In this document: piece after piece, positions 1 through 51,929 of the stretch
Position numbering within the stretch: position 1 is the first letter of the stretch
Layout of the letters: each line of letters starts with the position of its first letter
Origin: a virus
Lineage: Duplodnaviria; Heunggongvirae; Uroviricota; Caudoviricetes
Direction: 5' to 3' (one strand)
Virus record (IMG/VR): IMGVR_UViG_2541047794_000002
Coordinates: 1-51,929 of that record
Length of the DNA stretch: 51,929 bases
The notes under the pieces: model-generated
Told to the model about the DNA's origin: nothing
Database searches by the model: none
The model's input: the letters and a program-made list of their open reading frames with translations, nothing else
Made by a program: the position numbers and the translations under genes

Positions 1-400
<400 letters not shown>

Positions 401-411
<11 letters not shown>

Positions 412-637
412 CAGCGATTATCCGTTGGAGTTTTGGGTTTGCGTTTATTGGGAGTTGCGGTTCTGCAAGCGTTCCTACAAAACGGGAATTTCGGTCAATC
501 ATCCAGTAGCGACCAACTTTTATAGCGGGTGGGGCCATCATTTTCCCTTGCGCGTATTTTTTCAGAACTCGCTCACTTGGTGCTAAGTCCCCAAATTCTT
601 CTTTAGCCCAGTCCTGTAAAGTGATTAGTCGAGACAT
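401..637 (-). CDS. xis: Excisionase (Xis-like)
   Basis: 78 aa; MSRLITLQDW...PPAIKVGRYWM pattern as in lambda Xis. Overlaps the int start, the typical xis-int arrangement. Confidence 0.75.
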
Positions 638-776
638 TTGTCCTCCTCTTAGCTGCTGAGGGAGTTTGTGACCGATATATCTGACATGATATTAAGCTCA
701 TGGCAGGTACATCTCTTGACTGGTCATAGAGATAAATTTAATGCTGAGAAATGCAGTATTGAATTTATCAATTTTT

Positions 777-1016
777 CTATTTCCTGCGTATGGCACGTAA
801 CTTCTTAATGTGTTCTGCCGTTTCGATCTCTTCTGCTATCCGATCTGCATCAGCTTTATTCACAGGTTCAAAGTCATGATTAAAGCGGAACATGCTGGCG
901 ATACATGTTCTGCCTTTTCGGATGTAGTGAACTTTGTTGTGGGTAGAACGCAGGATTTTGCAGGGAGTGCCGTGGTGGTCGACGTACCAGGTGTTAGGAA
1001 AAATGATTCTGAACAT
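777..1016 (-). CDS. Hypothetical phage early-left protein
   Basis: 79-aa ORF on the same strand as the leftward early operon. An overlapping plus-strand ORF (810..1043) is the alternative. Confidence 0.4.
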   Translation of the reverse strand: MFRIIFPNTWYVDHHGTPCKILRSTHNKVHYIRKGRTCIASMFRFNHDFEPVNKADADRIAEEIETAEHIKKLRAIRRK

Positions 1017-1063
1017 TTTTACACCTCAGTTGGACGATGTTGAAATTTGCTGCTTTGAGGCCA

Positions 1064-1282
1064 TCACAGTCCCCATTGTTTGTTCTTAAGTTCGATCTCC
1101 TCCTGGCAACTTGCACAAGTCCGACAACCCTGAACGGCCAGGCGTCTTCGTTCATCTATCGGATCGCCACACTCACAACAATGAGTGGCAGATATAGCCT
1201 GGTGGTTCAGGCGGCGCATTTTTATTGCTGTGTTGCGCTGTAATTCTTCAATTTCTGATGCTGAATCAATGATGTCTGCCAT
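1064..1282 (-). CDS. TraR/DksA-family C4 zinc-finger protein
   Basis: 72 aa with CxxC...CxxC spacing (CCECGDPIDERRR...CRTCASCQ) typical of phage TraR-like proteins. Confidence 0.8.
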   Translation of the reverse strand: MADIIDSASEIEELQRNTAIKMRRLNHQAISATHCCECGDPIDERRRLAVQGCRTCASCQEEIELKNKQWGL

Positions 1283-1380
1283 CTTTCATTAATCCCTGAA
1301 TTGTTGGTTAATACGCTTGAGGGTGAATGCGAATAATAAAAAAGGAGCCTGTAGCTCCATGATGATTTTGTTTTTCATGT

Positions 1381-1662
1381 TCACCGTTCCTTAAAGACGC
1401 CGTTTAACATGCCGATCGCCAGGCTTAAATGAGTCGGTGTGAATCCCATCAGCGTTACCGTTTCGCGGTGCTTCTTCAGTACGCTACGGCAAATGTCATC
1501 GACGTTTTTATCCGGAAACTGCTGTCTGGCTTTTTTGATTTCATAATTAGCCTGACGGGCAATACTGCGAAGGGCGTTTTCTTGCTGAGGTGTCATTGAA
1601 CAAGTCCCATGTCGGCAAGCATAAGCACACAGAATATGAAGCCCGCTGCCAGAAAAATGCAT
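1381..1662 (-). CDS. Hypothetical phage protein (start uncertain, possibly internal Met at 1596)
   Basis: ORF in the leftward operon; no recognised domain. Confidence 0.4.
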   Translation of the reverse strand: MHFSGSGLHILCAYACRHGTCSMTPQQENALRSIARQANYEIKKARQQFPDKNVDDICRSVLKKHRETVTLMGFTPTHLSLAIGMLNGVFKER

Positions 1663-1672
1663 TCAGTGGTTG

Positions 1673-1864
1673 TCATACCTGGTCTCTCTCATCTGCTTCT
1701 GCTTTCGCCACCATCATTTCCAGCTTTTGTGAAAGGGATGTGGCTAACGTATGAAATTCTTCGTCTGTTTCTACTGGTATTGGCACAAACCTGACTCCAA
1801 TTTGAGCGAGGCTATGTGCCATCTCGATACTCGTTCTTAACTCAACGGGAGATGCTTTGTGCAT
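1673..1864 (-). CDS. Hypothetical small phage protein
   Basis: 63-aa ORF in the operon between xis and exo. Confidence 0.45.
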   Translation of the reverse strand: MHKASPVELRTSIEMAHSLAQIGVRFVPIPVETDEEFHTLATSLSQKLEMMVAKAEADERDQV

Positions 1865-2025
1865 ACAGCCCCTCGTTTATTATTTATCTCCTCAGCCAGC
1901 CGCTGGGCTTTCAGTGGATTTTGGATAACAGAAAGGCCGGGAAATACCCAGCCTCGCTTTGTAACGGAGTAGACGAAAGTGATCGCGCCTACCCGGATAT
2001 TATCGTGAGGATGCGTCATCGCCAT
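1837..2025 (-). CDS. Hypothetical small phage protein
   Basis: 62-aa ORF immediately upstream of exo on the same strand. Confidence 0.4.
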
Positions 2026-2696
2026 TGCTCCCCAAATACAAAACCAATTTCAGCCAGTGCCTCGTCCATTTTTTCGATGAACTCCGGCACCATCTCGTCA
2101 AAACTCGCCATGTACTTTTCATCCCGCTCAACCACGACATAATGCAGTCCTTCACGCTTCATACGCGGGTCATAGTTGGCAAAGTACCAGGCATCTTTTC
2201 GCGTCACCCACATGCTGTACTGCACCTGGGCCATGTAAGCCGACTTTATGGCCTCGAAACCACCGAGCCGGAACTTCATGAAATCCCGGGAGGTAAACGG
2301 GCATTTCAGCTCAAGGCCATTGCCGTCACTGCATAAACCATCGGGAGAGCAGGCGGTGCGCATACTTTCGTCGCGATAGATGATCGGGGATTCAGTAACA
2401 TTCACGCCGGAAGTGAATTCAAACAGGGTTCTGGCGTCGTTCTCGTACTGTTTTCCCCAGGCCAGCGCCTTAGCATTAACTTCCGGAGCCACACCGGTGC
2501 AAACCTCAGCCAGCAGGGTGTGGAAGTAGGACATTTTCATGTCAGGCCACTTCTTTCCTGAGCGGGGCTTTGCTATCACGTTGTGAACTTCTGAAGCGGT
2601 GATGACGCCGAGCCGTAATTTGTGCCATGCATCATCCCCCTGTTCGACAGCTCTCACGTCGATCCCGGTACGCTGCAGGATAATGTCCGGTATCAT
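2016..2696 (-). CDS. exo: Lambda exonuclease (Red-alpha)
   Basis: 226 aa, near-identical to lambda Exo ([39 protein letters not shown]...). Confidence 0.95.
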
Positions 2697-3478
2697 GCTG
2701 CCGCCTTCTGCTCAGTGGCTTTCTGTTTCAGGAATCCAAGAGCTTTCACTGCTTCGGCCTGTGTCAGTTCTGACGATGCGCGAATGTCGCGGCGAAATAT
2801 CTGGGAACAGAGCGGCAATAAGTCGTCATCCCATGTTTTATCCAGGGCGATCAGCAGAGTGTTAATCTCCTGCATGGTTTCATCGTTAACCGGAGTGATG
2901 TCGCGTTCTGGCTGACGTTCTGCAGTGTATGCAGTATTTTCGACAATGCGCTCGGCTTCATCCTTGTCATAGATACCAGCAAATCCGAAGGCGAGACGGG
3001 CACACTGAATCATGGCTTTATGCCGTAACATCCGTTTGGGATGCGACTGCCACGGGCCGGTGATTTCTCTGCCTTCGCGGGTTTTGAATGGTTCGCGGCG
3101 GCATTCATCCATCCACTCGGTAACGCAGATCGGATGATTACGGTCCTTGCGGTAAATCCGGCATGTACAGGATTCATTGTCCTGCTCAAAGTCCATGCCA
3201 TCAAACTGCTGGTTTTCATTGATGATGCGGGACCAGCCATCAACGCCCACCACCGGAACGATGCCGTTCTGCTTATCAGGGAAGGCGTAAATTTCTTTCG
3301 TCCACGGATTAAGGCCGTACTGGTTGGCGACGATCAACAATGCGATGAACTGCGCATCGCTGGCATCGCCTTTAAATGCTGTCTGGCGAAGAGTGGTGAT
3401 CAGTTCCTGTGGGTCGACAGAATCCATGCCGACACGTTCAGCCAGCTTCCCTGCCAGCGTTGCGAGTGCTGTACTCAT
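2693..3478 (-). CDS. bet: Recombinase Bet (Red-beta, single-strand annealing protein)
   Basis: 261 aa, near-identical to lambda Bet; overlaps the exo start. Confidence 0.95.
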
Positions 3479-3483
3479 CCGTT

Positions 3484-3780
3484 TTATACCTCTGAATCAA
3501 TATCAACCTGATGGTGAGCAATGGTTTCAACCATGTACCGGATGTGTTCTGCCATGCGCTCCTGAAACTCAACATCGTCATCAAACGCACGGGTAATGGC
3601 TTTTTTGCTGGCCCCGTGGCGTTGCAAATGATCGATGCAGAGTGATTCAAACAGGTGCTGGGACAGACCCTTTTCCATGTCGTCTGCCAGTTCTGCCTCT
3701 ATCTCTTCACGGGCGATCTGCTGGTAGTGACGTGCCCAGCTCTGAGCCTCAAGACGATCCTGAATGTAATAAGCGTTCAT
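3484..3780 (-). CDS. gam: Gam, host RecBCD nuclease inhibitor (short form)
   Basis: 98 aa [26 protein letters not shown]... matches the lambda GamS sequence. Confidence 0.9.
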
Positions 3781-3855
3781 GGCTGAACTCCTGAAAATGG
3801 CTGTGAAAATATCGCCCGCGAAATGCCCGGCTGATTAGGAAAACAGGAAAGGGGA

Positions 3856-4146
3856 TTAGTGATTGAGGCCGTTACCGCGTCCGTCGAGAAAAACTTCCAC
3901 GAGCAAATCACGGGTATAAGTGCGCTCGATGCCGCGATGCAGATAAAGCCGTCCGCGTAAATTAGCTGATGCAGTCCAGGTACCATCTTTGTGTTTGACC
4001 AGCATTCCTGGCATGACCGCACCTCGATTAACGGTCTGCGTTCCGTAATGTTGATGAACCATAAAAACTCCTGCCCGTAAGCTGGGCTGCTGAACATATA
4101 GAGACTTCTGCGCGTATTCAGGCGGTGGATGGCCGCCGGTTGTCAT
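3856..4146 (-). CDS. Hypothetical protein, first gene of the leftward early operon (position of kil/cIII/N in lambda)
   Basis: 97-aa ORF from an internal Met of the 3856..4266 ORF; no arginine-rich N-like motif. Confidence 0.4.
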
Positions 4147-4299
4147 AACTAAGCCGCCTCGTTGAAGCGACTGAGGTATGAGGTGTTGAGTTGATTTCAG
4201 CTGGTCACACCGACGTTCACGCGTCCGCTTCACCCCTCGCACTCCCCGGAGCCTGCTGAAATTCAAGCTGCGGATCTAAGCGGTCATCGCAACGGTGAA

Positions 4300-4400
4300 T
4301 CAGGTGATTGCCGTATCGTTGTGTTGTTGCGACATGGTGATAATAGCTATTGCTATTGGCTATATCAATACTTATTGCTATTAATTGATGTGTTTTGATA
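4300..4400. promoter_or_regulatory. Putative OL/PL operator-promoter region
   Basis: AT-rich intergenic region with two copies of ATTGCTATT (about 4349 and 4374), the same motif that occurs twice between cI and cro. Confidence 0.45.
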
Positions 4401-4494
4401 TTAACTGTTTGATAGCAAAAAGAATTAATTTTGTGACTTGCATCGCATAGCGATAACTGAAGCGAGGTCGTGGTGGTTTTTTGAACGGTTTATG

Positions 4495-4528
4495 TGATGA
4501 GGGGAGGCAAAAGAAAACCCGGCACGAC
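4495..4528 (-). terminator. Rho-independent terminator downstream of the 287-aa gene
   Basis: On the minus strand, CCCCGGC-cgtcgt-GCCGGG hairpin followed by TTTTCTTTT, just 3' of the stop at 4540. Confidence 0.6.
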
Positions 4529-4539
4529 GGCCGGGGAAA

Positions 4540-5403
4540 TCATTTCGCATCTACAATAAATAACCTGTTTATCTGGCCTTTTTTAACAGTAGCCTTTGCG
4601 GTTATAGTGAATACTGCAGATGGATCACCTTTGGTTGATATATATGCACTAAGAGCTCTAATATACGGGTTATTCTTCTTTCCTGCAGCTGGATCGCTAA
4701 TTTCAGCAGTGATTCTCTTTTTTGAGTCATCACCATCTAAAATTATTTTAGCTGTCATATTTTGTGCATCAAATTCTGTAAGAAAAGCACGATACTCACG
4801 AAGACCGAGAACTTCATCATCATCAAGCCTATCAATTTCAGCTTTATCTCTCTCGTTAACTTTTAGAAGGCAGCCGTCAACATTTGTTGCAACACTTATC
4901 TGATCGCAAGTATTACCAATAGGTGATACTGCCTGCCTTACAGAGGGGCGAAGCTCTACAGCCATTCGGTCAATCAAAGAGATCAACTTATCAATGGTTC
5001 CAGCATCCTTGTTTCCTAGTGCCTCTATGGCCTTTTCAAGTGACTGCTGCAAAGCTTTCATTTCATCTTTCTTGTTAGAATTTCTCGCAAAAATATATTG
5101 TAGTATTGCGCCAAGTATAGTTGCGGCGATCCCCGAGAACAACTGGTTCTGAGTGGCGAAGTTAAGAACTGCTTCAAGAGTAAAGCAGTTAGCTTTTGCT
5201 TCGCGTGCGTAAACCTTAACTTCCTGATAATTAATGTATTTACTATATTTTTGTGTAACAGAGAAAGAAGCTGCTGTTGAGAGAACTTTAGAAAAACCCT
5301 TTAGGGATTCTCCTAGGCAGTTCAAATCTATTTCATGATTTAAAGCATCTTTTCCGTCATACCTAAGAGAGATTTTTATATCCTGTAAAGCGTCACAATC
5401 CAT
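4540..5403 (-). CDS. Unknown 287-aa protein in the immunity region directly downstream of cI (rexAB position); candidate lysogen-expressed exclusion/defence gene
   Basis: Long AT-rich ORF, co-directional with cI, followed by its own terminator. One hydrophobic segment ([18 protein letters not shown]). No recognised domain. Confidence 0.6.
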
Positions 5404-5469
5404 AAATCGCTCTCGTCTAATTCTAATTAAATTTACTATCCCCTAAACGACTCATCAGCACAGTACTGA

Positions 5470-6162
5470 TTATCCATGTTTCCTGTACGTCTGGGGCATG
5501 CTCCCAATAACCTTACCGAAGATGAACACCCGGTTCATCTCGTCTTTCTCGATCGGGTCCCACGGTGAGTAGCTCTTGTTATCAGAGATAACCAGCAGCT
5601 TATCCTTCATCATTTGCAGGCGCTTTACATGGGCGGTGTCGTCGTACAGAAACGCATAGATGCCATCACCGTCGAAAGATTTAACCGTGATATCAACGAA
5701 CAGAAGATCACCAGGTTCAATCGTTCCTGACATGCTGTCACCGCGTACGTTAATGATGCGGATATTTTCTGCCTTCCTACCATCGAACATGTGACGAGCA
5801 TCGTCAAACGAGTACTCAACCGAGCGTAGAACTTCTACAAACTCACGGTTGATGACTCCCGGCCCGGCACTCACTTCTATATCAAGAACGTCAATCTTGA
5901 AGTATTTGGGATGGTTGGCAGTAGGCTTCCCTAATTGTTGACCGTCATTTCTCATCGGGCCTATGCCTGATGAGAGCCACTCTGTTCGAACACCCAATGC
6001 ATTAGCTATTTCAACAATTTTTGTTGAGCCGCGCGCGTTGCCGCTTGTCAGTCTCCAGATTGTGGGTTGAGCTACGCCAGACGCCTTTGCAAGAGCGCCT
6101 TGAGACATTCCAGATTGTTCCATCGCTAGGTTTAAGCGATCAGCAAGAGTTTCTTTTTTCAT
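5470..6162 (-). CDS. cI: CI-type prophage repressor (HTH plus S24 LexA-like peptidase domain)
   Basis: N-terminal HTH (SQGALAKASGVAQPTIWRL) and C-terminal S24 motifs (GDSM...KRL). ATG at 6160-6162 sits directly at the operator region, compatible with a leaderless PRM transcript as in lambda. Confidence 0.85.
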   Translation of the reverse strand: MKKETLADRLNLAMEQSGMSQGALAKASGVAQPTIWRLTSGNARGSTKIVEIANALGVRTEWLSSGIGPMRNDGQQLGKPTANHPKYFKIDVLDIEVSAGPGVINREFVEVLRSVEYSFDDARHMFDGRKAENIRIINVRGDSMSGTIEPGDLLFVDITVKSFDGDGIYAFLYDDTAHVKRLQMMKDKLLVISDNKSYSPWDPIEKDEMNRVFIFGKVIGSMPQTYRKHG

Positions 6163-6272
6163 AAGTTTTAATTTATACGCTTGCGTATTGATGGTCAAAA
6201 CACGTTTTGCTATTGCTATGATTAATACGCATTGCTATTATTTATTCATTGTAATACCAATAGGAATTAATA
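6163..6272. promoter_or_regulatory. Putative OR / PR / PRM divergent promoter-operator region
   Basis: Intergenic region between divergent cI and cro with two ATTGCTATT copies (about 6207 and 6231). Confidence 0.55.
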
Positions 6273-6500
6273 ATGACAAATCAAACCATTCAACTCGCAA
6301 TCAGTATTACAGGTAGTCAAAAACGACTGGCAGATCTATGCGGTGTAGCCCAGCCCACTGTTTGGCGTTGGCTACACGGTGGCGGAATTGATGCCCGCTA
6401 TGTAATGAAAATTGTCTCAGCCACTGGTGGAAAGATTAAACCAGCAGATATTCGTCCCGACCTCGCACCATTGTTTAACGCGAGTAATTCTGCCGCCTAA
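6273..6500 (+). CDS. cro: Cro-like HTH regulator
   Basis: 75 aa with HTH (QKRLADLCGVAQPTVWRW), divergent from cI. Confidence 0.8.
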   Translation: MTNQTIQLAISITGSQKRLADLCGVAQPTVWRWLHGGGIDARYVMKIVSATGGKIKPADIRPDLAPLFNASNSAA

Positions 6501-6524
6501 TCTGCGGCGTTAACTGATAAGGCA

Positions 6525-7070
6525 ATGACTATGCAACCACTTACATACCAACAGACTAGCGGATTTAGCCCGACTGCGGTGATAAATCGTTCTCAAACAA
6601 AACAGGCGCCAGGCCACGAAAAAATCCGTGATGCCGTTCGCGCCTGGTCGGCTGCAGATAATCAGGATGTTGTTGCCGCACTCATTGTGAATGAGTATCG
6701 GGAGCAGGGCGGCGGCACCATCGATTTCCCTGATGATGTCAGCCGTGCACGCCAGAAGCTGTTCCGCTTCCTCGATAACAAATTCGATTCTGAAAAATAC
6801 CGAAATAACGTGCGTGAACTGACCCCGGCAATTCTGGCGGTACTACCGCTGGAATATCGCGGCCACCTGGTTGAGCAGGATAGCTTCATGGCTCGGCTGG
6901 CTGAAATGGAAAAGGAACTCAGTGAGGCAAAACAGGCTGTCATTCTCAACGCACCACGCCACCAGAAACTGAAGGAGATGAGTGAAGGCATTGTGTCGAT
7001 GTTTCGTGTGGACCCGGATCTGGCTGGTCCACTGATGGCGATGGTCACCACCATGCTGGGGGCAATATGA
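6525..7070 (+). CDS. YdaT-family protein (CII-position regulator)
   Basis: 181 aa; ...YREQGGG...LTPAILAVLPLEYR... resembles Rac prophage YdaT; sits between cro and O. Confidence 0.65.
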   Translation: MTMQPLTYQQTSGFSPTAVINRSQTKQAPGHEKIRDAVRAWSAADNQDVVAALIVNEYREQGGGTIDFPDDVSRARQKLFRFLDNKFDSEKYRNNVRELTPAILAVLPLEYRGHLVEQDSFMARLAEMEKELSEAKQAVILNAPRHQKLKEMSEGIVSMFRVDPDLAGPLMAMVTTMLGAI

Positions 7071-7156
7071 CAGGTTCGGAAATGGCGAAAGCCGGTCTGC
7101 GCGAACAGAACCGACTTTCAGGTGCAAATCGTAACACACTCATTGCGGGAGGAATT

Positions 7157-8086
7157 ATGGCAAACACTGCTGAGATATTCAATTTTCCAGTGCCGGATGT
7201 GGCACAAAAGGAGCCGCGCGTGGCAGATCTCGATGATGGTTATACGCGCATTGCAAATGAGTTGCTGGAAGCTGTGATGCTGGCCGGATTAACACAGCAC
7301 CAGCTTCTGGTCTTCCTGGCTGTCATGCGCAAAACATATGGCTTTAATAAAAAACTGGATTGGGTGAGCAACGAGCAACTTTCCGAGTTGACCGGGATAT
7401 TGCCGCACAAGTGTTCTGCTGCAAAAAGTGTTCTGATAAAGCGTGGGATTTTTATTCAGAGCGGGCGGAATATCGGCATTAATAATGTGGTCAGTGAATG
7501 GTCAACATTACCCGAATCAGGTAAGAAAAATAAAGTTTACCTGAAAGAGGTAAATTTACCTGAATCAGGTAAGAAAAGTTTACCCAAATCAGGTAAAGAC
7601 GTTTACCCGAATCAGGTAAACACAAAAGACAAACTAACAAAAGACAATATAAAACCTTTTTCGTCCGAGAATTCTGGCGAATCCTCTGACCAGCCAGAAA
7701 ACGATCTTCCTGTGGTGAAACCGGATGCTGCAATTCAGAGCGGCAGCAAGTGGGGGACAGCAGAAGACCTGACCGCCGCAGAGTGGATGTTTGACATGGT
7801 GAAGACCATCGCGCCATCAGCCAGAAAACCGAATTTTGCAGGGTGGGCTAACGATATCCGCCTGATGCGTGAACGTGACGGACGTAACCACCGCGACATG
7901 TGTGTACTGTTCCGCTGGGCATGCCAGGACAACTTCTGGTCCGGTAACGTGCTAAGTCCGGCCAAACTCCGCGACAAGTGGACCCAACTCGAAATCAACC
8001 GTAACAAGCAACAGGCTGGCGTGACAGCCGGAAAATCAAAACTCGACCTGACAAACACTGACTGGATTTATGGGGTGGATTTATGA
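7157..8086 (+). CDS. O: Replication initiator O
   Basis: From the ATG preceded by GGAGG: MANTAEIFNF...VADLDDGYTRIANELLEA... matches lambda O; C-terminus nearly identical to lambda O. Confidence 0.9.
   Translation: MANTAEIFNFPVPDVAQKEPRVADLDDGYTRIANELLEAVMLAGLTQHQLLVFLAVMRKTYGFNKKLDWVSNEQLSELTGILPHKCSAAKSVLIKRGIFIQSGRNIGINNVVSEWSTLPESGKKNKVYLKEVNLPESGKKSLPKSGKDVYPNQVNTKDKLTKDNIKPFSSENSGESSDQPENDLPVVKPDAAIQSGSKWGTAEDLTAAEWMFDMVKTIAPSARKPNFAGWANDIRLMRERDGRNHRDMCVLFRWACQDNFWSGNVLSPAKLRDKWTQLEINRNKQQAGVTAGKSKLDLTNTDWIYGVDL
7500..7615. repeat. ori iterons inside the O gene
   Basis: Four tandem copies of about 19 bp, TTACC(C/T)GAATCAGGTAA(G/A), as in lambda ori-lambda. Confidence 0.8.
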
Positions 8087-8784
8087 AAAACATCGCCGCA
8101 CAGATGGTTAACTTTGACCGTGAGCAGATGTGCCGGATCGCCAATAACATGCCGGAACAGTACGACGAAAAGCCGCAGGTACAGCAGGTAGCGCAGATCA
8201 TCAACGGTGTGTTCAGCCAGTTACTGGCAACTTTCCCGGCGAGTCTGGCTAACCGGGACCAGAACGAACTGAACGAAATCCGCCGCCAGTGGGTTCTGGC
8301 TTTCCGGGAAAACGGGATCACCACAATGGAACAGGTTAACGCAGGAATGCGCGTAGCCCGTCGGCAGAATCGACCATTCCTGCCATCACCCGGGCAGTTT
8401 GTTGCCTGGTGTCGGGAAGAAGCATCCGTTACCGCCGGGCTGCCAAACGCCAGCGAGCTGGTTGATATGGTTTACGAGTATTGCCGGAAGCGTGGCCTTT
8501 ATCCGGATGCAGAGTCTTATCCATGGAAATCAAACGCGCATTACTGGTTGGTTACCAACCTGTATCAGAACATGCGAGCCAATGCGCTGACTGACGCGGA
8601 ATTACGGCGCAAGGCTGCCGATGAACTGACCTGTATGACAGCGCGAATTAACCGTGGTGAGGCTATACCTGAACCAGTAAAACAAATTCCTGTCATGGGC
8701 GGTAGACCTCTAAATCGTGCACAGGCTCTGGCGAAGATCGCAGAAATCAAAGCTAAGTTTGGGCTGAAAGGAGCAAGAGTATGA
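8083..8784 (+). CDS. P: Replication protein P (DnaB helicase loader)
   Basis: 233 aa, near-identical to lambda P; start overlaps the O stop. Confidence 0.9.
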   Translation: MKNIAAQMVNFDREQMCRIANNMPEQYDEKPQVQQVAQIINGVFSQLLATFPASLANRDQNELNEIRRQWVLAFRENGITTMEQVNAGMRVARRQNRPFLPSPGQFVAWCREEASVTAGLPNASELVDMVYEYCRKRGLYPDAESYPWKSNAHYWLVTNLYQNMRANALTDAELRRKAADELTCMTARINRGEAIPEPVKQIPVMGGRPLNRAQALAKIAEIKAKFGLKGARV

Positions 8785-9083
8785 CGGGCAAAGAGGCAAT
8801 TATTCATTACCTGGGGACTCATAAGAACTTCTGTGCGCAGGACGTTGCCGCGGTAACAGGCGCAACCGTAACCAGCATAAATCAGGCTGCGGCTAAAATG
8901 GCGCGGGCAGGAATCCTGGTCGTTGATGGTAAGGTCTGGCGAACGGTGTATTATCGGTTCGCTACCAGAGAAGAACGGGAAGGAAAGGTGAGCGCGAATT
9001 TGATTTTTAAGGAGTGTCGCCAGAGTGCCGCGATGAAACGGGTATTGAGGGTATATAAAAGAACATCAATGGGTACACAATGA
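8781..9083 (+). CDS. ren: Ren (Rex exclusion relief protein)
   Basis: MTGKEAIIHYLGTHKNFCAQDVAAVTGATVTSINQAAAKMARAG... matches lambda Ren. Confidence 0.85.
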   Translation: MTGKEAIIHYLGTHKNFCAQDVAAVTGATVTSINQAAAKMARAGILVVDGKVWRTVYYRFATREEREGKVSANLIFKECRQSAAMKRVLRVYKRTSMGTQ

Positions 9084-9150
9084 TGAAACAGGTGAGTTGA
9101 GTTCAAACTGTAGTACAATTCTCTCCAGTTTGAACAGGAAAGAATATGCT

Positions 9151-9483
9151 ATGAACCCTTATATTTATCTTGGTGGTGCAATACTTGCACAGGTCATTGG
9201 TACAACCTTAATGAAGTTTTCAGAAGGTTTTACACGGTTATGGCCATCTGTTGGTACAATTATTTGTTATTGTGCATCATTCTGGTTATTAGCTCAGACG
9301 CTGGCTTATATACCTACAGGGATTGCTTATGCTATCTGGTCAGGAGTCGGTATTGTCCTGATTAGCTTACTATCATGGGGATTTTTCGGCCAACGGTTGG
9401 ACCTGCCAGCCATTATAGGCATGATGTTGATTTGTGCCGGTGTGTTGGTTATTAATTTATTGTCACGAAGCACACCACATTAA
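9151..9483 (+). CDS. emrE: Small multidrug resistance (SMR) efflux transporter EmrE
   Basis: From internal Met: MNPYIYLGGAILAQVIGTTLMKFSEGFTRLWPS... is the E. coli EmrE sequence (DLP12 prophage cargo). Confidence 0.9.
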   Translation: MNPYIYLGGAILAQVIGTTLMKFSEGFTRLWPSVGTIICYCASFWLLAQTLAYIPTGIAYAIWSGVGIVLISLLSWGFFGQRLDLPAIIGMMLICAGVLVINLLSRSTPH

Positions 9484-9738
9484 AAATAATTTATTTTTAA
9501 ACGACTAAAATATGGAGGTTCGTATATTTGTATGGGCCTCGTTTTATGCTTTTTGTTAATGTCTTTAGTTTTTATTCATTCTTTTGAACTTTCAAGATTA
9601 TGGTGTAAGAAAATTGCAATACGATTATTGTTGTATATTCAAGATAATGTGACCTTAATTGTCTTTTTAAATAAAAATTAAACAAAAATCATATCTCACC
9701 ACTAAGGTTTATAAAAGCATACTTTAGCAGGTGTCACC

Positions 9739-11265
9739 ATGAAAAAAGCCATAGCATATATGCGATTTTCATCACCAGGTCAGATGTCTGGTGATTCATT
9801 AAACCGCCAGAGAAGGCTTATTACTGAATGGCTAAAGGTAAATAGTGATTATTACCTTGATACCGTAACGTATGAAGATTTGGGGTTAAGCGCATTCAAT
9901 GGAAAGCATGCACAATCAGGAGCTTTTTCGGAATTTTTAGATGCTATAGAACATGGTTACATATTGCCAGGGACTACATTGTTAGTTGAAAGTCTGGACA
10001 GACTTTCAAGAGAAAAAGTCGGTGAAGCGATTGAGCGTCTGAAATTGATTTTGAATCACGGTATTGATGTTATAACTCTTTGCGATAATACAGTCTATAA
10101 TATAGACTCATTGAATGAGCCATATTCATTAATAAAAGCCATACTTATAGCACAAAGGGCAAATGAAGAAAGCGAGATAAAGTCAAGTCGGGTTAAATTA
10201 TCATGGAAGAAAAAACGGCAGGATGCACTGGAATCAGGCACGATTATGACGGCGTCTTGTCCGAGATGGCTCTCATTGGATGACAAAAGAACAGCTTTTA
10301 TTCCAGACCCCGACAGGGTGAAAACGATTGAGCTAATTTTTAAACTCAGGATGGAAAGGCGATCATTGAATGCAATAGCTAAGTATTTAAATGATCATGC
10401 TGTAAAAAATTTTTCAGGAAAAGAAAGTGCATGGGGGCCTTCTGTAATTGAAAAATTATTAGCGAATAAAGCTCTGATAGGTATATGCGTACCTTCATAT
10501 CGTGCAAGAGGGAAAGGGATAAGTGAAATCGCTGGCTATTATCCCAGAGTCATATCAGATGATTTGTTTTACGCTGTACAGGAAATTCGGTTGGCACCTT
10601 TTGGTATTAGCAATAGTAGCAAGAATCCTATGCTAATAAATCTACTTCGAACAGTTATGAAGTGTGAGGCTTGTGGTAATACCATGATTGTTCATGCGGT
10701 ATCTGGACGTTTGCATGGCTATTATGTTTGTCCGATGAGAAGATTACATCGATGTGACAGGCCATCAATAAAAAGAGATTTGGTTGATTATAATATCATT
10801 AATGAATTGCTTTTTAATTGTAGCAAAATTCAACCAGTTGAAAACAAGAAAGATGCTAATGAAACTTTAGAGTTAAAAATTATTGAGCTTCAGATGAAAA
10901 TTAATAATTTAATCGTTGCATTGTCTGTCGCGCCTGAAGTTACCGCTATAGCAGAGAAAATAAGACTATTAGATAAGGAATTACGAAGGGCTTCGGTATC
11001 ATTAAAAACTTTGAAGAGTAAAGGGGTGAGTTCACTTGGTGATTTTCATGCTATTGATTTAACCAGTAAAAATGGGCGAGAGCTATGTCGTACACTTGCC
11101 TATAAAATATTCGAAAAAATTATAATTAATACAGATAATAAAACCTGTGATATCTATTTTATGAATGGCATTGTTTTTAAACACTATCCTTTAATGAAAG
11201 TAATATCCGCCCAGCAGGCGATAAGCACTCTTAAATATATGGTTGATGGTGAGATTTATTTTTGA
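9739..11265 (+). CDS. ybcK: Large serine recombinase (YbcK-like)
   Basis: 508 aa; N-terminal resolvase motif YMRFSSPGQ with catalytic Ser; AT-rich gene. Confidence 0.8.
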   Translation: MKKAIAYMRFSSPGQMSGDSLNRQRRLITEWLKVNSDYYLDTVTYEDLGLSAFNGKHAQSGAFSEFLDAIEHGYILPGTTLLVESLDRLSREKVGEAIERLKLILNHGIDVITLCDNTVYNIDSLNEPYSLIKAILIAQRANEESEIKSSRVKLSWKKKRQDALESGTIMTASCPRWLSLDDKRTAFIPDPDRVKTIELIFKLRMERRSLNAIAKYLNDHAVKNFSGKESAWGPSVIEKLLANKALIGICVPSYRARGKGISEIAGYYPRVISDDLFYAVQEIRLAPFGISNSSKNPMLINLLRTVMKCEACGNTMIVHAVSGRLHGYYVCPMRRLHRCDRPSIKRDLVDYNIINELLFNCSKIQPVENKKDANETLELKIIELQMKINNLIVALSVAPEVTAIAEKIRLLDKELRRASVSLKTLKSKGVSSLGDFHAIDLTSKNGRELCRTLAYKIFEKIIINTDNKTCDIYFMNGIVFKHYPLMKVISAQQAISTLKYMVDGEIYF

Positions 11266-11589
11266 GTAATAATCACTTTTTCAACCGTGCTATGGTATGA
11301 AAGTAAAGTAACTACTATGATATTAACTATCTTGAACGAAGCGCCCTGAGCTATAGTTTTACTATAGGCACTGCCACTGGATGTTGGCATTCTCGCTCTA
11401 GTAGCTCAACAATACCCAATCACAAAACAATTCACTGATAACAAACTTTGTGCACGTGCTTAGTTATGGCGAACAGGTGATGTTAACCTCCTGCCAGAAT
11501 GCCACTCCACTTCATTAAGTATCTGAGCACCGAGAGGCTGGTCACGCCCCCATTAAAAATAATTTCTTTTGAATCGAGTGAAATAGGTT

Positions 11590-11615
11590 AGCCCGCATAA
11601 GTGCGGGCTGCTTTT
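11590..11615 (+). terminator. Putative rho-independent terminator
   Basis: GCCCGCATAAGTGCGGGC hairpin followed by TGCTTTTT. Confidence 0.5.
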
Positions 11616-12658
11616 TACAGGTCAGCGTTTGTTTTTTGTTGTTGGGTAGCGGTTTTTATGGGGGTTCCCAGGTTTTTAGTAAACCACTCAACAACTCTGT
11701 TTATAATAATTGGCTGATACCATGTATTATCGCCATGCTCAGCCCCTTCTACCAGAACGTACTCAGCGTTATCGCCGTTCTTCTTCAACATCCTGAATAG
11801 TTTGGCGCTTTGCTCAGGTGAAACCAGAGTGTCTTTGCTACCATGCATAATAAGAAATGGGGGGTTTACTCCTTTCATATGTCCGATTGGACTGGCGTTT
11901 AGCGCTTTTTCTTTTGACGCTGTGATGGGGGCTCCCGCAAAATTTCTGAATGCAGGGCCATTGATCATTAAGGCTTCGGTTACGGCAGGAGAGCGATGAA
12001 CCTCCTGCACTGATTCAGGGAACCCCTCGCCAATATTCAACAAGTCAGAAATCCCATAAAGTGTGGCAACTGCCTGAACATCTGAGGATTGCTGAAGAAA
12101 GTCACCTTTATCAAAGGTTTTGTCACCATTTGTAGTTCCCATCATCTGAGCAAGCCATCCACCGGCAGAGTCACCCAGAACTCCGATTCTTTGAGGATCA
12201 ATCCCATAATTGCTGGCATGCTCTCTCAGGTAACGTATTGCAGCTTTTCCATCCTCAACTGGTGCTGGAAATGTATCAGGAATTGTTCTGTATTCTACAG
12301 CGGCCACAACAAAACCAGCTTCTGCCAGAGCCATTCTCATTTCAATAAATTTGTCATGTTCAGAAGACATGAATCCGCCGCCGGGATAATAAATAATGGC
12401 TGGTTTTAAATCATTTGTTCGCGGGACAAGAACTGACATGTGAAGCTGTCTGACAGAACGAGTTCCTTTTATCTGGGAATAAACAACATCACCAATGAGA
12501 TCGACCTGGTTTCTGGTCGGTGAAACACTAATGATATCTGCACCCGGGGTGTAACCAGGAAGATTAGTCTGGACAGGTGTTGCACAACTCCCGACCGACA
12601 TGGCCATTGACATACCATACAATAGTGTTGCAGATGATAATATCTTGTTAATTTTCAT
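11615..12658 (-). CDS. Secreted lipoprotein alpha/beta-hydrolase (esterase/lipase-like)
   Basis: 347 aa; signal peptide with lipobox (MSVGSC); GDSAGG nucleophile-elbow motif and HGSKD motif. Confidence 0.8.
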   Translation of the reverse strand: MKINKILSSATLLYGMSMAMSVGSCATPVQTNLPGYTPGADIISVSPTRNQVDLIGDVVYSQIKGTRSVRQLHMSVLVPRTNDLKPAIIYYPGGGFMSSEHDKFIEMRMALAEAGFVVAAVEYRTIPDTFPAPVEDGKAAIRYLREHASNYGIDPQRIGVLGDSAGGWLAQMMGTTNGDKTFDKGDFLQQSSDVQAVATLYGISDLLNIGEGFPESVQEVHRSPAVTEALMINGPAFRNFAGAPITASKEKALNASPIGHMKGVNPPFLIMHGSKDTLVSPEQSAKLFRMLKKNGDNAEYVLVEGAEHGDNTWYQPIIINRVVEWFTKNLGTPIKTATQQQKTNADL

Positions 12659-13105
12659 GTTTTACATGCCTTGACTTATCGGATGAAATTCTCTTACTGA
12701 ATTTAACGGCAGTTTAATAGCCGTACAACTCGTGGTAGCCAGGGAAATATCCCAGTCGTGGTTAAGGTTGTACTTGACGGCTATTATTTCAACAATGCTT
12801 AAAGTGAGAGCTTAAGGTTATGCGTATGTTTTACAGTCCGAGTAGATTCTGACCAATAGCTTCTTTGTATAATTCTGTCAGAAATAAATCTTGGCTTGCA
12901 TGAAGTTTGAGACCTTATCTTGTTTGATTATGAATAATCAATTCGCCATAATTGTATCACCGGAGCCTGAACAACTCCGGTGACTTCTGCGCTAAACGGG
13001 GACGTTTATGCGCACACACAATCCAAACTCTCTTCTCCCTTCACAGATGCAGAAATGCACCTGCGTTTTTTTGCATCCAGCGTCTGACCTCTGTGGAGGT
13101 GAAGC

Positions 13106-13561
13106 GTGAACCTACCACAAGATGGCATCAAACTGCATCGCGGTAACTTCATCGCTATCGGCCAGCAGATCCAGCCTTATCTGGAGAACGGAAAATGCTT
13201 TCGCATGGTGCTTAAACCGTGGCGTGAGAAACGCAGTCTTTCCCAGAATGCACTCAGCCACATGTGGTACAGCGAAATCAGTGAATACCTCATCAGCAGG
13301 GGGAAATCGTTCGCTACCGCAGCATGGGTAAAAGATGCTCTCAAACACACATACCTCGGTTATGAAACCAAGGACCTGGTTGATGTCGTAACCGGCGAAA
13401 TCACTACTATCCAGTCGTTACGCCATACCTCCGATCTCGATACCGGAGAGATGTATGTCTTCCTGTGTAAGGTTGAAGCCTGGGCGGTGAATATTGGCTG
13501 CCACCTGACTATTCCGCAGAGCTGCGAGTTCCAGCTGCTGCGCGACAAGCAGGAGGCGTAA
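13106..13561 (+). CDS. ybcN: NinB-like recombination protein (YbcN)
   Basis: 151 aa matching DLP12 YbcN. Confidence 0.85.
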
Positions 13562-13731
13562 TGGCTACACCGCTTATTCGTGTCATGAACGGACACATCT
13601 ACAGAGTACCAAATCGTCGTAAGCGTAAGCCTGAGCTGAAACCATCCGAAATACCAACACTGCTCGGATATACCGCCAGCCTGGTTGATAAAAAATGGTT
13701 GCGACTGGCAGCAAGGAGGAATCATGGCTGA
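13561..13731 (+). CDS. ninE: NinE-like small protein
   Basis: 56 codons [56 protein letters not shown]; start overlaps the ybcN stop (TAATG). Confidence 0.7.
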   Translation: MATPLIRVMNGHIYRVPNRRKRKPELKPSEIPTLLGYTASLVDKKWLRLAARRNHG

Positions 13732-14014
13732 TTTGAGAAAAGCAGCACGTGGTCGGGAATGCCAGGTAAGAATCCCTGGCGTATGTAATGGCAATCCTGA
13801 AACGTCAGTACTGGCACATATCCGGCTGGCTGGATTGTGCGGCACCGGTATTAAACCGCCAGACCTTATTGCCACCATTGCATGTTCTGACTGTCACGAC
13901 GAGATCGACCGTCGCACGCATTTTGTTGACGCTGGATATGCAAAAGAATGCGCGCTGGAAGGTATGGCGAGAACGCAGGTTATCTGGCTGAAAGAGGGGG
14001 TAATTAAGGCGTGA
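13724..14014 (+). CDS. ybcO: YbcO (DLP12 nin-region protein with a conserved Cys/His cluster)
   Basis: From internal [40 protein letters not shown]... matches DLP12 YbcO; Cys/His cluster. Confidence 0.85.
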
Positions 14015-14373
14015 ATACTTACCATATCACACTACCCTGGCCGCCGAGCAATAATCGCTATTACCGCCATAATCGTGGGCGCACGCACGTCAGCGCAGAG
14101 GGGCAAGCATACCGCGATAATGTCGCCCGAATCATTAAAAACGCAATGCTGGATATCGGCCTGGCTATTCCTGTGAAAATCAGCATTGAGTGCCACATGC
14201 CGGATCGCCGTCGCCGTGACCTTGATAATCTGCAAAAGGCCGCTTTTGACGCACTCACCAAAGCAGGTTTCTGGCTGGATGATGCTCAGGTCGTTGATTA
14301 CCGCGTTGTGAAGATGCCCGTTACCAAAGGTGGGAAGCTGGAGCTGACCATCACCGAAATGGGGAATGAATGA
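14011..14373 (+). CDS. rusA: RusA Holliday-junction resolvase
   Basis: 120 aa; [23 protein letters not shown]... is E. coli RusA. Confidence 0.9.
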
Positions 14374-14510
14374 TATTTGAGTTTTATATGGCAGAACGTC
14401 TTCGCCACCGCTGGATGCGCCTGCGCTTATATCGTTTTCCTGGTTCTGTTTTGGCCGATTACCGGATACTGAAGAATTACGCCAAAACACTGAAAGGAGC
14501 ATGTGTATGA
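14370..14510 (+). CDS. ylcG: YlcG small protein
   Basis: 46-aa [49 protein letters not shown] overlapping the rusA stop. Confidence 0.65.
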
Positions 14511-14595
14511 AGTCAGAGATAACAATCGACTAATACTGTTTTGTTGATTTTTGCTTGTAATTGGCGTTCTGGCCTAATTTTTGTGGAGTAAGTTG

Positions 14596-14979
14596 ATGCG
14601 TGATGTTCAGATGGTTCTTGAGCGTTGGGGGGCGTGGGCAGCTAATAATCATGAAGATGTGACCTGGTCGTCCATTGCTGCCGGTTTTAAGGGATTAATT
14701 CCTTCAAAAGTAAAATCTCGCCCGCAATGTTGTGACGATGACGCGATGATCATTTGCGGGTGCATGGCCCGTCTGAAAAAGAACAACAGCGATTTACACG
14801 ATTTATTAGTAGATTATTATGTATGTGGTATGACATTCATGTCACTGGCAAGTAAGCATTGCTGCTCGGATGGTTATATCGGGAAAAGGTTACAGAAGGC
14901 TGAGGGCATAATTGAAGGGATGTTAATGGCATTAGATATCCGGTTAGATATGGATATCGTTGCTAATAATTCTAATTGA
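14596..14979 (+). CDS. quuD: Late-gene antiterminator Q (Q82/QuuD type)
   Basis: From Met at 14596: [33 protein letters not shown]... matches DLP12 QuuD. Confidence 0.85.
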
Positions 14980-15120
14980 TATGCAATTGTTTACTAAAAG
15001 TTATTAAAAATGGGGCGTGGAAACGCCCCCAAAATAAAGGGTAATATATAACAGAAGGTTTATATAGTAAGAAGCAAGGTAGTGCTTCTAAAGGAAGTGG
15101 CTTGAGGGCTCCACTTATAT

Positions 15121-15158
15121 GTTGCGGAGGCAAAGCCTCCCGCAACATATCTTTTTCG
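15121..15158. terminator. Hairpin terminator between quuD and the convergent nmpC
   Basis: GTTGCGGAGGC-aaa-GCCTCCCGCAAC perfect stem followed by ATATCTTTTT. Confidence 0.55.
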
Positions 15159-15167
15159 TAAGTCAGA

Positions 15168-16250
15168 TTAGAACTGATAAACCAGACCTACAGCGACGAT
15201 GTCGTCGGTATCAATACCAGCTGTTTTGGTAAACTTACTATCGTCAATTAAGTTGATTTTGTAATCAACAAAAGTGGACATGTTTTTATTAAAGTAGTAA
15301 GTAGCACCGACATCGACATACTTGACTAAGTCTCGGTCACCATGAACACCAAGGTCTTTACCTTTTGACTGAAGGTAAGCAACAGATGGGCGCAGACCGA
15401 AGTCAAACTGATATTGTGCTACTGCTTCAAAGTTTTGTGCTTTGTTTGCAATATGGTTATTACCAAAAACGGTCATATTCTGAGTTTCAGAATATGTGGT
15501 AGCCAGATAGATATTGTTCGCATCATATTTCAGGCCTGCAGCCCATACTTCCGCATTTTTGCCGGAGGCATTGAATTTGCTCTTACCATAGGCGACCTGA
15601 CCGTCAGTGCGATCTGATTTAGCATAGGTTGCACCCACGCCGAATCCTTCATACTCATAAGTAGTGGAGAAACCGAAACCATCACCATTGGCTTCAGTTA
15701 CGTCAGTGCGGTCATTTTTACCCTGATACTGAGCAGCAAAGTTCAGGCCATCGACCAGACCAAAGAAGTCGTTGTTACGATAAGTTGCAACACCAGTAGT
15801 GCGACCAGTCATGAACACATCTGTTTGGGTCCAGGTATCACCACCGAATTCTGGCAGAACGTCAGTCCACGCACCGATGTCGTATGCTACACCGTAGTTA
15901 CGGCCGTAATCGATTGAGCCGTAATCACCAAATTTCAGGCCTGCAAATGCAAGACGGGTTTTGTCTTTGGAAGAACCTTGAGATTCAGCACGGTTGCCTT
16001 TGAATTCATATTCCCACTGACCGAAACCAGTCAGTTGATCGTTGATTTGGGTTTCACCTTTGAAGCCAAGACGGGCATAAGTAGTATCACCATCATCTGC
16101 ATCATTAGAGGAGAAGTAGTGCTTGGCATTAACTTTCCCGTATAGATCCAGCTTGTTACTGTCTTTATTATAAATTTCAGCTGCCTGAGCAGACATCGCC
16201 ATCAGTACTGATGCAGCTACAGCAGAAATTGCCACTGTTAATTTTTTCAT
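15168..16250 (-). CDS. nmpC: Outer-membrane porin NmpC (OmpC/OmpF family), intact
   Basis: From [23 protein letters not shown] signal peptide; 16-strand porin sequence ending in the C-terminal ...VGLVYQF motif. Confidence 0.9.
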
Positions 16251-16599
16251 TGTACGCCCTTTTTTTGAACTATTATTAAAAAATGATGTCACTGCGCGAT
16301 AAATATTCATCTAATCAATGTGATTATTTCAAGATGTAAGTTTTAGTTTCTCATTTAATTTGTGAAGTAGATCTCTATTTTTATCTGAACCTTTTCTATC
16401 TAATCCTATTCATGGCTCTTGTTTGAACGAAAATAAATCTATTAGCTAATTTATATTAATGGCACTTATTTATAAGCGCTCTATAATTCTTTAGCTTAAT
16501 TTAAACAAACTAAAAATAACATCGGAAATTATTCATTGGTTATTTGTTGAAGTTTTCTTATGTATTTGTGGTGGTGTTTTGAACACTCGGTGGCATTCT

Positions 16600-16677
16600 C
16601 ACAAATATCATTTAGTAGTTTACGTACGTAAAAAATTGGTTATGCTGTTAAGAGTGGTTACTTCGTCACACAGCTTA
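16600..16677 (+). promoter_or_regulatory. Putative late promoter pR' and Q-utilisation region
   Basis: AT-rich region upstream of a short hairpin terminator and the lysis genes; position equivalent to lambda pR'/qut. Not verified. Confidence 0.4.
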
Positions 16678-16710
16678 AACCCGCCGTCGAGCGGGTTTTT
16701 CCATTTTTTG
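16678..16710 (+). terminator. tR'-like terminator upstream of the lysis cassette
   Basis: ACCCGC-cgtcga-GCGGGT hairpin followed by TTTTTCCATTTTTT. Confidence 0.65.
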
Positions 16711-16838
16711 AGTCTCGATATTAGCTGATAACCCAATACCTGAGTTATTCACTGACTCCGAATCTGTTACGTTTCTGCCTTTATTGCGATACGTAGTATC
16801 CCCTTAATTTACACCCGCTTTGTCTGCGAGGTGGGGTT

Positions 16839-17054
16839 ATGAAATCCATGGATAAGTTAACAACGGGTGTCGCCTATGGTACCTCAGCAGGTAGTGCCGG
16901 GTACTGGTTTTTACAGTTGCTCGATAAAGTCACGCCCTCACAGTGGGCGGCAATAGGTGTGCTGGGTAGTCTGGTATTTGGCTTGCTGACGTATCTGACA
17001 AACCTTTATTTCAAGATTAAAGAAGATAAGCGTAAGGCTGCGAGAGGTGAATAA
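16839..17054 (+). CDS. essD: Holin (phage 21 S-type)
   Basis: 71 aa [29 protein letters not shown]... matches DLP12 EssD. Confidence 0.9.
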
Positions 17055-17551
17055 TGTCGCCATCATTACGCAAGGCTATTGCTGCTGCTATTGGTGGTGG
17101 GGCTGTTGCCATAGCGTCTGTGCTCATCACTGGTCCGAGTGGTGACGATGGCCTGGAAGGTGTCAGCTACATACCATACAAAGATATCGTTGGCGTATGG
17201 ACTGTATGTCACGGACACACCGGAAAAGACATCATGCTCGGTAAAACGTATACCGAAGCAGAATGCAAAGCCCTCCTGAATAAAGACCTTGCCACTGTCG
17301 CCAGACAAATTAACCCGTACATCAAAGTCGATATACCGGAAACAACGCGCGGCGCTCTTTACTCGTTCGTTTACAACGTGGGCGCTGGCAATTTCAGAAC
17401 ATCGACGCTTCTTCGCAAAATAAACCAGGGCGATATCAAAGGCGCATGTGATCAGCTACGGCGCTGGACATACGCTGGCGGTAAGCAATGGAAAGGGCTG
17501 ATGACTCGCCGTGAGATTGAGCGTGAAGTCTGTTTGTGGGGGCAACAATGA
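17054..17551 (+). CDS. rrrD: Endolysin (T4-lysozyme-like, signal-anchor-release type)
   Basis: 165 aa with N-terminal SAR segment and lysozyme catalytic motif (phage 21 R / RrrD). Confidence 0.9.
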
Positions 17552-17991
17552 GCAGAGTAACCGCGATTATCTCCGCTCTGGTTATCTGCATCATCGTCTG
17601 CCTGTCATGGGCTGTTAATCATTACCGTGATAACGCCATCGCCTACAAAGAGCAGCGCGACAAAGCCGCATCTACTATCGCTGACATGCAGAAGCGTCAA
17701 CGTGATGTAGCAGAACTCGACGCCAGATACACAAAGGAGCTTGCTGATGCTAACGCGACTATCGAAAGTCTACGTGCTGATGTTTTTGCTGGTCGTAAGT
17801 GGCTGCGCGTCAAAGCAGTCTGTCCGGACATGCATAAAACCACCGCCGCCTCCGGCGTGGATGATGGTGCCAGCCCCAGACTTACTGACACCGCTCAACG
17901 GGATTATTTCGTTCTCAGAGAGCGCATCGAAACCGTAACTAACCAATTGAATGGTCTGCAAGAGTATGTGAGATCACTGTGTTCATATTAG
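17548..17991 (+). CDS. rzpD: Rz inner-membrane spanin
   Basis: From [30 protein letters not shown]...; Rz family. Confidence 0.85.
17741..17938 (+). CDS. rzoD: Rz1 outer-membrane lipoprotein spanin, embedded in the +1 frame of Rz
   Basis: Lipobox VVSGC and proline-rich PPPPPAW motif; embedded-gene architecture. Start codon uncertain. Confidence 0.6.
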
Positions 17992-18029
17992 AAAAGTCTT
18001 ATCATAAGATTTTTGTATATGGATGCATT

Positions 18030-18404
18030 ATGTCTCAATACGCTCAAGCCGCTTTAAATGCTTATCAATTGGTTGCTCATAACTCAATGTCTCCTCGTGA
18101 TGCATGGGAGGCTGCTGTCGCTGAGGTTACAGAAAGCGAATCGGCAAGAAAGAAGGGATGCCCAAGGGCAACGTTTCTCGCTCTGGCGGATAGCGGTTAT
18201 CTGAAGAATGTAAAACAACATCATGGGGAGAAAAAGATCGGTAAGTTGTACCAAAGGGCAATTGAAGTTGCGAATCTGATTCTTGATTTACCCGGAATTA
18301 GCAAAGCTGAGCTAGTTGATAAAACTTGCTATAAAGACAGGCAAGGATCTTATGACATTGCTCTAACTCTCGCTCAGCACGGATTACTCCAGCGTCCTCA
18401 ATAA
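18030..18404 (+). CDS. Hypothetical moron protein downstream of the lysis cassette
   Basis: 124-aa ORF from MSQYAQAALNAYQL..., AT-rich upstream region, own terminator downstream; not present in lambda at this position. Confidence 0.5.
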   Translation: MSQYAQAALNAYQLVAHNSMSPRDAWEAAVAEVTESESARKKGCPRATFLALADSGYLKNVKQHHGEKKIGKLYQRAIEVANLILDLPGISKAELVDKTCYKDRQGSYDIALTLAQHGLLQRPQ

Positions 18405-18421
18405 GATATTAAGTGATTTAT

Positions 18422-18448
18422 GGCCTCGCTTTTAGCGGGGCTTTTTCA
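18422..18448 (+). terminator. Rho-independent terminator
   Basis: GCCTCGC-tttta-GCGGGGC hairpin followed by TTTTTC. Confidence 0.6.
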
Positions 18449-18502
18449 TATCTGAATCTCACCATGCATATCATCACCTGACTGGAACGTCAGGAGAATT
18501 CG

Positions 18503-18754
18503 TTACCGGGATTCGATAAAGGTATTCAAGCCTGACACATTATGCGCTGTATCGTCGCCGTATTCCTGCATTAACCATGACCGTAGCCCGACGGGGAATT
18601 CCTTCTGCGCGAGTGTGCGGGAATAATCAAAAACGATGCACACCGGGTTTTTACCGCGTTTATTATTCGCGGGTTTGTCCCTCATGCTCGCCAGTCCTGT
18701 GCGGGGGTGGAAGAAACAGGACGTGTATTCAGGTCTGTCAGATATTGAATTCAT
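18503..18754 (-). CDS. Hypothetical small protein just upstream of cos
   Basis: 83-aa minus-strand ORF; no recognised domain; could be non-coding. Confidence 0.25.
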   Translation of the reverse strand: MNSISDRPEYTSCFFHPRTGLASMRDKPANNKRGKNPVCIVFDYSRTLAQKEFPVGLRSWLMQEYGDDTAHNVSGLNTFIESR

Positions 18755-18759
18755 TGCGA

Positions 18760-18990
18760 ATAAACCAGAACGCCTGCGGGTCCTTTCCGGCGATCCGACA
18801 GGTTACGGGGCGGCGACCTCGCGGGTTTTCGCTATTTATGAAAATTTTCCGGTTTAAGGCGTTTCCGTTCTTCTTCGCCGTAACTTAATGTTTTTATTTA
18901 AAACACTCCCTGAAAAGAAAGGAAACGACAGGTGCTGAAAACGGGCTTTTTGGCCTCTGTCGTTTCCTTTCTCTGTTTTTGTCCGTGGAA
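18760..18990. other. Prophage cos site (cosQ-cosN-cosB); cosN GGGCGGCGACCT at 18809..18820
   Basis: Near-identical to the lambda genome left end (GGGCGGCGACCTCGCGGGTTTTCGCTATTTATGAAAATTTTCCGG...), about 188 bp upstream of nu1. Confidence 0.85.
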
Positions 18991-18996
18991 TGAACA

Positions 18997-19516
18997 ATGG
19001 AAGTCAACAAAAAGCAGCTGGCTGACATTTTCGGCGCGAGTATCCGTACTATTCAGAACTGGCAGGAGCAGGGAATGCCCGTTCTGCGAGGCGGTGGGAA
19101 GGGTAATGAGGTGCTTTATGACTCTGCCGACGTCATAAAATGGTATGCCGAAAGGGATGCTGAAATTGAGAACGAAAAGCTGCGCCGGGAGGTTGAAGAA
19201 CTGCGACAGGCCAGCGAGACAGATCTCCAGCCAGGGACTATTGAGTACGAACGCCATCGACTTACGCGTGCGCAGGCCGACGCACAGGAGCTGAAAAATG
19301 CCAGAGACTCCGCTGAAGTGGTGGAAACCGCATTCTGTACTTTCGTGCTGTCGCGGATCGCAGGTGAAATTGCCAGTATTCTCGACGGGATCCCCCTGTC
19401 GGTGCAGCGGCGTTTTCCGGAACTGGAAAACCGACATGTTGATTTCCTGAAACGGGATATCATCAAAGCCATGAACAAAGCAGCCGCGCTGGATGAACTG
19501 ATACCGGGGTTGCTGA

Positions 19517-19542
<26 letters not shown>
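18997..19542 (+). CDS. nu1: Terminase small subunit Nu1
   Basis: 181 aa, near-identical to lambda Nu1. Confidence 0.95.
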
Positions 19543-23223
<3,681 letters not shown>

Positions 23224-23243
<20 letters not shown>

Positions 23244-24540
23244 TCTCCCGCATATTGCCAGCATGGCCTTTAATGAGCCGCTGATGCTTGAACCCGCCTA
23301 TGCGCGGGTTTTCTTTTGTGCGCTTGCAGGCCAGCTTGGGATCAGCCGCCTGACGGATGCGGTGTCCGGCGACAGCCTGACTGCCCAGGAGGCACTCGCG
23401 ACGCTGGCATTATCCGGTGATGATGACGGACCACGACAGGCCCGCAGTTATCAGGTCATGAACGGCATCGCCGTGCTGCCGGTGTCCGGCACGCTGGTCA
23501 GCCGGACGCGGGCGCTGCAGCCGTACTCGGGGATGACCGGTTACAACGGCATTATCGCCCGTCTGCAACAGGCTGCCAGCGACCCGATGGTGGACGGCAT
23601 TCTGCTCGATATGGACACGCCAGGCGGAATGGTGGCGGGGGCATTTGACTGCGCTGACATCATCGCCCGTGTGCGTGACATAAAACCGGTATGGGCGCTG
23701 GCCAACGACATGAACTGCAGTGCAGGTCAGCTGCTTGCCAGTGCCGCCTCCCGGCGTCTGGTCACGCAGACCGCCCGGACAGGCTCCATCGGCGTCATGA
23801 TGGCTCACAGTAATTACGGTGCTGCGCTGGAGAAACAGGGCGTGGAAATCACGCTGATTTACAGCGGCAGCCATAAGGTGGATGGCAACCCCTACAGCCA
23901 TCTTCCGGATGACGTCCGGGAGACACTGCAGTCCCGGATGGATGCAACCCGCCGGATGTTTGCGCAGAAGGTGTCGGCATATACCGGCCTGTCCGTGCAG
24001 GCTGTGCTGGATACCGAGGCTGCAGTGTACAGTGGTCAGGAGGCCATTGATGCCGGACTGGCTGATGAACTTGTTAACAGCACCGATGCGATCACCGTCA
24101 TGCGTGATGCACTGGATGCACGTAAATCCCGTCTCTCAGGAGGGCGAATGACCAAAGAGACTCAATCAACAACTGTTTCAGCCACTGCCTCGCAGGCTGA
24201 CGTTACTGACGTGGTGCCAGCGACGGAGGGCGACGCCAGCGCGGCGCAACCGGACGTGAACGTGCAGATCACCGCAGCGGTTGCGGCAGAAAACAGCCGC
24301 ATTATGGGGATCCTCAACTGTGAGGAGGCTCACGGACGCGAAGAACAGGCGCGCGTTCTGGCAGAACCCCCCGGAATGACCGTGGAAACGGCCCGCCGCA
24401 TTCTGGCCGCAGCACCACAGAGTGCACAGGCGCGCAGTGATACTGCGCTGGATCGTCTGATGCAGGGGGCTCCGGCACCGCTGGCTGCAGGTAACCTGGC
24501 ATCTGATGCCGTTAACGATTTGCTGAACACACCAGTGTAA
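23224..24540 (+). CDS. C: Head protease / minor capsid protein C
   Basis: GTG start as in lambda: (M)TAELRNLPHIASMAFNEPL...; ClpP-like S49 protease domain. Confidence 0.9.
23938..24540 (+). CDS. nu3: Scaffold protein Nu3 (in-frame internal start within C)
   Basis: In-frame ATG (MDATRRMFAQK...) at the position equivalent to the lambda Nu3 start; inferred from lambda organisation. Confidence 0.55.
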   Translation: MDATRRMFAQKVSAYTGLSVQAVLDTEAAVYSGQEAIDAGLADELVNSTDAITVMRDALDARKSRLSGGRMTKETQSTTVSATASQADVTDVVPATEGDASAAQPDVNVQITAAVAAENSRIMGILNCEEAHGREEQARVLAEPPGMTVETARRILAAAPQSAQARSDTALDRLMQGAPAPLAAGNLASDAVNDLLNTPV

Positions 24541-24549
24541 GGGATGTTT

Positions 24550-33560: not shown

Positions 33561-33902
33561 ATGGCTACTCATTACACTGAACTCATGGCTGGCACTGAAG
33601 CACTGGTTACTACGTTGGGGATATTTTCAGCTAATAAAGGGGTAATTCCTGCATTTACGCCACTGATGCAAGAAGATGCAACTGGTGCACTGGTGGTATG
33701 GGATGGAACGAGCGCAGGCAAAGCTGTTTATGTTTCCGCTGTACAAATCGATACAGCGACAAAAACGCAGGCTCAGGTTTATAAAACCGGCGTCTTAAAT
33801 GTTGATGCTCTGAACTGGCCTGAGTCTGTAACACAACTATCAGCAAAAGTTGCTGCGTTTGTTGGCTCAGGTATTTCTGTTCAGCCGCTGGCACGTGTGT
33901 GA
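33561..33902 (+). CDS. Decoration protein homolog (lambda gpD-like)
   Basis: 113 aa, similar length and motifs to gpD (LVVWDGTSAGKAV...YKTGVLNVDALNWPE), directly after the capsid gene as D-E are paired in lambda. Confidence 0.7.
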   Translation: MATHYTELMAGTEALVTTLGIFSANKGVIPAFTPLMQEDATGALVVWDGTSAGKAVYVSAVQIDTATKTQAQVYKTGVLNVDALNWPESVTQLSAKVAAFVGSGISVQPLARV

Positions 33903-33911
33903 GGTACGAGA

Positions 33912-34256
33912 ATGATTGAAAGAGATAGTCAGCTACGAGAGCTATTAGATATCGATGACAAAATGCGCTTAAGCGAGCGTCTTGTCGATATGAATCAGGT
34001 GATGGAACTTACAACCCTGAGTCGCCGTACACTGCTAAACCTTGAGGCTCGTGGAGAGTTCCCTGAGCGTGTGCAGGTTACGGAAGGGCGTAAGGCTTGG
34101 TATTTAAGCGAGGTTGTTGAGTGGATTAACAATATCCCGCGAGCATCAAACTATTGCCTCGTACCCACACCGGAAAAACCTGATGCGGCGTTATGCCTCA
34201 AGATTGAACGCGCCAGGCGTAATGCCCTGAAAGGGCGCAATAAGTTGATTGGTTGA
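33912..34256 (+). CDS. Second AlpA/excisionase-family HTH protein
   Basis: 114 aa; TTLSRRTLLNLEARGEFPERVQVTEGRKAWYLSEVVEWI fits the AlpA/Xis-type HTH. Confidence 0.6.
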   Translation: MIERDSQLRELLDIDDKMRLSERLVDMNQVMELTTLSRRTLLNLEARGEFPERVQVTEGRKAWYLSEVVEWINNIPRASNYCLVPTPEKPDAALCLKIERARRNALKGRNKLIG

Positions 34257-34261
34257 TGAAA

Positions 34262-34345
34262 TTAGGGCCCGCTCTGGCTGGCGGGTCCTTTCCGGCAATC
34301 CGGCAGACTACGGGGCGGAAGGCGCGCGGGTTTTCGCTATTTATG
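34262..34345. other. Element cos site, lambda-like (cosQ-cosN-cosB); cosN-equivalent GGGCGGAAGGCG at about 34313..34324
   Basis: GGGTCCTTTCCGGCAATCCGGCAGACTACGGGGCGGAAGGCGCGCGGGTTTTCGCTATTTATGA closely parallels the prophage cos at 18780..18850, with differences inside cosN. Confidence 0.75.
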
Positions 34346-34472
34346 AGCATTTTAAGGGGACTGGTGGTGGTTTTGTTGTTCGCTATATCTGTATGAATAA
34401 TAAGAGAAAAATACAATCAATACACCAACCTGAAACAGTAATTAAGTTGTGGTATCAATGAAATTACACCTG

Positions 34473-35000
34473 ATGAACAAAAAAAACATGGCAAAAAGTT
34501 GCCGTGTAAGCGCCACTGCGTTCGATAAGTGGGGAGTGATTCCCGTCGAGCGTAAGGGCCGTGAGGCGTTCTATGATGTTGCCAGTGTAATAGATAATCG
34601 GGTTAACAATGCAATCAGCCAGATTACAAACGAAACGGGCGATATTGATGACGATGAACTTTTACGCGTCAGGATCAGATTACTGACAGCACAGGCAGAG
34701 GCGCAGGAGCTTAAAAACGAGCGCGAACGCGGCGACGTTATTGATACAGAGTTTTGTATGTATGTTCTTTCCAAACTGGCGAGTCAGATTTCATCTATCA
34801 TGGACAGCCTGCCGCTTACCATGCAAAGGCGCTTCCCACAGATGACTCCGGCTATGCTGGATGGACTTAAAAAGGAAGTGGCTAAAGCCTGTAATGCCAG
34901 TGCCGGCGTTGCTGACAACCTCCCACAGATACTGGCTGATTATCTGATGGAAAGTACAGGAAACGTACCGGATAAGTTGCAGCTGAATAAGGATAAGTAA
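34473..35000 (+). CDS. Terminase small subunit homolog (Nu1 family) of the element
   Basis: From MNKKNMAKSCRVS...; central/C-terminal region aligns with Nu1 (ELKNERERGDVIDTEFCMYVLSKLASQISSIMDSLPLTMQRRFPQM vs ELKNARDSAEVVETAFCTFVLSRIAGEIASILDGIPLSVQRRFPEL). Confidence 0.8.
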   Translation: MNKKNMAKSCRVSATAFDKWGVIPVERKGREAFYDVASVIDNRVNNAISQITNETGDIDDDELLRVRIRLLTAQAEAQELKNERERGDVIDTEFCMYVLSKLASQISSIMDSLPLTMQRRFPQMTPAMLDGLKKEVAKACNASAGVADNLPQILADYLMESTGNVPDKLQLNKDK

Positions 35001-35011
35001 CGTAGTACGCT

Positions 35012-35287
35012 ATGACTGAATCCGAACTACTGAAAGTAATCTGCCATGCTGGTGGAGTCAGCCACCAGCATGACGAACAGGCCACGCAGCCGGGCAGTGT
35101 CACCGCTGAAAATTACGCTCGTGTGGTTGCTGAGGTTATGTGGCGTGACGGTATAGAACTGAACGGACAGGATTGCTTAGTCATCCGCACCAAAGTGCTG
35201 GCTATACTGGCAGCTAGGCGGAGGCAGGGACAACGCCAGAACGTTGCATCGTACCAGTGGAAGAAGCCTGACAGACTGCGGCGATAA
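35012..35287 (+). CDS. Hypothetical protein
   Basis: 91-aa ORF downstream of terS. Confidence 0.35.
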   Translation: MTESELLKVICHAGGVSHQHDEQATQPGSVTAENYARVVAEVMWRDGIELNGQDCLVIRTKVLAILAARRRQGQRQNVASYQWKKPDRLRR

Positions 35288-35689
35288 CTCTTTGATTTTC
35301 TCGACGGCCCCAAAATGGGCCTTACCATAGCCAGCTAATAAATGAGCAAGCCTCAAAAGTGAGGTTTGTGGCCGTTTGGCCTATTCATATGCTAACTCGT
35401 TGATATTCCTGACGACGCAAATTTACGCCTTGTGGCTGGTAGTCGAATTGCAAATTTGCAACTCGACTATGAAACTACCTGTAGTTTGGGTAGTAAAAGC
35501 AACACACTGATTTTGGGGCTTCTTCGCGATACCTAATATTATGGTATCGGTGGAAGAGATATCGTTTCTCATAGGTTAGCACCGAGGGCGGAGTTCCGCC
35601 CTCATCGAAAAATTGCTTACGAGTCGTCAAAATAAATTAATCGACTGAGTATAATGATTAACTAATTGCTCGTGTTACTTCATTATACG

Positions 35690-36451
35690 TTATTTCCCAT
35701 CTTTAAGGTTTAACCAAGTGTTAATTAAAAAAAGAGCCATTGAGCCTGATAAATTTACTGCAAGTTCGGCATGCCTTGGGGATGGCTTAATTGATGAGCT
35801 GTTCGTTCCATGTGCATCACCGAGTTTATTACGAAGAGTACCTAACCCATTTACAACTGCAGAACAACCGCCGAGAATTTGTTTGAAGATATTTTCAGTA
35901 TGTTGGTCGGCAGATAGGTTAAGTTCTTTTGAAAGAGTTTTATAAAGCTCTGACATTTCAATATTTTTATTATTATACTGAATGCCCATATCATCAAGAA
36001 TGTGTTTGCAAACTGTTTCAAGAAGTGTTCTTGCGGAGGTTATCGCACCATCCGGATCTGTATGGCGCCGTTCAAGTGCTTTTATCCAAACGGCGTGGAC
36101 TCCATCCTCGTTAAACTTTCTTAATACATCAGATATGTCTTCATCCGCTGGAGCTTTATTTTTCCCTTCTAGATAGTCCAGCATCGGCTGAAATGCCTTA
36201 TAAATCAAATCTCTCCGGGGGGCATACTTTTCAGTCTTTTTTATAAATCCCCAAAATTCTTTTAGTGAGCGATTAGTTCTCACAAACTCTGGTAATAGCT
36301 GATGTAAAGGAGGATTTTGTAAGAAATATGTTCTTAGAAGCAAATAATCATTATTAGCTTCATCCTGGGCTCCTGTAGCTCTTGCAATTAGTATGTTTTG
36401 AAGCGCTACTGCGCGCTCTAGGTCATTTTGAAGGGTATCTATAATATTCAT
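35690..36451 (-). CDS. Predicted abortive-infection-type protein with C-terminal HEPN-like R-x6-H motif (Abi_C/AbiJ-like); candidate anti-phage cargo
   Basis: 253 aa, AT-rich, opposite strand, at the right end of the element. C-terminal LRNKLGDAHG contains an R-x6-H motif as in HEPN RNase domains. Confidence 0.65.
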   Translation of the reverse strand: MNIIDTLQNDLERAVALQNILIARATGAQDEANNDYLLLRTYFLQNPPLHQLLPEFVRTNRSLKEFWGFIKKTEKYAPRRDLIYKAFQPMLDYLEGKNKAPADEDISDVLRKFNEDGVHAVWIKALERRHTDPDGAITSARTLLETVCKHILDDMGIQYNNKNIEMSELYKTLSKELNLSADQHTENIFKQILGGCSAVVNGLGTLRNKLGDAHGTNSSSIKPSPRHAELAVNLSGSMALFLINTWLNLKDGK

Positions 36452-36610
36452 AACAAATCTTTATTCACTTCATTTGTGGGTTGATAATTGAATGGTTTGT
36501 ACATTGATTTCTGTGTATTGCAGTGTGTATTGCAACATAGCCATTCAGGTAGAGATTATGCTCTATTTTTCCTCTTATATCATTCACATACTTACACCAT
36601 TGACTCATGT

Positions 36611-36620
36611 AGCCGAAGCA
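36611..36620. repeat. Right copy of the 10-bp direct repeat AGCCGAAGCA (att core, right junction)
   Basis: Identical to 25173..25182; followed by E sequence resuming in frame (HEVNPQMTL...). Confidence 0.75.
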
Positions 36621-37401
36621 TGAGGTGAATCCGCAGATGACCCTGCGTCGCCTGCCGGATGAAGATCCGCAGAATCTGGCGGACCCGGCTTACCGCCGCC
36701 GTCGCATCATCATGCAGAACATGCGTGACGAAGAGCTGGCCATTGCCCAGGTCGAAGAGATGCAGGCAGTTTCTGCCGTGCTTAAGGGCAAATACACCAT
36801 GACCGGTGAAGCCTTTGATCCGGTTGAGGTGGATATGGGGCGCAGTGCGGCAAACAACATCACACAGTCCGGTGGCACGGAGTGGAGCAAGCGCGACAAG
36901 TCCACGTATGACCCGACCGACGATATCGAAGCCTACGCGCTGAACGCCAGCGGCGTGGTGAATATCATCGTGTTTGATCCGAAAGGATGGGCGCTGTTCC
37001 GTTCCTTCAAGGCCGTCAAGGATAAGCTGGATACCCGTCGCGGCTCTCATTCCGAGCTGGAGACAGCGGTAAAAGACCTGGGCAAAGCGGTGTCTTATAA
37101 GGGAATGTATGGCGATGTGGCCATCGTCGTGTATTCCGGACAGTACGTGGAAAACGGCGTCAAAAAGAACTTCCTGCCGGACAACACGGTGGTGCTGGGG
37201 AACACTCAGGCACGCGGTCTGCGTACCTATGGCTGTATTCAGGATGCGGACGCACAGCGCGAAGGCATTAACGCCTCTGCCCGTTACCCGAAAAACTGGG
37301 TGACTACCGGCGATCCGGCGCGTGAGTTCACCATGATTCAGTCAGCACCGCTGATGCTGCTGGCTGACCCTGATGAATTCGTGTCCGTACAACTGGCGTA
37401 A
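36613..37401 (+). pseudogene. E: Major capsid protein E, 3' fragment (no start codon; separated from the 5' fragment by the element)
   Basis: PKHEVNPQMTLRRLPDEDPQNLADPAYRRRRIIMQNMRDEELAIAQ... to the end matches lambda gpE residues about 80-341; an in-frame TAG lies immediately upstream. Confidence 0.85.
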
Positions 37402-37442
37402 TCATGGCCCTTCGGGGCCATTTTCTCTCTGTGGAGGAGTCC

Positions 37443-37841
37443 ATGACGAAAGATGAACTGATTGCCCGTCTCCGCTCGCTGGGTGAGCAACTGAACCGTG
37501 ATGTCAGCCTGACGGGGACGAAAGAAGAACTGGCGCTCCGTGTGGCAGAGCTGGAAGAGGAGCTTGATGACACGGATGACACTGCCGGTCAGGACACCCC
37601 TCTCAGCCCGGAAAATGTGCTGACCGGGCATGAAAATGAGGTGGTATCAGCGCAGCCGGATACCGTGATTCAGGATACGGCTGAACTGGTCACGGTCGTG
37701 GCACTGGTGACGCTGCATACTGATGCACTTCACGCCACGAGGGATAAACCTGTGGCATTTGTGCTGCCGGGAACGGCGTTTCGTGTCTCTGCCGGTGTGG
37801 CAGCCGAAATGACAGAACGTGGCCTGGCCAGAATGCAATAA
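37443..37841 (+). CDS. FI: Head assembly protein FI
   Basis: From MTKDELIARLRSLGEQLN...; matches lambda gpFI. Confidence 0.85.
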   Translation: MTKDELIARLRSLGEQLNRDVSLTGTKEELALRVAELEEELDDTDDTAGQDTPLSPENVLTGHENEVVSAQPDTVIQDTAELVTVVALVTLHTDALHATRDKPVAFVLPGTAFRVSAGVAAEMTERGLARMQ

Positions 37842-37852
37842 CGGGAGGCGCT

Positions 37853-38206
37853 GTGGCTGATTTCGATAACCTGTTCGATGCTGCCATTGCCCGCGCTGAT
37901 GAAACGATACGCGGGTATATGGGAACGTCAGCCACCATGACATCCGGTGAGCAGTCCGGTGCTGTGATACGTGGTGTTTTTGATGACCCTGAAAATATCA
38001 GCTATGCCGGACAGGGTGTGCGCGTTGAAGGCTCCAGCCCGTCCCTGTTTGTCCGGACTGATGATGTGCGGCAGCTGCGGCGTGGAGACACGCTGACCAT
38101 CGGTGAGGAAAACTTCTGGATAGACCGGGTTTCGCCGGATGATGGCGGAAGCTGTCATCTCTGGCTTGGACGGGGCGTACCGCCTGCCGTTAACCGTCGT
38201 CGCTGA
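37853..38206 (+). CDS. FII: Head-tail joining protein FII
   Basis: 117 aa matching lambda gpFII. Confidence 0.9.
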   Translation: MADFDNLFDAAIARADETIRGYMGTSATMTSGEQSGAVIRGVFDDPENISYAGQGVRVEGSSPSLFVRTDDVRQLRRGDTLTIGEENFWIDRVSPDDGGSCHLWLGRGVPPAVNRRR

Positions 38207-38217
38207 AAGGAGGAGGT

Positions 38218-38796
38218 ATGGCCATAAAAGGTCTTGAGCAGGCCGTTGAAAACCTCAGCCGTATCAGCAAAACGGCGGTGCCTGGTGCCGCAGCAATGGC
38301 CATTAACCGCGTTGCTTCATCCGCGATATCGCAGTCGGCGTCACAGGTTGCCCGTGAGACAAAGGTACGCCGGAAACTGGTAAAGGAAAGGGCCAGGCTG
38401 AAAAGGGCCACGGTCAAAAATCCGCAGGCCAGAATCAAGGTTAACCGGGGGGATTTGCCCGTAATCAGGCTGGGTAACGCGCGGGTTGTCCTGTCCCGAC
38501 GCAGGCGTCGTAAAAAGGGGCAGCGTTCAGCCCTGAAAGGTGGCGGCAGTGTGCTTGTGGTGGGAAACCGTCGTATTCCCGGCGCGTTTATTCAGCAACT
38601 GAAAAATGGCCGCTGGCATGTCATGCAGCGTGTGGCCGGGAAAAACCGTTACCCCATTGATGTGGTGAAAATCCCGATGGCGGTGCCGCTTACCACGGCG
38701 TTTAAACAGCATATTGAGCGGATACGGCGTGAGCGTCTTCCGAAAGAGCTGGGCTATGCGCTGCAGCATCAACTGAGGATGGTAATAAAGCGATGA
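38218..38796 (+). CDS. Z: Tail completion protein Z
   Basis: 192 aa matching lambda gpZ. Confidence 0.9.
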   Translation: MAIKGLEQAVENLSRISKTAVPGAAAMAINRVASSAISQSASQVARETKVRRKLVKERARLKRATVKNPQARIKVNRGDLPVIRLGNARVVLSRRRRRKKGQRSALKGGGSVLVVGNRRIPGAFIQQLKNGRWHVMQRVAGKNRYPIDVVKIPMAVPLTTAFKQHIERIRRERLPKELGYALQHQLRMVIKR

Positions 38797-39188
38797 AACA
38801 TACTGAACTCCGAGCAGCCGTACTGGATGCACTGGAGAAGCATGACACCGGGGCGACGCTTTTTGATGGTCGCCCCGCTGTTTTTGATGAGGAAGATTTT
38901 CCGGCAATTGCCGTTTATCTCACCGGCGCTGAATACACGGGCGAAGAGCTGGACAGCGATACCTGGCAGGCGGAGCTGCATATTGAAGTTTTCCTGCCTG
39001 CTCAGGTGCCGGATTCAGAGCTGGATTCGTGGATGGAGTCCCGGATTTATCCGGTGATGAGCGATATCCCGGCACTGTCAGATTTGATCACCAGTATGGT
39101 GGCCAGTGGCTATGACTACCGGCGCGACGATGATGCGGGCCTGTGGAGTTCAGCCGATCTGACTTATGTCATTACCTATGAAATGTGA
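38793..39188 (+). CDS. U: Tail terminator protein U
   Basis: 131 aa matching lambda gpU. Confidence 0.9.
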
Positions 39189-39195
39189 GGACGAT

Positions 39196-39936
39196 ATGCC
39201 TGTACCAAATCCAGTAATGCCGGTGAAAGGGGCCGGGACCACACTGTGGGTTTATAAGGGGAACGGTGACCCTTATGCGAACCCGCTTTCAGACGTTGAC
39301 TGGTCGCGTCTGGCTAAAGTTAAAGACCTGACGCCCGGCGAACTGACCGCTGAGTCCTATGACGACAGCTATCTCGATGATGAAGATGCGGACTGGACTG
39401 CGACCGGGCAGGGGCAGAAATCTGCCGGAGATACCAGCTTCACGCTGGCGTGGATGCCCGGAGAGCAGGGGCAGCAGGCGCTGCTGGCGTGGTTTAATGA
39501 AGGGGATACCCGTGCCTATAAAATCCGCTTCCCGAACGGCACGGTCGATGTGTTCCGCGGCTGGGTCAGCAGTATCGGTAAGGCGGTGACGGCGAAGGAA
39601 GTGATCACCCGCACGGTGAAAGTCACCAACGTGGGACGTCCGTCGATGGCAGAAGATCGCAGCACGGTAACAGCGGCAACCGGCATGACCGTGACGCCTG
39701 CCAGCACTTCGGTGGTGAAAGGGCAGAGCACCACGCTGACCGTGTCATTCCAGCCGGAAGGCGCAACCGACAAGAGCTTCCGTGCGGTGTCTGCGGATAA
39801 AACAAAAGCCACCGTGTCGGTCAGTGGTATGACCATCACCGTGAAAGGTGTTGCTGCAGGCAAGGTCAACATTCCGGTTGTATCCGGTAATGGTGAACTT
39901 GCTGTGGTTGCAGAAATCACCGTCACCGACAGTTAA
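39196..39936 (+). CDS. V: Major tail tube protein V
   Basis: From [22 protein letters not shown]...; matches lambda gpV including the C-terminal Ig-like domain. Confidence 0.9.
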
Positions 39937-39951
39937 TCCGGAGAGTCAGCG

Positions 39952-40374
39952 ATGTTCCTGAAAACCGAATCATTTGAATATAACGGTGTGAGCGTCACGC
40001 TTTCTGAACTGTCAGCCCTGCAGCGTATTGAGCATCTCGCCCTGCTGAAACGACAGGCAGAACAGGCGGGATCCAGTCTCAATCGACAGGTGAGCGTGGA
40101 AGATCTCGTCAGAACCGGTGCTTTTCTGGTGGCGATGTCCCTGTGGCATAGCCATCCGCAGAAGACAAAGATGCCGTCCATGAATGAAGCCGTTAAACAA
40201 ATTGAGCAGGAAGTGCTTACCACCTGGCCCACAGAGGCAATTGCTCAGGCTGAAAATGTGGTAATGCGTCTGTCCGGTATGTCTGAGTTTGTTGTGAATG
40301 ATGCACCTGAACAGGCAGATGACGCCGGGCCCGCAGAGCCTGTTTCTGCGGGAAAGTGTTCGACGGTGAGCTGA
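39952..40374 (+). CDS. G: Tail assembly chaperone G
   Basis: 140 aa matching lambda gpG. Confidence 0.9.
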   Translation: MFLKTESFEYNGVSVTLSELSALQRIEHLALLKRQAEQAGSSLNRQVSVEDLVRTGAFLVAMSLWHSHPQKTKMPSMNEAVKQIEQEVLTTWPTEAIAQAENVVMRLSGMSEFVVNDAPEQADDAGPAEPVSAGKCSTVS

Positions 40375-40790
40375 GTTTTGCCCTGAAACTGGCGCGTGAG
40401 ATGGGGCGACCCGACTGGCGCGCCATGCTTGCCGGGATGTCATCCACGGAGTATGCCGACTGGCACCGCTTTTACAGTACCCATTATTTTCATGATGTTC
40501 TGCTGGATATGCACTTTTCCGGGCTGACGTACACCGTGCTCAGCCTGTTTTTCAGCGATCCGGATATGCATCCGCTGGATTTCAGTCTGCTGAACCGGCG
40601 CGAGGCTGACGAAGAGCCTGAAGATGATGTGCTGATGCAGAAAGCGGCAGGGCTTGCCGGAGGCGTTCGTTTTGGCCCGGACGGGAATGAAGTTATCCCC
40701 GCTTCCCCGGATGTGGCGGACATGACGGAGGATGACGTAATGCTGATGACAGTATCAGAAGGGATCGCAGGAGGAGTCCGGTATGGCTGA
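40356..40790 (+). CDS. T: Tail assembly protein T, expressed as the G-T fusion by -1 programmed frameshift
   Basis: Slippery heptamer GGGAAAG at 40349..40355 at the end of G; the -1 frame continues as (V)FDGELSFALKLAREMGRPDW... matching lambda gpT. Confidence 0.8.
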   Translation: MFDGELSFALKLAREMGRPDWRAMLAGMSSTEYADWHRFYSTHYFHDVLLDMHFSGLTYTVLSLFFSDPDMHPLDFSLLNRREADEEPEDDVLMQKAAGLAGGVRFGPDGNEVIPASPDVADMTEDDVMLMTVSEGIAGGVRYG

Positions 40791-43341
40791 ACCGGTAGGC
40801 GATCTGGTCGTTGATTTAAGTCTGGATGCGGCCAGATTTGACGAGCAGATGGCCAGAGTCAGGCGTCATTTTTCCGGTACGGAAAGTGATGCGAAAAAAA
40901 CAGCGGCAGTCGTTGAACAGTCGCTGAGCCGACAGGCACTGGCTGCACAGAAAGCGGGGATTTCCGTCGGGCAGTATAAAGCCGCCATGCGTATGCTGCC
41001 TGCGCAGTTCACCGACGTGGCCACGCAGCTTGCAGGCGGGCAAAGTCCGTGGCTGATCCTGCTGCAACAGGGTGGTCAGGTGAAGGACTCCTTCGGCGGG
41101 ATGATCCCCATGTTCAGAGGGCTTGCCGGTGCGATCACCCTGCCGATGGTCGGGGCCACCTCGCTGGCGGTGGCGACCGGTGCGCTGGCGTATGCCTGGT
41201 ATCAGGGCAACTCAACCCTGTCCGATTTCAACAAAACGCTGGTCCTTTCCGGCAATCAGTCGGGTCTGACGGCAGATCGTATGCTGGTCCTGTCCAGAGC
41301 CGGGCAGGCGGCAGGGCTGACGTTTAACCAGACCAGCGAGTCACTGACGGCGCTGGTGAATGCAGGTGTGCGTGGTGGTGAGCAGTTTGAGGCGATCAGC
41401 CAGAGTGTGGCGCGTTTCTCCTCTGCATCCGGCGTGGAGGTGGACAAGGTCGCTGAAGCCTTCGGGAAGCTGACCACAGACCCGACGTCGGGACTGACAG
41501 CGATGGCACGTCAGTTCCATAACGTGACGGCGGAGCAGATTGCGTATGTTGCTCAGTTGCAGCGTTCCGGCGATGAAGCCGGGGCATTGCAGGCGGCGAA
41601 CGAGGCCGCGACGAAAGGGTTTGATGACCAGACCCGCCGCCTGAAAGAGAACATGGGTACGCTGGAGACCTGGGCAGACAGGACAGCGCGGGCATTCAAA
41701 TCCATGTGGGATGCGGTGCTGGATATTGGTCGTCCTGATACCACGCAGGAGATGCTGATTAAGGCAGAGGCTGCGTTTAAGAAAGCGGACGACATCTGGA
41801 GTCTGCGCAAGGATGATTATTTTGTTAACGATGAAGCGCGGGCGCGTTACTGGGATGATCGTGAAAAGGCCCGTCTTGCGCTTGAAGCCGCGAGAAAGAA
41901 GGCTGAGCAGCAGACTCAACAGGACAAAAATGCGCAGCAGCAGAGCGATACCGAAGCGTCACGGCTGAAATATACCGAAGAGGCGCAGAAGGCTTACGAA
42001 CGCCTGCAGACGCCGCTGGAGAAATATACCGCCCGTCAGGAAGAACTGAATAAGGCACTGAAAGACGGGAAAATCCTGCAGGCAGATTACAACACGCTGA
42101 TGGCGGCGGCGAAAAAGGACTATGAAGCGACGCTGAAAAAGCCGAAACAGTCCGGCGTGAAGGTGTCTGCGGGCGATCGTCAGGAAGACAGTGCTCATGC
42201 TGCCCTGCTGACGCTTCAGGCAGAACTCCGGACGCTGGAGAAGCATGCCGGAGCGAATGAGAAAATCAGCCAGCAGCGCCGGGATTTGTGGAAGGCGGAG
42301 AGTCAGTTCGCGGTACTGGAGGAGGCGGCACAACGTCGCCAGCTGTCCGCACAGGAGAAATCCCTGCTGGCGCATAAAGATGAGACGCTGGAGTACAAAC
42401 GCCAGCTGGCTGCACTTGGCGATAAGGTCACGTATCAGGAGCGCCTGAATGCGCTGGCGCAGCAGGCGGATAAATTCGCACAGCAGCAACGGGCAAAACG
42501 GGCCGCCATTGATGCGAAAAGCCGGGGGCTGACTGACCGGCAGGCAGCGCGGGAAGCCACAGAACAGCGCCTGAAGGAACAGTATGGCGATAATCCTCTG
42601 GCGCTGAATAACGTCATGTCAGAGCAGAAAAAGACCTGGGCGGCTGAAGACCTGCTTCGCGGGAACTGGATGGCAGGCCTCAGGTCCGGCTGGAGCGAGT
42701 GGAAAGAGAGTGCCACGGACAGTATGTCGCAGGTTAAAAGTGCTGCCACGCAGACCTTTGATGGTATTGCGCAGAATATGGCGGCGATGCTGACCGGCAG
42801 TGAACAGAACTGGCGCAGCTTCACCCGCTCCGTGCTGTCCATGATGACGGAAATTCTGCTTAAGCAGGCAATGGTGGGGATTGTCGGGAGTATCGGCAGC
42901 GCCATTGGCGGGGCTGTTGGTGGCGGCGCATCAGCGTCAGACGGTACAGCCATTCAGGCTGCTGCGGCGAAATTCCATTTTGCGACCGGAGGATTTACGG
43001 GAACCGGCGGCAAATATGAGCCAGCGGGGATTGTTCACCGTGGTGAATTTGTCTTCACGAAGGAGGCAACCAGCCGGATTGGCGTGGGAAATCTTTACCG
43101 GCTGATGCGCGGCTATGCCACCGGTGGTTATGTCGGTGGCACCGGAAGTCCGGCGCAAATGCGGCGTTCAGAGGGTATCAGATTTGAGCAGAACAACAAC
43201 GTGGTGATTCAGAACGACGGTACGAATGGTCTGCCAGGTCCACAGATGCTGAAGGCAGTGTATGACATGGCCCGCAAGGGTGCCCGTGATGAAATTCAGG
43301 CACAGATGCGCGATGGTGGTCTGTTCTCCGGAGGTGGGTGA
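40783..43341 (+). CDS. H: Tail tape-measure protein H
   Basis: 852 aa matching lambda gpH. Confidence 0.95.
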   Translation: MAEPVGDLVVDLSLDAARFDEQMARVRRHFSGTESDAKKTAAVVEQSLSRQALAAQKAGISVGQYKAAMRMLPAQFTDVATQLAGGQSPWLILLQQGGQVKDSFGGMIPMFRGLAGAITLPMVGATSLAVATGALAYAWYQGNSTLSDFNKTLVLSGNQSGLTADRMLVLSRAGQAAGLTFNQTSESLTALVNAGVRGGEQFEAISQSVARFSSASGVEVDKVAEAFGKLTTDPTSGLTAMARQFHNVTAEQIAYVAQLQRSGDEAGALQAANEAATKGFDDQTRRLKENMGTLETWADRTARAFKSMWDAVLDIGRPDTTQEMLIKAEAAFKKADDIWSLRKDDYFVNDEARARYWDDREKARLALEAARKKAEQQTQQDKNAQQQSDTEASRLKYTEEAQKAYERLQTPLEKYTARQEELNKALKDGKILQADYNTLMAAAKKDYEATLKKPKQSGVKVSAGDRQEDSAHAALLTLQAELRTLEKHAGANEKISQQRRDLWKAESQFAVLEEAAQRRQLSAQEKSLLAHKDETLEYKRQLAALGDKVTYQERLNALAQQADKFAQQQRAKRAAIDAKSRGLTDRQAAREATEQRLKEQYGDNPLALNNVMSEQKKTWAAEDLLRGNWMAGLRSGWSEWKESATDSMSQVKSAATQTFDGIAQNMAAMLTGSEQNWRSFTRSVLSMMTEILLKQAMVGIVGSIGSAIGGAVGGGASASDGTAIQAAAAKFHFATGGFTGTGGKYEPAGIVHRGEFVFTKEATSRIGVGNLYRLMRGYATGGYVGGTGSPAQMRRSEGIRFEQNNNVVIQNDGTNGLPGPQMLKAVYDMARKGARDEIQAQMRDGGLFSGGG

Positions 43342-43670
43342 TGAAGACCTTCCGCTGGAAAGTGAAACCCGGTATGGATGTGGCTTCGGCCCCTTCCGTC
43401 AGGAAAGTGCGCTTTGGTGATGGCTATTCCCAGCGAGCGCCTGCCGGGCTGAATGCCGACCTGAAAACGTACAGCGTGACGCTTTCTGTTCCCCGTTGGG
43501 AGGCCACGGCGCTGGAGTCGTTTCTGGCTGAGCACGGGGGCTGGAAAGCCTTCCTGTGGACGCCGCCTTATGAGTGGCGGCAGATAAAGGTGACCTGCGC
43601 AAAATGGTCGTCGCGGGTCAGTATGCTGCGTGTTGAGTTCAGCGCAGAGTTTGAACAGGTGGTGAACTGA
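43338..43670 (+). CDS. M: Minor tail protein M
   Basis: 110 aa matching lambda gpM. Confidence 0.9.
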   Translation: MMKTFRWKVKPGMDVASAPSVRKVRFGDGYSQRAPAGLNADLKTYSVTLSVPRWEATALESFLAEHGGWKAFLWTPPYEWRQIKVTCAKWSSRVSMLRVEFSAEFEQVVN

Positions 43671-44368
43671 TGCAGGATATCCGGCAGGAAACACTGAATG
43701 AATGCACCCGTGCGGAGCAGTCGGCCAGCGTGGTGCTCTGGGAAATCGACCTGACAGAGGTCGGTGGAGAACATTATTTTTTCTGTAATGAGCAGAACGA
43801 AAAAGGTGAGCCGGTCACCTGGCAGGGGCGACAGTATCAGCCGTATCCCATTCAGGGGAGTGGTTTTGAACTGAATGGCAAAGGCACCAGTACGCGCCCC
43901 ACGCTGACGGTTTCTAACCTGTACGGTATGGTTACCGGTATGGTGGAAGATATGCAGAGTCTGGTCGGCGGAACGGTGGTCAGGCGTAAGGTTTACGCCC
44001 GTTTTCTGGATGCGGTGAACTTCGTCAACGGAAACAGCGACGCCGATCCGGAGCAGGAGGTGATCAGTCGCTGGCGCATCGAGCAGTGCAGCGAACTGAG
44101 CGCGGTCAGTGCCTCCTTTGTACTGTCCACGCCGACGGAAACGGACGGCGCTGTTTTTCCGGGACGTATCATGCTGGCCAACACCTGCACCTGGACCTAT
44201 CGCGGCGATGAGTGCGGTTATAGCGGTCCGGCGGTCGCGGATGAATATGATCAGCCGACGTCCGATATCACGAAGGATAAATGCAGCAAATGCCTGAGTG
44301 GCTGTAAGTTCCGCAATAACGTCGGCAACTTTGGCGGCTTCCTTTCCATTAACAAACTTTCGCAGTAA
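43670..44368 (+). CDS. L: Minor tail protein L
   Basis: 232 aa matching lambda gpL. Confidence 0.9.
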   Translation: MQDIRQETLNECTRAEQSASVVLWEIDLTEVGGEHYFFCNEQNEKGEPVTWQGRQYQPYPIQGSGFELNGKGTSTRPTLTVSNLYGMVTGMVEDMQSLVGGTVVRRKVYARFLDAVNFVNGNSDADPEQEVISRWRIEQCSELSAVSASFVLSTPTETDGAVFPGRIMLANTCTWTYRGDECGYSGPAVADEYDQPTSDITKDKCSKCLSGCKFRNNVGNFGGFLSINKLSQ

Positions 44369-44373
44369 ATCCC

Positions 44374-45117
44374 ATGACAGAGACAGAATCAGCGATTCTG
44401 GCGCACGCCCGGCGATGCGCGCCAGCGGAGTCGTGCGGCTTCGTGGTGAGAGCGCCGGAGGGGGAAAGATATTTTCCCTGCGTGAATATCTCCGGTGAGC
44501 CGGAGGCGTATTTCCGTATGTCGCCGGAAGACTGGCTGCAGGCAGAAATGCAGGGTGAGATTGTGGCGCTGGTCCACAGCCACCCCGGTGGTCTGCCCTG
44601 GCTGAGTGAGGCCGACAGGCGGCTGCAGGTGCAGAGTGATTTGCCGTGGTGGCTGGTCTGCCGGGGAGTGATTCATAAGTTCCGCTGTGTGCCGCATCTC
44701 ACCGGGCGGCGTTTTGAGCACGGGGTGACAGACTGTTATACGCTGTTCCGCGATGCCTATCATCTTGCAGGTATCGATTTGCCGGATTTTTACCGACATG
44801 ATGACTGGTGGAAATCAGGTCAGAATCTCTATCTGGATAATCTGGAGGCCACAGGGCTGTATCAGGTGGCGTTGTCATCAGCACAACCGGGCGATGTGCT
44901 GCTGTGCTGTTTTGGTTCATCGGTGCCGAATCATGCCGCCATTTACTGTGGTGATGGCGAGCTGCTGCACCATATTCCTGAACAACTGAGCAAACGAGAG
45001 AGGTATACCGACAAATGGCAGCGACGCACACACTCCCTCTGGCGTCACCGGGCATGGCACGCATCTGCCTTTACGGGGATTTACAACGATTTGGCCGCCG
45101 CATCGATCTTCGTGTGA
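44374..45117 (+). CDS. K: Tail assembly protein K (JAB/MPN plus NlpC/P60 domains)
   Basis: 247 aa matching lambda gpK. Confidence 0.9.
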   Translation: MTETESAILAHARRCAPAESCGFVVRAPEGERYFPCVNISGEPEAYFRMSPEDWLQAEMQGEIVALVHSHPGGLPWLSEADRRLQVQSDLPWWLVCRGVIHKFRCVPHLTGRRFEHGVTDCYTLFRDAYHLAGIDLPDFYRHDDWWKSGQNLYLDNLEATGLYQVALSSAQPGDVLLCCFGSSVPNHAAIYCGDGELLHHIPEQLSKRERYTDKWQRRTHSLWRHRAWHASAFTGIYNDLAAASIFV

Positions 45118-45686
45118 AAACGGGGGCTGAAGCTATCCGGGCGCTGGCCACACAGCTCCCGGCGTTTCGTCAGAAACTGAGCGACGGCTGGTATCAGGTA
45201 CGGATTGCCGGACGGGATGTCAGCACGTCCGGATTAACGGCGCAGTTACATGAGACTCTGCCTGATGGCGCTGTGATTCATATTGTTCCCAGAGTCGCCG
45301 GGGCCAAGTCAGGTGGCGTATTCCAGATTGTCCTGGGAGCTGCCGCCATTGCCGGATCATTCTTTACTGCCGGAGCCACCCTTGCAGCATGGGGGGCAGC
45401 CATTGGGGCCGGTGGTATGACCGGCATCCTGTTTTCTCTCGGTGCCAGTATGGTGCTCGGTGGTGTGGCGCAGATGCTGGCACCGAAAGCCAGAACTCCC
45501 CGTACACAGACAACGGATAACGGCAAACAGAACACCTATTTCTCCTCACTGGATAACATGGTTGCCCAGGGCAATGTTCTGCCGGTTCTGTACGGTGAAA
45601 TGCGCGTGGGGTCACGCGTGGTTTCTCAGGAGATCAGCACGGCAGACGAAGGGGATGGTGGTCAGGTTGTGGTGATTGGTCGCTGA
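45015..45686 (+). CDS. I: Tail assembly protein I
   Basis: 223 aa matching lambda gpI; overlaps the K 3' end as in lambda. Confidence 0.9.
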   Translation: MAATHTLPLASPGMARICLYGDLQRFGRRIDLRVKTGAEAIRALATQLPAFRQKLSDGWYQVRIAGRDVSTSGLTAQLHETLPDGAVIHIVPRVAGAKSGGVFQIVLGAAAIAGSFFTAGATLAAWGAAIGAGGMTGILFSLGASMVLGGVAQMLAPKARTPRTQTTDNGKQNTYFSSLDNMVAQGNVLPVLYGEMRVGSRVVSQEISTADEGDGGQVVVIGR

Positions 45687-45746
45687 TGCAAAATGTTTTA
45701 TGTGAAACCGCCTCCGGGCGGTTTTATCGTTTATGGAGCATGACGA

Positions 45747-48700
45747 ATGGGTAAAGGCAGCAGTAAGGGGCATACCCCGCGCGAAGCGAAGGACAACCTG
45801 AAGTCCACGCAGCTGCTGAGTGTGATCGATGCCATCAGCGAAGGGCCGGTTGAAGGTCCGGTGGATGGATTAAAAAGCGTGCTGCTGAACAGCACGCCGG
45901 TGCTGGACACTGAGGGGAATACCAACATATCCGGTGTCACGGTGGTGTTCCGTGCCGGTGAGCAGGAGCAGACACCGCCGGAGGGGTTTGAATCCTCCGG
46001 CTCCGAGACGGTGCTCGGTACAGAAGTGAAATATGACACGCCGATCACCCGGACCATCACGTCGGCAAACATTGACCGTCTGCGTTTTACTTTCGGCGTG
46101 CAGACACTGGTGGAAACCACCTCAAAGGGGGACAGGAATCCGTCGGAAGTCCGCCTGCTGGTTCAGATACAGCGTAACGGTGGCTGGGTGACGGAAAAAG
46201 ACATCACCATTAAGGGCAAAACCACCTCGCAGTATCTGGCCTCGGTGGTGGTGGGAAACCTGCCGCCGCGCCCGTTTAATATCCGGATGCGCAGGATGAC
46301 GCCGGACAGCACCACAGACCAGCTGCAGAACAAAACGCTCTGGTCGTCATACACCGAAATCATCGATGTGAAACAGTGCTACCCGAACACGGCACTGGTC
46401 GGCGTGCAGGTGGACTCGGAACAGTTCGGCAGTCAGCAGGTGAGCCGTAATTATCATCTTCGCGGGCGCATTCTGCAGGTGCCGTCGAACTATAACCCGC
46501 AGACGCGGCAATACAGCGGTATCTGGGACGGAACGTTTAAGCCAGCATACAGCAACAACATGGCCTGGTGTCTGTGGGATATGCTGACCCATCCGCGCTA
46601 CGGCATGGGGAAGCGTCTCGGTGCGGCGGATGTGGACAAATGGGCGCTGTATGTCATCGGCCAGAATTGCGACCAGTCGGTGCCGGATGGCTTTGGTGGC
46701 ACGGAGCCGCGCATCACCTGTAATGCCTGGCTGACCACACAGCGTAAGGCGTGGGATGTTCTCAGTGATTTCTGCTCGGCGATGCGCTGTATGCCGGTAT
46801 GGAACGGGCAGACGCTGACGTTCGTGCAGGACCGACCATCAGATAAGGTGTGGACCTATAACCGCAGTAATGTGGTGATGCCGGATGATGGCGCGCCGTT
46901 CCGCTACAGCTTCAGCGCCCTGAAGGACCGCCATAATGCCGTTGAGGTGAACTGGATTGACCCGGATAACGGCTGGGAGACGGCGACAGAGCTTGTTGAA
47001 GATACGCAGGCCATTGCCCGTTACGGTCGTAACGTCACGAAGATGGATGCCTTTGGCTGTACCAGCCGGGGGCAGGCGCACCGCGCCGGGCTGTGGCTGA
47101 TTAAAACGGAACTGCTGGAAACGCAGACCGTGGACTTCAGCGTGGGTGCGGAAGGGCTTCGCCATGTACCGGGGGATGTCATTGAAATCTGCGATGATGA
47201 CTATGCGGGTATCAGCATCGGCGGGCGCGTGCTGGCGGTGAACAGCCAGACCCGGACGCTGACGCTCGACCGTGAAATCACGCTGCCATCCTCCGGTACC
47301 ACGCTGATAAGCCTGGTTGACGGAAGTGGCAATCCGGTCAGCGTGGAGGTCCAGTCCGTCACCGACGGCGTGAAGGTAAAAGTGAGCCGTGTTCCTGACG
47401 GCGTTGCCGGATACAGCGTGTGGGGGCTGAAGCTGCCGACGCTGCGCCAGCGCCTGTTCCGCTGCGTGAGTATCCGTGAGAACGACGACGGCACGTATGC
47501 CATCACCGCCGTGCAGCATGTACCGGAAAAAGAAGCCATCGTGGATAACGGGGCGCACTTTGACGGCGACCAGAGCGGCACGGTGAATGGTGTCACGCCG
47601 CCAGCAGTGCAGCACCTGACTGCCGAAGTCACCGCAGACAGCGGGGAGTATCAGGTACTGGCCCGCTGGGACACGCCGAAGGTGGTGAAGGGCGTAAGTT
47701 TCATGCTTCGCCTGACCGTGGCAGCGGATGACGGCAGTGAGCGGCTGGTCAGCACAGCCCGGACGGCGGAAACCACATACCGCTTCACACAACTGGCGCT
47801 GGGGAACTACAGGCTGACAGTCCGGGCAGTAAATGCGTGGGGGCAGCAGGGCGATCCGGCATCGGTATCGTTCCGGATTGCCACACCGGCAGCGCCGTCG
47901 CAGATTGAGCTGACACCGGGGTATTTTCAGATAACCGCCACGCCGCATCTTGCGGTTTATGATCCGACGGTACAGTTTGAGTTCTGGTTCTCGGAAAAGC
48001 GGATTGCGGATATCAGGCAGGTTGAAACCACAGCACGCTATCTTGGCACGGCGCTGTACTGGATAGCCGCCAGTATCAATATCAAACCGGGCCATGATTA
48101 TTATTTTTACATCCGCAGTGTGAACACCGTTGGCAAATCGGCATTTGTGGAGGCTGTTGGCCAGCCGAGTGATGATGCATCCGGCTATCTGAATTTTTTC
48201 AAAGGAGAGATAGGGAAAACCCATCTGGCTCAGGAGTTGTGGACGCAGATTGATAACGGTCAGCTTGCGCCTGACCTGGCTGAAATCAGGACGTCCATTA
48301 CGGGTGTCAGCAATGAAATCACGCAGACCGTCAATAAGAAACTGGAAGACCAGAGTGCAGCGATCCAGCAGATACAGAAGGTTCAGGTTGATACAAATAA
48401 TAACCTGAACAGCATGTGGGCTGTGAAGCTGCAGCAGATGCAGGACGGACGCCTTTATATCGCGGGTATTGGTGCCGGTATTGAGAATACTCCTGACGGT
48501 ATGCAGAGTCAGGTGCTGCTGGCGGCGGACAGGATTGCGATGATTAATCCTGCGAATGGCAACACAAAGCCGATGTTTGTTGGGCAGGGCGATCAGATAT
48601 TCATGAACGAAGTGTTCCTGAAATATCTGACGGCTCCCACCATTACCAGCGGTGGCAATCCCCCAACGTTTTCACTGACACCTGATGGTCGACTTTCTGC

Positions 48701-49229
48701 GAAAAATGCGGATATCAGCGGTAACGTGAACGCGAACTCCGGGACGCTCAACAACGTCACGATTAATCAGAACTGTCGGATTCTGGGAAAACTGTCAGCT
48801 AACCAGATTGAAGGTGATATTGTCAAAACGGTGGGAAAAGCCTTTCCGAGAAATGGCAGTTATGCCAGCGGTACAATAACGGTCACTGTGTACGATGACC
48901 AGGCTTTTGACCGTCAGATAGTAGTCCCCCCCGTTCTGTTTCGTGGGGGTAAGCATGAAAACTTCAACAGCAACAACCAACAGTCATACTGGTATTCAAC
49001 CTGTAAGCTGCAGGTACTGAAGAACGGACAGGAAATCTTTCAGCAACCCGCGACGGATGTCAGCAGGGTATTTTCATCAGTCATTGATATGCCTGCCGGA
49101 CACGGCCATGTCACCCTGACTTTCAATGTTTCTTCATATGGTGCTAATAACTGGACGCCAACGACCAGTATCAGCGACCTTCTTGTTGTTGTGATGAAGA
49201 AATCTACAGCCGGTATCAGTATCAGTTGA
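45747..49229 (+). CDS. J: Central tail fibre / host specificity protein J
   Basis: 1160 aa; N-terminal about 1000 aa match lambda gpJ; the C-terminal receptor-binding region diverges from lambda. Confidence 0.95.
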
Positions 49230-49281
49230 ATTTTATAACCCAGATACGGGCGCCAGAAATGGCGCCTTTTTTATTTGTGGA

Positions 49282-51348
49282 GTGAATATGGCAGTACAGA
49301 TTTCAGGCGTGCTGAAAGACGGTGCAGGAAAACCGATACAGAACTGCACCATTCAGCTCAAAGCAAAACGTAACAGCACCACGGTTGTGGTGAACACGGT
49401 GGCCTCAGAAAATCCGGATGAAGCCGGACGTTACAGCATGGATGTCGAGTATGGCCAGTACAGCGTTATCCTGCTGGTTGAAGGTTTTCCGCCTTCACAT
49501 GCCGGGGCTATCACCGTGTATGAGGATTCTAAGCCGGGGACATTGAATGATTTTCTGGGCGCTGCAACAGAAGATGATGTTCGTCCGGAGGCACTGTATC
49601 GTTTTGAAAAGATGGTGGAAGAGGTGGCACGCAACGCTGAAGCCGCCTCTCAGAGCGCAGCGGCAGCAAAGAAATCAGAAACAGCAGCGGCATCGTCCAG
49701 GAATGCGGCGAAAACATCAGAGACGAATGCAGGTAACAGCGCGAAAGCGGCAGCTTCTTCAAAAACAGCCGCACAAAACGCAGCAACAGCGGCAGAACGT
49801 TCAGAGACAAATGCCCGTGCGTCAGAAGAAGCCTCCGCAGACAGTGAAGAGGCTTCCCGCCGTAATGCAGAGTCAGCCGCTGAAAATGCCGGAGTCGCCA
49901 CCACAAAAGCGCGGGAGGCCGCAGCAGACGCAACAAAGGCCGGGCAGAAAAAGGATGAGGCTCTGTCGGCAGCGACACGGGCTGAAAAGGCGGCAGACCG
50001 CGCAGAAGTCGCAGCGGAAGTGACTGCAGAGCCCTATGCGAATATAGTGCCGCCGCTGCCTGATGTGTGGATACCGTTTAACGATTCACTGGATATGATT
50101 GCGGGTTTTTCTCCGGGCTATAAAAAAATAGCTATTGGTGACGATGTGGTTCAGGTCGCCAGTGATAAACAGGTTAATTTCAGTCGCGCATCAACGGCAA
50201 CATATATCAACAAATCTGGCGAACTGAAAACGGCGGAAATTAATGAGCCGCGATTTGAGTGTGATGGCCTGCTTATTGAGGGACAAAGAACGAACTACAT
50301 GCTCAATTCGGAAAGTCCAGCCAGCTGGGGGAAGTCATCAAACATGGATGTGCCCGAAACCGGGACGGATAGTTTTGGTTTTACTTATGGAAAGTTTGTC
50401 TGCAACGATTCTCTGGTTGGGCAAACTTCGGCTATTAATATGGCATCAATTGCTGCAACAAAGTCAGTTGATGTCTCAGGCGATAACAAGTACGTGACAA
50501 CCTCATGCCGTTTTAAAACAGAACGACAGGTAAGGTTACGTATACGGTTTGATAAGTATGATGGTAGTGCAACAACTTTTCTTGGCGATGCGTACATTGA
50601 TACGCAAACGCTTGAAATTAATATGACAGGTGGTGCTGCCGGCAGAATTACGGCACGAGTCAGGAAGGATAAGACCACAGGCTGGATTTTTGCAGAGGCA
50701 ACGATTCAGGCAATTGATGGTGAGTTAAAAATAGGCTCTCAGATACAGTATTCTCCTGAGCAGGGTGGGGCAACAGTATCTGGTGACTATATTTATCTTG
50801 CCACCCCACAAGTAGAGAATGGGCCGTGTGTATCATCATTTATTATTTCAGGAGGCAGCGCAACGACAAGAGCCAGTGATTTGGTTAGTATCCCCACCAG
50901 AAATAATCTTTATAAGTTACCATTTACTTTTTTACTTGAGATTCATAAAAACTGGGATATTGCACCAAACGCCGCACCCCGCGTGTGGGATATAGCAGCA
51001 GCCAATACCGGGCAATCAGCAATTGCAGCAATCAACAGAGGTAGTGATAAGTTATATATGAGTCTGTCAAACCCTTCAGGCTCGTATGTTAATAGCGCAG
51101 CGACAGATGTATTTGCAGAGAAAACCACATTTGGATGTATTGCAAAAGCTGATGGTCACTTTCATGTGGTGACAAATGGTAAAGCGGTTAATGAAGTTTA
51201 TTGTGAATATAATGGCGTGACCGCTGATAAAAATATCCGATTTGGAGGGCAGACGAATACTGGAGAACGACATCTGTTTGGCCATATTCGCAATTTCCGC
51301 ATATGGCATAAAGAATTAAATGACAGGCAATTAAAAGAGGTCGTATGA
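49282..51348 (+). CDS. stf: Side tail fibre protein Stf (lambda-like N-terminus, distinct C-terminal domain)
   Basis: 688 aa; MAVQISGVLKDGAGKPIQNCTIQLKAKRNSTTVVVNTV... matches the lambda Stf N-terminus and Ala/Ser-rich shaft; C-terminal about 350 aa unrelated to lambda Stf. Confidence 0.85.
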   Translation: MNMAVQISGVLKDGAGKPIQNCTIQLKAKRNSTTVVVNTVASENPDEAGRYSMDVEYGQYSVILLVEGFPPSHAGAITVYEDSKPGTLNDFLGAATEDDVRPEALYRFEKMVEEVARNAEAASQSAAAAKKSETAAASSRNAAKTSETNAGNSAKAAASSKTAAQNAATAAERSETNARASEEASADSEEASRRNAESAAENAGVATTKAREAAADATKAGQKKDEALSAATRAEKAADRAEVAAEVTAEPYANIVPPLPDVWIPFNDSLDMIAGFSPGYKKIAIGDDVVQVASDKQVNFSRASTATYINKSGELKTAEINEPRFECDGLLIEGQRTNYMLNSESPASWGKSSNMDVPETGTDSFGFTYGKFVCNDSLVGQTSAINMASIAATKSVDVSGDNKYVTTSCRFKTERQVRLRIRFDKYDGSATTFLGDAYIDTQTLEINMTGGAAGRITARVRKDKTTGWIFAEATIQAIDGELKIGSQIQYSPEQGGATVSGDYIYLATPQVENGPCVSSFIISGGSATTRASDLVSIPTRNNLYKLPFTFLLEIHKNWDIAPNAAPRVWDIAAANTGQSAIAAINRGSDKLYMSLSNPSGSYVNSAATDVFAEKTTFGCIAKADGHFHVVTNGKAVNEVYCEYNGVTADKNIRFGGQTNTGERHLFGHIRNFRIWHKELNDRQLKEVV

Positions 51349-51623
51349 AAGATTTAACTTTGAAGTTTCATGACAAACTGCAGTTTAAGGCCTTCCTGTC
51401 ATCTCTTGGCTGGGCGGAAGATGAAGACCTCCAGAATAAACTGTTAGTTGATGAAATTGGTTTCACCTACACAGAAACAGGGGTAACAGAAGAGGGAGAA
51501 CCTGTCTGTATCCGGAATGATGGTTATTTTGTCAACATTCGCATTCTTGATGACTTGTTTGATGTTTCTGTATTCTCTGATTATGTCGTGGAGCTGGAAA
51601 CACCGCTTCGGGAATGGAGCTGA
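51345..51623 (+). CDS. Hypothetical protein coupled to stf (possible tail-fibre assembly/chaperone)
   Basis: 92-aa ORF whose start overlaps the stf stop (ATGA); function inferred only from position. Confidence 0.45.
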   Translation: MKDLTLKFHDKLQFKAFLSSLGWAEDEDLQNKLLVDEIGFTYTETGVTEEGEPVCIRNDGYFVNIRILDDLFDVSVFSDYVVELETPLREWS

Positions 51624-51635
51624 AAGGAGGAAATA

Positions 51636-51929
51636 ATGGATATAAGCCCCTTACTTCATGCACTTTGTGCTGTGGCTGCGCAGATACTGGTTGGTCTTTT
51701 TACCGGAAACTGGGCTTACGGAGCGATAGCCGGTTGTACGTTCTTCATTGCGCGTGAACATACCCAGGCAGAATATCGCTGGATTGAAATGTTCGGGCAT
51801 GGCAAGCGAATGAATATGCCGTGGTGGGGCGGTTTTGATCCGCGTGCTTGGGATGTGGCAAGCCTGATGGATTTTGCTGTGCCGGTGGTGGCGTGTCTGC
51901 TGGTCTGGCTGTTGGTTAATCGTGGGTGA
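51636..51929 (+). CDS. Hypothetical membrane protein, 3' end beyond window
   Basis: ORF preceded by AGGAGG and open to the window end; two hydrophobic segments. Confidence 0.45.
   Translation: MDISPLLHALCAVAAQILVGLFTGNWAYGAIAGCTFFIAREHTQAEYRWIEMFGHGKRMNMPWWGGFDPRAWDVASLMDFAVPVVACLLVWLLVNRG

Follow-up and report, generated by a model that had tools for sequence, protein, structure and literature searches.

Putative 16 bp repressor operators in the lambda-type switch of a DLP12/Perceval-like (Bievrevirus) lambdoid prophage

Related switches and the proteins of this locus

In phage lambda, cI and cro diverge from an intergenic region in which three phased dyads, spaced by 24 and 23 bp, cover PR and PRM, and a second set of operators lies over PL ∼2 kb away, beyond cI and the lysogen-expressed cargo genes rexAB. 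The lambda repressor is translated from a leaderless PRM mRNA and carries an S24 autocleavage domain. Phage 434 has 14 bp operators (ACAAnnnnnnTTGT) with four invariant outer base pairs and a more variable centre. The CP-933P PaaR2/YdaS/YdaT switch of E. coli O157:H7 combines a lambda-like PR/PRM/PL layout with a leaderless repressor mRNA, four OR repeats at equal spacing and cargo genes on the same transcript as the repressor (Jurenas et al. 2021, PMC8630535).

The window (the whole 51,929 bp stretch of DNA that was analysed) is likely to be a DLP12/Perceval-like (Bievrevirus) lambdoid prophage in which 16 bp operators would be read by the helix–turn–helix (HTH) domain of cI in a lambda-type switch, a reading to which we assign a probability of about 90%. 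Like lambda, it has divergent cI and cro genes (separated here by 110 bp) with three phased dyads, at a spacing of 25 bp, overlapping PR and PRM, a further cluster over PL ∼1.9 kb from OR beyond cI and a cargo gene, and a repressor with an S24 domain. The predicted PRM -10 hexamer is only 7 nt from the cI ATG, which implies a leaderless cI mRNA, as in lambda. The sites differ from those of lambda in length (16 rather than 17 bp) and are unrelated to them in sequence, the N-terminal domain of the repressor is 434-like, Cro is an all-helical protein of the YdaS family and the cII analogue belongs to the YdaT family. Furthermore, no N gene is present downstream of PL, where kil comes first, and a possible fourth site lies downstream of PR.

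The 434 repressor provides the closest solved DNA-binding domain: the recognition helix of cI begins with a glutamine that corresponds in position to 434 Gln28, and the outer 4 bp of the operators (here AATA...TATT) are likewise invariant around a more variable centre. In contrast, the recognition-helix residues are QPTIWR here and QQSIEQ in 434, and the sites are 16 bp long instead of 14 bp. The locus thus works like 434 without being of its immunity type (Q32/P33/R37 versus Gln28/Gln29/Gln33 of 434, and different sites), and cross-immunity with 434 is not expected. CP-933P shares the YdaS-family Cro analogue and the YdaT-family CII analogue, and its four OR repeats parallel the possible fourth site; it differs in that the cI described here has a classical HTH and an S24 domain and that the cargo consists of DUF7946/DUF7947 and not of a toxin–antitoxin pair. 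The CP-933P operator consensus GTTTAGTAA has no match with ≤1 mismatch in 4300-6300, and its five such matches elsewhere in the window compare with 7.8 expected by chance.

The cI repressor matches HTH_3 (PF01381) and Peptidase_S24 (PF00717; E 1.3e-18) and contains the autocleavage motifs, namely the A99-G100 site and the S143/K180 dyad; its GDSM and VKRL segments align to GMSM and VKRL of LexA. The N-terminal domain is most similar to that of 434, in a 60-residue alignment without gaps (E 2e-6), and this places Q32/P33/T34/R37 of the recognition helix (∼Q32-L38, AQPTIWRL) at the positions of 434 Q28/Q29/S30/Q33. The protein is 100% identical to the cI of phages 4A7 and Perceval, and in the LF82 lysogen the identical cI of Perceval and the neighbouring cargo gene are expressed (PMC9928086). 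The recognition helices of cI (GVAQPTIWRL) and the Cro analogue (GVAQPTVWRW) are nearly the same, a similarity that is found in both immunity types described below and that suggests shared sites, as in lambda and CP-933P (PMC8630535). Thus, Cro probably also reads the cI operators. The CII analogue, which like Cro is encoded rightward of OR, matches the YdaT family (PF06254, E 7.6e-30). The 287-residue cargo protein falls into PHROG 5147 (function not known) and is a weak PADLOC candidate (PDC-S42, E 1.5e-4); relatives carry different genes in this slot, and the cargo gene does not belong to the switch proper.

Control regions and the 16 bp dyad

The first-pass annotation of this DNA had reported a 9-mer, ATTGCTATT, twice between cI and cro and twice to the left of the cargo gene, and had taken these words for OR and OL half-sites of the phage's own repressor that mark the boundaries of the immunity region. 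The exact 9-mer occurs three times in the window and not four (4349, 4374 and 6231, all on the + strand); the word at about 6207 is TTTGCTATT (6206-6214), which has one mismatch. The twice-and-twice pattern does hold for the 8-mer TTGCTATT, which has exactly four copies, including that at 6207, all inside the two control regions. Another word with one mismatch, ATTGCTATG (6212-6220), overlaps TTTGCTATT and was rejected as a half-site: it is the PR -35 hexamer TTGCTA, and relatives have TTGTTA, TTGCCT or TTGATT at this position, where the motif is not conserved.

Across the 30 distinct sites, positions 1-16 are rich in information, which drops to ≤0.7 bits outside; the profile is two-fold symmetric across the 16 bp and includes invariant residues at A2, A4, T9, T13, A14 and T15, giving the consensus AATA(C/G)(G/C)nW·TnG(C/G)TATT. 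The proposed half-site corresponds to the right half of this dyad plus one base, and the words that match it are the better-conserved half of their operators. The full unit is the 16-mer; a 9-mer unit was rejected in view of the symmetric information content and of OR3, from which the 9-mer is entirely absent. Half-sites occur in either orientation, with AATAGCAA on the left in the OL1 of relatives. They fall into two classes, AATAGCAA and AATACGCA, which our preferred reading leaves unexplained and which we count against it.

The start-to-start spacing of the 16-mers is 25 bp in both regions, and this phasing is exact in every locus compared. Among ∼104,000 positions, a model built from OR sites only ranked OL2 fourth and OL1 sixth, and a model built from OL sites only gave OR1 as its first non-self match. 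With a model derived only from the OL sites of other genera, the top four of 51,914 positions were OL1, OR1, OL2 and the possible fourth site. Elsewhere in the window, 17065 is a further candidate for a bound site. OR2 and OR3 scored 11.3 and 9.7 bits with this model, compared with an average of 11.9 bits for the best matches in shuffled windows, and these two putative operators are assigned by their phasing and conservation, not by score. In place of the two OR and two OL copies described earlier, the locus appears to have three or possibly four OR sites and two or more OL sites (Table 1).

Table 1. Features of the switch in window coordinates. Promoters were called as consensus matches only; ranks refer to the model from the OL sites of other genera.
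Feature	Position	Strand	Description
Left immunity-specific block (OL/PL)	4333..4427		∼95 bp; left end near the predicted PL start
Predicted PL	4340..4368	-	-35 TTGATA (4368..4363), 17 nt spacer, -10 TATTAT (4345..4340); 10/12 consensus
OL1 (putative)	4342..4357		AATAGCTATTGCTATT; overlaps PL -10 and spacer; rank 1 of 51,914
OL2 (putative)	4367..4382		AATACTTATTGCTATT; 25 bp from OL1; abuts/overlaps PL -35; rank 3
Candidate OL3	4387..4402		GATGTGTTTTGATATT; weak; rank 37; only right-end TATT conserved across relatives
Distal conserved element	4411..4426		GATAGCAAAAAGAATT; one good half-site and a GAATT end; rank 18; within the immunity-specific block
Intrinsic terminator-like hairpin	4518..4535	-	CCCGGC...GCCGGG and T run; ends the cI–cargo transcript just before OL
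Cargo gene	4540..5403	-	287 aa, DUF7946 and DUF7947; slot of lambda rexAB
cI repressor	5470..6162	-	230 aa; N-terminal 434-like HTH, C-terminal S24 LexA-like autopeptidase domain
Right immunity-specific block	6027..6529		cI codons 1 to ∼45, OR, cro
Predicted PRM	6170..6198	-	-35 TTGACC, 17 nt, -10 TAAATT, 7 nt to cI ATG
OR3 (putative)	6174..6189		TATACGCTTGCGTATT; near-perfect palindrome over PRM -10 and spacer; 16/16 columns invariant, 7 lineages
OR2 (putative)	6199..6214		AACACGTTTTGCTATT; abuts PRM -35, touches PR -35; 15/16 columns invariant
Predicted PR	6213..6241	+	-35 TTGCTA, 17 nt, TG-extended -10 TATTAT; into cro and cII-like gene
OR1 (putative)	6224..6239		AATACGCATTGCTATT; overlaps PR spacer and -10; 14/16 columns invariant; rank 2
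Possible fourth operator	6253..6268		AATACCAATAGGAATT; ∼+6 to +21 of PR; over cro Shine–Dalgarno
Cro analogue	6273..6500	+	75 aa, YdaS family, PF15943, E 9.6e-15

On the right, the PRM hexamers (as GGTCAA and AATTTA) are invariant in nine loci. The site at 6253 ranks fourth with 18.0 bits, against a shuffle maximum of 18.5, and its AATAC...TAGGAATT is invariant in the same number of loci. At this position the heteroimmune type has a strong dyad of its own, AACCACGGAGGTTGTT (11/12), such that the fourth site changes in sequence with the immunity type and behaves as a real operator should. It is a weaker site, and we regard it as a possible operator.

On the left, OL1 is conserved as AATAGCnATnnnTATT in nine loci and the PL hexamers are conserved in relatives; PL is predicted to transcribe leftward into kil–gam–bet–exo. 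A firm OL3 was not established, as the candidates at 4387 and 4411 both score low; the latter element is conserved as GATAGCnAAnnGAATT in 9/9 homoimmune loci. The terminator-like hairpin is conserved in 4A7, Perceval and PhiR47_2. The absence of an N gene led us to consider an RNA of the put or nut type in the 270 nt PL leader; the leader folds no better than its shuffles (z -0.78), which lends such an RNA no support. An Rfam scan of the whole window gave no matches.

Conservation, covariation and alternative explanations

In nine loci from five genera that have the same cI HTH, 47-48 of the 48 operator positions in OR are identical, compared with ∼50% of the adjacent synonymous positions; in the Klebsiella, Kluyvera, Citrobacter and Raoultella loci, the adjacent third codon positions of cI are 48-54% identical to the window. 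Only two of the nine columns of the OR2–OR1 spacer are invariant. These invariant islands, and the overlap of the sites with predicted PR, PRM and PL in a lambda-like geometry, are two of four independent arguments that support the assignment of the repeats to the phage's own repressor; the other two are the covariation with the HTH and the replacement of the repeats in heteroimmune phages, described next. Across 11 loci, the presence of the sites follows the HTH of cI and not its C-terminal domain. One locus (L010) retains 44/46 HTH residues and 59/140 (42%) of the C-terminal domain and keeps all sites. Conversely, two type B loci have C-terminal domains identical at 140/140 (L004) and 127/140 (L009) residues, HTHs identical at only 17/46 and 19/46, respectively, and no window-type sites; in both, AACAACnnnnGTTGTT dyads replace both clusters in the same layout. 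The OL flanks of L004 are nearly identical to those of the window.

The extent of this exchange is seen in the heteroimmune phage PhiR47_2, in which the left block is replaced base for base with no change in length between near-identical flanks; on the right, homology is lost over 6027..6529 and resumes at 99.4% from 6530. Of the earlier proposal that the repeats bound the immunity region, the left half stands, with OL/PL at the edge near 4333. OR is internal, and the right edge follows cro at ∼6529.

That short AT-rich words recur by chance, without function, in two AT-rich intergenic regions is the least probable of the alternatives. Both regions are indeed 73-74% AT. Exact copies of the 9-mer average 0.63 in shuffled windows and reach three or more in 2/100, and an 11-mer common to both regions was matched in 75/2000 dinucleotide-preserving shuffles of those regions (p ∼0.04), which is only moderately significant. 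The strong evidence is therefore comparative and does not come from within-window statistics. The identity of the operators across genera far above that of synonymous positions, the exact 25 bp phasing at every locus and the joint replacement of OL and OR in heteroimmune phages argue against coincidence, which these comparative data effectively refute. It is almost as improbable that the 9-mer is an iteron-like direct repeat, or a by-product of AT-rich promoter elements (-35/-10, UP-like), with no dyad operator. All exact copies do run in the same direction, the near-copy at 6212 is truly the PR -35 hexamer and the local shuffle test is weak. However, a direct repeat does not account for the two-fold symmetry over 16 bp, for an OR3 palindrome that lacks the 9-mer and yet is invariant in seven lineages or for the OL1 of relatives, in which the conserved half is on the opposite side (AATAGCAATGGGTATT). 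As regards promoter composition, the 9,297 bp of the window that are at least 65% AT outside the two control regions contain no exact copy, which removes the concern that the motif might be equally frequent in other AT-rich DNA; with ≤1 mismatch its density is 43.9/kb in the control regions versus 0.97/kb in this other AT-rich DNA and 0.12/kb elsewhere. Heteroimmune phages, moreover, combine a different repeat with workable promoters at the corresponding positions.

An operator cluster that is read only by the YdaS-family Cro, or by another DNA-binding protein of phage or host, and not by cI, is improbable, although somewhat less so than the preceding alternatives. The swapped right block includes cro in addition to the HTH of cI, and covariation therefore cannot distinguish between the two proteins as readers of any one site. 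Against an exclusive role of Cro, the recognition helices of cI and Cro are nearly identical in both immunity types, and a Stx1a prophage of O157 with a frameshifted cro retains all five sites intact; covariation with the type of phage HTH would not be expected of a host factor. We thus favour cI as a reader of the dyads.

Proposed regulation and implications

The sequences show the sites, their phasing and conservation, their overlap with the predicted promoters and their covariation with the DNA-binding domain. By analogy with lambda and 434, from which we infer the filling order, PRM activation, cooperativity, OL–OR looping, Cro binding and SOS induction, cI dimers in the lysogen would fill OR1/OR2 and OL1/OL2 and thereby turn off PR and PL. 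Repressor bound at OR2 would stimulate PRM, giving a leaderless cI mRNA that would include the cargo gene and end at the 4518-4535 terminator, and a high level of cI would fill OR3 and shut PRM. RecA-stimulated self-cleavage of cI at Ala99-Gly100 (Ser143/Lys180) would lift repression. The nearly identical recognition helices of cI and Cro and the identical cI C-terminal domain found in heteroimmune types suggest that mixed, inactive repressor dimers could form. That these lambdoid phages have a four-operator OR (6253-6268 included), with possible mixed inactive cI dimers between co-resident prophages, is a tentative proposal about which we are more doubtful than confident. If true, the fourth site would give the switch an additional layer of control, as a roadblock or through translation or cooperativity.

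The module is present in 718 of 5,426 complete E. coli genomes (∼13%), with a median of one copy per genome, as expected for an immunity determinant. A literature search, the reach of which excluded most subscription journals, returned no description of these operators and no binding, footprinting or reporter results for this repressor, and the operator sequence of this immunity type is apparently undescribed so far. Conceptually the switch is an ordinary, textbook lambda-type one. Its immunity region consists of two parts, a 95 bp OL/PL cassette and an HTH–OR–cro cassette, that flank a slot for exchangeable and very diverse cargo genes. The comparison defines an operator code for a widespread E. 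coli immunity type, which is carried by phage 4A7, Perceval (a prophage of AIEC LF82) and the Stx1a-converting O157 prophage, and it provides targets for footprinting, for prophage engineering or curing and for the prediction of homoimmunity.

Probable operator unit and layout of the control regions

The repeats in the cI–cro intergenic region and at the predicted leftward promoter PL are 16-nt units with a start-to-start spacing of 25 bp in both regions. The first-pass annotation had described four copies of a 9-mer, ATTGCTATT, as half-sites of the OR and OL operators. Three + strand copies, at 4349, 4374 and 6231, are exact and the only ones in the whole window (shuffle mean 0.63), but the copy at about 6207 is inexact: TTTGCTATT at 6206 has one mismatch to the 9-mer and overlaps ATTGCTATG at 6212, likewise with one mismatch. 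All four places have an exact copy of the 8-mer TTGCTATT, which is otherwise absent from the window. A similar frequency of the motif in other AT-rich DNA, which the annotation had named as grounds for refutation, is not seen: the 9,297 bp at ≥65% AT outside both control regions contain no exact copy, and matches with at most one mismatch reach a density of 43.9/kb within the control regions versus 0.97/kb in this other DNA. In a stricter local shuffle of both control regions (73–74% AT) the shared 11-mer was reached in 75 of 2000 shuffles, which is only moderately significant.

The repeats are very probably parts of OR and OL operators, with the 9-mer corresponding to the right half of a dyad plus one base. 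A site model pooled from 30 distinct sites in nine homoimmune loci has high information content at positions 1–16 and ≤0.7 bits directly outside, with A2, A4, T9, T13, A14 and T15 invariant; its consensus, AATA(C/G)(G/C)nW·TnG(C/G)TATT, displays twofold symmetry. OR3 is a near-perfect palindrome without any 9-mer. A direct-repeat reading of the element is ruled out by OL1 of the relatives, in which the best-conserved half, AATAGCAATGGGTATT, is on the opposite side; the element is therefore a dyad. When 51,914 positions are scored by a model built only from OL sites of other genera, the four best are OL1, OR1, OL2 and a further site at 6253–6268 (site 4). Sixth and ninth place go to OR2 and OR3, with scores within the shuffle range, and thus both rest on phasing and conservation. 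The strength order predicted by this model (OL1 ∼ OR1 > OL2 > site 4 > OR2 > OR3) is a lambda-like gradient. The sole operator-like 16-mer outside the control regions in the top ten (10.9–14.3 bits) is ATTACGCAAGGCTATT at 17065–17080, with a score that is within chance expectation for a window of 52 kb.

Probable operators, predicted promoters and genes of the switch region
Feature	Position	Strand	Sequence or remarks
OL1	4342–4357		AATAGCTATTGCTATT
OL2	4367–4382		AATACTTATTGCTATT
OR3	6174–6189		TATACGCTTGCGTATT
OR2	6199–6214		AACACGTTTTGCTATT
OR1	6224–6239		AATACGCATTGCTATT
PL (predicted)	−35 4368..4363, −10 4345..4340		covered by OL1 and OL2
PRM (predicted)	−35 6198..6193, −10 6175..6170		flanked by OR2, covered by OR3
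PR (predicted)	−35 at 6213, −10 end at 6241		overlapped by OR1 and OR2
Terminator	4518–4535		predicted; after the 287-aa gene, between cI and OL
287-aa DUF7946/DUF7947 gene	4540–5403		between cI and OL
cI-type repressor, 230 aa	5470–6162	−	HTH_3 and Peptidase_S24 domains
Cro analogue, 75 aa	6273–6500	+	YdaS family
CII analogue			YdaT family; next gene after the Cro analogue
kil, gam, bet, exo			downstream of PL

The promoter-like hexamer pairs coincide exactly with the operator sites. With just 7 nt between the predicted PRM −10 and the cI ATG, the cI mRNA would be leaderless, as in lambda and in CP-933P (PMC8630535). No N-like gene was found behind PL. A PL leader of ∼270 nt ahead of kil (4063–4335, − strand) is kept between heteroimmune phages; its predicted RNA fold is no better than those of shuffles (z −0.78) and Rfam gave no match in it.

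Conservation of the sites and of the repressor DNA-binding domain

The cI N-terminal domain aligns with the 434 repressor without gaps (E 2e-6), placing Gln32, Pro33, Thr34 and Arg37 at the positions of Gln28, Gln29, Ser30 and Gln33 of 434, which read the outer ACAA base pairs of its operator. By analogy, the cI residues fit an operator with invariant outer AATA/TATT and a variable centre. The DNA-binding domain resembles that of 434, but the recognition residues here are others and the operator is different and longer. cI also contains an Ala99–Gly100 site and Ser143/Lys180 within GDSM and VKRL motifs, which align with their LexA counterparts.

The cI sequence is 100% identical in phages 4A7, Lambda_4C10, D2, 1W, 3W and Perceval (genus Bievrevirus), and diverged relatives from Klebsiella, Kluyvera, Citrobacter and Raoultella were included in the comparison. 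Invariant islands in the OR alignment coincide with the three 16-mers and with the promoter hexamers: 16/16, 15/16 and 14/16 columns are invariant in the 16-mers, and 2/9 in the OR2–OR1 spacer. Operator identity to the window is 47–48/48 in this alignment; where codons of the neighbouring N-terminal domain of cI are conserved, their third positions are 48–54% identical.

The sites follow the helix–turn–helix (HTH) region. A homoimmune relative with 44/46 HTH identity keeps every site, with only 42% identity (59/140) in the C-terminal domain. Conversely, the C-terminal domain is identical at 140/140 positions in PhiR47_2 and 127/140 in a K. grimontii prophage, but HTH identity is only 17/46 and 19/46, respectively, and the window-type sites are absent from both. 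In these two heteroimmune phages the layout is retained with another 16-bp dyad, AACAACnnnnGTTGTT: OR has three such sites with a spacing of 23–24 bp, one site ends at the cro ATG, and OL has two. No AACAACnnnnGTTGTT cluster is present in the window.

The recognition helix is nearly shared between Cro (GVAQPTVWRW) and cI (GVAQPTIWRL), and the heteroimmune cI and Cro have their own matching pair (SQAAIQK and SQQAVYK). We infer that cI and Cro probably share their dyads, as their counterparts in lambda do; because both proteins lie within the swapped block, covariation does not tell them apart. In the O157 Stx1a prophage cro is annotated as frameshifted, yet all sites are kept, with identical OR sites and two OL sites 25 bp apart. 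At this locus (L011 from E. coli O157 644-PT8, positions 6549–9600 of L011) an Stx1a-converting prophage is thus under the control of this immunity module. Among the 5,426 complete E. coli genomes, 718 carry the module, in a median copy number of one.

Immunity-region boundaries, exchange slot and prophage identity

The repeats had also been proposed to bound the immunity region. This applies on the left, where OL/PL forms the edge; OR, however, lies inside the region, whose right edge follows cro. Homology to PhiR47_2 is lost at 4333–4427 and 6027–6529, placing OL/PL at the left edge, and returns at 99.4% from 6530. The left block starts close to the PL start site; both flanks of the PhiR47_2 OL are near-identical to the window, with only 4333–4427 swapped and its length unchanged.

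The terminator-to-cI segment is a separate exchange slot. Compared across the window, loci L001–L004 and the O157 locus L011, its gene set differs in each homoimmune phage. It contains the DUF7946/7947 protein here, an ASCH and a hypothetical protein (annotated GevA/GevT) in 4A7 and PhiR47_2, a transmembrane and a hypothetical protein in Perceval, a ParA-like protein in a Klebsiella phage and a SIR2-family protein in the O157 Stx1a prophage. The slot looks like the counterpart of lambda rexAB, a hotspot for cargo or defence genes expressed in the lysogen. For the 287-aa protein, PADLOC gave only one weak candidate match (PDC-S42, E 1.5e-4).

As in DLP12 and Perceval, the replication genes are followed (at 9148–11265) by genes for an EmrE-family SMR transporter and a YbcK-like large serine recombinase, and the prophage therefore belongs to the DLP12/Bievrevirus group. 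The C-terminus of an IS21-family IstB (1–186) abuts a lambda-type integrase remnant (196–411, − strand) that retains only the 71-aa arm-binding domain; the adjoining excisionase is intact. The integrase appears to have been disrupted by an IS element, and thus the prophage may be unable to excise.

Proposed switch mechanism and the candidate fourth operator

The switch has the same architecture as that of lambda. Its counterparts of Cro and CII belong to the YdaS/YdaT type characterized in CP-933P, the operators of which, GTTTAGTAA (PMC8630535), are absent from the control regions here. A literature search of incomplete coverage found no paper defining the present operators. The feature is real and functionally interpretable, and it belongs to a well known kind.

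Our data describe the anatomy of the switch only; its mechanism we infer from lambda and 434. cI dimers on OR1/OR2 and OL1/OL2 would block PR and PL, OR2-bound cI would stimulate PRM, and high repressor levels would limit PRM via OR3. Cro would bind these sites too, with preferences reversed, and RecA-stimulated cI self-cleavage would induce the prophage.

Site 4 (AATACCAATAGGAATT), an operator-like dyad, spans roughly +6 to +21 of PR, over the cro Shine–Dalgarno sequence, with AATAC...TAGGAATT invariant in nine loci. At the corresponding position, the heteroimmune type has its own kind of dyad, a strong one that ends at the cro ATG; OR of CP-933P likewise contains four repeats (PMC8630535). 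Site 4 may be a fourth operator, placed over the ribosome-binding site of cro. Between the window and PhiR47_2, cI differs only in the HTH region, the C-terminal dimerization/cleavage domain (5470–5890) being identical (140/140). Only the candidate fourth operator and this sharing of one C-terminal domain by heteroimmune repressors go beyond the textbook. Given such a shared domain, immunity could change by a single recombination, and mixed dimers could form between the repressors of co-resident heteroimmune prophages.

Follow-up and report, generated by a model that had tools for sequence, protein, structure and literature searches.

[quoted passage not shown] On balance, the gene is slightly favored to be lysogen-expressed cargo with a single-protein role in anti-phage defense. 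The kind of locus is well known: the cI-to-OL interval of lambdoid phages houses BstA as well as RexAB, the oldest known abortive-infection system. The gene itself is an uncharacterized member of this group, and the defense function that we infer for it is based on the association of cargo with a defense hotspot.

The gene starts with ATG and occupies positions 4540..5403 of the minus strand, stop codon included. The encoded protein contains, in N-to-C order and within a chain of the family length of about 280 residues, the Pfam domains DUF7946 (residues 11-191, 187.2 bits, E-value 3.8e-55) and DUF7947 (residues 201-287, 67.1 bits, E-value 1.4e-18), both well above the gathering thresholds (27 bits in each case), and is matched end to end by PHROG 5147 (1-287/287, E-value 1.5e-178). 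The residues that are at least 90% conserved among 122 diverse members of the family, namely G17, S33, G36, P161, G163, D237, P238 and Y247, are all found in the window protein. The first-pass annotation had regarded the gene as unknown but the remote homology search that it proposed recovers relatives, i.e., DUF7946/DUF7947, PHROG 5147 and phi80 40A (62% identity). A profile search against 1.84 billion representatives yields 499 clusters at 50% identity, nearly all with proteins of 265-320 residues and the same architecture; a second, word-indexed homology search with a broad alignment as the query added almost no further relatives. The identical protein is present on at least 1000 contigs, always labeled as hypothetical or DUF7946, and the gene is found in 77 of the 5426 complete E. 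coli genomes at 99% identity or higher.

Comparison with the Klebsiella homologue (dS 0.88) gives a dN/dS of 0.06, and the open reading frame is a genuine gene under strong purifying selection. As noticed previously, the gene is AT-rich, with a GC fraction of 0.36-0.43 compared to 0.51-0.55 in the flanking DNA, and the GC content remains low (38-46%) across all hosts examined; AT-richness in all hosts combined with strong purifying selection is a sign of mobile cargo. The alternative that this is a chance open reading frame or a decaying remnant in AT-rich spacer DNA, which could draw on the base composition, the lack of an assigned function and the disruption of the gene by IS1 in one E. coli genome, is refuted by the low dN/dS value, the common architecture and length of the proteins in the 499 clusters, the occurrence of the exact protein on the numerous contigs mentioned above, and a fold predicted at high confidence (see below).

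The phi80 protein 40A (PHI80_46, UniProt P14817) is a true homologue of the window protein, with 62% identity over 99% of the length. The two share both Pfam domains, PHROG 5147 and the cI-to-OL position on the cI strand but differ in the associated repressor (the cI proteins of phi80 and the window are only 23% identical) and in the prophage backbone. This cassette family of 499 clusters has a representative in a classic laboratory phage that has been without an assigned role since 1988. Neither DUF7946 and DUF7947 nor PDC-S42, a defense candidate discussed below, is mentioned in searchable papers; no functional study of the DUF7946/DUF7947 family or of phi80 40A was found in the accessible literature, and no database source or accessible paper assigns a function to the window protein. 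Membership in the NCBIfam family LAPAL_fam (“putative phage structural protein”) was rejected because the score of 26 bits is far below the cutoff (60) and the match is confined to the N-terminus, and the GenBank label “acetate kinase superfamily domain” attached to phi80 40A receives no support from Pfam.

The organization of the immunity region is that of a lambdoid phage. The cI gene (5470..6162, minus strand) encodes a repressor of 230 aa from the ATG at 6162, with an HTH domain and an S24 autoprotease domain (Peptidase_S24, E-value 1.3e-18, and HTH_3/Phage_CI_repr in Pfam; PHROG “transcriptional repressor,” E-value 4e-69). The spacer that separates the stop codon of cI from the ATG of the downstream gene (5404..5469, minus strand) is 66 nt long and consists of cargo-specific sequence, the homology to sister phages ending at the cI stop codon; it includes a Shine-Dalgarno-like GAGAG 7-11 nt upstream of the ATG. 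Neither a terminator-like hairpin nor a promoter-like (sigma-70) site was detected in this spacer on the strand of the gene, which makes co-transcription with cI plausible, and judging from this arrangement of the sequence, the gene is probably expressed together with cI in the lysogen. An intrinsic terminator of the transcript that covers cI and the cargo (4508..4535, minus strand) begins three bases past the stop codon of the gene and consists of a 6-bp, all-GC stem, CCCGGC/GCCGGG, at 4535-4518 followed by the T-run TTTTCTTTTG, with a folding energy of -19.1 kcal/mol (z = -2.67). A scan of the whole window against Rfam produced no matches.

Putative operator clusters are located on both sides of this unit. 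The OL-like cluster with a leftward pL-like promoter (4340..4410) and the OR-like cluster between cI and the cro-like gene (6199..6245), the latter within a divergent pRM/pR region, both contain repeats, among them the octamer TTGCTATT, which starts at 4350 and 4375 in the former cluster and at 6207 and 6232 in the latter. Within the 52 kb of the window, TTGCTATT occurs only at these four sites, which form two pairs with a spacing of 25 bp (4350-4382 and 6207-6239), one on each side of the cI-cargo unit; four copies against the expected 2.3 is not significant by itself, whereas their placement is. In the OL-like cluster, a promoter match that points leftward (10/12, 4368->4340) overlaps with the pair of octamers, and in the OR-like cluster there are promoter matches on both strands (6198->6170 and 6213->6241). 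The placement of the gene as originally described, directly downstream of cI on the same strand and between the OR and OL operator clusters, is therefore borne out by the distance of 66 bp from the S24 repressor gene and by the flanking TTGCTATT pairs.

The boundaries of the cargo slot are defined by comparison with related phages. The terminator and the OL-proximal DNA form a backbone segment of approximately 135 bp (window 4400-4537) that is 92-96% identical to the corresponding segment of 14 sequenced lambdoid phages and is also common to 1198 of the 5426 E. coli genomes. In the alignments with sister phages, homology breaks off at the cI stop codon and restarts exactly at the terminator stem; therefore, the terminator belongs to the backbone of the immunity operon rather than to the cargo, and it prevents transcripts that start at pRM from entering the pL operon. 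The same stem and T-run are present in phages 4A7, Perceval, PhiR30_1 and PhiR5_1, all of which carry other cargo. The first-pass annotation had endowed the gene with a strong terminator of its own; this terminator, however, is not specific to the gene, being common to phages with different genes in this place.

A survey of the genes between cI and OL in related prophages, as suggested along with the original description, reveals the diversity of the occupants of this slot. Phage 4A7, the cI protein of which is identical to that of the window in 230 of 230 positions, carries two genes that match the PADLOC families PDC-M11A (E-value 2.9e-133) and PDC-M11B (6.8e-52); PhiR30_1, with a near-identical 3′ end of cI, carries two genes matching PDC-M63A/B; and PhiR5_1 carries a HipA-like pair matching PDC-M66A/B, all these PDC families being defense candidates that are themselves unvalidated. 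In Perceval, where the 3′ end of cI is again near-identical, the slot holds genes for a 340-aa protein and a 168-aa membrane protein for which PADLOC gives no match. The window gene is, accordingly, immunity-operon cargo (a moron), i.e., a replaceable cassette within a conserved backbone in which homologous phages carry different genes, and the interval from cI to the terminator is a hotspot where a common group of E. coli prophages exchanges defense-type cargo. The interval between cI and N has been recognized as a mosaic hotspot that is home to RexAB and BstA (PMC8585504); the present comparison delineates, in common E. coli prophages, a clean cassette site that extends from the stop codon of cI to the immunity terminator.

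Linkage to a repressor recurs across the family. Approximately 23 distinct contexts were sampled; in approximately 17 of these, which range from Enterobacterales to Neisseria and Vitreoscilla, the gene directly follows a lysogeny repressor gene on the same strand. Such contexts were found in phi80, the beta-proteobacteria Vitreoscilla and Neisseria, Erwinia, an Enterobacter MAG, a metagenomic prophage whose homologue is 36% identical, Morganella (two repressor alleles in four mosaic prophages), K. aerogenes (three prophages), Citrobacter, Proteus (two prophages) and the Rac-like prophages of Klebsiella, in which the repressor is of the RacR type and lacks the S24 domain. The partner repressors are unrelated, as illustrated by the low similarity of the phi80 and window cI proteins given above. 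In several of these slots, the gene is accompanied by extra cargo, namely an adjoining gene for the SIR2/ThsA-like PDC-S25 (E-value 2e-142) in Vitreoscilla, a Ser/Thr kinase gene in Citrobacter and a Tlde1-domain gene in Erwinia. In an island of Serratia, the family gene is found away from any repressor, beside AbiD (PADLOC, E-value 4.8e-55) and an AlpA regulator. The contexts in Rahnella, a Helicobacter prophage, a Burkholderiaceae MAG and two metagenome contigs are less informative.

Among the characterized systems, RexAB of lambda provides a positional parallel. The order cI, gene, terminator, OL/pL in the window corresponds to cI-rexA-rexB-OL in lambda in both slot and orientation, as the first-pass annotation had recognized when it assigned the gene to the rexAB position. 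It had also reported no similarity to Rex, and indeed, hhalign comparison of the family profile with lambda RexA and RexB gives probabilities of 0.2% and 0.1%, respectively, and no Rex family is found in Pfam for the window protein at E<=1. Moreover, RexA and RexB are the products of two genes, a cytoplasmic sensor and a multi-pass membrane protein, whereas the window has a single open reading frame with one hydrophobic segment. The likeness to RexA/RexB is therefore one of position only, along with the presumed joint expression with the repressor in lysogens and a plausible logic of sensor plus membrane effector. BstA of the Salmonella prophage BTP1 is an abortive-infection system that consists of one protein, expressed in lysogens, the gene for which immediately follows cI (PMC8585504); the bstA gene has its own or a shared terminator and its synteny beside diverse repressors is conserved (PMC8585504). 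The family of the window gene resembles BstA in this position and in that synteny is kept next to diverse repressors. The two are not homologous by these searches: none of the PADLOC matches is to a BstA model, and no DNA-binding or BstA-type domain was found by Pfam.

The sole PADLOC match of the window protein is to PDC-S42, an unvalidated single-gene candidate of about 300 residues (E-value 1.5e-4, 19.3 bits, residues 9-127 against positions 4-113 of the 302 in the model). The N-terminal part of PDC-S42, approximately 110 positions, aligns with the N-terminus of DUF7946 in 10 of the 24 diverse family proteins compared, the best E-value being 4.1e-6, and the match does not extend over the full length. 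Being both marginal and partial, it indicates that PDC-S42 is at best a sister family.

Structure prediction, another analysis that had been proposed for this gene, was performed with AlphaFold, which reaches a pLDDT of 76 with 18 sequences and 91.6 with 122 diverse sequences (pTM 0.76). In the latter model, an N-terminal alpha/beta domain (residues 9-82; 5158..5379, minus strand) is followed by a long hydrophobic helix of 22 residues (87-108; 5080..5145, minus strand), a helical bundle (112-158, with helices 112-128, 134-150 and 152-158; 4930..5070, minus strand) and a C-terminal OB-fold beta-barrel that corresponds to DUF7947 (168-287; 4543..4902, minus strand). The most conserved motif of the family, RYDG.DA..H...L..LG.S..G (Y15, G17, H23, S33 and G36), belongs to the N-terminal domain. 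The bundle varies in length and is coiled-coil-like in distant relatives, with inserts of 20-80 residues (P0147, P0173 and P0195), and is followed by a conserved turn, P-I-G-x-x-C, at about 161-166. C73 and C166 are both conserved but show no covariation (Fisher p 0.37), and the possibility that they form a disulfide or a metal-binding pair was dropped.

The C-terminal domain is predicted to be a five-stranded barrel that is superposable on known OB domains. Its conserved loop, D237-P238...N245-x-Y247, includes the near-invariant D237, P238, N245 and Y247, the last of which is 99% conserved. The closest structural match of this domain is the metal chaperone SilF/CusF; the identity to this and other OB-fold proteins (RPA, PriB, SSB and the B subunits of AB5 toxins) is 7-13%, so that the likeness is at the level of the fold only. 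The OB domain is acidic in most members of the family (median net charge -5) and neutral in the window protein; the acidic character argues against the binding of ssDNA, the commonest role of OB folds. A search of the PDB with the 122-sequence profile returned only chance matches (best E-value 0.024, to prefoldin), and a Foldseek search of the BFVD viral structure library returned three uncharacterized phage proteins, one of them with DUF6575, without a functional clue. The fold combination has not been seen in characterized defense proteins. No enzymatic, catalytic or toxin motif or domain was recognized in the window protein.

The hydrophobic helix contains the sole hydrophobic segment of the protein, residues 88-106 with a 19-residue Kyte-Doolittle mean of 1.85, in agreement with the single segment described previously. 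The 19-residue stretch is free of charged residues in 75 of the 122 members, and the best stretch of the remaining 47 contains such residues. On average across the family, the flanks of the helix contain 1.07 K+R on the N side versus 3.05 on the C side, and the bias increases to 0.78 versus 3.45 in the 65 most hydrophobic members. The positive bias of the C flank is what would be expected of a membrane helix that leaves the C-terminal domains on the cytoplasmic side; the compact, confident model agrees just as well with a helix buried in the core, and the pTM of 0.76 fits a soluble protein. With an N-out/C-in topology, the 85-residue N-terminal domain would have to be exported without a signal peptide. 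The helix 87-108 could thus be either a membrane-inserting segment or the buried core of the helical bundle, and is not convincingly transmembrane.

The preference for an anti-phage role derives from several features of the family: alternative occupants of the same slot match defense candidates of PADLOC, the gene has defense neighbors in Serratia (AbiD) and in Vitreoscilla (PDC-S25), its product is remotely related to the candidate PDC-S42 in the N-terminal part, and the linkage is kept across unrelated repressors. The missing catalytic or toxic domain, and the marginal PADLOC match that is limited to the N-terminus, speak against such a role, and association of this kind is weak evidence. 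Under the preferred scenario, the cargo gene would be transcribed in the lysogen together with cI from the maintenance promoter, the transcript would be ended by the conserved immunity terminator, which protects pL, and the stand-alone protein would guard the lysogen against other phages. Given that expression would depend on pRM, synthesis would end once the prophage itself is induced. The C-terminal OB domain, acidic in most of the family, might sense a component of the infecting phage, a basic protein or a small ligand being likelier than naked nucleic acid; this binding could free or re-orient the central hydrophobic helix and the helical bundle, which would then oligomerize or insert into the inner membrane, so that the infection is aborted. 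One polypeptide would thereby perform the jobs of both RexA (sensor) and RexB (membrane effector). The predicted architecture, with its OB fold and hydrophobic helix of 22 residues, is compatible with a sensor and an effector, and yet the assignment of these roles to the OB domain and to the helix and bundle, respectively, is rather improbable. The charged residues in the hydrophobic stretches of 47 of the 122 members and the compactness of the model run counter to this mechanism. In its most specific form, a new family of abortive-infection proteins acting as a one-protein Rex, in which an acidic OB sensor recognizes a phage protein and triggers the insertion of a latent, colicin-like buried helix into the membrane, with the family being the determinant of the interference with T4, and perhaps P1, caused by phi80 (see below), the scenario is improbable.

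Several other functions have to be considered. The helix might instead be a constitutive single-pass anchor in the inner membrane, with the N-terminal domain outside and the helical and OB domains inside, in which case the protein would act in superinfection exclusion as a membrane-anchored blocker of incoming phage DNA, similar to SieA of P22 or Imm of T4, rather than against an established infection. The uncharged hydrophobic stretch at a conserved position in the majority of the members, the excess of K+R on the C side in the most hydrophobic of these, which follows the positive-inside rule, the probable expression in the lysogen from a position next to cI, and the complete loss of T4 plating on phi80 lysogens (PMC2885432) are all in line with this function. 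Conversely, the N-terminal domain of 85 residues has no signal peptide for export, in many of the more distant relatives the hydrophobic stretch is not a clean one, AlphaFold confidently packs all domains into one compact body, and no similarity to SieA, SieB or Imm is detectable in Pfam or PADLOC. Both the topology and the entry block appear doubtful. A soluble, membrane-free mode of action similar to that of BstA, whereby the OB domain would bind ssDNA or RNA of the replicating phage and block replication or packaging, is less probable still and can be considered very unlikely: the aromatic Y247, 99% conserved in a barrel loop, would suit such binding but the best structural match of the domain is a metal chaperone rather than a DNA-binding protein, and its charge is neutral in the window protein and negative family-wide.

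Outside of defense, the gene could encode an accessory of lysogeny or host physiology, with an effect on repressor stability or induction, stress response, fitness or virulence, and the place beside cI would then be merely a safe insertion point for lysogen-expressed cargo. Lysogen-expressed morons with roles other than defense are common. The bstA gene itself was initially tied to virulence phenotypes (PMC8585504), and the tight linkage to the repressor in about 17 contexts, as well as the failure to find a toxic or enzymatic domain, would also be expected. The occurrence of the gene away from any repressor, adjoining AbiD, and the defense candidates among the other occupants of the slot speak against this interpretation, and a role directed specifically at the repressor is unlikely because the partner repressors are unrelated, including S24 proteins with 23% identity and RacR-type proteins without the S24 domain. 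Both the accessory function and the safe-harbor explanation of the position are viewed as rather unlikely. Should one of them nevertheless apply, the family would be a counter-example to the labeling of all repressor-linked morons as defense genes; conversely, if the window gene does act in defense, prophage immunity gains a new combination of folds.

The phi80 homologue may link the family to a published phenotype. In contrast to lambda lysogens, phi80 lysogens do not allow plating of T4 and reduce the yield of P1 ten-fold (PMC2885432); the responsible gene is not named in that paper (PMC2885432). The 40A family is a candidate for the T4 resistance of phi80 lysogens, and if it functions in defense, 40A would provide a genetic handle on this phenotype. 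Phi80 also encodes Tai and Cor, an observation that weighs against 40A as the T4 determinant. The Tai system was considered as a counterpart of the window gene and rejected, being the product of a different gene, orf63, that acts on siphovirus tails (PMC11364771). In the 1988 record of phi80, the gene is split into 40A and 40B.

The DUF7946 gene shares the immunity slot, which in a common group of E. coli prophages is the cassette site between the cI stop codon and the conserved immunity terminator, with additional cargo in Vitreoscilla, a Citrobacter prophage and Erwinia. In Vitreoscilla, the companion is a SIR2/ThsA-like gene that matches PDC-S25 (L009 6661-8274; 2e-142), one of the PADLOC families of phage-defence candidates that are themselves unvalidated; in the Citrobacter prophage, it is a Ser/Thr kinase of 477 aa (L032 4365-5798), and in Erwinia, a Tlde1-domain protein is encoded between cI and the DUF7946 gene (L004 4200-4721). 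The slot of phage Perceval carries a gene for a 340-aa protein followed by one for a 168-aa annotated transmembrane protein (L018 2743-4293), neither of which matches the PADLOC models; this cargo resembles the two-gene layout of RexAB in the interval from cI to the terminator.

In the Serratia AbiD-AlpA island (L015 5921-10864), a gene of 146 aa comes after the DUF7946 gene, and convergent genes of 850 aa and >562 aa (the latter length being a lower bound) are located close by. None of these three genes has a Pfam or PADLOC match, and they therefore may be further uncharacterised cargo of the island. In one complete E. coli genome (NZ_CM142689.1 833051-834895, hit H24), the DUF7946 gene is split by an IS1 element, possibly a hint that the gene can be costly, possibly mere chance.

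In the window, the cro position encodes a YdaS-like HTH protein (6273-6500), and the gene at the cII position encodes a protein with a YdaT domain (6525-7070), an arrangement shared with Rac-type and many other lambdoid prophages. In the leftward region, kil is located at 3856-4062, and no ORF for an N-like antiterminator is present between the pL-like promoter and kil (4063-4340); the equivalent stretch of an identical locus has zero PGAP annotations, and the Rfam scan of the entire window found no RNA families. The nin/late-regulator region (9097-16310) contains cargo resembling that of DLP12, namely an SMR/EmrE-type efflux gene (9097-9483), a large serine recombinase of 508 aa (9739-11265) and, both on the minus strand, a BD-FAE alpha/beta-hydrolase (11615-12658) and an OmpC/NmpC-type porin (15168-16310).

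Over positions 1-411, the window starts with the C-terminal part of an IstB of the IS21 family (Pfam 7.8e-24), adjoining the 71 aa that are left of a lambda-type integrase, which retains the arm-binding domain alone. The integrase of this prophage appears to have been disrupted by the IS, and accordingly this copy may be unable to excise. The homologous prophage of another E. coli strain has an intact integrase beside icd.

Follow-up and report, generated by a model that had tools for sequence, protein, structure and literature searches.

The window analysed here is a stretch of 51,929 nucleotides of tailed-phage DNA (Caudoviricetes; IMG/VR record IMGVR_UViG_2541047794_000002). Its minus strand carries an uninterrupted open reading frame with an ATG start, convergent with ybcK, the gene of a 508-aa serine recombinase (9739-11265, plus strand), and divergent from ninB/ybcN (13106-13561, plus strand), so that the first-pass annotation was right to place it on the opposite strand, with the serine recombinase gene on one side and the nin genes on the other. 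In a 99.9% identical genome, the RefSeq gene has the same start and is equally long, and the exact protein is present on 110 public contigs, which rules out a chance ORF; the full 347 residues also dispose of the concern that the gene might be a fragment. The features of the locus are collected in the table.

Table. Features of the esterase locus in window coordinates.
Feature	Position	Strand	Basis and remarks
Exchangeable cassette, 1648 bp	11275..12922		BLAST against K-12; homology stops at 11274 and restarts at 12923
GC-rich hairpin, 4 nt past the stop codon	11589..11610		Terminator scan; fold -14.8 kcal/mol, z = -2.6
Esterase CDS, BD-FAE / Abhydrolase_3 family serine hydrolase	11615..12658	-	ORF, 347 codons and stop
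Catalytic His308 codon, in GAEHGD	11735..11737	-	Invariant; aligns with BD-FAE His motif
Catalytic acid Asp276 codon, in HGSKD	11831..11833	-	Invariant; aligns with BD-FAE Asp motif
Catalytic nucleophile Ser164 codon, in G-D-S-A-G-G	12167..12169	-	Invariant; aligns with BD-FAE nucleophile motif
Oxyanion-hole motif Pro92-Gly-Gly-Gly95 (YPGGGF)	12374..12385	-	Homologue alignment
Lipobox Val22-Gly23-Ser24-Cys25, residue +2 Ala	12584..12595	-	PS51257-type pattern
Predicted signal peptide, residues 1-24	12587..12658	-	Read from sequence; n-region Lys2 and Lys5, h-region ILSSATLLYGMSMAMSV
Upstream non-coding region, 264 bp, cassette-specific	12659..12922	-	98-100% conserved

Comparison with the DLP12 prophage of E. 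coli K-12 showed that the esterase gene is absent there and that the slot is taken by a 1845-bp ybcL-ybcM segment, which the cassette replaces between sharp homology breakpoints, in agreement with the earlier description of the gene as prophage cargo. The GC content is 0.42-0.475 in the cassette, 0.30-0.40 in ybcK and 0.50-0.52 in the nin genes. The link to ninB is constant across prophages and the gene downstream of the esterase varies. The hairpin looks terminator-like on either strand, the plus strand having the better T-run, and lies within 64 bp that accompany the esterase gene in every context read. The upstream region is always linked to the esterase gene and ninB in 44 phage-clade loci and should contain the promoter and ribosome-binding site; AAGG is found 10 nt before the ATG. 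Scanning upstream of the gene on the minus strand gave no sigma-70 match of at least 9/12, and a relaxed scan gave one 8/12 match, 124 nt upstream. No regulator gene lies within the cassette, and an Rfam scan of positions 11000-13400 at E <= 1 returned no match.

Profile searches placed the protein well past the cut-offs of two Pfam families, BD-FAE (PF20434; 154 bits, E 5.5e-45, gathering cut-off 26.8) and Abhydrolase_3 (PF07859; 81.2 bits, cut-off 25), and it also matches PHROG 3341 'esterase' with an E of 3.8e-129, which upholds the earlier reading as an intact alpha/beta hydrolase esterase. The nearest solved structures are the esterases 6NKF, 6MLY and 6TKX/6XYC, the best match being 6NKF (E 1.4e-37), which is labelled a lipase. 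An AlphaFold model built from 18 close homologues, of moderate confidence (pLDDT 64.7), retrieved the same structures with Foldseek as the sequence search, and is taken as confirmation of the fold only. The catalytic triad, whose absence the first-pass annotation had named as a ground for doubt, is complete on alignment: Ser164, Asp276 and His308 are invariant in 18 homologues and in 44 phage-clade loci and align to the motifs of 6TKX/6XYC (Ser128, Asp237 and His269 in the numbering of the BD-FAE paper). The nucleophile motif of family IV (hormone-sensitive-lipase-type; CAZy CE10-like) is present as G162-D-S-A-G-G167, and the position of the H-G-G-G motif of that family reads Y-P-G-G-G-F, with invariant glycines and Pro in place of His; Pro92, Gly93, Gly94, Gly95 and Phe96 do not vary across the 18 homologues. 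We predict, with near certainty, that the product is an active serine esterase.

What kind of esterase it might be is less sharply defined by the profiles. No NCBIfam equivalog model reached its cut-off for the window protein and no curated functional assignment applies; the best subfamily match, GTSAG_HSLs, scored 54.9 bits against a cut-off of 380, and the LipQ, LipP1 and Aes models were all far under theirs. Readings as a chloramphenicol hydrolase, PaeX, a tannase or a lactonase were dropped because no NCBIfam model reached its cut-off. The gene itself is already annotated, as "alpha/beta hydrolase" in RefSeq and "esterase" in PHROG 3341, and a literature search on the protein accessions or on an E. 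coli prophage esterase found nothing specific.

The N-terminus, MKINKILSSATLLYGMSMAMSVGS followed by C25, matches the PROSITE PS51257-type lipoprotein pattern; the regular expression was run on 120 homologues and the window sequence was fitted to it by eye. The rule asks for no charge in the six positions preceding [LIVMFWSTAG]2-[LIVMFYSTAGCQ]-[AGS]-C, a Cys at position 15-35 and a Lys or Arg within the first 7 residues, and the window protein conforms to it with the stretch GMSMAM-SV-G-S-C25 and with Lys2 and Lys5. The hydrophobicity of the h-region is no more than moderate (mean Kyte-Doolittle 1.4). Cys25, encoded by a TGT codon (12584-12586), is the sole cysteine in the protein and is kept in 45/45 phage-clade loci, which bears out the lipoprotein-type signal peptide of the earlier description. 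Rare alleles with Tyr25, including the cluster representative P0001, suggest that the lipid anchor is dispensable at least sometimes; a reading of the lipobox as atypical, drawn from P0001, was rejected since Cys25 is the rule across further alleles. On this pattern match the esterase is very probably a lipoprotein. Under the Lol +2 rule, a lipoprotein with Ala rather than Asp at residue +2 is sorted to the outer membrane, and since residue +2 is Ala, outer-membrane sorting is predicted. The first-pass annotation had also called the protein "secreted", which holds for predicted export with lipid anchoring and finds no support for release from the cell.

We then consider where the gene comes from. 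Its nearest non-phage relatives, at 74-80% identity, also have a lipobox; their genes follow that of a phenolic acid decarboxylase at a distance of 12-34 bp, a LysR regulator being encoded divergently, and one such copy is on the E. coli IncF plasmid pSCU-105-1 (WP_169063298/WP_169063299). The esterases of this Enterobacterales operon (pSCU-105-1; loci L005-L008) have the same length as the window protein and a lipobox-type N-terminus, STGC or SAGC, whereas the phage gene, an orphan, is preceded by 264 bp of unrelated sequence and resembles the operon copies at the DNA level from 10 bp before the ATG onwards. A search of the window for a remnant of the decarboxylase gave tblastn noise only. 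The decarboxylase-esterase pairing is also found in Erwinia tracheiphila, in a Selenomonas genome and at locus L101. Among 60 metagenome loci below 90% identity, a decarboxylase lies within 3 kb in one, other neighbours include AraC and HxlR regulators and outer-membrane efflux proteins, and no consistent catabolic context emerged from the neighbourhoods of these 60 distant relatives; the link to the decarboxylase thus holds for the nearest clade and a small number of other lineages only. At 60-76% identity, the relatives belong to plant-associated and gut bacteria, in which the gene is borne on the chromosome or on a plasmid.

Related proteins have been named feruloyl esterases in the genus Dickeya. 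The window protein is 63% identical to P0077 (SLM61953.1) and 47% identical to P0136 (SLM61950.1), two proteins of D. aquatica 174/2 that their depositors named "Ferulate esterase", the alignments covering nearly the whole protein. The feruloyl esterases of this genus are known as FaeD and FaeT (CAZy CE10); both are reportedly active, and FaeD is released through the Out type II secretion system. The Dickeya ferulate esterases have the GDSAGG, GGG and HGD motifs and an N-terminal export signal in common with the window protein, but their signal peptides are of the AxA signal peptidase I type without the lipobox seen here, and their genes are chromosomal, beside LysR regulators, whereas the window gene is in a prophage.

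The prototype of the family, BD-FAE (6TKX/6XYC; PF20434), shares Pfam family, fold and the aligned Ser-Asp-His with the window protein at only ~25% identity. It comes from a polysaccharide utilization locus of the Bacteroidetes and has both feruloyl and acetyl xylan esterase activity (Hameleers et al. 2021), whereas the window gene is in a prophage. The nucleophile motif is GFSSGG in BD-FAE and GDSAGG here, so that Phe127, which contacts ferulate beside the nucleophile, is Asp163 in the window protein. The Cys186-Cys242 disulfide that holds the lid loop of BD-FAE is impossible in a protein with one cysteine, and the window protein has in addition a ~45-residue N-terminal segment and the predicted lipid anchor.

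The gene occurs in 668 of the 5426 complete E. coli genomes searched (12%), the ybcLM cassette being present in 3206 of the same 5426, as well as in 8 deposited lambda-like phage genomes and on 43 full-length viral contigs; two of these deposited phages, 4A7 and 4C10, have been reported to form plaques after induction. A single-protein query of the genome contigs gave 7 loci, and the metagenome scan then used an alignment as query. The esterase gene is under purifying selection, with a pN/pS of 0.18 among 25 alleles and a dN/dS of 0.06-0.10 against the chromosomal relatives, and 43/45 phage-clade copies are intact with triad and lipobox retained. The position resembles that of Bor, Lom, the NmpC porin and YbcL of DLP12, which are likewise dispensable cargo set between conserved modules of the phage, in many cases on the other strand, and likewise exported or lipid-anchored, and the ybcK-ninB slot takes alternative cargo. 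Those proteins have structural or binding roles, however, whereas the window protein, with its full catalytic site, is an enzyme.

We propose that the gene is a phage "moron", unneeded for phage growth, in the variable early-right slot of a lambda-like (Bievrevirus/DLP12-type) prophage, that it was most likely captured from the Enterobacterales decarboxylase-esterase operon, and that it would now spread alone with inducible phages. The esterase would be exported via the Sec system, lipidated at Cys25 and then cleaved by signal peptidase II, after which the Lol pathway would carry it to the outer membrane, and a flexible linker of ~20 residues would hold the catalytic domain there, within the cell envelope. 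The enzyme would most likely cleave small esters that enter through porins, the best candidates being plant hydroxycinnamoyl esters (feruloyl and p-coumaroyl sugars, chlorogenic acid), with acetyl and other short-acyl esters as the alternative. That the gene is expressed cargo benefiting the lysogen seems reasonably probable to us, and the full proposal, of a moron whose product is an esterase tethered to the outer membrane and acting on hydroxycinnamoyl or other short-acyl esters, is one that we favour with modest confidence. Hydroxycinnamate esters as the main substrate are a tentative assignment, which we hold to be somewhat short of an even chance; in its favour are the decarboxylase-linked relatives and the two Dickeya proteins, whereas the substrate-site differences from BD-FAE, the lipase label of 6NKF and the scarcity of decarboxylase neighbours in the wider family weigh against our reading.

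A broader explanation is that the enzyme acts generally on short-chain acyl or acetyl esters, such as acetylated oligosaccharides or other small esters in the periplasm, and has no particular tie to phenolic acids. The bifunctional activity of BD-FAE on acetyl as well as feruloyl groups would fit such an enzyme, as would weak sub-threshold NCBIfam matches to acetyl esterase, the pectin acetylesterase PaeX and acetylxylan esterase, and the majority of the family has no decarboxylase neighbour. The nearest relatives, however, occur specifically in the decarboxylase-esterase operon, and the closer of the two Dickeya proteins was deposited as a ferulate esterase; we regard this explanation as unlikely, although it is the most probable of the rivals.

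It could also be argued that the gene is a silent passenger, an orphan cut from its operon promoter, linked to ninB and useless to lysogen and phage alike. No consensus promoter was found upstream, and the native regulator and the upstream decarboxylase gene are missing. Since no match of at least 9/12 was seen and the operon promoter and LysR regulator were left behind, expression in the lysogen is something that we infer. Against a useless gene stand the purifying selection, the near-universal integrity of its catalytic site and lipobox in the phage clade, and its occurrence in deposited phages and in about an eighth of the complete genomes, and we consider a silent passenger improbable.

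The predicted location in the envelope, the status as phage cargo and the envelope-directed nature of neighbouring cargo, namely the porin and, among the cargo of other prophages, an intimin-like adhesin, might also point to envelope remodelling, in which the enzyme would deacylate or deacetylate a surface glycan (O-antigen, enterobacterial common antigen, capsule or lipid A) and so block superinfection or change the serotype, like many lysogenic-conversion genes. The cassette has no partner acetyltransferase or glycosyltransferase, however, the genes related at 60-76% identity are of an ordinary chromosomal or plasmid kind and sit beside catabolic or regulatory genes, and known phage glycan deacetylases have other folds (SGNH), so that both this activity and these purposes appear very improbable. 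A lysis accessory enzyme that attacks a linkage of the outer membrane or of a lipoprotein late in infection, like LysB of mycobacteriophages, would also be a phage-encoded esterase with an envelope address, but some 4 kb separate the gene from the lysis cassette, it is encoded upstream of the Q antiterminator gene on the strand opposite to the early and late transcription units, the lysis cassette already contains holin, endolysin and spanin genes, and DLP12-type phages without the esterase keep the same lysis genes, which leaves this idea next to no probability.

Returning to the favoured reading of a tethered esterase carried as a moron, hydrolysis of chlorogenic acid and other cinnamoyl esters has been reported as a strain-variable trait of some human gut E. 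coli isolates. That the phage esterase is its genetic basis seems rather doubtful to us; if it were, temperate Bievrevirus-type phages would transfer dietary-polyphenol processing among E. coli strains, and a single TGT/TAT change at codon 25 would decide whether the enzyme is anchored to the cell or soluble in the periplasm. Should the substrate prediction hold, roughly one in eight E. coli strains would be able to cleave hydroxycinnamate esters at the envelope, chlorogenic acid and feruloylated fragments of fibre among them, temperate phages would be tied to the gut metabolism of dietary phenolics, and the gene would provide a simple genetic marker for a trait known so far only by phenotype. 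Otherwise, the cassette would simply be a further piece of exchangeable cargo at the ybcK-ninB site of DLP12-type prophages, where K-12 has ybcL-ybcM.

The first-pass annotation had listed emrE and an intact nmpC as further cargo of the prophage, and both are present. The nmpC/ompC-type porin gene is uninterrupted (15168-16250, minus strand). The emrE gene (9151-9483) carries a Gln codon, CAG at 9190-9192, in place of Glu14, the essential coupling residue of EmrE, and the window copy is therefore probably inactive; among the 26 emrE copies read, the E14Q change is unique to it.

The first-pass annotation read this gene as prophage cargo encoding an alpha/beta hydrolase with a lipoprotein signal peptide, on the opposite strand between the serine recombinase gene and the nin region. 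That reading is essentially right: the gene is intact, its family and lipobox are recognisable, and it lies in an opposite-strand slot, convergent with ybcK and divergent from ninB/ybcN, which is followed by ninE, ybcO, rusA and quuD. The ORF runs uninterrupted over its full length and is not a fragment; WP_000700204.1 ("alpha/beta hydrolase", RefSeq), in a 99.9% identical genome, has the identical start and length, and 110 public contigs encode the identical protein. The gene is ordinary, previously annotated cargo, catalogued in RefSeq, PHROGs (phrog_3341 "esterase", E 3.8e-129) and phage records labelled "esterase"; a literature search on its function found no paper.

Coordinates of the esterase gene, its surroundings and the related loci
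Feature	Sequence	Position	Strand	Detail
emrE	window	9151-9483	+	codon 14 CAG (Gln), 9190-9192
ybcK	window	9739-11265	+	serine recombinase, 508 aa
ybcK-esterase spacer	window	11275-11614		340 bp
Coliphage-like part of spacer	window	~11406-11543		78-84% identity
Esterase gene	window	11615-12658	-	347 codons, ATG start
Last four codons	window	11618-11629	-	NADL
Cys25 codon	window	12584-12586	-	TGT; TAT in the Tyr25 allele
Upstream region	window	12659-12922		264 bp
Promoter-like site	window	12924-12952	+	TTGATT, 17 nt, CATAAT
ninB/ybcN	window	13106-13561	+	
Head/packaging region	window	18739-38077		
LysR-decarboxylase-esterase module	L144 (pSCU-105-1)	4959-8851		
Decarboxylase pieces	L012 (Erwinia tracheiphila)	5103-5575		two, overlapping
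Inverse-autotransporter gene	L041 (other prophage)	7081-10989	-	1302 aa

The profile search assigned the protein to Pfam BD-FAE (PF20434; 154 bits, cut-off 26.8) and Abhydrolase_3 (81 bits, cut-off 25), whereas no NCBIfam equivalog or subfamily model reached its cut-off, so that the esterase has no curated functional name. Its top solved relative is 6NKF, the rumen metagenome esterase/lipase Lip_vut4 (E 1.4e-37), and 6MLY, a Bacteroides eggerthii GH43-CE protein, and BD-FAE itself (6TKX/6XYC, E ~1e-21) are also near; Foldseek with an AlphaFold model (pLDDT 64.7, pTM 0.71) ranked the structures in the same order. The catalytic triad is complete: Ser164 (GDSAGG), Asp276 (HGSKD) and His308 (GAEHGD) align with the catalytic motifs of BD-FAE, whose residues are Ser128, Asp237 and His269 in its paper's numbering. 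All 18 homologues compared (63-79% identity) share these residues and the PGGGF oxyanion motif without change, and the triad is kept in 44 loci of the phage clade. At the C-terminus, after a variable linker of ~15 residues, 108 of 120 homologues have Leu last, the usual ending being x-(A/S/G)-N-L (NANL 46, DANL 16, DASL 8).

The N-terminus, MKINKILSSATLLYGMSMAMSVGS-C25-ATPVQ, fits the lipobox pattern with Lys2 and Lys5, an uncharged h-region and V-G-S-C (a PROSITE-type pattern, applied as a regular expression to the 120 homologues and fitted by eye to the window sequence). Cys25, the sole cysteine, is kept in every one of the 45 clade loci at ≥95% identity, as it is in all 8 full-length cluster members that were read. 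Residue +2 decides outer-membrane anchoring under the Lol sorting rule, and Ala at this position therefore predicts that the esterase is anchored in the outer membrane. The earlier description of the protein as secreted thus holds for predicted export and lipid anchoring, but release from the cell is unsupported. The lipobox is absent from 117 of the 120 best homologues, relatives in Dickeya, Pantoea, Klebsiella and Rhizobium carrying ordinary AxA signal peptides, and it is common only to the nearest clade (P0002, P0003, P0005 and a plasmid copy); on this comparison it is a recent feature. Tyr replaces the lipobox cysteine in a rare allele inside the E. coli cluster (P0001) and in a separate, 75% identical relative (P0004). 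With Tyr there, the signal would no longer be of the lipoprotein type but an ordinary one with cleavage after V-G-S, so that a single base would decide between anchored and soluble forms.

In the nearest non-phage relatives (74-80% identity, lipobox present), a phenolic acid decarboxylase gene (PF05870, E 2e-84) precedes the esterase gene by 12-34 bp, and a divergent LysR regulator accompanies the pair. The conjugative IncF plasmid pSCU-105-1 (NZ_CP051739.1) of E. coli from a healthy human has one of these modules; its esterase, with lipobox, is 76% identical to that of the phage, and an IS3 element interrupts its LysR gene. Other modules have IS elements on their flanks, and the pairing is also present in Erwinia tracheiphila, in a Selenomonas genome (44% identity) and at a metagenome locus (L101). 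In the Erwinia locus the decarboxylase matches in different frames, which suggests a frameshifted pseudogene. Because the gene of the putative releasing enzyme adjoins that of the decarboxylase in these relatives, hydroxycinnamoyl esters are our leading, still tentative, assignment, held at a little under even chances: the esterase would free the hydroxycinnamic acid and the adjacent enzyme would decarboxylate it, a coherent two-step pathway. The phage protein is also 63% and 47% identical to two D. aquatica proteins named "Ferulate esterase" by their depositors. Dickeya has two feruloyl esterases, FaeD and FaeT (CE10), FaeD being secreted by the Out system; Hassan and Hugouvieux-Cotte-Pattat are said to have shown both to be active in 2011. 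The phage esterase is related to these and to the BD-FAE family and probably works alike. Pfam places it in BD-FAE/Abhydrolase_3, but the features that define BD-FAE more narrowly are lacking, and the ferulate-contacting residues are not conserved. These residues count against a firm assignment, and so do 60 metagenome loci of more distant relatives, a single one of which has a decarboxylase within 3 kb and whose neighbours are varied (AraC 12/58, HxlR 8/58, an outer-membrane efflux protein 13/59). We give a broader short-acyl esterase role about one chance in four and consider a role in hydroxycinnamate-ester hydrolysis plausible. Some human gut E. coli isolates have been reported to hydrolyse chlorogenic acid, and a link of that activity to the phage gene would, if true, be the most interesting possibility.

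Comparison with K-12 showed homologous flanks, similarity running to window position 11274 and resuming at 12923, but the DLP12 slot holds ybcL-ybcM (1845 bp) instead of the esterase cassette (1648 bp). Among 5426 complete E. coli genomes, 3206 have the ybcL-ybcM segment and 668 the esterase segment; the gene is standard lambda-like cargo in a slot already known for other cargo. The cassette is intermediate in GC (0.42-0.475) between AT-rich ybcK and the nin genes (0.50-0.52), and a GC-rich hairpin (-14.8 kcal/mol, z -2.6) lies 4 nt past the esterase stop. The upstream region is always linked to the esterase gene and ninB, whereas the downstream neighbour varies by prophage: ybcK, emrE directly, or a convergent inverse autotransporter gene. 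The last is found in many other prophages (L034-L058); its product resembles intimin/invasin, and in its N-terminal domain it matches IatC, intimin and SinH at scores under their cut-offs. Part of the spacer matches unrelated coliphages (Turner, and PhiR26_1 near its Rha gene), and only the 64 bp adjoining the esterase stop stay with the gene elsewhere.

Eight deposited lambda-like phage genomes carry the gene, including 4A7, 4C10, D2, 1W, 3W, PhiR47_2 and Perceval, and 4A7 and 4C10 are inducible and plaque-forming. IMG/VR holds 43 contigs with full-length copies, all at ≥97% identity, and one truncated copy, with no intermediate relatives among its viruses, which points to a single capture. 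The pN/pS of 0.18 among 25 distinct alleles, the dN/dS of 0.06-0.10 against chromosomal relatives and the rarity of broken copies (one internal stop and one truncation in 45) argue against a decaying passenger. In the closest genome, strain CU42ET-1, the prophage adjoins icd, then sitABCD; early and tail regions match the window at 96-99% and the head/packaging region has no match, and by this alignment the window prophage is a mosaic relative.

The first-pass annotation also listed emrE as a host-facing accessory gene. It is present, but carries E14Q, unique among 26 copies read, K-12 and the others having Glu. EmrE depends on Glu14 as its essential carboxylate within the membrane; E14Q should therefore abolish proton-coupled transport, and the window allele is probably transport-dead.

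Upstream of the esterase gene, no minus-strand sigma-70 site of ≥9/12 was found (best relaxed match 8/12), and there is no decarboxylase remnant, the operon promoter and regulator having been left behind; an Rfam scan around the cassette gave no match. We therefore infer expression from the repressed prophage from conservation only. A promoter-like site lies exactly on the right-hand cassette boundary, facing ylcH/ninB, and might restore nin-gene transcription beyond the opposite-strand cassette.

Follow-up and report, generated by a model that had tools for sequence, protein, structure and literature searches.

In phage lambda, the slot between Rz and cos is occupied by bor, an opposite-strand gene that has a promoter to itself and whose product is an outer-membrane lipoprotein (PMC3594210). 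A moron, as defined for gene 15 of phage HK97, is extra DNA between conserved genes, missing from close relatives, with a deviant GC content, its own promoter and terminator, and expression in the repressed prophage (PMC3594210). In the DNA analysed here (51,929 nucleotides, IMG/VR record IMGVR_UViG_2541047794_000002, a virus of the Caudoviricetes; hereafter the window), the slot is filled by an open reading frame (ORF) of the DUF6979 family. Two further kinds of system are to be considered. The controller (C) genes of restriction-modification (R-M) systems sit just upstream of R genes, and the C proteins have an Xre-type helix-turn-helix (HTH). The mom gene of phage Mu is dispensable, lies at the right-hand end of the late region, has its ribosome-binding site (RBS) in a hairpin and serves restriction evasion; like P1 Dar and T4 IPI*, it belongs to the late-expressed anti-restriction genes.

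The DUF6979 gene shares the Rz-cos slot with bor and, like bor, is dispensable cargo; however, it is on the late strand, and its product has neither a lipobox nor a signal peptide. As in the morons of the HK97 gene 15 type, it is extra DNA compared with close relatives, has a deviant GC content and ends with a terminator at the 3' edge, but no promoter was detected, the left edge lies inside Rz, and the terminator is missing in some alleles. The likeness to Mu mom appears to be one of layout only, namely the late position and the RBS within a predicted hairpin; the Mom enzyme is about twice as large, with no sequence or fold relation. As with the C genes, many DUF6979 members are small and lie just upstream of, or overlap, restriction genes, but Xre-type HTHs were not found in the window protein or in the 40 members scanned, and the partners of the family are of many unrelated kinds. 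The controller role was rejected for the gene in the window, which has no restriction partner and is followed by a terminator and cos. That the ORF is a conserved accessory gene which takes the place of bor behind the lysis cassette and is followed by a terminator is firmly established. We propose that it may be understood as a passenger, an accessory gene firmly joined to the 3' end of the lambdoid lysis cassette.

The open reading frame and its family

The late region of the window has the lambdoid order, namely a minus-strand porin gene, pR'/tR'-like sites, holin, endolysin, Rz/Rz1, the DUF6979 gene, cosN, Nu1 and terminase A. The late genes were identified with the help of the records of phage 4A7 and E. 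coli SE15, whose annotated DNA is 99.7% identical here. The features are as follows.

16459-16487, plus strand, pR'-like promoter (ATGGCA-17-TATAAT, 10/12; consensus scan only)
16677-16698, plus strand, tR'-like terminator, a strong hairpin just upstream of the holin gene (consensus scan only)
16839-17054, plus strand, holin
17054-17551, plus strand, endolysin
17548-17991, plus strand, Rz
about 17741-17938, plus strand, Rz1, embedded in Rz
17892-17991, plus strand, last ~100 nt of Rz, which always travel with the DUF6979 ORF and recur in Salmonella prophages
17978-18027, plus strand, predicted RNA hairpin that includes both the stop codon of Rz (17989-17991) and a weak Shine-Dalgarno GGA (18020-18022)
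18030-18404, plus strand, DUF6979 gene (ATG 18030, TAA 18402-18404; 124 aa)
18422-18448, plus strand, intrinsic terminator, at 18422-18442 a 9-bp stem, 6 of its pairs G-C, and a loop of 3 nt, then the T run TTTTTCAT
18808-18819, plus strand, cosN, GGGCGGCGACCT, an exact match to the lambda cohesive end
18997-19542, plus strand, Nu1, downstream of cosN and followed by terminase A

The preliminary description had placed a 124-aa ORF with an AT-rich lead-in in the slot where lambda carries bor, between the lysis cassette and cos, and these points were borne out. The ORF is present on the plus strand and starts 38 nt past the Rz stop codon; the spacer (17992-18029) has a GC content of about 24% by direct count, that of 17900-18099 is 38%, and close relatives carry bor at this place. 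The lambda cosN follows about 400 nt downstream of the gene, and the match of the window to the phage records 4A7 and Lambda_4C10 ends near cosN. An in-frame extension of 17 codons upstream of ATG 18030 (17979-18029) is open in every allele, with GTG 17979 in E. coli and ATG in Salmonella, and the start codon is therefore uncertain. The changes within this extension are mostly conservative among the alleles, and translation might instead begin at a site that overlaps the stop codon of Rz. ATG 18030 is favoured by the N-termini of the family and by the gene callers.

Several other elements of this region were observed. An OmpC/NmpC-like porin gene (15168-16310, minus strand), for which the records of phage 4A7 and E. 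coli SE15 give 'porin OmpC', lies between the Q gene and the lysis cassette with AT-rich flanks of 25-30% GC (16200-16600); we take it to be a classic porin moron of the DLP12 type. The pre-cos segment 18515-18600 is 95-98% identical to more than 2,600 E. coli records, Stx phages included, is far commoner than the DUF6979 gene and is overlapped by small minus-strand hypothetical ORFs. A long inverted repeat just upstream of Nu1 (18911-18978), which drew spurious microRNA matches in Rfam, is probably the cosB repeat region; the Rfam scan of 17500-19100 gave nothing meaningful.

The preliminary description had recognised no similarity for the product, which proved to be wrong. The protein matched Pfam DUF6979 (PF22399) with 108.2 bits against a cut-off of 27 (E 3.9e-31), its residues 1-121 corresponding to model positions 1-127 of 127, and this was its only Pfam match above the cut-off. 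It also matched PHROG 5039, and identical genes are already named 'DUF6979 family protein' in RefSeq. It is firmly established that the gene is a plain member of a known, uncharacterised family that is already annotated in public records. No paper mentioning DUF6979, PF22399, phrog_5039 or the RefSeq accessions was found in the literature; the subject of a paper on the NC-SV prophage was an sRNA inside cI and not the DUF6979 gene.

The product has a mass of 13.7 kDa, a pI of 8.9 (family median about 9.1) and a GRAVY of -0.42. Its N-terminus is polar and its first cysteine is residue 44; neither a signal peptide or lipobox nor any membrane or periplasmic signal was found in it. These properties predict a small, basic, soluble, cytoplasmic protein. 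It was not assigned to the Bor/Iss lipoproteins, given the sole match to DUF6979, the position of the first cysteine and the GRAVY. Since the protein is cytoplasmic as judged from its sequence, a Bor-like surface or virulence role is excluded on this prediction.

Homology searches and structure prediction had been proposed in the preliminary description; the former identified a full-length DUF6979 member, as given above, and the latter yielded a confident all-alpha model. The AlphaFold model, built with a 40-sequence alignment, has a pLDDT of 95.1 and a pTM of 0.89 and shows seven helices together with a very small bridge of two strands. Across 40 diverse aligned members, W26 was invariant and K42, C44, P45, F49, L52 and G56 were nearly invariant; all of these residues, and a G-C-P motif, are present in the window protein. 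Foldseek comparison of the model with BFVD and PDB returned no fold relative at E up to 0.001. Two weak leads, an MGMT/alkyltransferase-like DNA-binding domain and a NusB-like fold, failed the profile test and were abandoned; for the former, significant sequence or profile similarity, a PCHR-type site and a shared fold had been required. None of the PADLOC-DB 2.0 models matched the protein at E up to 1. When the window protein and 40 family members were scanned, HTH_3 and HTH_31 gave no match, and HTH_27 gave a single weak one (E 0.22).

The gene was found in 248 of the 5,426 complete E. coli genomes, in each as a single, full-length, chromosomal copy, and the alleles fall into four identity bands from 86% to >99%. 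Among 50,697 GenBank phage records, nine carry it, and these represent seven distinct temperate lambdoid phages (4A7, Lambda_4C10, D2, 1W, 3W, mEp460_4F5 and SfI). The ORF is intact in all of them, and conservation in related prophages was one of the points on which the preliminary description had let its claim depend. The dN/dS was 0.28 against SfI, 0.26 against the HK97-like allele of E. coli and 0.18 against Salmonella. The ORF is a genuine gene, on which purifying selection acts. One might argue from the absence of a known function and of a detected promoter that it is a chance ORF or a decaying, functionless remnant. That explanation is refuted by these dN/dS values, by the full length of all 248 E. 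coli copies, and by a family of 327 representatives at the 50% identity level with conserved motifs and a confident predicted fold, and we give it virtually no credence.

With the family profile, 542 matches were obtained, and relatives occur in at least 297 species-representative genomes of bacteria and archaea, the carriers including methanogens, haloarchaea, Thermoplasmata, Acidobacteriota, Paenibacillus and Planctomycetota. In IMG/VR, only 28 DUF6979 loci were found. DUF6979 is mainly a cellular or mobile-island gene with a sporadic distribution.

A variable slot with a constant tie to Rz

The composition of the gene is foreign relative to the flanking genes: its GC content is 44.5% and its GC3 36.0%, compared with 46-54% and 49-61%, respectively, in the neighbours. 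Relatives with the same lysis genes and Nu1 fill the slot with bor, which then lies on the opposite strand, with a KilA-N gene or with other ORFs. The homology with these relatives breaks at 17756-17922, in the 3' part of Rz, and resumes at 18515-18543. The mosaic joints are inside Rz and not in the spacer, so that an exchange takes the end of Rz and Rz1 along.

A block corresponding to 17892-18452, made up of the final 100 nt of Rz with the spacer, ORF and terminator, recurs in Salmonella prophages, where it is preceded by a different, complete Rz; the homology stops right past the terminator, at 18452. Between the Salmonella cassette and the window, the 140 nt upstream of the ORF are 86-90% identical, whereas the ORF is 75% identical with a dS of about 1. 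In Salmonella prophages (L095 and L097, both 5666-5962; L096, 4710-5914), an apparent decayed second Rz/Rz1 lies between the complete Rz and the DUF6979 gene, with an ORF that begins with a transmembrane segment and C-terminal tails in the frames of Rz and Rz1. L096 has an IS transposase insertion at the site equivalent to window position ~17987.

The spacer behind Rz is exactly 38 nt in every E. coli allele, whatever the lysis cassette, and the place and strand of the gene behind Rz are constant in lambda-like, HK97-like, SfI and Salmonella prophages. These carriers differ in their holins, endolysins, Q proteins and terminases. Their packaging modules are of the lambda Nu1/A type, of a type having an HNH gene with a P27-type terminase, of the DUF1441-type terminase and of the Mu-F/portal_3 type. 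Altogether, the same Rz-DUF6979 arrangement is shared by lysis cassettes of four kinds and packaging modules of at least four. Several carrier prophages also encode DNA methyltransferases, and a stand-alone homologue was found in Kluyvera. In E. coli M3 (L133, 906-1875), the prophage is heavily degraded, with a truncated endolysin fused beside a recT fragment and the terminase lost; the Rz-DUF6979 pair is still intact.

Such a constant linkage may suggest that the gene helps in lysis or packaging, that is, in spanin function, lysis timing or the handling of cos. The invariable 38 nt behind Rz across these cassettes and modules, the pair retained in the degraded prophage and a possible translational coupling to Rz are in favour of this explanation. 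Nevertheless, archaea and many bacteria have members of the family without phage genes in the vicinity, the number of phages that carry the gene is small, closely related phages manage without it, and the protein has no membrane or periplasmic signal. A role in lysis or packaging thus appears improbable to us.

Signals for expression

The preliminary description had noted a clean terminator after the ORF, and the site at 18422-18448 agrees with it. The predicted folding energy is -18.1 kcal/mol with a z score of -3.4 (1 of 200 shuffles as good), and the site is the strongest terminator-like one in 16300-19600. It is kept in the Salmonella cassette and missing from the SfI and HK97-like alleles. 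On the plus strand of the same interval, terminators were found only at the tR'-like site, behind the ORF and, as a weak site, in cosB. Between the tR'-like site and the ORF this strand has none, and none separates the gene from S-R-Rz.

In a consensus scan, which weak or non-sigma-70 sites could escape, no sigma-70-like promoter at 9/12 or better was present on the plus strand in 16488-18030. The best candidate by eye, TTCATA-17-TAAGAT (8/12), has a -10 that varies by allele (TGAGAT, TAAAGT) and is not conserved. We take the layout at 16459-16698 to be that of lambda pR'/tR'. By analogy with lambda biology, the pR'-like promoter is the likely source of a transcript that would reach the DUF6979 gene. 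RNA polymerase antiterminated by Q would then transcribe it together with S-R-Rz late in lytic growth, and the terminator behind the ORF would stop, ahead of cos, only those polymerases that are not antiterminated. Late synthesis in a Q-dependent transcript is, on this analogy, likely.

Translation may be linked to that of Rz as well. The hairpin predicted at 17978-18027 (-18.1 kcal/mol, z -3.9; none of 200 shuffles as good) pairs an arm holding the Rz stop codon with an arm holding the Shine-Dalgarno GGA, and it contains an inverted repeat (17989-18002 / 18004-18017); two other alleles have weaker analogues. Although the ORFs of the alleles diverge by as much as 14%, the 70 nt formed by the spacer and the final Rz codons are 97% conserved. 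The allele alignment gave no covariation support for the hairpin because the alleles are too similar. The predicted structure may serve translational coupling to Rz or may be an operator-like palindrome, and the 97% conservation could equally hide a promoter or an operator. In the former case, ribosomes that finish Rz would open the hairpin in which the weak RBS is buried, so that the DUF6979 gene is possibly coupled to Rz.

The preliminary description regarded the ORF as an independent moron with its own terminator and remarked that genes in this slot are often lysogenic-conversion factors. Such a gene would have a promoter within the conserved 140 nt upstream that is active in the repressed prophage, would end at its own terminator, and would alter the lysogen by lysogenic conversion or superinfection exclusion. 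The GC3 of 36%, well apart from that of the neighbours, supports this explanation, as do the bor or KilA-N genes that fill the slot in relatives. A terminator at this place is sensible only for polymerases without antitermination; the Salmonella cassette has kept its upstream 140 nt better than the ORF; and the stand-alone homologue of Kluyvera must possess its own promoter. However, the promoter search gave only the 8/12 candidate with its variable -10, and the gene shares the strand of the late operon, with which it is aligned. The mosaic joints are in Rz rather than around the gene, the SfI and HK97-like alleles have no terminator, and a cytoplasmic protein excludes a Bor-like surface role. 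Accordingly, the word moron is justified as far as the absence from close relatives, the foreign GC3 and the terminator are concerned, but the word independent is not supported, in view of a promoter search without a hit at 9/12 or better, the open connection to S-R-Rz, the late strand and the fixed 38 nt after Rz. The expression signals argue against independence without settling the question, and we consider an independent moron unlikely.

Family neighbourhoods and possible functions

To survey the neighbourhoods of the family outside phages, ORFs were called crudely in 80 loci and the immediate neighbours were scanned; 76 species-level loci were analysed. In such genomes DUF6979 is typically a lone gene that is often lodged in a restriction or defence island. 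A restriction or defence gene was at +1 or -1 of the DUF6979 gene in at least 15 of the 76 loci. The neighbours of this kind were as follows.

Directly downstream, 4/58 loci: type I methylase gene
Directly downstream, 4/58 loci: HNH nuclease gene (gap of 0-3 nt in L055 and L080)
Overlapping the DUF6979 gene by 8 nt: GmrSD gene
Overlapping the DUF6979 gene by 4 nt: EVE-McrB gene
1 nt from the DUF6979 gene: SRA gene
9 nt from the DUF6979 gene: RAMA gene
Upstream neighbour in other loci: SNF2-Mrr, STAND NTPase, REase-ARP nuclease, HIRAN, GajB-like helicase or PIN toxin

In six loci inspected separately, genes for SIR2, ScoMcrA-HNH, Mrr, DndB, type III R-M, ArdA and RES-Xre were nearby, and one member lies in a mobile element with ArdA. 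The neighbours are heterogeneous, and many are of the housekeeping kind (Tex, ROK, FAD enzymes). The enrichment of restriction and defence genes near DUF6979 genes is our judgement and not a measured rate.

In three of the loci, the DUF6979 gene is wedged between separate defence genes in a tight, operon-like string, namely STAND NTPase - DUF6979 - HsdM-HsdS-HsdR (L022), SNF2-Mrr - DUF6979 - GmrSD (L038) and REase-ARP nuclease - DUF6979 - EVE-McrB (L082).

A single conserved partner was sought by all-against-all BLAST of 448 neighbour proteins, in which no cluster was represented in more than 6 loci. SIR2 was also rejected as a partner; it was adjacent in three of the first six loci, yet no SIR2 was found within 8 kb in 76 further loci, and there was none in the window.

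The family context points, as far as gene neighbourhoods can tell, to DNA-restriction conflict rather than to a Bor-like surface function. We speculated that nucleic acid or a nuclease is the target of the DUF6979 protein in restriction or phage-versus-phage conflict, and that W26, together with K42, C44 and P45 at the start of the helix 43-54, may form an active or binding surface. Possible directions would be protection of the lysogen (exclusion or defence), protection of progeny DNA (anti-restriction) and regulation of a partner. The reading that we favour, though its chance falls somewhat short of even, is that of a late passenger encoding a small protein directed at nucleic acid or a nuclease in such conflicts; the conflict part of it is a guess from family context.

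A more specific form of anti-restriction would be that the gene is an orphan copy of a restriction-linked family whose product, made late, protects progeny DNA or is packaged and injected, and so blunts type I or type IV restriction. The late-operon position beside cos is consistent with this possibility, and so are the family members that overlap GmrSD, EVE-McrB, SRA and HsdM genes and the one that shares a mobile element with ArdA; moreover, the carrier prophages with DNA methyltransferases would be targets of type IV enzymes. On the other hand, the protein is basic and hence no acidic DNA mimic like Ocr or ArdA, and most family members are in chromosomal defence islands, where an inhibitor is unexpected. 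This explanation is therefore rather unlikely in our view.

A bolder version of the favoured passenger reading is that DUF6979 is an unrecognised, fold-novel module of restriction and defence islands in bacteria and archaea alike, of which the Rz-linked orphan would shield the lysogen from phages or the progeny DNA from restriction, with W26, K42, C44 and P45 as the working surface; we regard it as possible but doubtful. If the protein acts in restriction or phage conflict, it would be a very small and structurally unprecedented player, distributed from E. coli prophages to methanogens, and the lambdoid Rz-cos slot would hold another class of cargo beyond bor. If it is only a late passenger, it is an ordinary annotated DUF. 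The defence-island association and the absence of a fold relative are all that might repay further work. The seven phages listed above are inducible and carry the gene, and testing in an E. coli/lambda-like setting is cheap.

Fusion proteins were also considered as a clue to function. The extra parts of P0127 and P0042 had no Pfam or PDB match and did not recur near other family genes, and the fusion in P0065, a low-complexity repeat protein, is probably spurious. The only convincing multi-domain relative was P0127 (476 aa, from a metagenome), in which DUF6979 is fused to a C-terminal part of 350 aa. This part contains a PDF...EVY stretch that is faintly reminiscent of PD-(D/E)xK nucleases.

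Follow-up and report, generated by a model that had tools for sequence, protein, structure and literature searches.

The satellite embedded in the lambda-like prophage studied here carries a cos site and, directly downstream of it, an intact gene for a full-length small terminase (TerS) of the Nu1 family. On the basis of sequence comparisons, we consider, at a probability of roughly 55%, that this pair would serve as the satellite's private packaging-specificity module, working with the large terminase (TerL) of its helper. Throughout, "the window" denotes the whole stretch of DNA that was analyzed, 51,929 nucleotides of a Caudoviricetes virus record (IMGVR_UViG_2541047794_000002). The type of element is itself already published (HE-PICI, 11capE-like, E:Phage_cap_E:80 group; PMC10111431), and it has been stated as a general feature that PICIs may encode terS. 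In the literature that we searched, we found no account of a cos-type PICI that uses a Nu1-family TerS and a cosB of its own; the published mechanism for cos-type PICIs is Rpp (PMC6739421; PMC9026076).

An HE-PICI within the capsid gene of a lambda-like prophage

The late region of the lambda-like prophage occupies 18.8-25.2 kb and 36.6-51.9 kb of the window, in the order cos, Nu1 (18997-19542), A (19517-21442), portal, protease, D, a split E, and FI through J. Mapping of an intact E gene (L003:13341-14366) placed its nt 1-245 at 24938-25182 and its nt 236-1026 at 36611-37401. The prophage E gene is thus split at nt 236-245 (codons 79-82), with a 10-bp overlap, AGCCGAAGCA, that is identical at both junctions. 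By this mapping, the attL core is located at 25173-25182 (+ strand), inside the major capsid gene E, and the attR core at 36611-36620 (+ strand).

The intervening 11.4-kb segment (25183-36610, + strand) was assigned to the HE-PICIs, 11capE type (Tommasini et al. 2023). This assignment is based on Pfam matches to integrase, primase and AlpA, on genes reported as co-oriented with the late operon (Abi_C being opposite), and on an organization that is the same in the annotated relatives L001, L003 and L004. The gene order is int (a tyrosine integrase), a D5-type primase, ssb, an E-like capsid gene, a D-like decoration gene, an AlpA-like gene, cos, terS, a 91-aa ORF and the Abi_C cargo, the last on the strand opposite to the other satellite genes; the SSB gene appears to be frameshifted. 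The AlpA-family HTH gene (33912-34256, + strand; PF05930, phrog_2790) lies directly upstream of the satellite cos, a position kept in all relatives. The conserved 91-aa ORF (35012-35287, + strand; phrog_1561, E 9e-46) has homologues in L001, L002, L003 and L006 and follows either terS or rppA in relatives.

On the helper side, Nu1 is a + strand gene for a 181-aa TerS (PF07471, 333 bits), and gpA, the 641-aa TerL, is likewise encoded on the + strand and was identified from its ORF and by tblastn. It is the sole large terminase in the window: gpA tblastn matches were confined to 19517-21439, with no second copy. The same search detected no terL in the satellite, as the earlier note had stated, and the annotated relatives also have none. 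Because the satellite possesses its own cos and its own TerS without a terL, it most likely borrows the DNA-cutting enzyme of its helper.

The satellite cos shares cosQ and the cosN flanks with the helper

A single lambda-type cos was identified in the satellite (34283-34346), and a search of the element revealed no second one; several chromosomal relatives carry an extra cos that is inverted and of the phage type. The cosQ-like heptamer GGGTCCT (34283-34289, + strand) lies 30 bp before the overhang, with the same sequence and spacing as in the helper cos, and the cosQ block is invariant among all aligned phage and satellite cos sites. The helper cos (18778-18990, + strand) consists of cosQ (18778-18784), the overhang (18808-18819), lambda R3 (18857-18872) and the remainder of cosB, which extends as far as the start of Nu1 at 18997. 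The predicted 12-nt cohesive end of the satellite cosN (34313-34324, + strand), aligned in register with that of the helper, has the allele GGGCGGAAGGCG, which is identical to the helper's GGGCGGCGACCT at 7/12 positions and differs at 5/12. The left flank of cosN is 28/32 identical between the two sites and the right flank (bp 13-34; 34325-34346, + strand) 22/22 identical. Similarity ends at bp 34, leaving ~66 bp around cosQ-cosN helper-like. The earlier note's description of a cos that parallels the prophage cos, retains cosQ and differs in cosN was therefore accurate.

The cosN overhang proved to be polymorphic, with five alleles in our survey and positions 1-5 and 11 invariant. The GGGCGGAAGGCG allele also occurs in the lambda-like phages L030, L031 and L105. 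In L030 and L031, it is accompanied by a lambda cosB, and by Nu1 and gpA that are 99-100% and 98.8-99.2% identical, respectively, to those of the helper. A gpA of the helper type thus naturally coexists with the satellite's cosN, and we rejected the idea that this cosN is peculiar to the element. The overhang allele is also independent of TerS, in that L001, with an identical TerS, has the overhang GGGCGTCAGGCG, as does the terS-less L004. The precise arrangement found in the window is uncommon: in complete E. coli genomes, the best match over 105 bp (cosQ to R3) reached 96%, and one IMG/VR contig, L076, has the overhang, cosB and TerS of the window. A scan for sigma-70 promoters and terminators around the satellite cos identified none on the + strand, consistent with read-through from upstream late-zone genes.

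An N15-class R sequence in place of lambda R3

The earlier note had also described an R3-like sequence of cosB as conserved, which the alignment contradicts. At the R3 position (bp 50-65, the lambda coordinates given in PMC9026076), only 8/16 bases are identical between satellite and prophage, and over bp 66-145 only 31/80 match. By its sequence, the satellite cosB carries an N15-class R sequence at bp 51-68 instead of lambda R3, and such a replacement is what a redirection scheme requires. The proposed R3, GGTGGTGGTTTTGTTGTT (34363-34380, + strand), occurs once in the window, is conserved in 14/14 satellite cos sites associated with this TerS, and resembles the R3 core GGTTGTTGT of N15 and L005. 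N15 has GGTTGTTGTTT at bp 50-60, within its mapped R3 (bp 48-60), and the cosB of the N15-like prophage L005 presents GGTTGTTGT in an R3/inverted R2/R1 layout. In the Enterobacter and Citrobacter HE-PICIs, whose TerS is 58-61% identical, GGTGGTGGT starts at bp 51 even though the flanking sequences have diverged.

Two weaker candidates were found further along cosB. A possible inverted R2-like element, ACACCAACC (34422-34430, - strand), aligns with the inverted R2 of L005 and is kept in the E. coli satellites but is not evident in the Enterobacter relatives; a possible R1-like element, GTTGTGGTAT (34446-34455, + strand), aligns with L005 R1 (5206-5223) just before the start codon. No IHF consensus was detected inside the satellite cosB. 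Set against the R3-I1(IHF)-R2-R1 plan, the R3 equivalent is hence well supported, the R2-like and R1-like elements are weak and the IHF consensus is missing; the satellite cosB may have an N15-like architecture with only one R.

The adjacent gene encodes a full-length Nu1-family TerS

The satellite TerS, hereafter TerS(sat), is encoded at 34458-35000 (+ strand). We placed its start at the ATG at 34458, which yields 180 aa as in all homologues, and not at the GTG at 34449. PF07471 (Phage_Nu1) matches residues 35-151 with 87.4 bits, against a gathering cut-off of 30 bits, phrog_57 matches over the full length (residues 2-174, E 9e-53), and BLASTP against the prophage Nu1 gave 36% identity (E 8e-34); PGAP annotates the protein as terminase small subunit. 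The gene is under strong purifying selection, with a dN/dS (omega) of 0.09-0.18 overall, 0.02-0.05 in the DNA-binding domain (DBD) and 0.14-0.27 in the C-terminus. The proposal in the earlier note of a Nu1-family small terminase beside cos is thereby borne out, and the ORF is intact; neither a pseudogene nor a lack of Nu1 homology, two of the grounds for doubt named there, was found. The gene has cos directly upstream and no terL downstream, unlike the cos-to-terL position typical of the Nu1 family.

In the AF2 model (pLDDT 72), a winged HTH is followed by three long helices. The DBD (pLDDT about 80) comprises a strand (residues 5-7), helices 8-14 and 19-23, strands 31-33 and 36-40, and helix 41-56; the central helices 65-90 and 97-125 form a putative self-association region, and helix 131-167 together with the tail a putative TerL-binding region. 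Foldseek searches of the PDB returned for TerS(sat) only non-significant winged-helix DNA-binding matches, the top ones being RacA and GlnR (E 0.13-0.5), which are DNA-bound regulators with MerR-type winged-helix folds. A PDB sequence search with TerS(sat) produced no match, the Nu1 DBD and RppC included.

Identity to the helper Nu1 varies along the protein. It peaks at 54% in the central region (73-124), compared with 38% in the DBD (residues 1-50), 33% over the final 43 aligned residues and 9% in the linker. The earlier note's contrast between a conserved C-terminal half and a diverged N-terminal part is only an approximation, in that conservation is strong in the central region and low in the extreme C-terminus. 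Since all sampled Nu1 classes resemble the central region to a similar degree (46-62% identical), its conservation is family-wide and not helper-specific. The DBD is of the N15 class, with 59% identity to N15 gp1 and 55-57% to the TerS of N15-like prophages (L005/L096). Satellites have T at position 20 of the recognition helix, where N15-class phages have Q, and this substitution tracks the difference between GGTGGTGGT and GGTTGTTGT.

The extreme C-terminus of Nu1 is thought to carry the specificity of gpA binding. To calibrate this region, we used lambda and N15, which share packaging specificity (PMC9026076) and are 81% identical there, and lambda and 21-like TerS, which are 23% identical. 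Against this scale, the 33% identity of the satellite protein to the helper's C-terminus leaves direct recruitment of gpA plausible. To lambda and N15 alike, the satellite C-terminus shows 33-35% identity; it has a 12-residue tail, and finds its closest sampled phage match (51%) in another TerS class, L051. Its motif LPQILADYL parallels lambda IPGLLSEYI within a family motif phi-P-x-phi-phi-x-[DE]-Y-phi. A mosaic TerS with a helper-specific C-terminus, a candidate that we considered, is unsupported by these values (33% to lambda, at best 51% to another class).

The same domain pattern could be read in terms of an Rpp-like adaptor. TerS(sat) would then bind the private cosB, make no productive contact of its own with gpA and co-assemble with helper Nu1 through the central region; the Nu1 C-terminus would bring in gpA, and the formation of mixed oligomers would in addition impair recognition of the helper's own cos. 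Such co-assembly would fit a protein that is best conserved relative to the helper, and across all classes, in its central region, and much less in its C-terminal 43 aa. It also has a precedent in RppA/C, which work only when complexed with helper TerS, the supplier of the TerL-binding domain, and TerS-bearing satellites also include chromosomal PICIs, which may meet helpers of several terminase classes. Unlike the Rpp proteins, TerS(sat) has retained the full C-terminal region, under selection and with the family motif present, and it has no sequence similarity to RppA (E 6.3). Moreover, the dimer patch I11-F12-G13 of the lambda DBD aligns with S-C-R in the satellite protein, making an Rpp-style DBD heterodimer unlikely. 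We accordingly regard an adaptor role as doubtful. Direct binding of gpA by TerS(sat) is the reading that we prefer to co-assembly with helper Nu1, with slightly better than even odds: the selected, retained C-terminal region and the S-C-R patch favor it, and the low C-terminal identity to the helper speaks against it.

Distribution and cosB-TerS pairing

The comparative set comprised 128 classified cos sites, which came from a search of IMG/VR with a degenerate cosN pattern, from the fetched loci and from the window. Fourteen of them carry GGTGGTGGTTTTGTTGTT or, in one case, GGTGGTGGTTTTGTTTTT (hereafter GGTGGTGGTTTTGTT-type cosB), and every one of these precedes this TerS, at 82-100% identity. 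A satellite capsid gene lies upstream in 14/14 cases, and no TerL was found at these sites where enough sequence is present. Lambda-type cosB pairs with Nu1 wherever sequence suffices, except in L004, a capE HE-PICI without terS whose cosB is lambda-type including the R3 stretch and which retains a 64-aa Nu1 N-terminal remnant beside the captured helper cos. EcCICFT073 carries RppA and a third type of cosB, at a chromosomal locus shared with an O157:H7 PICI that carries this TerS. Related satellites thus use three alternatives at one locus, namely a copied phage cosB, Rpp or a full TerS.

This pairing bears on the possibility that TerS(sat) mainly interferes with the helper, lowering its yield by titrating gpA or poisoning Nu1, and that the helper terminase cuts cos(sat) with no sequence-specific contribution by TerS(sat). 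Satellites commonly disturb helper packaging, and the sequence specificity of TerL nicking is not high (PMC9026076), both of which are compatible with such a role. Interference by itself leaves unexplained the strict pairing, the R sequence kept across genera at the right distance from cosN, and the very low omega of the DBD; in addition, cleavage of lambda cos without the cognate cosB is poor and inaccurate. We therefore consider it very unlikely.

At 77-99% identity, this TerS is confined to E. coli and Shigella, where cos+terS was present in 763 of the 5426 complete E. coli genomes (~14%; genomes were counted if at least 80% of the cos+terS query was covered). The next relatives, in Enterobacter and Citrobacter, are again capE HE-PICIs. 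Recent capture from a sequenced phage was rejected, since the best phage TerS, N15 gp1, is 47% identical and 0/153 matching phage records reach 60%. Capture has occurred in this group of elements, as HE-PICIs do take up helper late genes and the terS-less L004 holds both a helper cos and a Nu1 remnant, so that the satellite cos and terS might be viewed as a relic, a cos-Nu1 fragment of a lambdoid phage with no present function. The ORF is nevertheless intact in those 763 genomes, dN/dS is 0.09-0.18, no sequenced phage TerS exceeds 47% identity, and outside E. coli it is once more satellites that are most closely related. A relic is strongly disfavored by these observations.

Three TerS-bearing HE-PICIs all reside in helpers with near-identical lambda-type Nu1 and gpA. 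Among them, we saw no covariation between C-terminus and TerL (n=3), as one helper type harbors satellites whose TerS has two different C-terminal alleles.

A proposed packaging mechanism

In the scheme that we favor, cosQ, the cosN flanks and the nicking positions would be what the large terminase reads, and the satellite has these in common with lambda-like helpers; the N15-class winged-helix DBD of TerS(sat) would match the N15-class R sequence of its own cosB. Upon induction of the helper, the satellite would excise from gene E, and TerS(sat) would bind cosB(sat), presumably at bp 51-68. Its C-terminal region would recruit helper gpA, which would nick the satellite cosN, and satellite concatemers would be packaged in helper-built heads, four 11.4-kb units amounting to about 46 kb. 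Helper Nu1 would be unable to read cosB(sat), which would render the site exclusive to the satellite, and TerS(sat) would probably compete with Nu1 for gpA.

Several lines of evidence favor this private module. The protein is a full-length member of the Nu1 family that includes the C-terminal region absent from Rpp proteins, with the LPQILADYL motif, and its gene is under strong purifying selection. The pairing of cosB and TerS holds at 14/14 sites, and the GGTGGTGGT footprint recurs at bp 51 in Enterobacter and Citrobacter. At the same locus, L004 combines a lambda-type cosB with the lack of terS, and EcCICFT073 combines RppA with another cosB. The element has one cos only, in contrast to the second, phage-type cos of chromosomal relatives; its cosN allele is found in L030 and L031 next to a gpA nearly identical to that of the helper; and the three TerS-bearing HE-PICIs share near-identical Nu1/gpA helpers. 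Counting against the module are the 33% identity of the C-terminal 43 aa to helper Nu1, with the closest phage C-terminus being non-lambda (L051), the family-wide rather than helper-specific similarity of the central region, the lack of C-terminus/TerL covariation in the three elements, the missing IHF consensus in cosB and the non-significant fold search. Of the packaging redirection put forward in the earlier note, the core, an own cos and TerS without terL, is strengthened by comparison, and its details concerning R3 conservation, the C-terminus and cosN are either incorrect or over-interpreted.

A more far-reaching version, which we think rather unlikely, is that TerS(sat) acts independently of helper TerS, that its degenerate C-terminal helix drives several lambdoid TerL classes, and that the cosN overhang serves as an end-compatibility label. 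As the satellite GGGCGGAAGGCG is not complementary to the helper GGGCGGCGACCT, a chromosome running from one cos to the other cannot circularize. If the overhang were such a label, it would isolate the satellite from helper packaging units in an unexcised or mixed concatemer, and a shared overhang allele would be a record of recent passage via a different helper or of diversifying selection on cohesive ends.

Comparison with known systems

The closest described element is the HE-PICI 11capE of E. coli NRG857c (Tommasini, Mageeney & Williams 2023; PMC10111431). It and the present satellite both integrate at a 10-bp core near codon 80 of E and in the same orientation, measure about 11 kb, and have the integrase/AlpA/primase backbone, an E-like capsid gene of their own and an equally placed cos. 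The 11capE type was described without terS and with 258 bp at 90% identity to the helper cos (PMC10111431), a state represented here by L004, and the supplements of that paper contain no Nu1 entry. The element in the window differs in having a full Nu1-family terS and a private cosB.

Among phages, the closest relatives of TerS(sat) are N15 gp1, with cos-N15, and the TerS of L005 (47% identity overall, 59% in the DBD). They share with the satellite a compact cosB and a G/T-rich R3 (GGTTGTTGT versus GGTGGTGGT in the satellite) at the same distance from cosN. In these phages, terL directly follows terS, and the N15 C-terminus is 81% identical to that of lambda Nu1; the satellite protein reaches only 33-35% identity to either in this region, and it has T, not Q, at position 20.

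The pac-type SaPIs offer a functional parallel, in which the satellite-encoded TerS(S) pairs with the helper large terminase at a satellite-specific site (Ubeda 2007 and Ram 2012, as summarized in PMC6739421), as is predicted here. SaPIs differ in that they package by the headful (pac) mode, have a TerS of an unrelated family and employ Ppi as a separate protein, whereas the present satellite is cos-type and Nu1-family, with no Ppi-like gene identified in it.

The most instructive comparison is with the Rpp system of EcCICFT073 (Fillol-Salom et al. 2019, PMC6739421; Murialdo & Feiss 2022, PMC9026076). Both elements are cos-type Gram-negative PICIs with the late order capsid, decoration, cos, specificity gene and an ORF of about 92 aa, and both combine helper-shared cosQ and cosN with a private cosB, of what may be the single-R type here, and a wHTH protein just 3' of cos; both aim at redirection of the helper terminase. 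RppA/C (144-153 aa) have no TerL-binding C-terminus and function solely in heterocomplexes with helper TerS, whereas TerS(sat) has 180 aa, against 135-153 aa for the Rpp class, and possesses the central and C-terminal Nu1 regions. RppA matches phrog_57 at residues 7-47 only, and its DBD resembles the lambda class (E 2e-6) rather than the N15 class of TerS(sat). Since these DBD classes differ and BLASTP against RppA (L006:2660-3091) gave E 6.3, we rejected TerS(sat) as an Rpp homologue or precursor.

Two solutions have been described for cos-type Gram-negative satellites, a copied helper cos or the truncated adaptor Rpp that needs helper TerS; this locus presents a third, in which a full-length TerS of the Nu1 family, paired with its own cosB, occupies the same genomic position. 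This solution is common: about 14% of the complete E. coli genomes contain it, and it recurs in Enterobacter and Citrobacter. It provides a natural test of questions raised by Murialdo and Feiss, namely whether the TerL-binding C-terminus is the sole contribution of helper TerS in the Rpp system, and what determines Nu1-gpA and Nu1-cosB specificity. For lambda-based packaging and for delivery tools built on PICIs, it also constitutes an orthogonal cos/TerS pair that is ready to use. Its main value would lie in the comparison with Rpp, of which it is a natural counterpart, and in the access that it gives to the specificity of Nu1-cosB and Nu1-gpA recognition.

Cohesive ends and capture of a cos region

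Both in lambdoid phages and in satellites the 12-nt cohesive end is polymorphic. Five versions occur, GGGCGGCGACCT, GGGCGGAAGGCG, GGGCGTCAGGCG, GGGCGGCGACCG and GGGCGTCGACCT, drawn from four IMG/VR records (the lambda-like phages L030 and L031, L088, and L080, an N15-like phage that carries GGGCGTCGACCT) together with the TerS-bearing relative L001 and the terS-less capE HE-PICI L004. Positions 1-5 and 11 of the cohesive end are constant across these alleles, which shift without regard to cosB type or TerS type. In the unexcised composite, the helper cos at window 18808 and the satellite cos at 34313 lie on a single molecule in the same orientation, 15.5 kb apart, and their overhangs are non-complementary; a chromosome packaged from one cos to the other could therefore not circularise by end annealing.

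The HE-PICI without terS, L004, retains a 64-aa ORF (L004:6263-6457, starting MEVNKDQLADI) that is a leftover of the helper Nu1 N-terminus, from which it follows that L004 took its cos region from a helper of the lambda type.

Other satellite genes and variable cargo

An E-like capsid protein of 346 aa and a D-like decoration protein of 113 aa are encoded by the satellite itself (window 32511-33902), which also interrupts helper E; capsid size redirection, a backup copy and interference are candidate roles for these proteins. The satellite ssb (window 31840-32246) appears frameshifted, with residues 1-39 encoded in one frame (31840-31956) and the remainder in another (31950-32243), whereas relatives encode a single 140-aa ORF, and the copy is either decaying or affected by a sequencing error. 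The final 50 residues of a 304-aa ORF (window 27729-28643) match PHROG phage transcriptional repressor families (E 1e-28), with no match outside this segment, and the protein is possibly a 'Bro zone' regulator that has undergone a domain swap.

The slot that separates attR from the terS region holds cargo that differs by copy and is defence-like in each: Abi_C in the window satellite (35690-36451, minus strand), HEPN and DUF262 in L004 (6521-8237), and FRG and DUF3892 in the Enterobacter relatives (L130:5559-6916). The pattern suggests that the slot is a variable hot spot for defence genes. A TIR protein is encoded close to int in L001 (5291-6166).

Packaging modules of embedded and chromosomal PICIs

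In the helper-embedded copies (window, L001, L003 and L130-L132), the private cos is the only cos. In chromosomal PICIs that encode TerS or RppA, an extra, inverted cos lies directly downstream of the terS or rppA gene, on the minus strand at L002:9910, L006:3309, L135:20911 and L133:20959. The cosB of this second site matches a phage cosB class of the IMG/VR survey in three of the four PICIs, a different class in each; in the fourth, L133, cosB is unclassified and the overhang, GGGCGGGAGCAT, is atypical. Downstream of terS and rppA alike lies a conserved ORF of 91-93 aa (window 35012-35287; L006:3374-3655; L002:9975-10256; L003:9773-10054), which belongs to phrog_1561, a family of unknown function, and may be part of the packaging module. 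In the RppA-type cosB of the EcCICFT073 PICI (L006:2559-2630), bp 55-63 read ACCACCACC; its reverse complement, GGTGGTGGT, occupies bp 51-59 in the TerS-type satellite cosB (window 34363-34371).

Follow-up and report, generated by a model that had tools for sequence, protein, structure and literature searches.

The 253-aa protein encoded at the right end of a phage satellite in this window is probably a stand-alone, single-chain defence protein of the abortive-infection type, a reading to which we attach a probability of about 0.65. It would combine a C-terminal HEPN ribonuclease of the AbiJ/Abi_C kind with a separate helical part formed by the N-terminal 98 residues. The window is the whole stretch of 51,929 nucleotides that was analysed (IMG/VR record IMGVR_UViG_2541047794_000002), and it represents an Escherichia coli lambdoid prophage. 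Judged by its sequence, the protein belongs to the Abi_C/AbiJ HEPN clade through its C-terminal domain and is predicted to cut RNA, and we infer for it an anti-phage activity. Both the satellite type and the idea of immune systems borne by PICIs are already established, and the gene, called abi here, is a further case. The features of the gene and its product are as follows.

35690-36451, minus strand: abi gene, 253 aa, ATG start (ORF list)
Residues ~100-253 of the product: HEPN (Abi_C) domain of the AbiJ clade, with R207, N208, D212 and H214
35807-35833, minus strand: catalytic motif R-N-x3-D-x-H-G, ending at G215; the R207 and N208 codons occupy 35828-35833

The ORF list contains the same minus-strand frame that the sequence-only reading had singled out. 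It is not a chance reading frame, since a word-indexed search returned 5,746 database homologues (best E = 9e-165) and near-identical copies occur in complete E. coli genomes. The ATG start is supported as well, because the full-length homologues in the alignment begin at the same residue. The gene had further been described as lower in GC than its neighbours and as lying between the packaging genes and the right junction, and both descriptions agree with what was computed here. The ORF has a GC content of 0.382 and a GC3 of 0.287, compared with 0.46 for the satellite minus abi and 0.48 and 0.55 for the left and right prophage flanks. Along the GC profile, values of 0.38-0.40 over 35500-36500 follow 0.47-0.50 in the preceding satellite genes and give way to 0.53-0.59 on the right. 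The gene comes after a Nu1-like small terminase gene (terS, 34449-35000) and a 91-aa ORF (35012-35287), and 162 bp separate it from the right att core.

Profile searches bore out the earlier proposal of an HEPN/Abi-like protein. Residues 168-243 match Pfam Abi_C (PF14355) over profile positions 2-82 of 83 with E = 1.3e-23 and 83.3 bits, well above the gathering cut-off of 24, which places the protein within Abi_C. The PADLOC AbiJ profile matches residues 129-243 (E = 2e-21) on positions 162-274 of 281, that is, with its C-terminal half only; as this covers about 40% of the profile length, standard tools might not call the protein AbiJ. Neither full-length similarity to lactococcal AbiJ nor any of the named AbiJ N-terminal domains tested (NTD3/4/5) was found. 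The NCBIfam profile search gave nothing above threshold, the best hit being STM4504/CBY_0614 with 17 bits against a cut-off of 150, and in PHROGs the full length matches a family of unknown function. An identical RefSeq protein, WP_001021158.1, already carries the name "abortive infection family protein"; a literature search with this accession returned no match.

The R-x6-H motif that had been read in the stretch LRNKLGDAHG is present as L206-R207-N208-K209-L210-G211-D212-A213-H214-G215, with six residues separating R207 from H214. The motif lies within the C-terminal domain about 40 residues short of the protein end, not at the extreme C-terminus, and it conforms to the HEPN superfamily motif R-x(4-6)-H with a polar residue after R, here N208. 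R207, N208, D212, H214 and G215 are invariant in 40 close homologues. Across 151 sequences, each representing a 50%-identity cluster, R207 is kept in 148, N208 in 141, D212 in 145 and H214 in 146, and R128, D132, E145 and K149 are likewise conserved in more than 95%.

Structure prediction pointed the same way, the predicted model having an alpha-helical bundle fold of the HEPN type. The structure table, whose figures are unlabelled, lists 2hsb (11.7), 1ufb (11.3), sacsin HEPN (10.6), the HEPN toxin 5yep (9.5), Csm6 (9.1), AbiA (8.7), HepS (8.3), LsoA (8.0) and AbiV (7.1). The loop bearing H214 is the least confident part of the model, with pLDDT below 50 at residues 213-215. When solved structures were searched by sequence, with the single sequence and with a 40-sequence profile, no meaningful match appeared, the best hits being a designed repeat protein and unrelated proteins.

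The N-terminal part of the protein is a domain of its own kind. Residues 1-98 are confidently modelled as a helical bundle, and a low-confidence linker at about residues 95-110 joins the two parts of the model. No Pfam family matched residues 1-98, AbiJ_NTD3/4/5 included, and when viral models were searched with this domain by Foldseek, no hit reached E <= 0.001. Many of the cluster representatives align only from about residue 82-100 on, with unrelated N-terminal regions. Two relatives that are 55-57% identical over the HEPN domain bear Pfam AbiJ_NTD3, and others at the same HEPN-domain identity bear other N-terminal domains. The N-terminal domain is also the less conserved part, with a mean top-residue frequency of 0.40 versus 0.61 for the HEPN domain. 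Anantharaman et al. 2013 (PMC3710099) described, for the AbiJ family, a single HEPN effector joined to N-terminal domains that can be exchanged, and proposed that these domains sense invader components and restrain the toxin. The swapping of N-terminal domains seen here fits their model of a single-chain Abi protein made of a sensor domain plus an RNase.

The gene resides in a helper-embedded PICI, which interrupts the major capsid gene E of the prophage. The following features describe the element and the surroundings of abi.

25172-36622, plus strand: host element, a helper-embedded PICI of ~11.45 kb (from ORFs, Pfam, the RefSeq annotation of a near-identical copy and the published type)
25172-25181: left att core AGCCGAAGCA, read from the sequence
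36613-36622: right att core AGCCGAAGCA, read from the sequence
~34313-34360: lambda-like cos GGGGCGGAAGGCGCGCGGGTTTTCGCTATTTATGAG, just upstream of the Nu1-like terS
35477-36480: abi cassette, 1,004 bp, GC 0.384, absent from the same-site satellite of strain GN06758
35560-35689, minus strand: abi 3' untranslated region with three hairpins (inverted repeats I3 and I4)
36452-36612, minus strand: abi upstream region, which is the right att arm

The insertion divides gene E at about codon 82 into parts at 24938-25181 and 36613-37401, a position that matches the published site E:Phage_cap_E:80. This type is the '11capE' of Tommasini, Mageeney and Williams 2023 (PMC10111431). Like the PICIs of that account, the present element is about 11 kb long, is inserted at about codon 80 of the lambda E cognate, is co-oriented with the late gene and follows the zone order of integration, dynamic, replication and late. 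Its gene order runs from int, AlpA, left cargo, DUF4222, primase and SSB to an E-like capsid protein, a D-like decoration protein, an AlpA-like HTH protein, cos, Nu1-like terS, the 91-aa ORF and abi. The cos at ~34313 is likely the packaging site of the satellite. What sets the element apart from the published '11capE' account is the added terminal abi cassette. Of the 46 complete E. coli genomes with this att arm, 41 have the cassette. The text of the 2023 paper (PMC10111431) describes no abortive-infection or defence cargo, and the words abortive, HEPN and cargo are absent from it. Related satellites of other E. coli strains sit in the prophage portal gene or beside clpS, and no gene is annotated at their corresponding end.

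The comparison with strain GN06758 defines the cassette. In the satellite of this strain (L013), CTATGAAACT (window 35467-35476) directly abuts the att arm at the equivalent of window 36481. Since precisely 35477-36480 is missing there, abi rides on a 1,004-bp AT-rich cassette. Among 5,426 complete E. coli genomes, 41 carry abi with 99-100% identity, always at the right junction. The family recurs at this kind of position in other elements. RM14723 (L019), another capsid-gene PICI, has a 57%-identical allele in the same right-end slot, and in fis-integrated PICIs of Klebsiella and Enterobacter, 68-70% identical alleles form the terminal inward-facing gene. At least three PICI lineages thus end in an allele of the abi family. 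The gene has the marks of PICI accessory cargo, lying inside the att bounds, varying among related satellites and differing in GC. The sequence-only reading had gone further, placing the gene in an accessory slot for anti-phage genes. The part of this claim that stood is that of a recurrent site for the abi family. A general, multi-system slot did not emerge, because the right-end slot is empty of annotated genes in all six abi-less relatives inspected (L013-L018); we therefore speak of a recurrent site for one gene family rather than of a demonstrated multi-system hotspot.

Several smaller observations concern the edges of these slots. Just left of the cassette boundary, at 35440-35469, lies the 30-bp near-perfect palindrome TAGTCGAATTGCAAATTTGCAACTCGACTA (RNA fold z = -5.75), whose right half is conserved in the relative with the empty slot; conceivable roles are those of operator, terminator or recombination site. 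At the RM14723 locus (L019 6886-7877), a 61-aa ORF with a GC content of 0.46 lies immediately upstream of the allele on the same strand and is unrelated to anything in the window or the other loci. On a metagenome contig with a fis-type PICI (L024 6408-8765), int and the abi homologue are divergent and their start codons lie about 370 bp apart. A circular form or a tandem integration is expected to look like this, with the abi upstream region inside attP.

Beyond PICIs, the family is large and occurs in many phyla: an exhaustive search gathered 3,440 clusters at 50% identity, 437 of them at E <= 1e-30. It is common on plasmids, with full-length copies on those of Vibrio, Burkholderia, Paracoccus, Pseudomonas, rhizobia and Paenibacillus, and abi homologues are rare in sequenced phages. 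A Klebsiella copy with 86% identity is flanked by an unknown 672-aa gene, an IS element and a SIR2_2 gene, a Pectobacterium copy adjoins ung and rpoD, and a 60%-identical copy stands alone among housekeeping genes in a non-mobile chromosomal spot. The SIR2_2 neighbourhood, the spread on plasmids and the end slots of other PICIs are settings typical of defence genes and favour the defence reading.

No obvious partner gene had been noticed in the initial reading, and the wider search agreed with this. The neighbours varied from each inspected context to the next. All ORFs within 2.5 kb of the gene were clustered across 80 loci, one species each, from Proteobacteria, Desulfobacterota, Chloroflexi, Acidobacteria, Campylobacter and others, and no neighbour family was common to more than 3 of the 80. 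Neither an MNT gene nor any other conserved antitoxin neighbour was found, which separates abi from toxin-antitoxin pairs of the HEPN-MNT type II/VII and from type III systems like AbiV/AbiF. Tandem Repeats Finder, used in the search for a tandem-repeat antitoxin RNA, reported a single tandem repeat, the integrase arm-site pair. Rfam gave no match at gathering level, and its E-value scan yielded only a chance miRNA match. Consequently, abi is a true stand-alone unit. Two small ORFs were considered as partners and rejected: the 47-aa ORF upstream of abi, because it belongs to the conserved att arm and is carried by the empty-slot relative too, and the 61-aa ORF beside the RM14723 allele, which has no counterpart in the window.

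By analogy, the protein would work like AbiJ and SadR. With AbiJ it shares a homologous C-terminal HEPN domain, a single chain in which an N-terminal domain precedes HEPN, and a stand-alone position on mobile DNA; it differs in its N-terminal 98-125 residues, which match neither the AbiJ profile nor Pfam AbiJ_NTD3/4/5. What has been reported for lactococcal AbiJ is limited to escape mutations in phage ssDNA-annealing proteins (PMC13064643). SadR of Staphylococcus aureus is an Abi_C protein with the motif RNEYGDAH that degrades RNA in vitro and blocks phages as well as plasmid uptake; its variants R225A, N226A and H232A lose both RNase activity and defence (PMC13590631, Nat Commun 2026). The likeness to SadR, drawn from motif and description, lies in the RNxxGDAH form (RNKLGDAH here), the single-protein make-up and the five residues from the polar residue to H, which is the commonest spacing among Abi_C proteins (PMC13590631). 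Both also fall in the class that has no recognised N-terminal domain, the largest in the survey of that work with 2,257 of 2,815 proteins (PMC13590631). Unlike the abi protein, SadR comes from a different phylum, is chromosomal and is linked to SCCmec absence, and its phage range and trigger are not transferable.

Precedents for single-protein HEPN abortive-infection systems on temperate elements are provided by HepS and Tha. Tha, from S. aureus prophages, is a non-specific RNase activated by minor tail proteins (PMC11087260). HepS, from the Gifsy-1 prophage, is a tetramer that is allosterically activated by J, the tail-tip protein of siphoviruses, and cleaves tRNAs in their anticodon loops, and its prophage escapes through its own non-triggering J variant (PMC13043305). 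No sequence similarity between the abi protein and HepS or Tha was detectable. HepS differs in being shorter than the abi protein and tetrameric, and Tha in having an Rx4H motif and a dedicated inhibitor, Ith. Furthermore, PICIs have been described as carrying abortive-infection and immune systems (PMC10085698, citing Fillol-Salom et al., Cell 2022).

The regions on either side of the gene bear on how it may be expressed. Its 3' untranslated region is strongly structured (RNA fold z = -3.7; none of 200 shuffles folded equally well) and contains the hairpin GAGGGCGGA/TCCGCCCTC at 35584-35603. This region probably ends or stabilises the transcript, although the lack of a U-tract after the hairpins means that it is not a canonical intrinsic terminator. 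The same hairpin was considered as the satellite cos and set aside, as it is part of the cassette and ~34313, upstream of terS, offers a far better lambda-like cos. On the other side, a pair of integrase arm-type repeats (TGTGTATTGCA twice, 36512-36534) precedes the abi start codon by 60-85 bp, and a matching pair is found near int in attL (25307-25330). Given their distance from the start codon, integrase binding could overlap the abi promoter region. A weak promoter-like site at 36583-36555 on the minus strand (9/12) is not above shuffled sequence, and the promoter and terminator scans of 35000-36800 as a whole did not outperform shuffled sequence. In orientation, abi is convergent with the satellite operon, which is co-oriented with the interrupted helper late gene and receives helper late transcription according to the 2023 paper (PMC10111431). 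Read-through of this transcription would run antisense to abi.

Under the reading as a stand-alone abortive-infection protein, a promoter within or adjoining the att arm would drive constitutive expression of abi in the lysogen, and the gene product would be held inactive, probably as an HEPN dimer or tetramer restrained by the N-terminal domain. A component of an infecting phage, on being met by the N-terminal domain, would switch the protein on. The activated HEPN domain may then cleave rRNA, tRNA or bulk RNA, growth would stop before the phage completes, and sister cells carrying the satellite and the helper prophage would be protected. More speculatively, abi expression may fall when the helper is induced, since late read-through driven by the helper would run antisense to it; the integrase arm sites upstream and the structured 3' untranslated region could likewise contribute to lower expression during induction.

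Other roles for the protein can be weighed against the same evidence. Since abi adjoins the capsid, decoration and small-terminase genes of the satellite, and since alleles of the family recur at the end of several PICI lineages, one might suppose a helper-interference factor, an RNase that after induction damps helper late expression and lets the satellite capsid and terminase win packaging. We regard this as quite improbable: the gene runs against the late operon behind an upstream region of its own, and it is thus not co-expressed with the late genes, the family is common without satellites (on plasmids, in defence islands and in many phyla), and there are same-site satellites that lack it. 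An addiction or stabilisation toxin, which would keep the satellite and hence the helper prophage by killing cells upon loss or excision, appears very improbable. Such a toxin needs a labile antidote for post-segregational killing to be possible, whereas the neighbour, tandem-repeat and Rfam searches yielded no antitoxin; moreover, the family also occupies non-mobile chromosomal spots among housekeeping genes. Some HEPN proteins, such as those of the MtlR type, lack RNase activity, and the present domain could by the same token be non-catalytic, the protein binding or regulating instead. This seems extremely improbable, as the R-N...D-H-G residues are near-invariant across distant relatives and the same motif is catalytically essential in SadR (PMC13590631).

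A more specific version of the defence reading makes this Abi_C subfamily a cargo dedicated to enterobacterial PICIs, where its placement would serve as a safety catch and its N-terminal domain would sense a late protein of competing lambdoid phages. We consider this version unlikely as it stands, and it draws on the following geometry. The att-proximal, inward-facing placement (160-175 bp from the att core) means that abi becomes divergent from int once the element is circular. Together with the antisense read-through and the arm sites upstream, this placement suggests that the RNase could be switched off exactly when helper and satellite are induced. If true, a switch-off based on placement would solve self-targeting without an antitoxin.

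The stand-alone abortive-infection reading adds a concrete case to two themes, namely that phage satellites carry anti-phage genes, as in the PICI-encoded immune systems reportedly described by Fillol-Salom et al., and that single HEPN proteins sense and abort infection. A satellite located inside the capsid gene of its own helper faces a sharp self-targeting problem, which makes this E. coli element convenient for asking how an element avoids triggering its own Abi protein. The case is modestly interesting for its unstudied subfamily, its distinct N-terminal domain, which belongs to no known family, and its recurrent att-proximal placement in PICIs, and it does not overturn current understanding.

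Further observations concern the rest of the satellite. A second AT-rich cargo gene (26880-27416, minus strand, GC 0.315) follows int and alpA and encodes an apparently membrane-spanning protein of 178 aa, which matched no Pfam family above gathering (DUF443, 19.2 vs 26.2 bits) and no PADLOC family. In strain AST216, the left slot holds a different gene annotated as 'putative phage abortive infection protein', and this slot looks like the more variable of the two. The SSB ORF (31974-32246, plus strand) encodes 90 aa that match only positions 49-101 of the Pfam SSB profile, relatives being 141-149 aa long, and the satellite SSB is probably truncated or frameshifted in the window copy. Finally, AAAGCCCTCTACC occurs in three exact copies at 31309-31481, downstream of the primase gene, with spacings of 87 and 73 bp; these copies are candidate replication-origin iterons.

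Follow-up and report, generated by a model that had tools for sequence, protein, structure and literature searches.

Near one end of the window (the whole 51,929-nt stretch of DNA analysed, Caudoviricetes record IMGVR_UViG_2541047794_000002) lie the genes for a central tail fibre, J, and a side tail fibre, Stf, whose distal ends both depart from those of lambda. A preliminary description proposed that, with both changes, the host range should differ from that of lambda and that this matters for an element embedded in the prophage, which would borrow these tails. We therefore asked where the divergent ends come from, which surface structures they are expected to recognise, and what this implies for the embedded element.

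Provenance of the tail-end module

The DNA between 48100 and 51929 was 99.6% identical to that of Escherichia phage 21 (OL657228), with five nucleotide differences in 48100..51000. By this match, the region is the tail-end module of the classical lambdoid coliphage 21, sequenced before, and the divergent ends of J and Stf are an ordinary, already known mosaic swap. The gene order is that of phage 21 CPT_21_21 (central tail fibre J), CPT_21_22 (side tail fibre), CPT_21_23 and CPT_21_24 (Table 1). The product of orf97 is identical to that of CPT_21_24, annotated as 'putative membrane protein' (PHROG 1443, function unknown), while orf92 differs by three residues and Stf, of the same length in both phages, by another three (Q492R, D587G and S599L). 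Like phage 21, the window lacks lom and tfa, no homologue of either being found anywhere in it (tblastn for tfa). The terminator that lies where lom is missing is identical to the one annotated in phage 21 (L002 4650..4677), with a GC-rich hairpin (GGGCGCC-AGAAAT-GGCGCC) and then a run of T. In phage 21 the two small ORFs are followed by sitDCBA. In contrast to phage 21, the head and tail genes around the module are lambda-type here, 96–98% identical to lambda, and a PICI is embedded in gene E. The same phage 21-type tail-end sequence is carried by many independent records, and the module is present in ~410 of 5426 complete E. coli genomes.

The explanation that we favour overall, to which we assign a probability of about 0.8, is that a phage 21 tail-end module with a J directed to LamB and a Stf directed to a glycan sits on an otherwise lambda-type prophage. 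The module would have been acquired via the usual modular recombination among lambdoid phages, and the prophage would still make virions.

Table 1. Features of the tail-end region, in window coordinates, with the basis of each assignment.
Feature	Position	Strand	Basis
J (1160 aa), tail tip attachment protein forming the central tail fibre	45747..49229	+	NCBIfam lambda_TipJ, Pfam, BLASTP
J aa 1-805, hub and Ig/FN3 region of lambda type	45747..48161	+	Identity to lambda J per 50-aa bin
J aa 806-1160, distal part diverged from lambda: central straight fibre with receptor-binding domain (phage 21 allele)	48162..49229	+	Comparison with lambda and phage 21
J aa 1038-1160, C-terminal receptor-binding Ig-like domain (Ig_GpJ_C)	48858..49226	+	Pfam PF12421
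Intrinsic terminator between J and stf, at the place where lom is missing	49249..49276	+	Phage 21 annotation, hairpin
Stf, side tail fibre, 686 aa from ATG, phage 21 allele	49288..51348	+	Phage 21 comparison, PHROG
Stf aa 1-131, tail-attachment N-terminal domain common to lambda Stf	49288..49680	+	Pfam phage_tail_N
Stf aa ~115-249, low-complexity shaft rich in Ala, Ser and Glu; lambda's is longer	49630..50034	+	Composition
Stf aa 297-543, domain homologous to RcGTA head spike fibre	50176..50916	+	NCBIfam GTA_spike_fiber, PDB 6tb9
Stf aa 560-686, distal ConA-like lectin (Laminin_G_3) domain, hypervariable stretch aa ~575-649	50965..51345	+	
orf92, small acidic protein, candidate fibre assembly factor	51345..51623	+	Start overlaps stf stop (ATGA)
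orf97, small predicted membrane protein	51636..51929	+	Window ends at its stop codon

Divergence and expected receptor of J

J matched the lambda_TipJ family over its full length (NCBIfam NF049904, aa 1-1160, 2378.8 bits with a cut-off of 1950) and contains the Pfam domains Phage-tail_3, FNIII-A_GpJ, Ig_J, Ig_J_second, Phage_Tail_Tip and Ig_GpJ_C; it shares family and architecture with lambda J (gpJ; PDB 8iyk, 8xcj). Overall the two proteins are 83% identical (BLASTP, E = 0). Up to about residue 805 identity is ~98%, with 47-50 matches (94-100%) in each 50-residue bin of aa 1-800; it then drops to 21/50 and 14/50 in aa 801-900, where 28 residues are inserted relative to lambda (~aa 836-865, window ~48252..48341), rises to 30/50 and 44/50 in aa 901-1000 and stays at 22-29 per bin in aa 1001-1150. 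Over the last 160 residues it is about 45–47% (77 of 165 alignment columns). Congruently, the DNA match to lambda (94.8%) ends at 48243, beyond which similarity was confined to a weak stretch of 73% at 48413..48776, the last ~450 nt of the gene having no match. These figures bear out the earlier account of a J that is lambda-like over most of its length with a different C-terminus, and its starting point of 48100 was about right. Because Ig_GpJ_C was still matched with 129 bits (cut-off 26.2), the C-terminus is, judged by its domain profile, diverged from lambda's, yet related to it.

The closeness of the distal part to phage 21 is of another order: a single nucleotide difference separates the two genes in 48100..49229, resulting in I912 versus V, and residues 913-1160 are exactly those of phage 21 J, including the wild-type Ile at position 1025. 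In total, the J of the window shows 15 substitutions in aa 1-713 plus I912V when compared with phage 21; an effect of these 16 differences on assembly is possible. The native receptor of phage 21 (OL657228) is LamB by experiment: with ΔlamB and double-knockout hosts the phage was found to depend on this protein, it does not grow on ΔlamB hosts until J mutations arise, and a single change in J, I1025T, adds the use of OmpC (bioRxiv 10.1101/2023.04.13.536812; PMC11336670). Since the distal part of J is the phage 21 allele and phage 21 uses LamB, the divergence from lambda predicts, by this allelic identity, no new primary receptor. The proposal that the change in J implies a host range unlike lambda's thus fails where the primary receptor is concerned.

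The best solved relative of distal J was 'A8 gpJ' (PDB 9wca, E = 1.3e-149), with the lambda J structure (8iyk) at E = 3.6e-99. A8 gpJ is an engineered chimera that recognises OmpC (PDB 9wca/9wcb; Brodel et al., bioRxiv 10.1101/2022.09.30.509847), and its receptor-binding domain is of the same subtype, 82% identical over J aa 1001-1160. This likeness, together with the low identity of the last 160 residues to lambda J and the fact that one substitution suffices for phage 21 J to gain OmpC, is what speaks for a diverged J that uses a receptor other than LamB, such as OmpC, and so has a host range unlike lambda's. We consider this very unlikely, as the receptor-binding domain is identical to that of the ancestral phage 21, which is LamB-dependent and cannot lyse ΔlamB cells, while 29 differences separate it from A8 over aa 1001-1160. 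For the same reason, and on account of the wild-type I1025, we rejected the idea of a J that is OmpC-specific through its likeness to A8. Our preferred reading, a J directed to LamB, would then have the lambda hub and Ig domains kept and the distal fibre and receptor-binding domain of phage 21 carried on them. The J trimer would bind the maltoporin LamB as terminal receptor, as is expected from the phage 21 literature, and trigger DNA ejection in the manner of lambda J, while probably being only one mutation (I1025T) short of additional OmpC use.

Architecture and predicted ligand of Stf

Stf matched PHROG 1419 ('tail protein') and 3279 ('tail fiber protein'). Its N-terminal domain is recognised by Pfam PF08400, phage_tail_N (aa 1-131, 230 bits, E = 9.8e-69); residues 1-158 are 74% identical to lambda orf-401, and the N-terminal profile matches residues 1-94 of the solved 'Tail fiber protein' 9e7m. 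The shaft shows a compositional, out-of-register match alone to aa 239-345 of orf-401 (53% over 107 aa). After residue ~250 BLASTP gave no match to orf-401 or orf-314 (none at E < 10 for the latter), so that the last 437 residues are without a lambda counterpart. The preliminary description was thus right about a lambda-like N-terminus joined to an unrelated C-terminus; the C-terminal part measures ~437 rather than about 350 aa, and the shaft is lambda-like in composition only. Formal alignment, which that description named as the check on its reading, placed neither C-terminus close to lambda's.

The distal part ends in two domains. The first is homologous to the head spike fibre of the gene transfer agent RcGTA (NCBIfam NF048003 GTA_spike_fiber, 55.7 bits with a cut-off of 36) and matched Rcc01080 in the PDB (6tb9_F3) with E = 6.5e-10 from the single sequence and 2.4e-43 from a 47-sequence profile. 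Both it and the corresponding region of Rcc01080 are beta-sandwich binding domains in the distal part of virion fibres; however, Rcc01080 sits on the capsid of a gene transfer agent instead of a tail tip, lacks a phage_tail_N domain at its N-terminus and shows low pairwise similarity to Stf. While the single-sequence PDB search of the distal part returned Rcc01080 alone, the second domain, the lectin, required the profile and a fold search. The match of Stf to Laminin_G_3 (Pfam PF13385) was 23.7-24.9 bits, below the gathering score of 27.6; among 47 homologues, 25 match this family, the best with E = 1.9e-11. An AlphaFold model built on a 47-sequence alignment of 50%-identity representatives reached a pLDDT of 94.2 and shows the jelly-roll beta-sandwich fold of the ConA-like superfamily; the model obtained from 14 close E. 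coli alleles, a shallow alignment, had a pLDDT of 52 and was set aside. The best structural neighbours in the fold search were mostly carbohydrate-binding modules.

The C-terminal module of Stf, which has 2895 representative clusters, terminates fibres whose N-terminal regions are unrelated (phage_tail_N, P2-type Phage_tail_fib, Phage_fiber_2 and Tail_spike_N). Stf is kept in hundreds of genomes, and the differences among its alleles cluster in the distal domain. Lectin-type Stf proteins are common in E. coli prophages.

Stf is an accessory adsorption factor and not the terminal receptor binder. A literature search returned no paper on the receptor of phage 21 Stf and no report of side fibres on phage 21 virions. 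The RcGTA head spike fibre, however, binds capsular polysaccharide (PMC10218006), and a general scheme assigns glycan binding to the lateral fibres and porin binding to the central fibre (PMC11990801). By analogy with these systems, the ligand of Stf is likely a surface glycan. Stf would attach to the tail tip through its lambda-like N-terminal domain, followed by the short Ala-rich shaft and a tip formed by two beta-sandwich domains, the first resembling the RcGTA spike fibre and the second a ConA-like lectin with a hypervariable patch. This tip would reversibly bind a surface glycan (O-antigen, LPS core or capsule), and the binding would speed or gate the access of J to LamB and tune the range of strains infected. 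With regard to Stf, it is reasonable to expect an effect on host range, as its distal receptor-binding part belongs, by sequence and fold comparison, to a different fold family than that of lambda Stf; Stf could in this way shift the adsorption range.

A protein ligand is an alternative to a glycan. Ur-lambda Stf is reported to use OmpC, and domains of the ConA-like and BoNT Hc types are also capable of binding proteins, as seen in several solved structures. An outer-membrane protein as the ligand nevertheless seems unlikely to us: Stf has no homology to the distal part of lambda Stf, its closest characterised homologue binds a polysaccharide, and its structural neighbours are those described above. 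Compared with the Ur-lambda Stf/Tfa pair, the fibre of the window shares the N-terminal attachment domain but has a distal part of a different fold family, and lom and tfa are absent. We regard it as very improbable that the distal domains instead act enzymatically on a surface polysaccharide, degrading it as a glycanase or depolymerase from the ConA-like glucanase superfamily.

Stf might also be dispensable baggage, left off the virions as in laboratory lambda PaPa since no Tfa chaperone is encoded; in keeping with this, tfa homologues are absent from the window and from the surroundings of stf in phage 21, and a terminator separates J from stf. Still, lambdoid late transcription passes terminators under Q antitermination, the 686-codon ORF is intact with just three substitutions relative to phage 21, and conservation in hundreds of genomes with variation concentrated distally is what selection on binding typically produces. 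Moreover, stf is followed by orf92, a small ORF that is conserved and coupled to it. These points make the baggage explanation quite improbable in our view. The orf92 protein (pI 4.2; PHROG 1361, function unknown) showed no similarity to lambda Tfa, and in E. coli AST216 a 54%-identical homologue comes after a Stf of 60% identity, overlapping in the same way. Acidic and translationally coupled to stf, it may replace Tfa as a fibre assembly factor. We know of no reported ligand or chaperone function for the widespread phage 21-type Stf module. A tentative proposal, which we hold somewhat less probable than even, is that the hypervariable lectin-like domain recognises one particular surface glycan of E. 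coli, be it O-antigen, core or capsule, and in doing so sets the strain range of both helper and PICI, with orf92 as an assembly factor of a new type in the place of Tfa.

The embedded element and the tails

Upstream of the module, homology to lambda is broken at lambda nt 6370-6379, within capsid gene E, and a 10-bp identity block, AGCCGAAGCA, is found at 25173 and 36611. The element in between (~11.4 kb, site E:Phage_cap_E:80) is co-oriented with the late genes and carries int, pri, its own capsid gene and alpA, but no tail genes. In site, identity block, orientation and this set of genes it is like '11capE', a helper-embedded PICI of the helper prophage '50icd' (Mageeney et al. 2023, PMC10111431), and by site and gene content it is a helper-embedded PICI of this already published type. 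Its right-end cargo varies, the left junction being common to 172 genomes and the right junction to 41. Among the low-GC accessory genes, the sole PADLOC match was AbiJ-like, for the Abi_C protein of the PICI. With capsid gene E interrupted, virions require either excision of the PICI or the PICI's own capsid gene.

As the element has no tail genes, it would depend on those of its helper, and tail dependence is a published hypothesis for helper-embedded PICIs of this type. That the PICI borrows these particular tails is plausible from its gene content, which agrees with the importance that the preliminary description attached to them, and the range of the satellite would then be the range that these tails give.

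For J, a receptor-binding domain that is ~45% identical to lambda's is expected to use the same receptor, whereas the 82%-identical A8 uses OmpC and one mutation adds OmpC to phage 21; therefore, sequence divergence alone is no predictor of the receptor, which calls for caution. The region is best annotated as a phage 21-type J/Stf module with LamB as the expected terminal receptor, and should not be handled as a new host-range determinant.

The phage 21-type tail end and the receptor of J

The preliminary description held that J matches lambda over most of its length and departs from it in the C-terminal region, and direct comparison with NC_001416 bore this out. Identity with lambda J is 83% overall but unevenly spread: every 50-aa bin of residues 1-800 is 94-100% identical (47-50 of 50), those of residues 801-900 fall to 21/50 and 14/50 with 28 extra residues, those of residues 901-1000 stand at 30/50 and 44/50, and those of residues 1001-1150 hold 22-29 of 50 each. 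Aligned as DNA, J matches lambda as far as window 48243. Since the C-terminus still matches Pfam Ig_GpJ_C (129 bits), it has diverged from that of lambda within the same domain family and is not unrelated to it.

The segment 48100..51929 showed 99.6% DNA identity to the classical lambdoid coliphage 21 (OL657228), and mEp460, ev017 and several ECOR-derived phages match it equally well. At least 80% of it is contained in 410 of 5426 complete E. coli genomes, strains 536 and F11 among them. Gene order agrees with that in the phage 21 record (J, terminator, side tail fibre, hypothetical protein, putative membrane protein), and only five nucleotides differ in 48100..51000. Between the two J proteins there are 16 substitutions, of which 15 precede residue 714 and the other is I912V, while residues 913-1160 show no differences; Stf and orf92 each differ at 3 positions and orf97 at none. 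The J/Stf region is thus the phage 21 tail-end module, sequenced before and partly characterised, and is not new. The other structural genes are instead lambda-type, with window 18808..25182 matching lambda 1..6379 at 98.3% and 36611..45242 matching lambda 6370..15000 at 95.7%, and the prophage is therefore an ordinary lambdoid mosaic, lambda-like with a phage 21-type tail end. No homologues of lom or tfa were found across the window.

Coordinates of the tail-end genes, the insert in gene E and other prophage genes
Feature	Position	Strand	Description
DUF7946/DUF7947 gene	4540..5403	-	287 aa
CI-like repressor gene	5470..6198		HTH + Peptidase_S24
O/P replication genes	7067..8784		
Low-GC segment	9739..12658		36-40% GC
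General porin gene	15168..16310	-	full length
Lysozyme gene	17054..17551		
AGCCGAAGCA, left copy	25173..25182		10 bp
Insert in gene E	~25183..36610		11.4 kb, low GC
AGCCGAAGCA, right copy	36611..36620		10 bp
J	45747..49229	+	1160 aa
J-stf spacer			58 bp; contains terminator-like hairpin
Stf	49288..51348	+	686 aa
orf92	51345..51623	+	92 aa, acidic; start overlaps stf stop
orf97	51636..51929	+	97 aa, membrane protein; last base is window end

[quoted passage not shown] Because the window J has a receptor-binding domain identical to that of phage 21, with Ile at 1025, its terminal receptor is expected to be LamB, as for lambda. This contradicts the proposal that the divergence of J gives a host range unlike that of lambda. 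On the phage 21 data, lambda J has a receptor-binding domain only ~45% identical and uses the same porin, whereas the chimeric A8 gpJ (PDB 9wca), 82% identical over residues 1001-1160, uses OmpC (bioRxiv 10.1101/2022.09.30.509847). Receptor choice is hence not predictable from divergence alone.

The side tail fibre and orf92

Stf had been described as a lambda-like N-terminus and shaft joined to an unrelated C-terminal domain of about 350 aa. Both ends of this picture stood, but the unrelated part is ~437 aa long and the shaft is lambda-like only by composition. We compared it with lambda orf-401, the N-terminal part of stf, which is frameshifted in laboratory lambda. Residues 1-158 are 74% identical, the Ala/Ser-rich shaft matches compositionally and out of register, and beyond residue ~250 there was no match to orf-401 or orf-314. 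The N-terminal 131 aa form the Pfam phage_tail_N tail-attachment domain, shared with lambda (solved counterpart 9e7m).

The family that includes the distal 437 aa is very large, with 2895 representative clusters (E <= 0.001). In every case the module is C-terminal, on fibres whose N-termini are unrelated (phage_tail_N, P2-type Phage_tail_fib, Phage_fiber_2, Tail_spike_N), and it therefore carries the signature of an exchangeable receptor-binding module. Residues 297-543 match NCBIfam GTA_spike_fiber over its cut-off and are homologous to the solved head spike fibre Rcc01080 (PDB 6tb9) of the gene transfer agent RcGTA (E = 6.5e-10 with the single sequence, 2.4e-43 with a profile), a fibre that binds capsular polysaccharide (PMC10218006). 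Residues 560-686 are a ConA-like lectin domain; Laminin_G_3 scores slightly under threshold on Stf, and 25 of 47 relatives match it. A model built from a diverse alignment was confident (pLDDT 94.2, pTM 0.90), and its closest folds are ligand-binding jelly rolls: botulinum toxin Hc regions with their lectin-like subdomain, CBM40 sialic-acid binding modules, pentraxins and a Pseudomonas phage baseplate protein.

When close E. coli alleles are compared, residues 575-649 of the distal domain are 49-53% identical as against 80-95% elsewhere, a variable patch that fits a predicted specificity-determining surface. In keeping with a general division of labour between a porin-binding central fibre and glycan-binding lateral fibres (PMC11990801), we infer that Stf probably binds a surface glycan reversibly and would thereby tune the strain range. 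Overall, the interpretation in the preliminary description is partly supported.

The product of orf92 (pI 4.2) falls in PHROG 1361. Its homologue in E. coli AST216 (L004 31908..32189) is 54% identical and occupies the equivalent place behind an Stf with 60% identity to that of the window. We propose that orf92 may serve as an assembly factor, a candidate fibre chaperone, in place of Tfa.

Accessory genes and the embedded satellite

Upstream of the lysozyme gene and ahead of the genes for Nu1/A packaging, the prophage carries a general porin gene (Pfam Porin_1, E = 2.2e-151). Carriage of a porin by the phage could change which porins the host has and, with them, how sensitive it is to other phages. 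Directly downstream of the O/P genes, a low-GC segment encoding a large serine recombinase (508 aa, +) and a BD-FAE family alpha/beta-hydrolase esterase (347 aa, -) looks like inserted accessory cargo. The DUF7946/DUF7947 gene adjoins that of the CI-like repressor, and PADLOC returned no match for its product.

The embedded element that had been proposed is real: an insert splits the lambda-type major capsid gene E between two copies of AGCCGAAGCA. It has genes for an integrase and a D5-type primase, for a capsid protein of its own (E family) and a decoration protein (D family), and for AlpA, a Nu1-like small terminase and an Abi protein (Abi_C/AbiJ-like); it lacks genes for a portal, a large terminase or a tail. 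The insert belongs to a published type of helper-embedded PICI ('11capE', site E:Phage_cap_E:80; PMC10111431). The left junction (24883..25482, capsid fragment and integrase) occurs in 172 of 5426 complete E. coli genomes and the right junction (36311..36910, Abi gene and capsid fragment) in 41, so the accessory end of the PICI varies between genomes.

A related helper-embedded PICI lies in gene E of a lambda-like helper in AST216 (NZ_AP043625.1 617693..650292, the locus L004). Unlike the window, this helper has lom, a J whose receptor-binding domain differs (64% identity with that of the window, 43% with that of lambda), an Stf of 791 aa with the 60%-identical distal module, and a further tail-fibre-domain gene after stf. 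This family of satellites is thus not bound to a single kind of tail end, and a satellite would take on the host range conferred by the tails of its helper.
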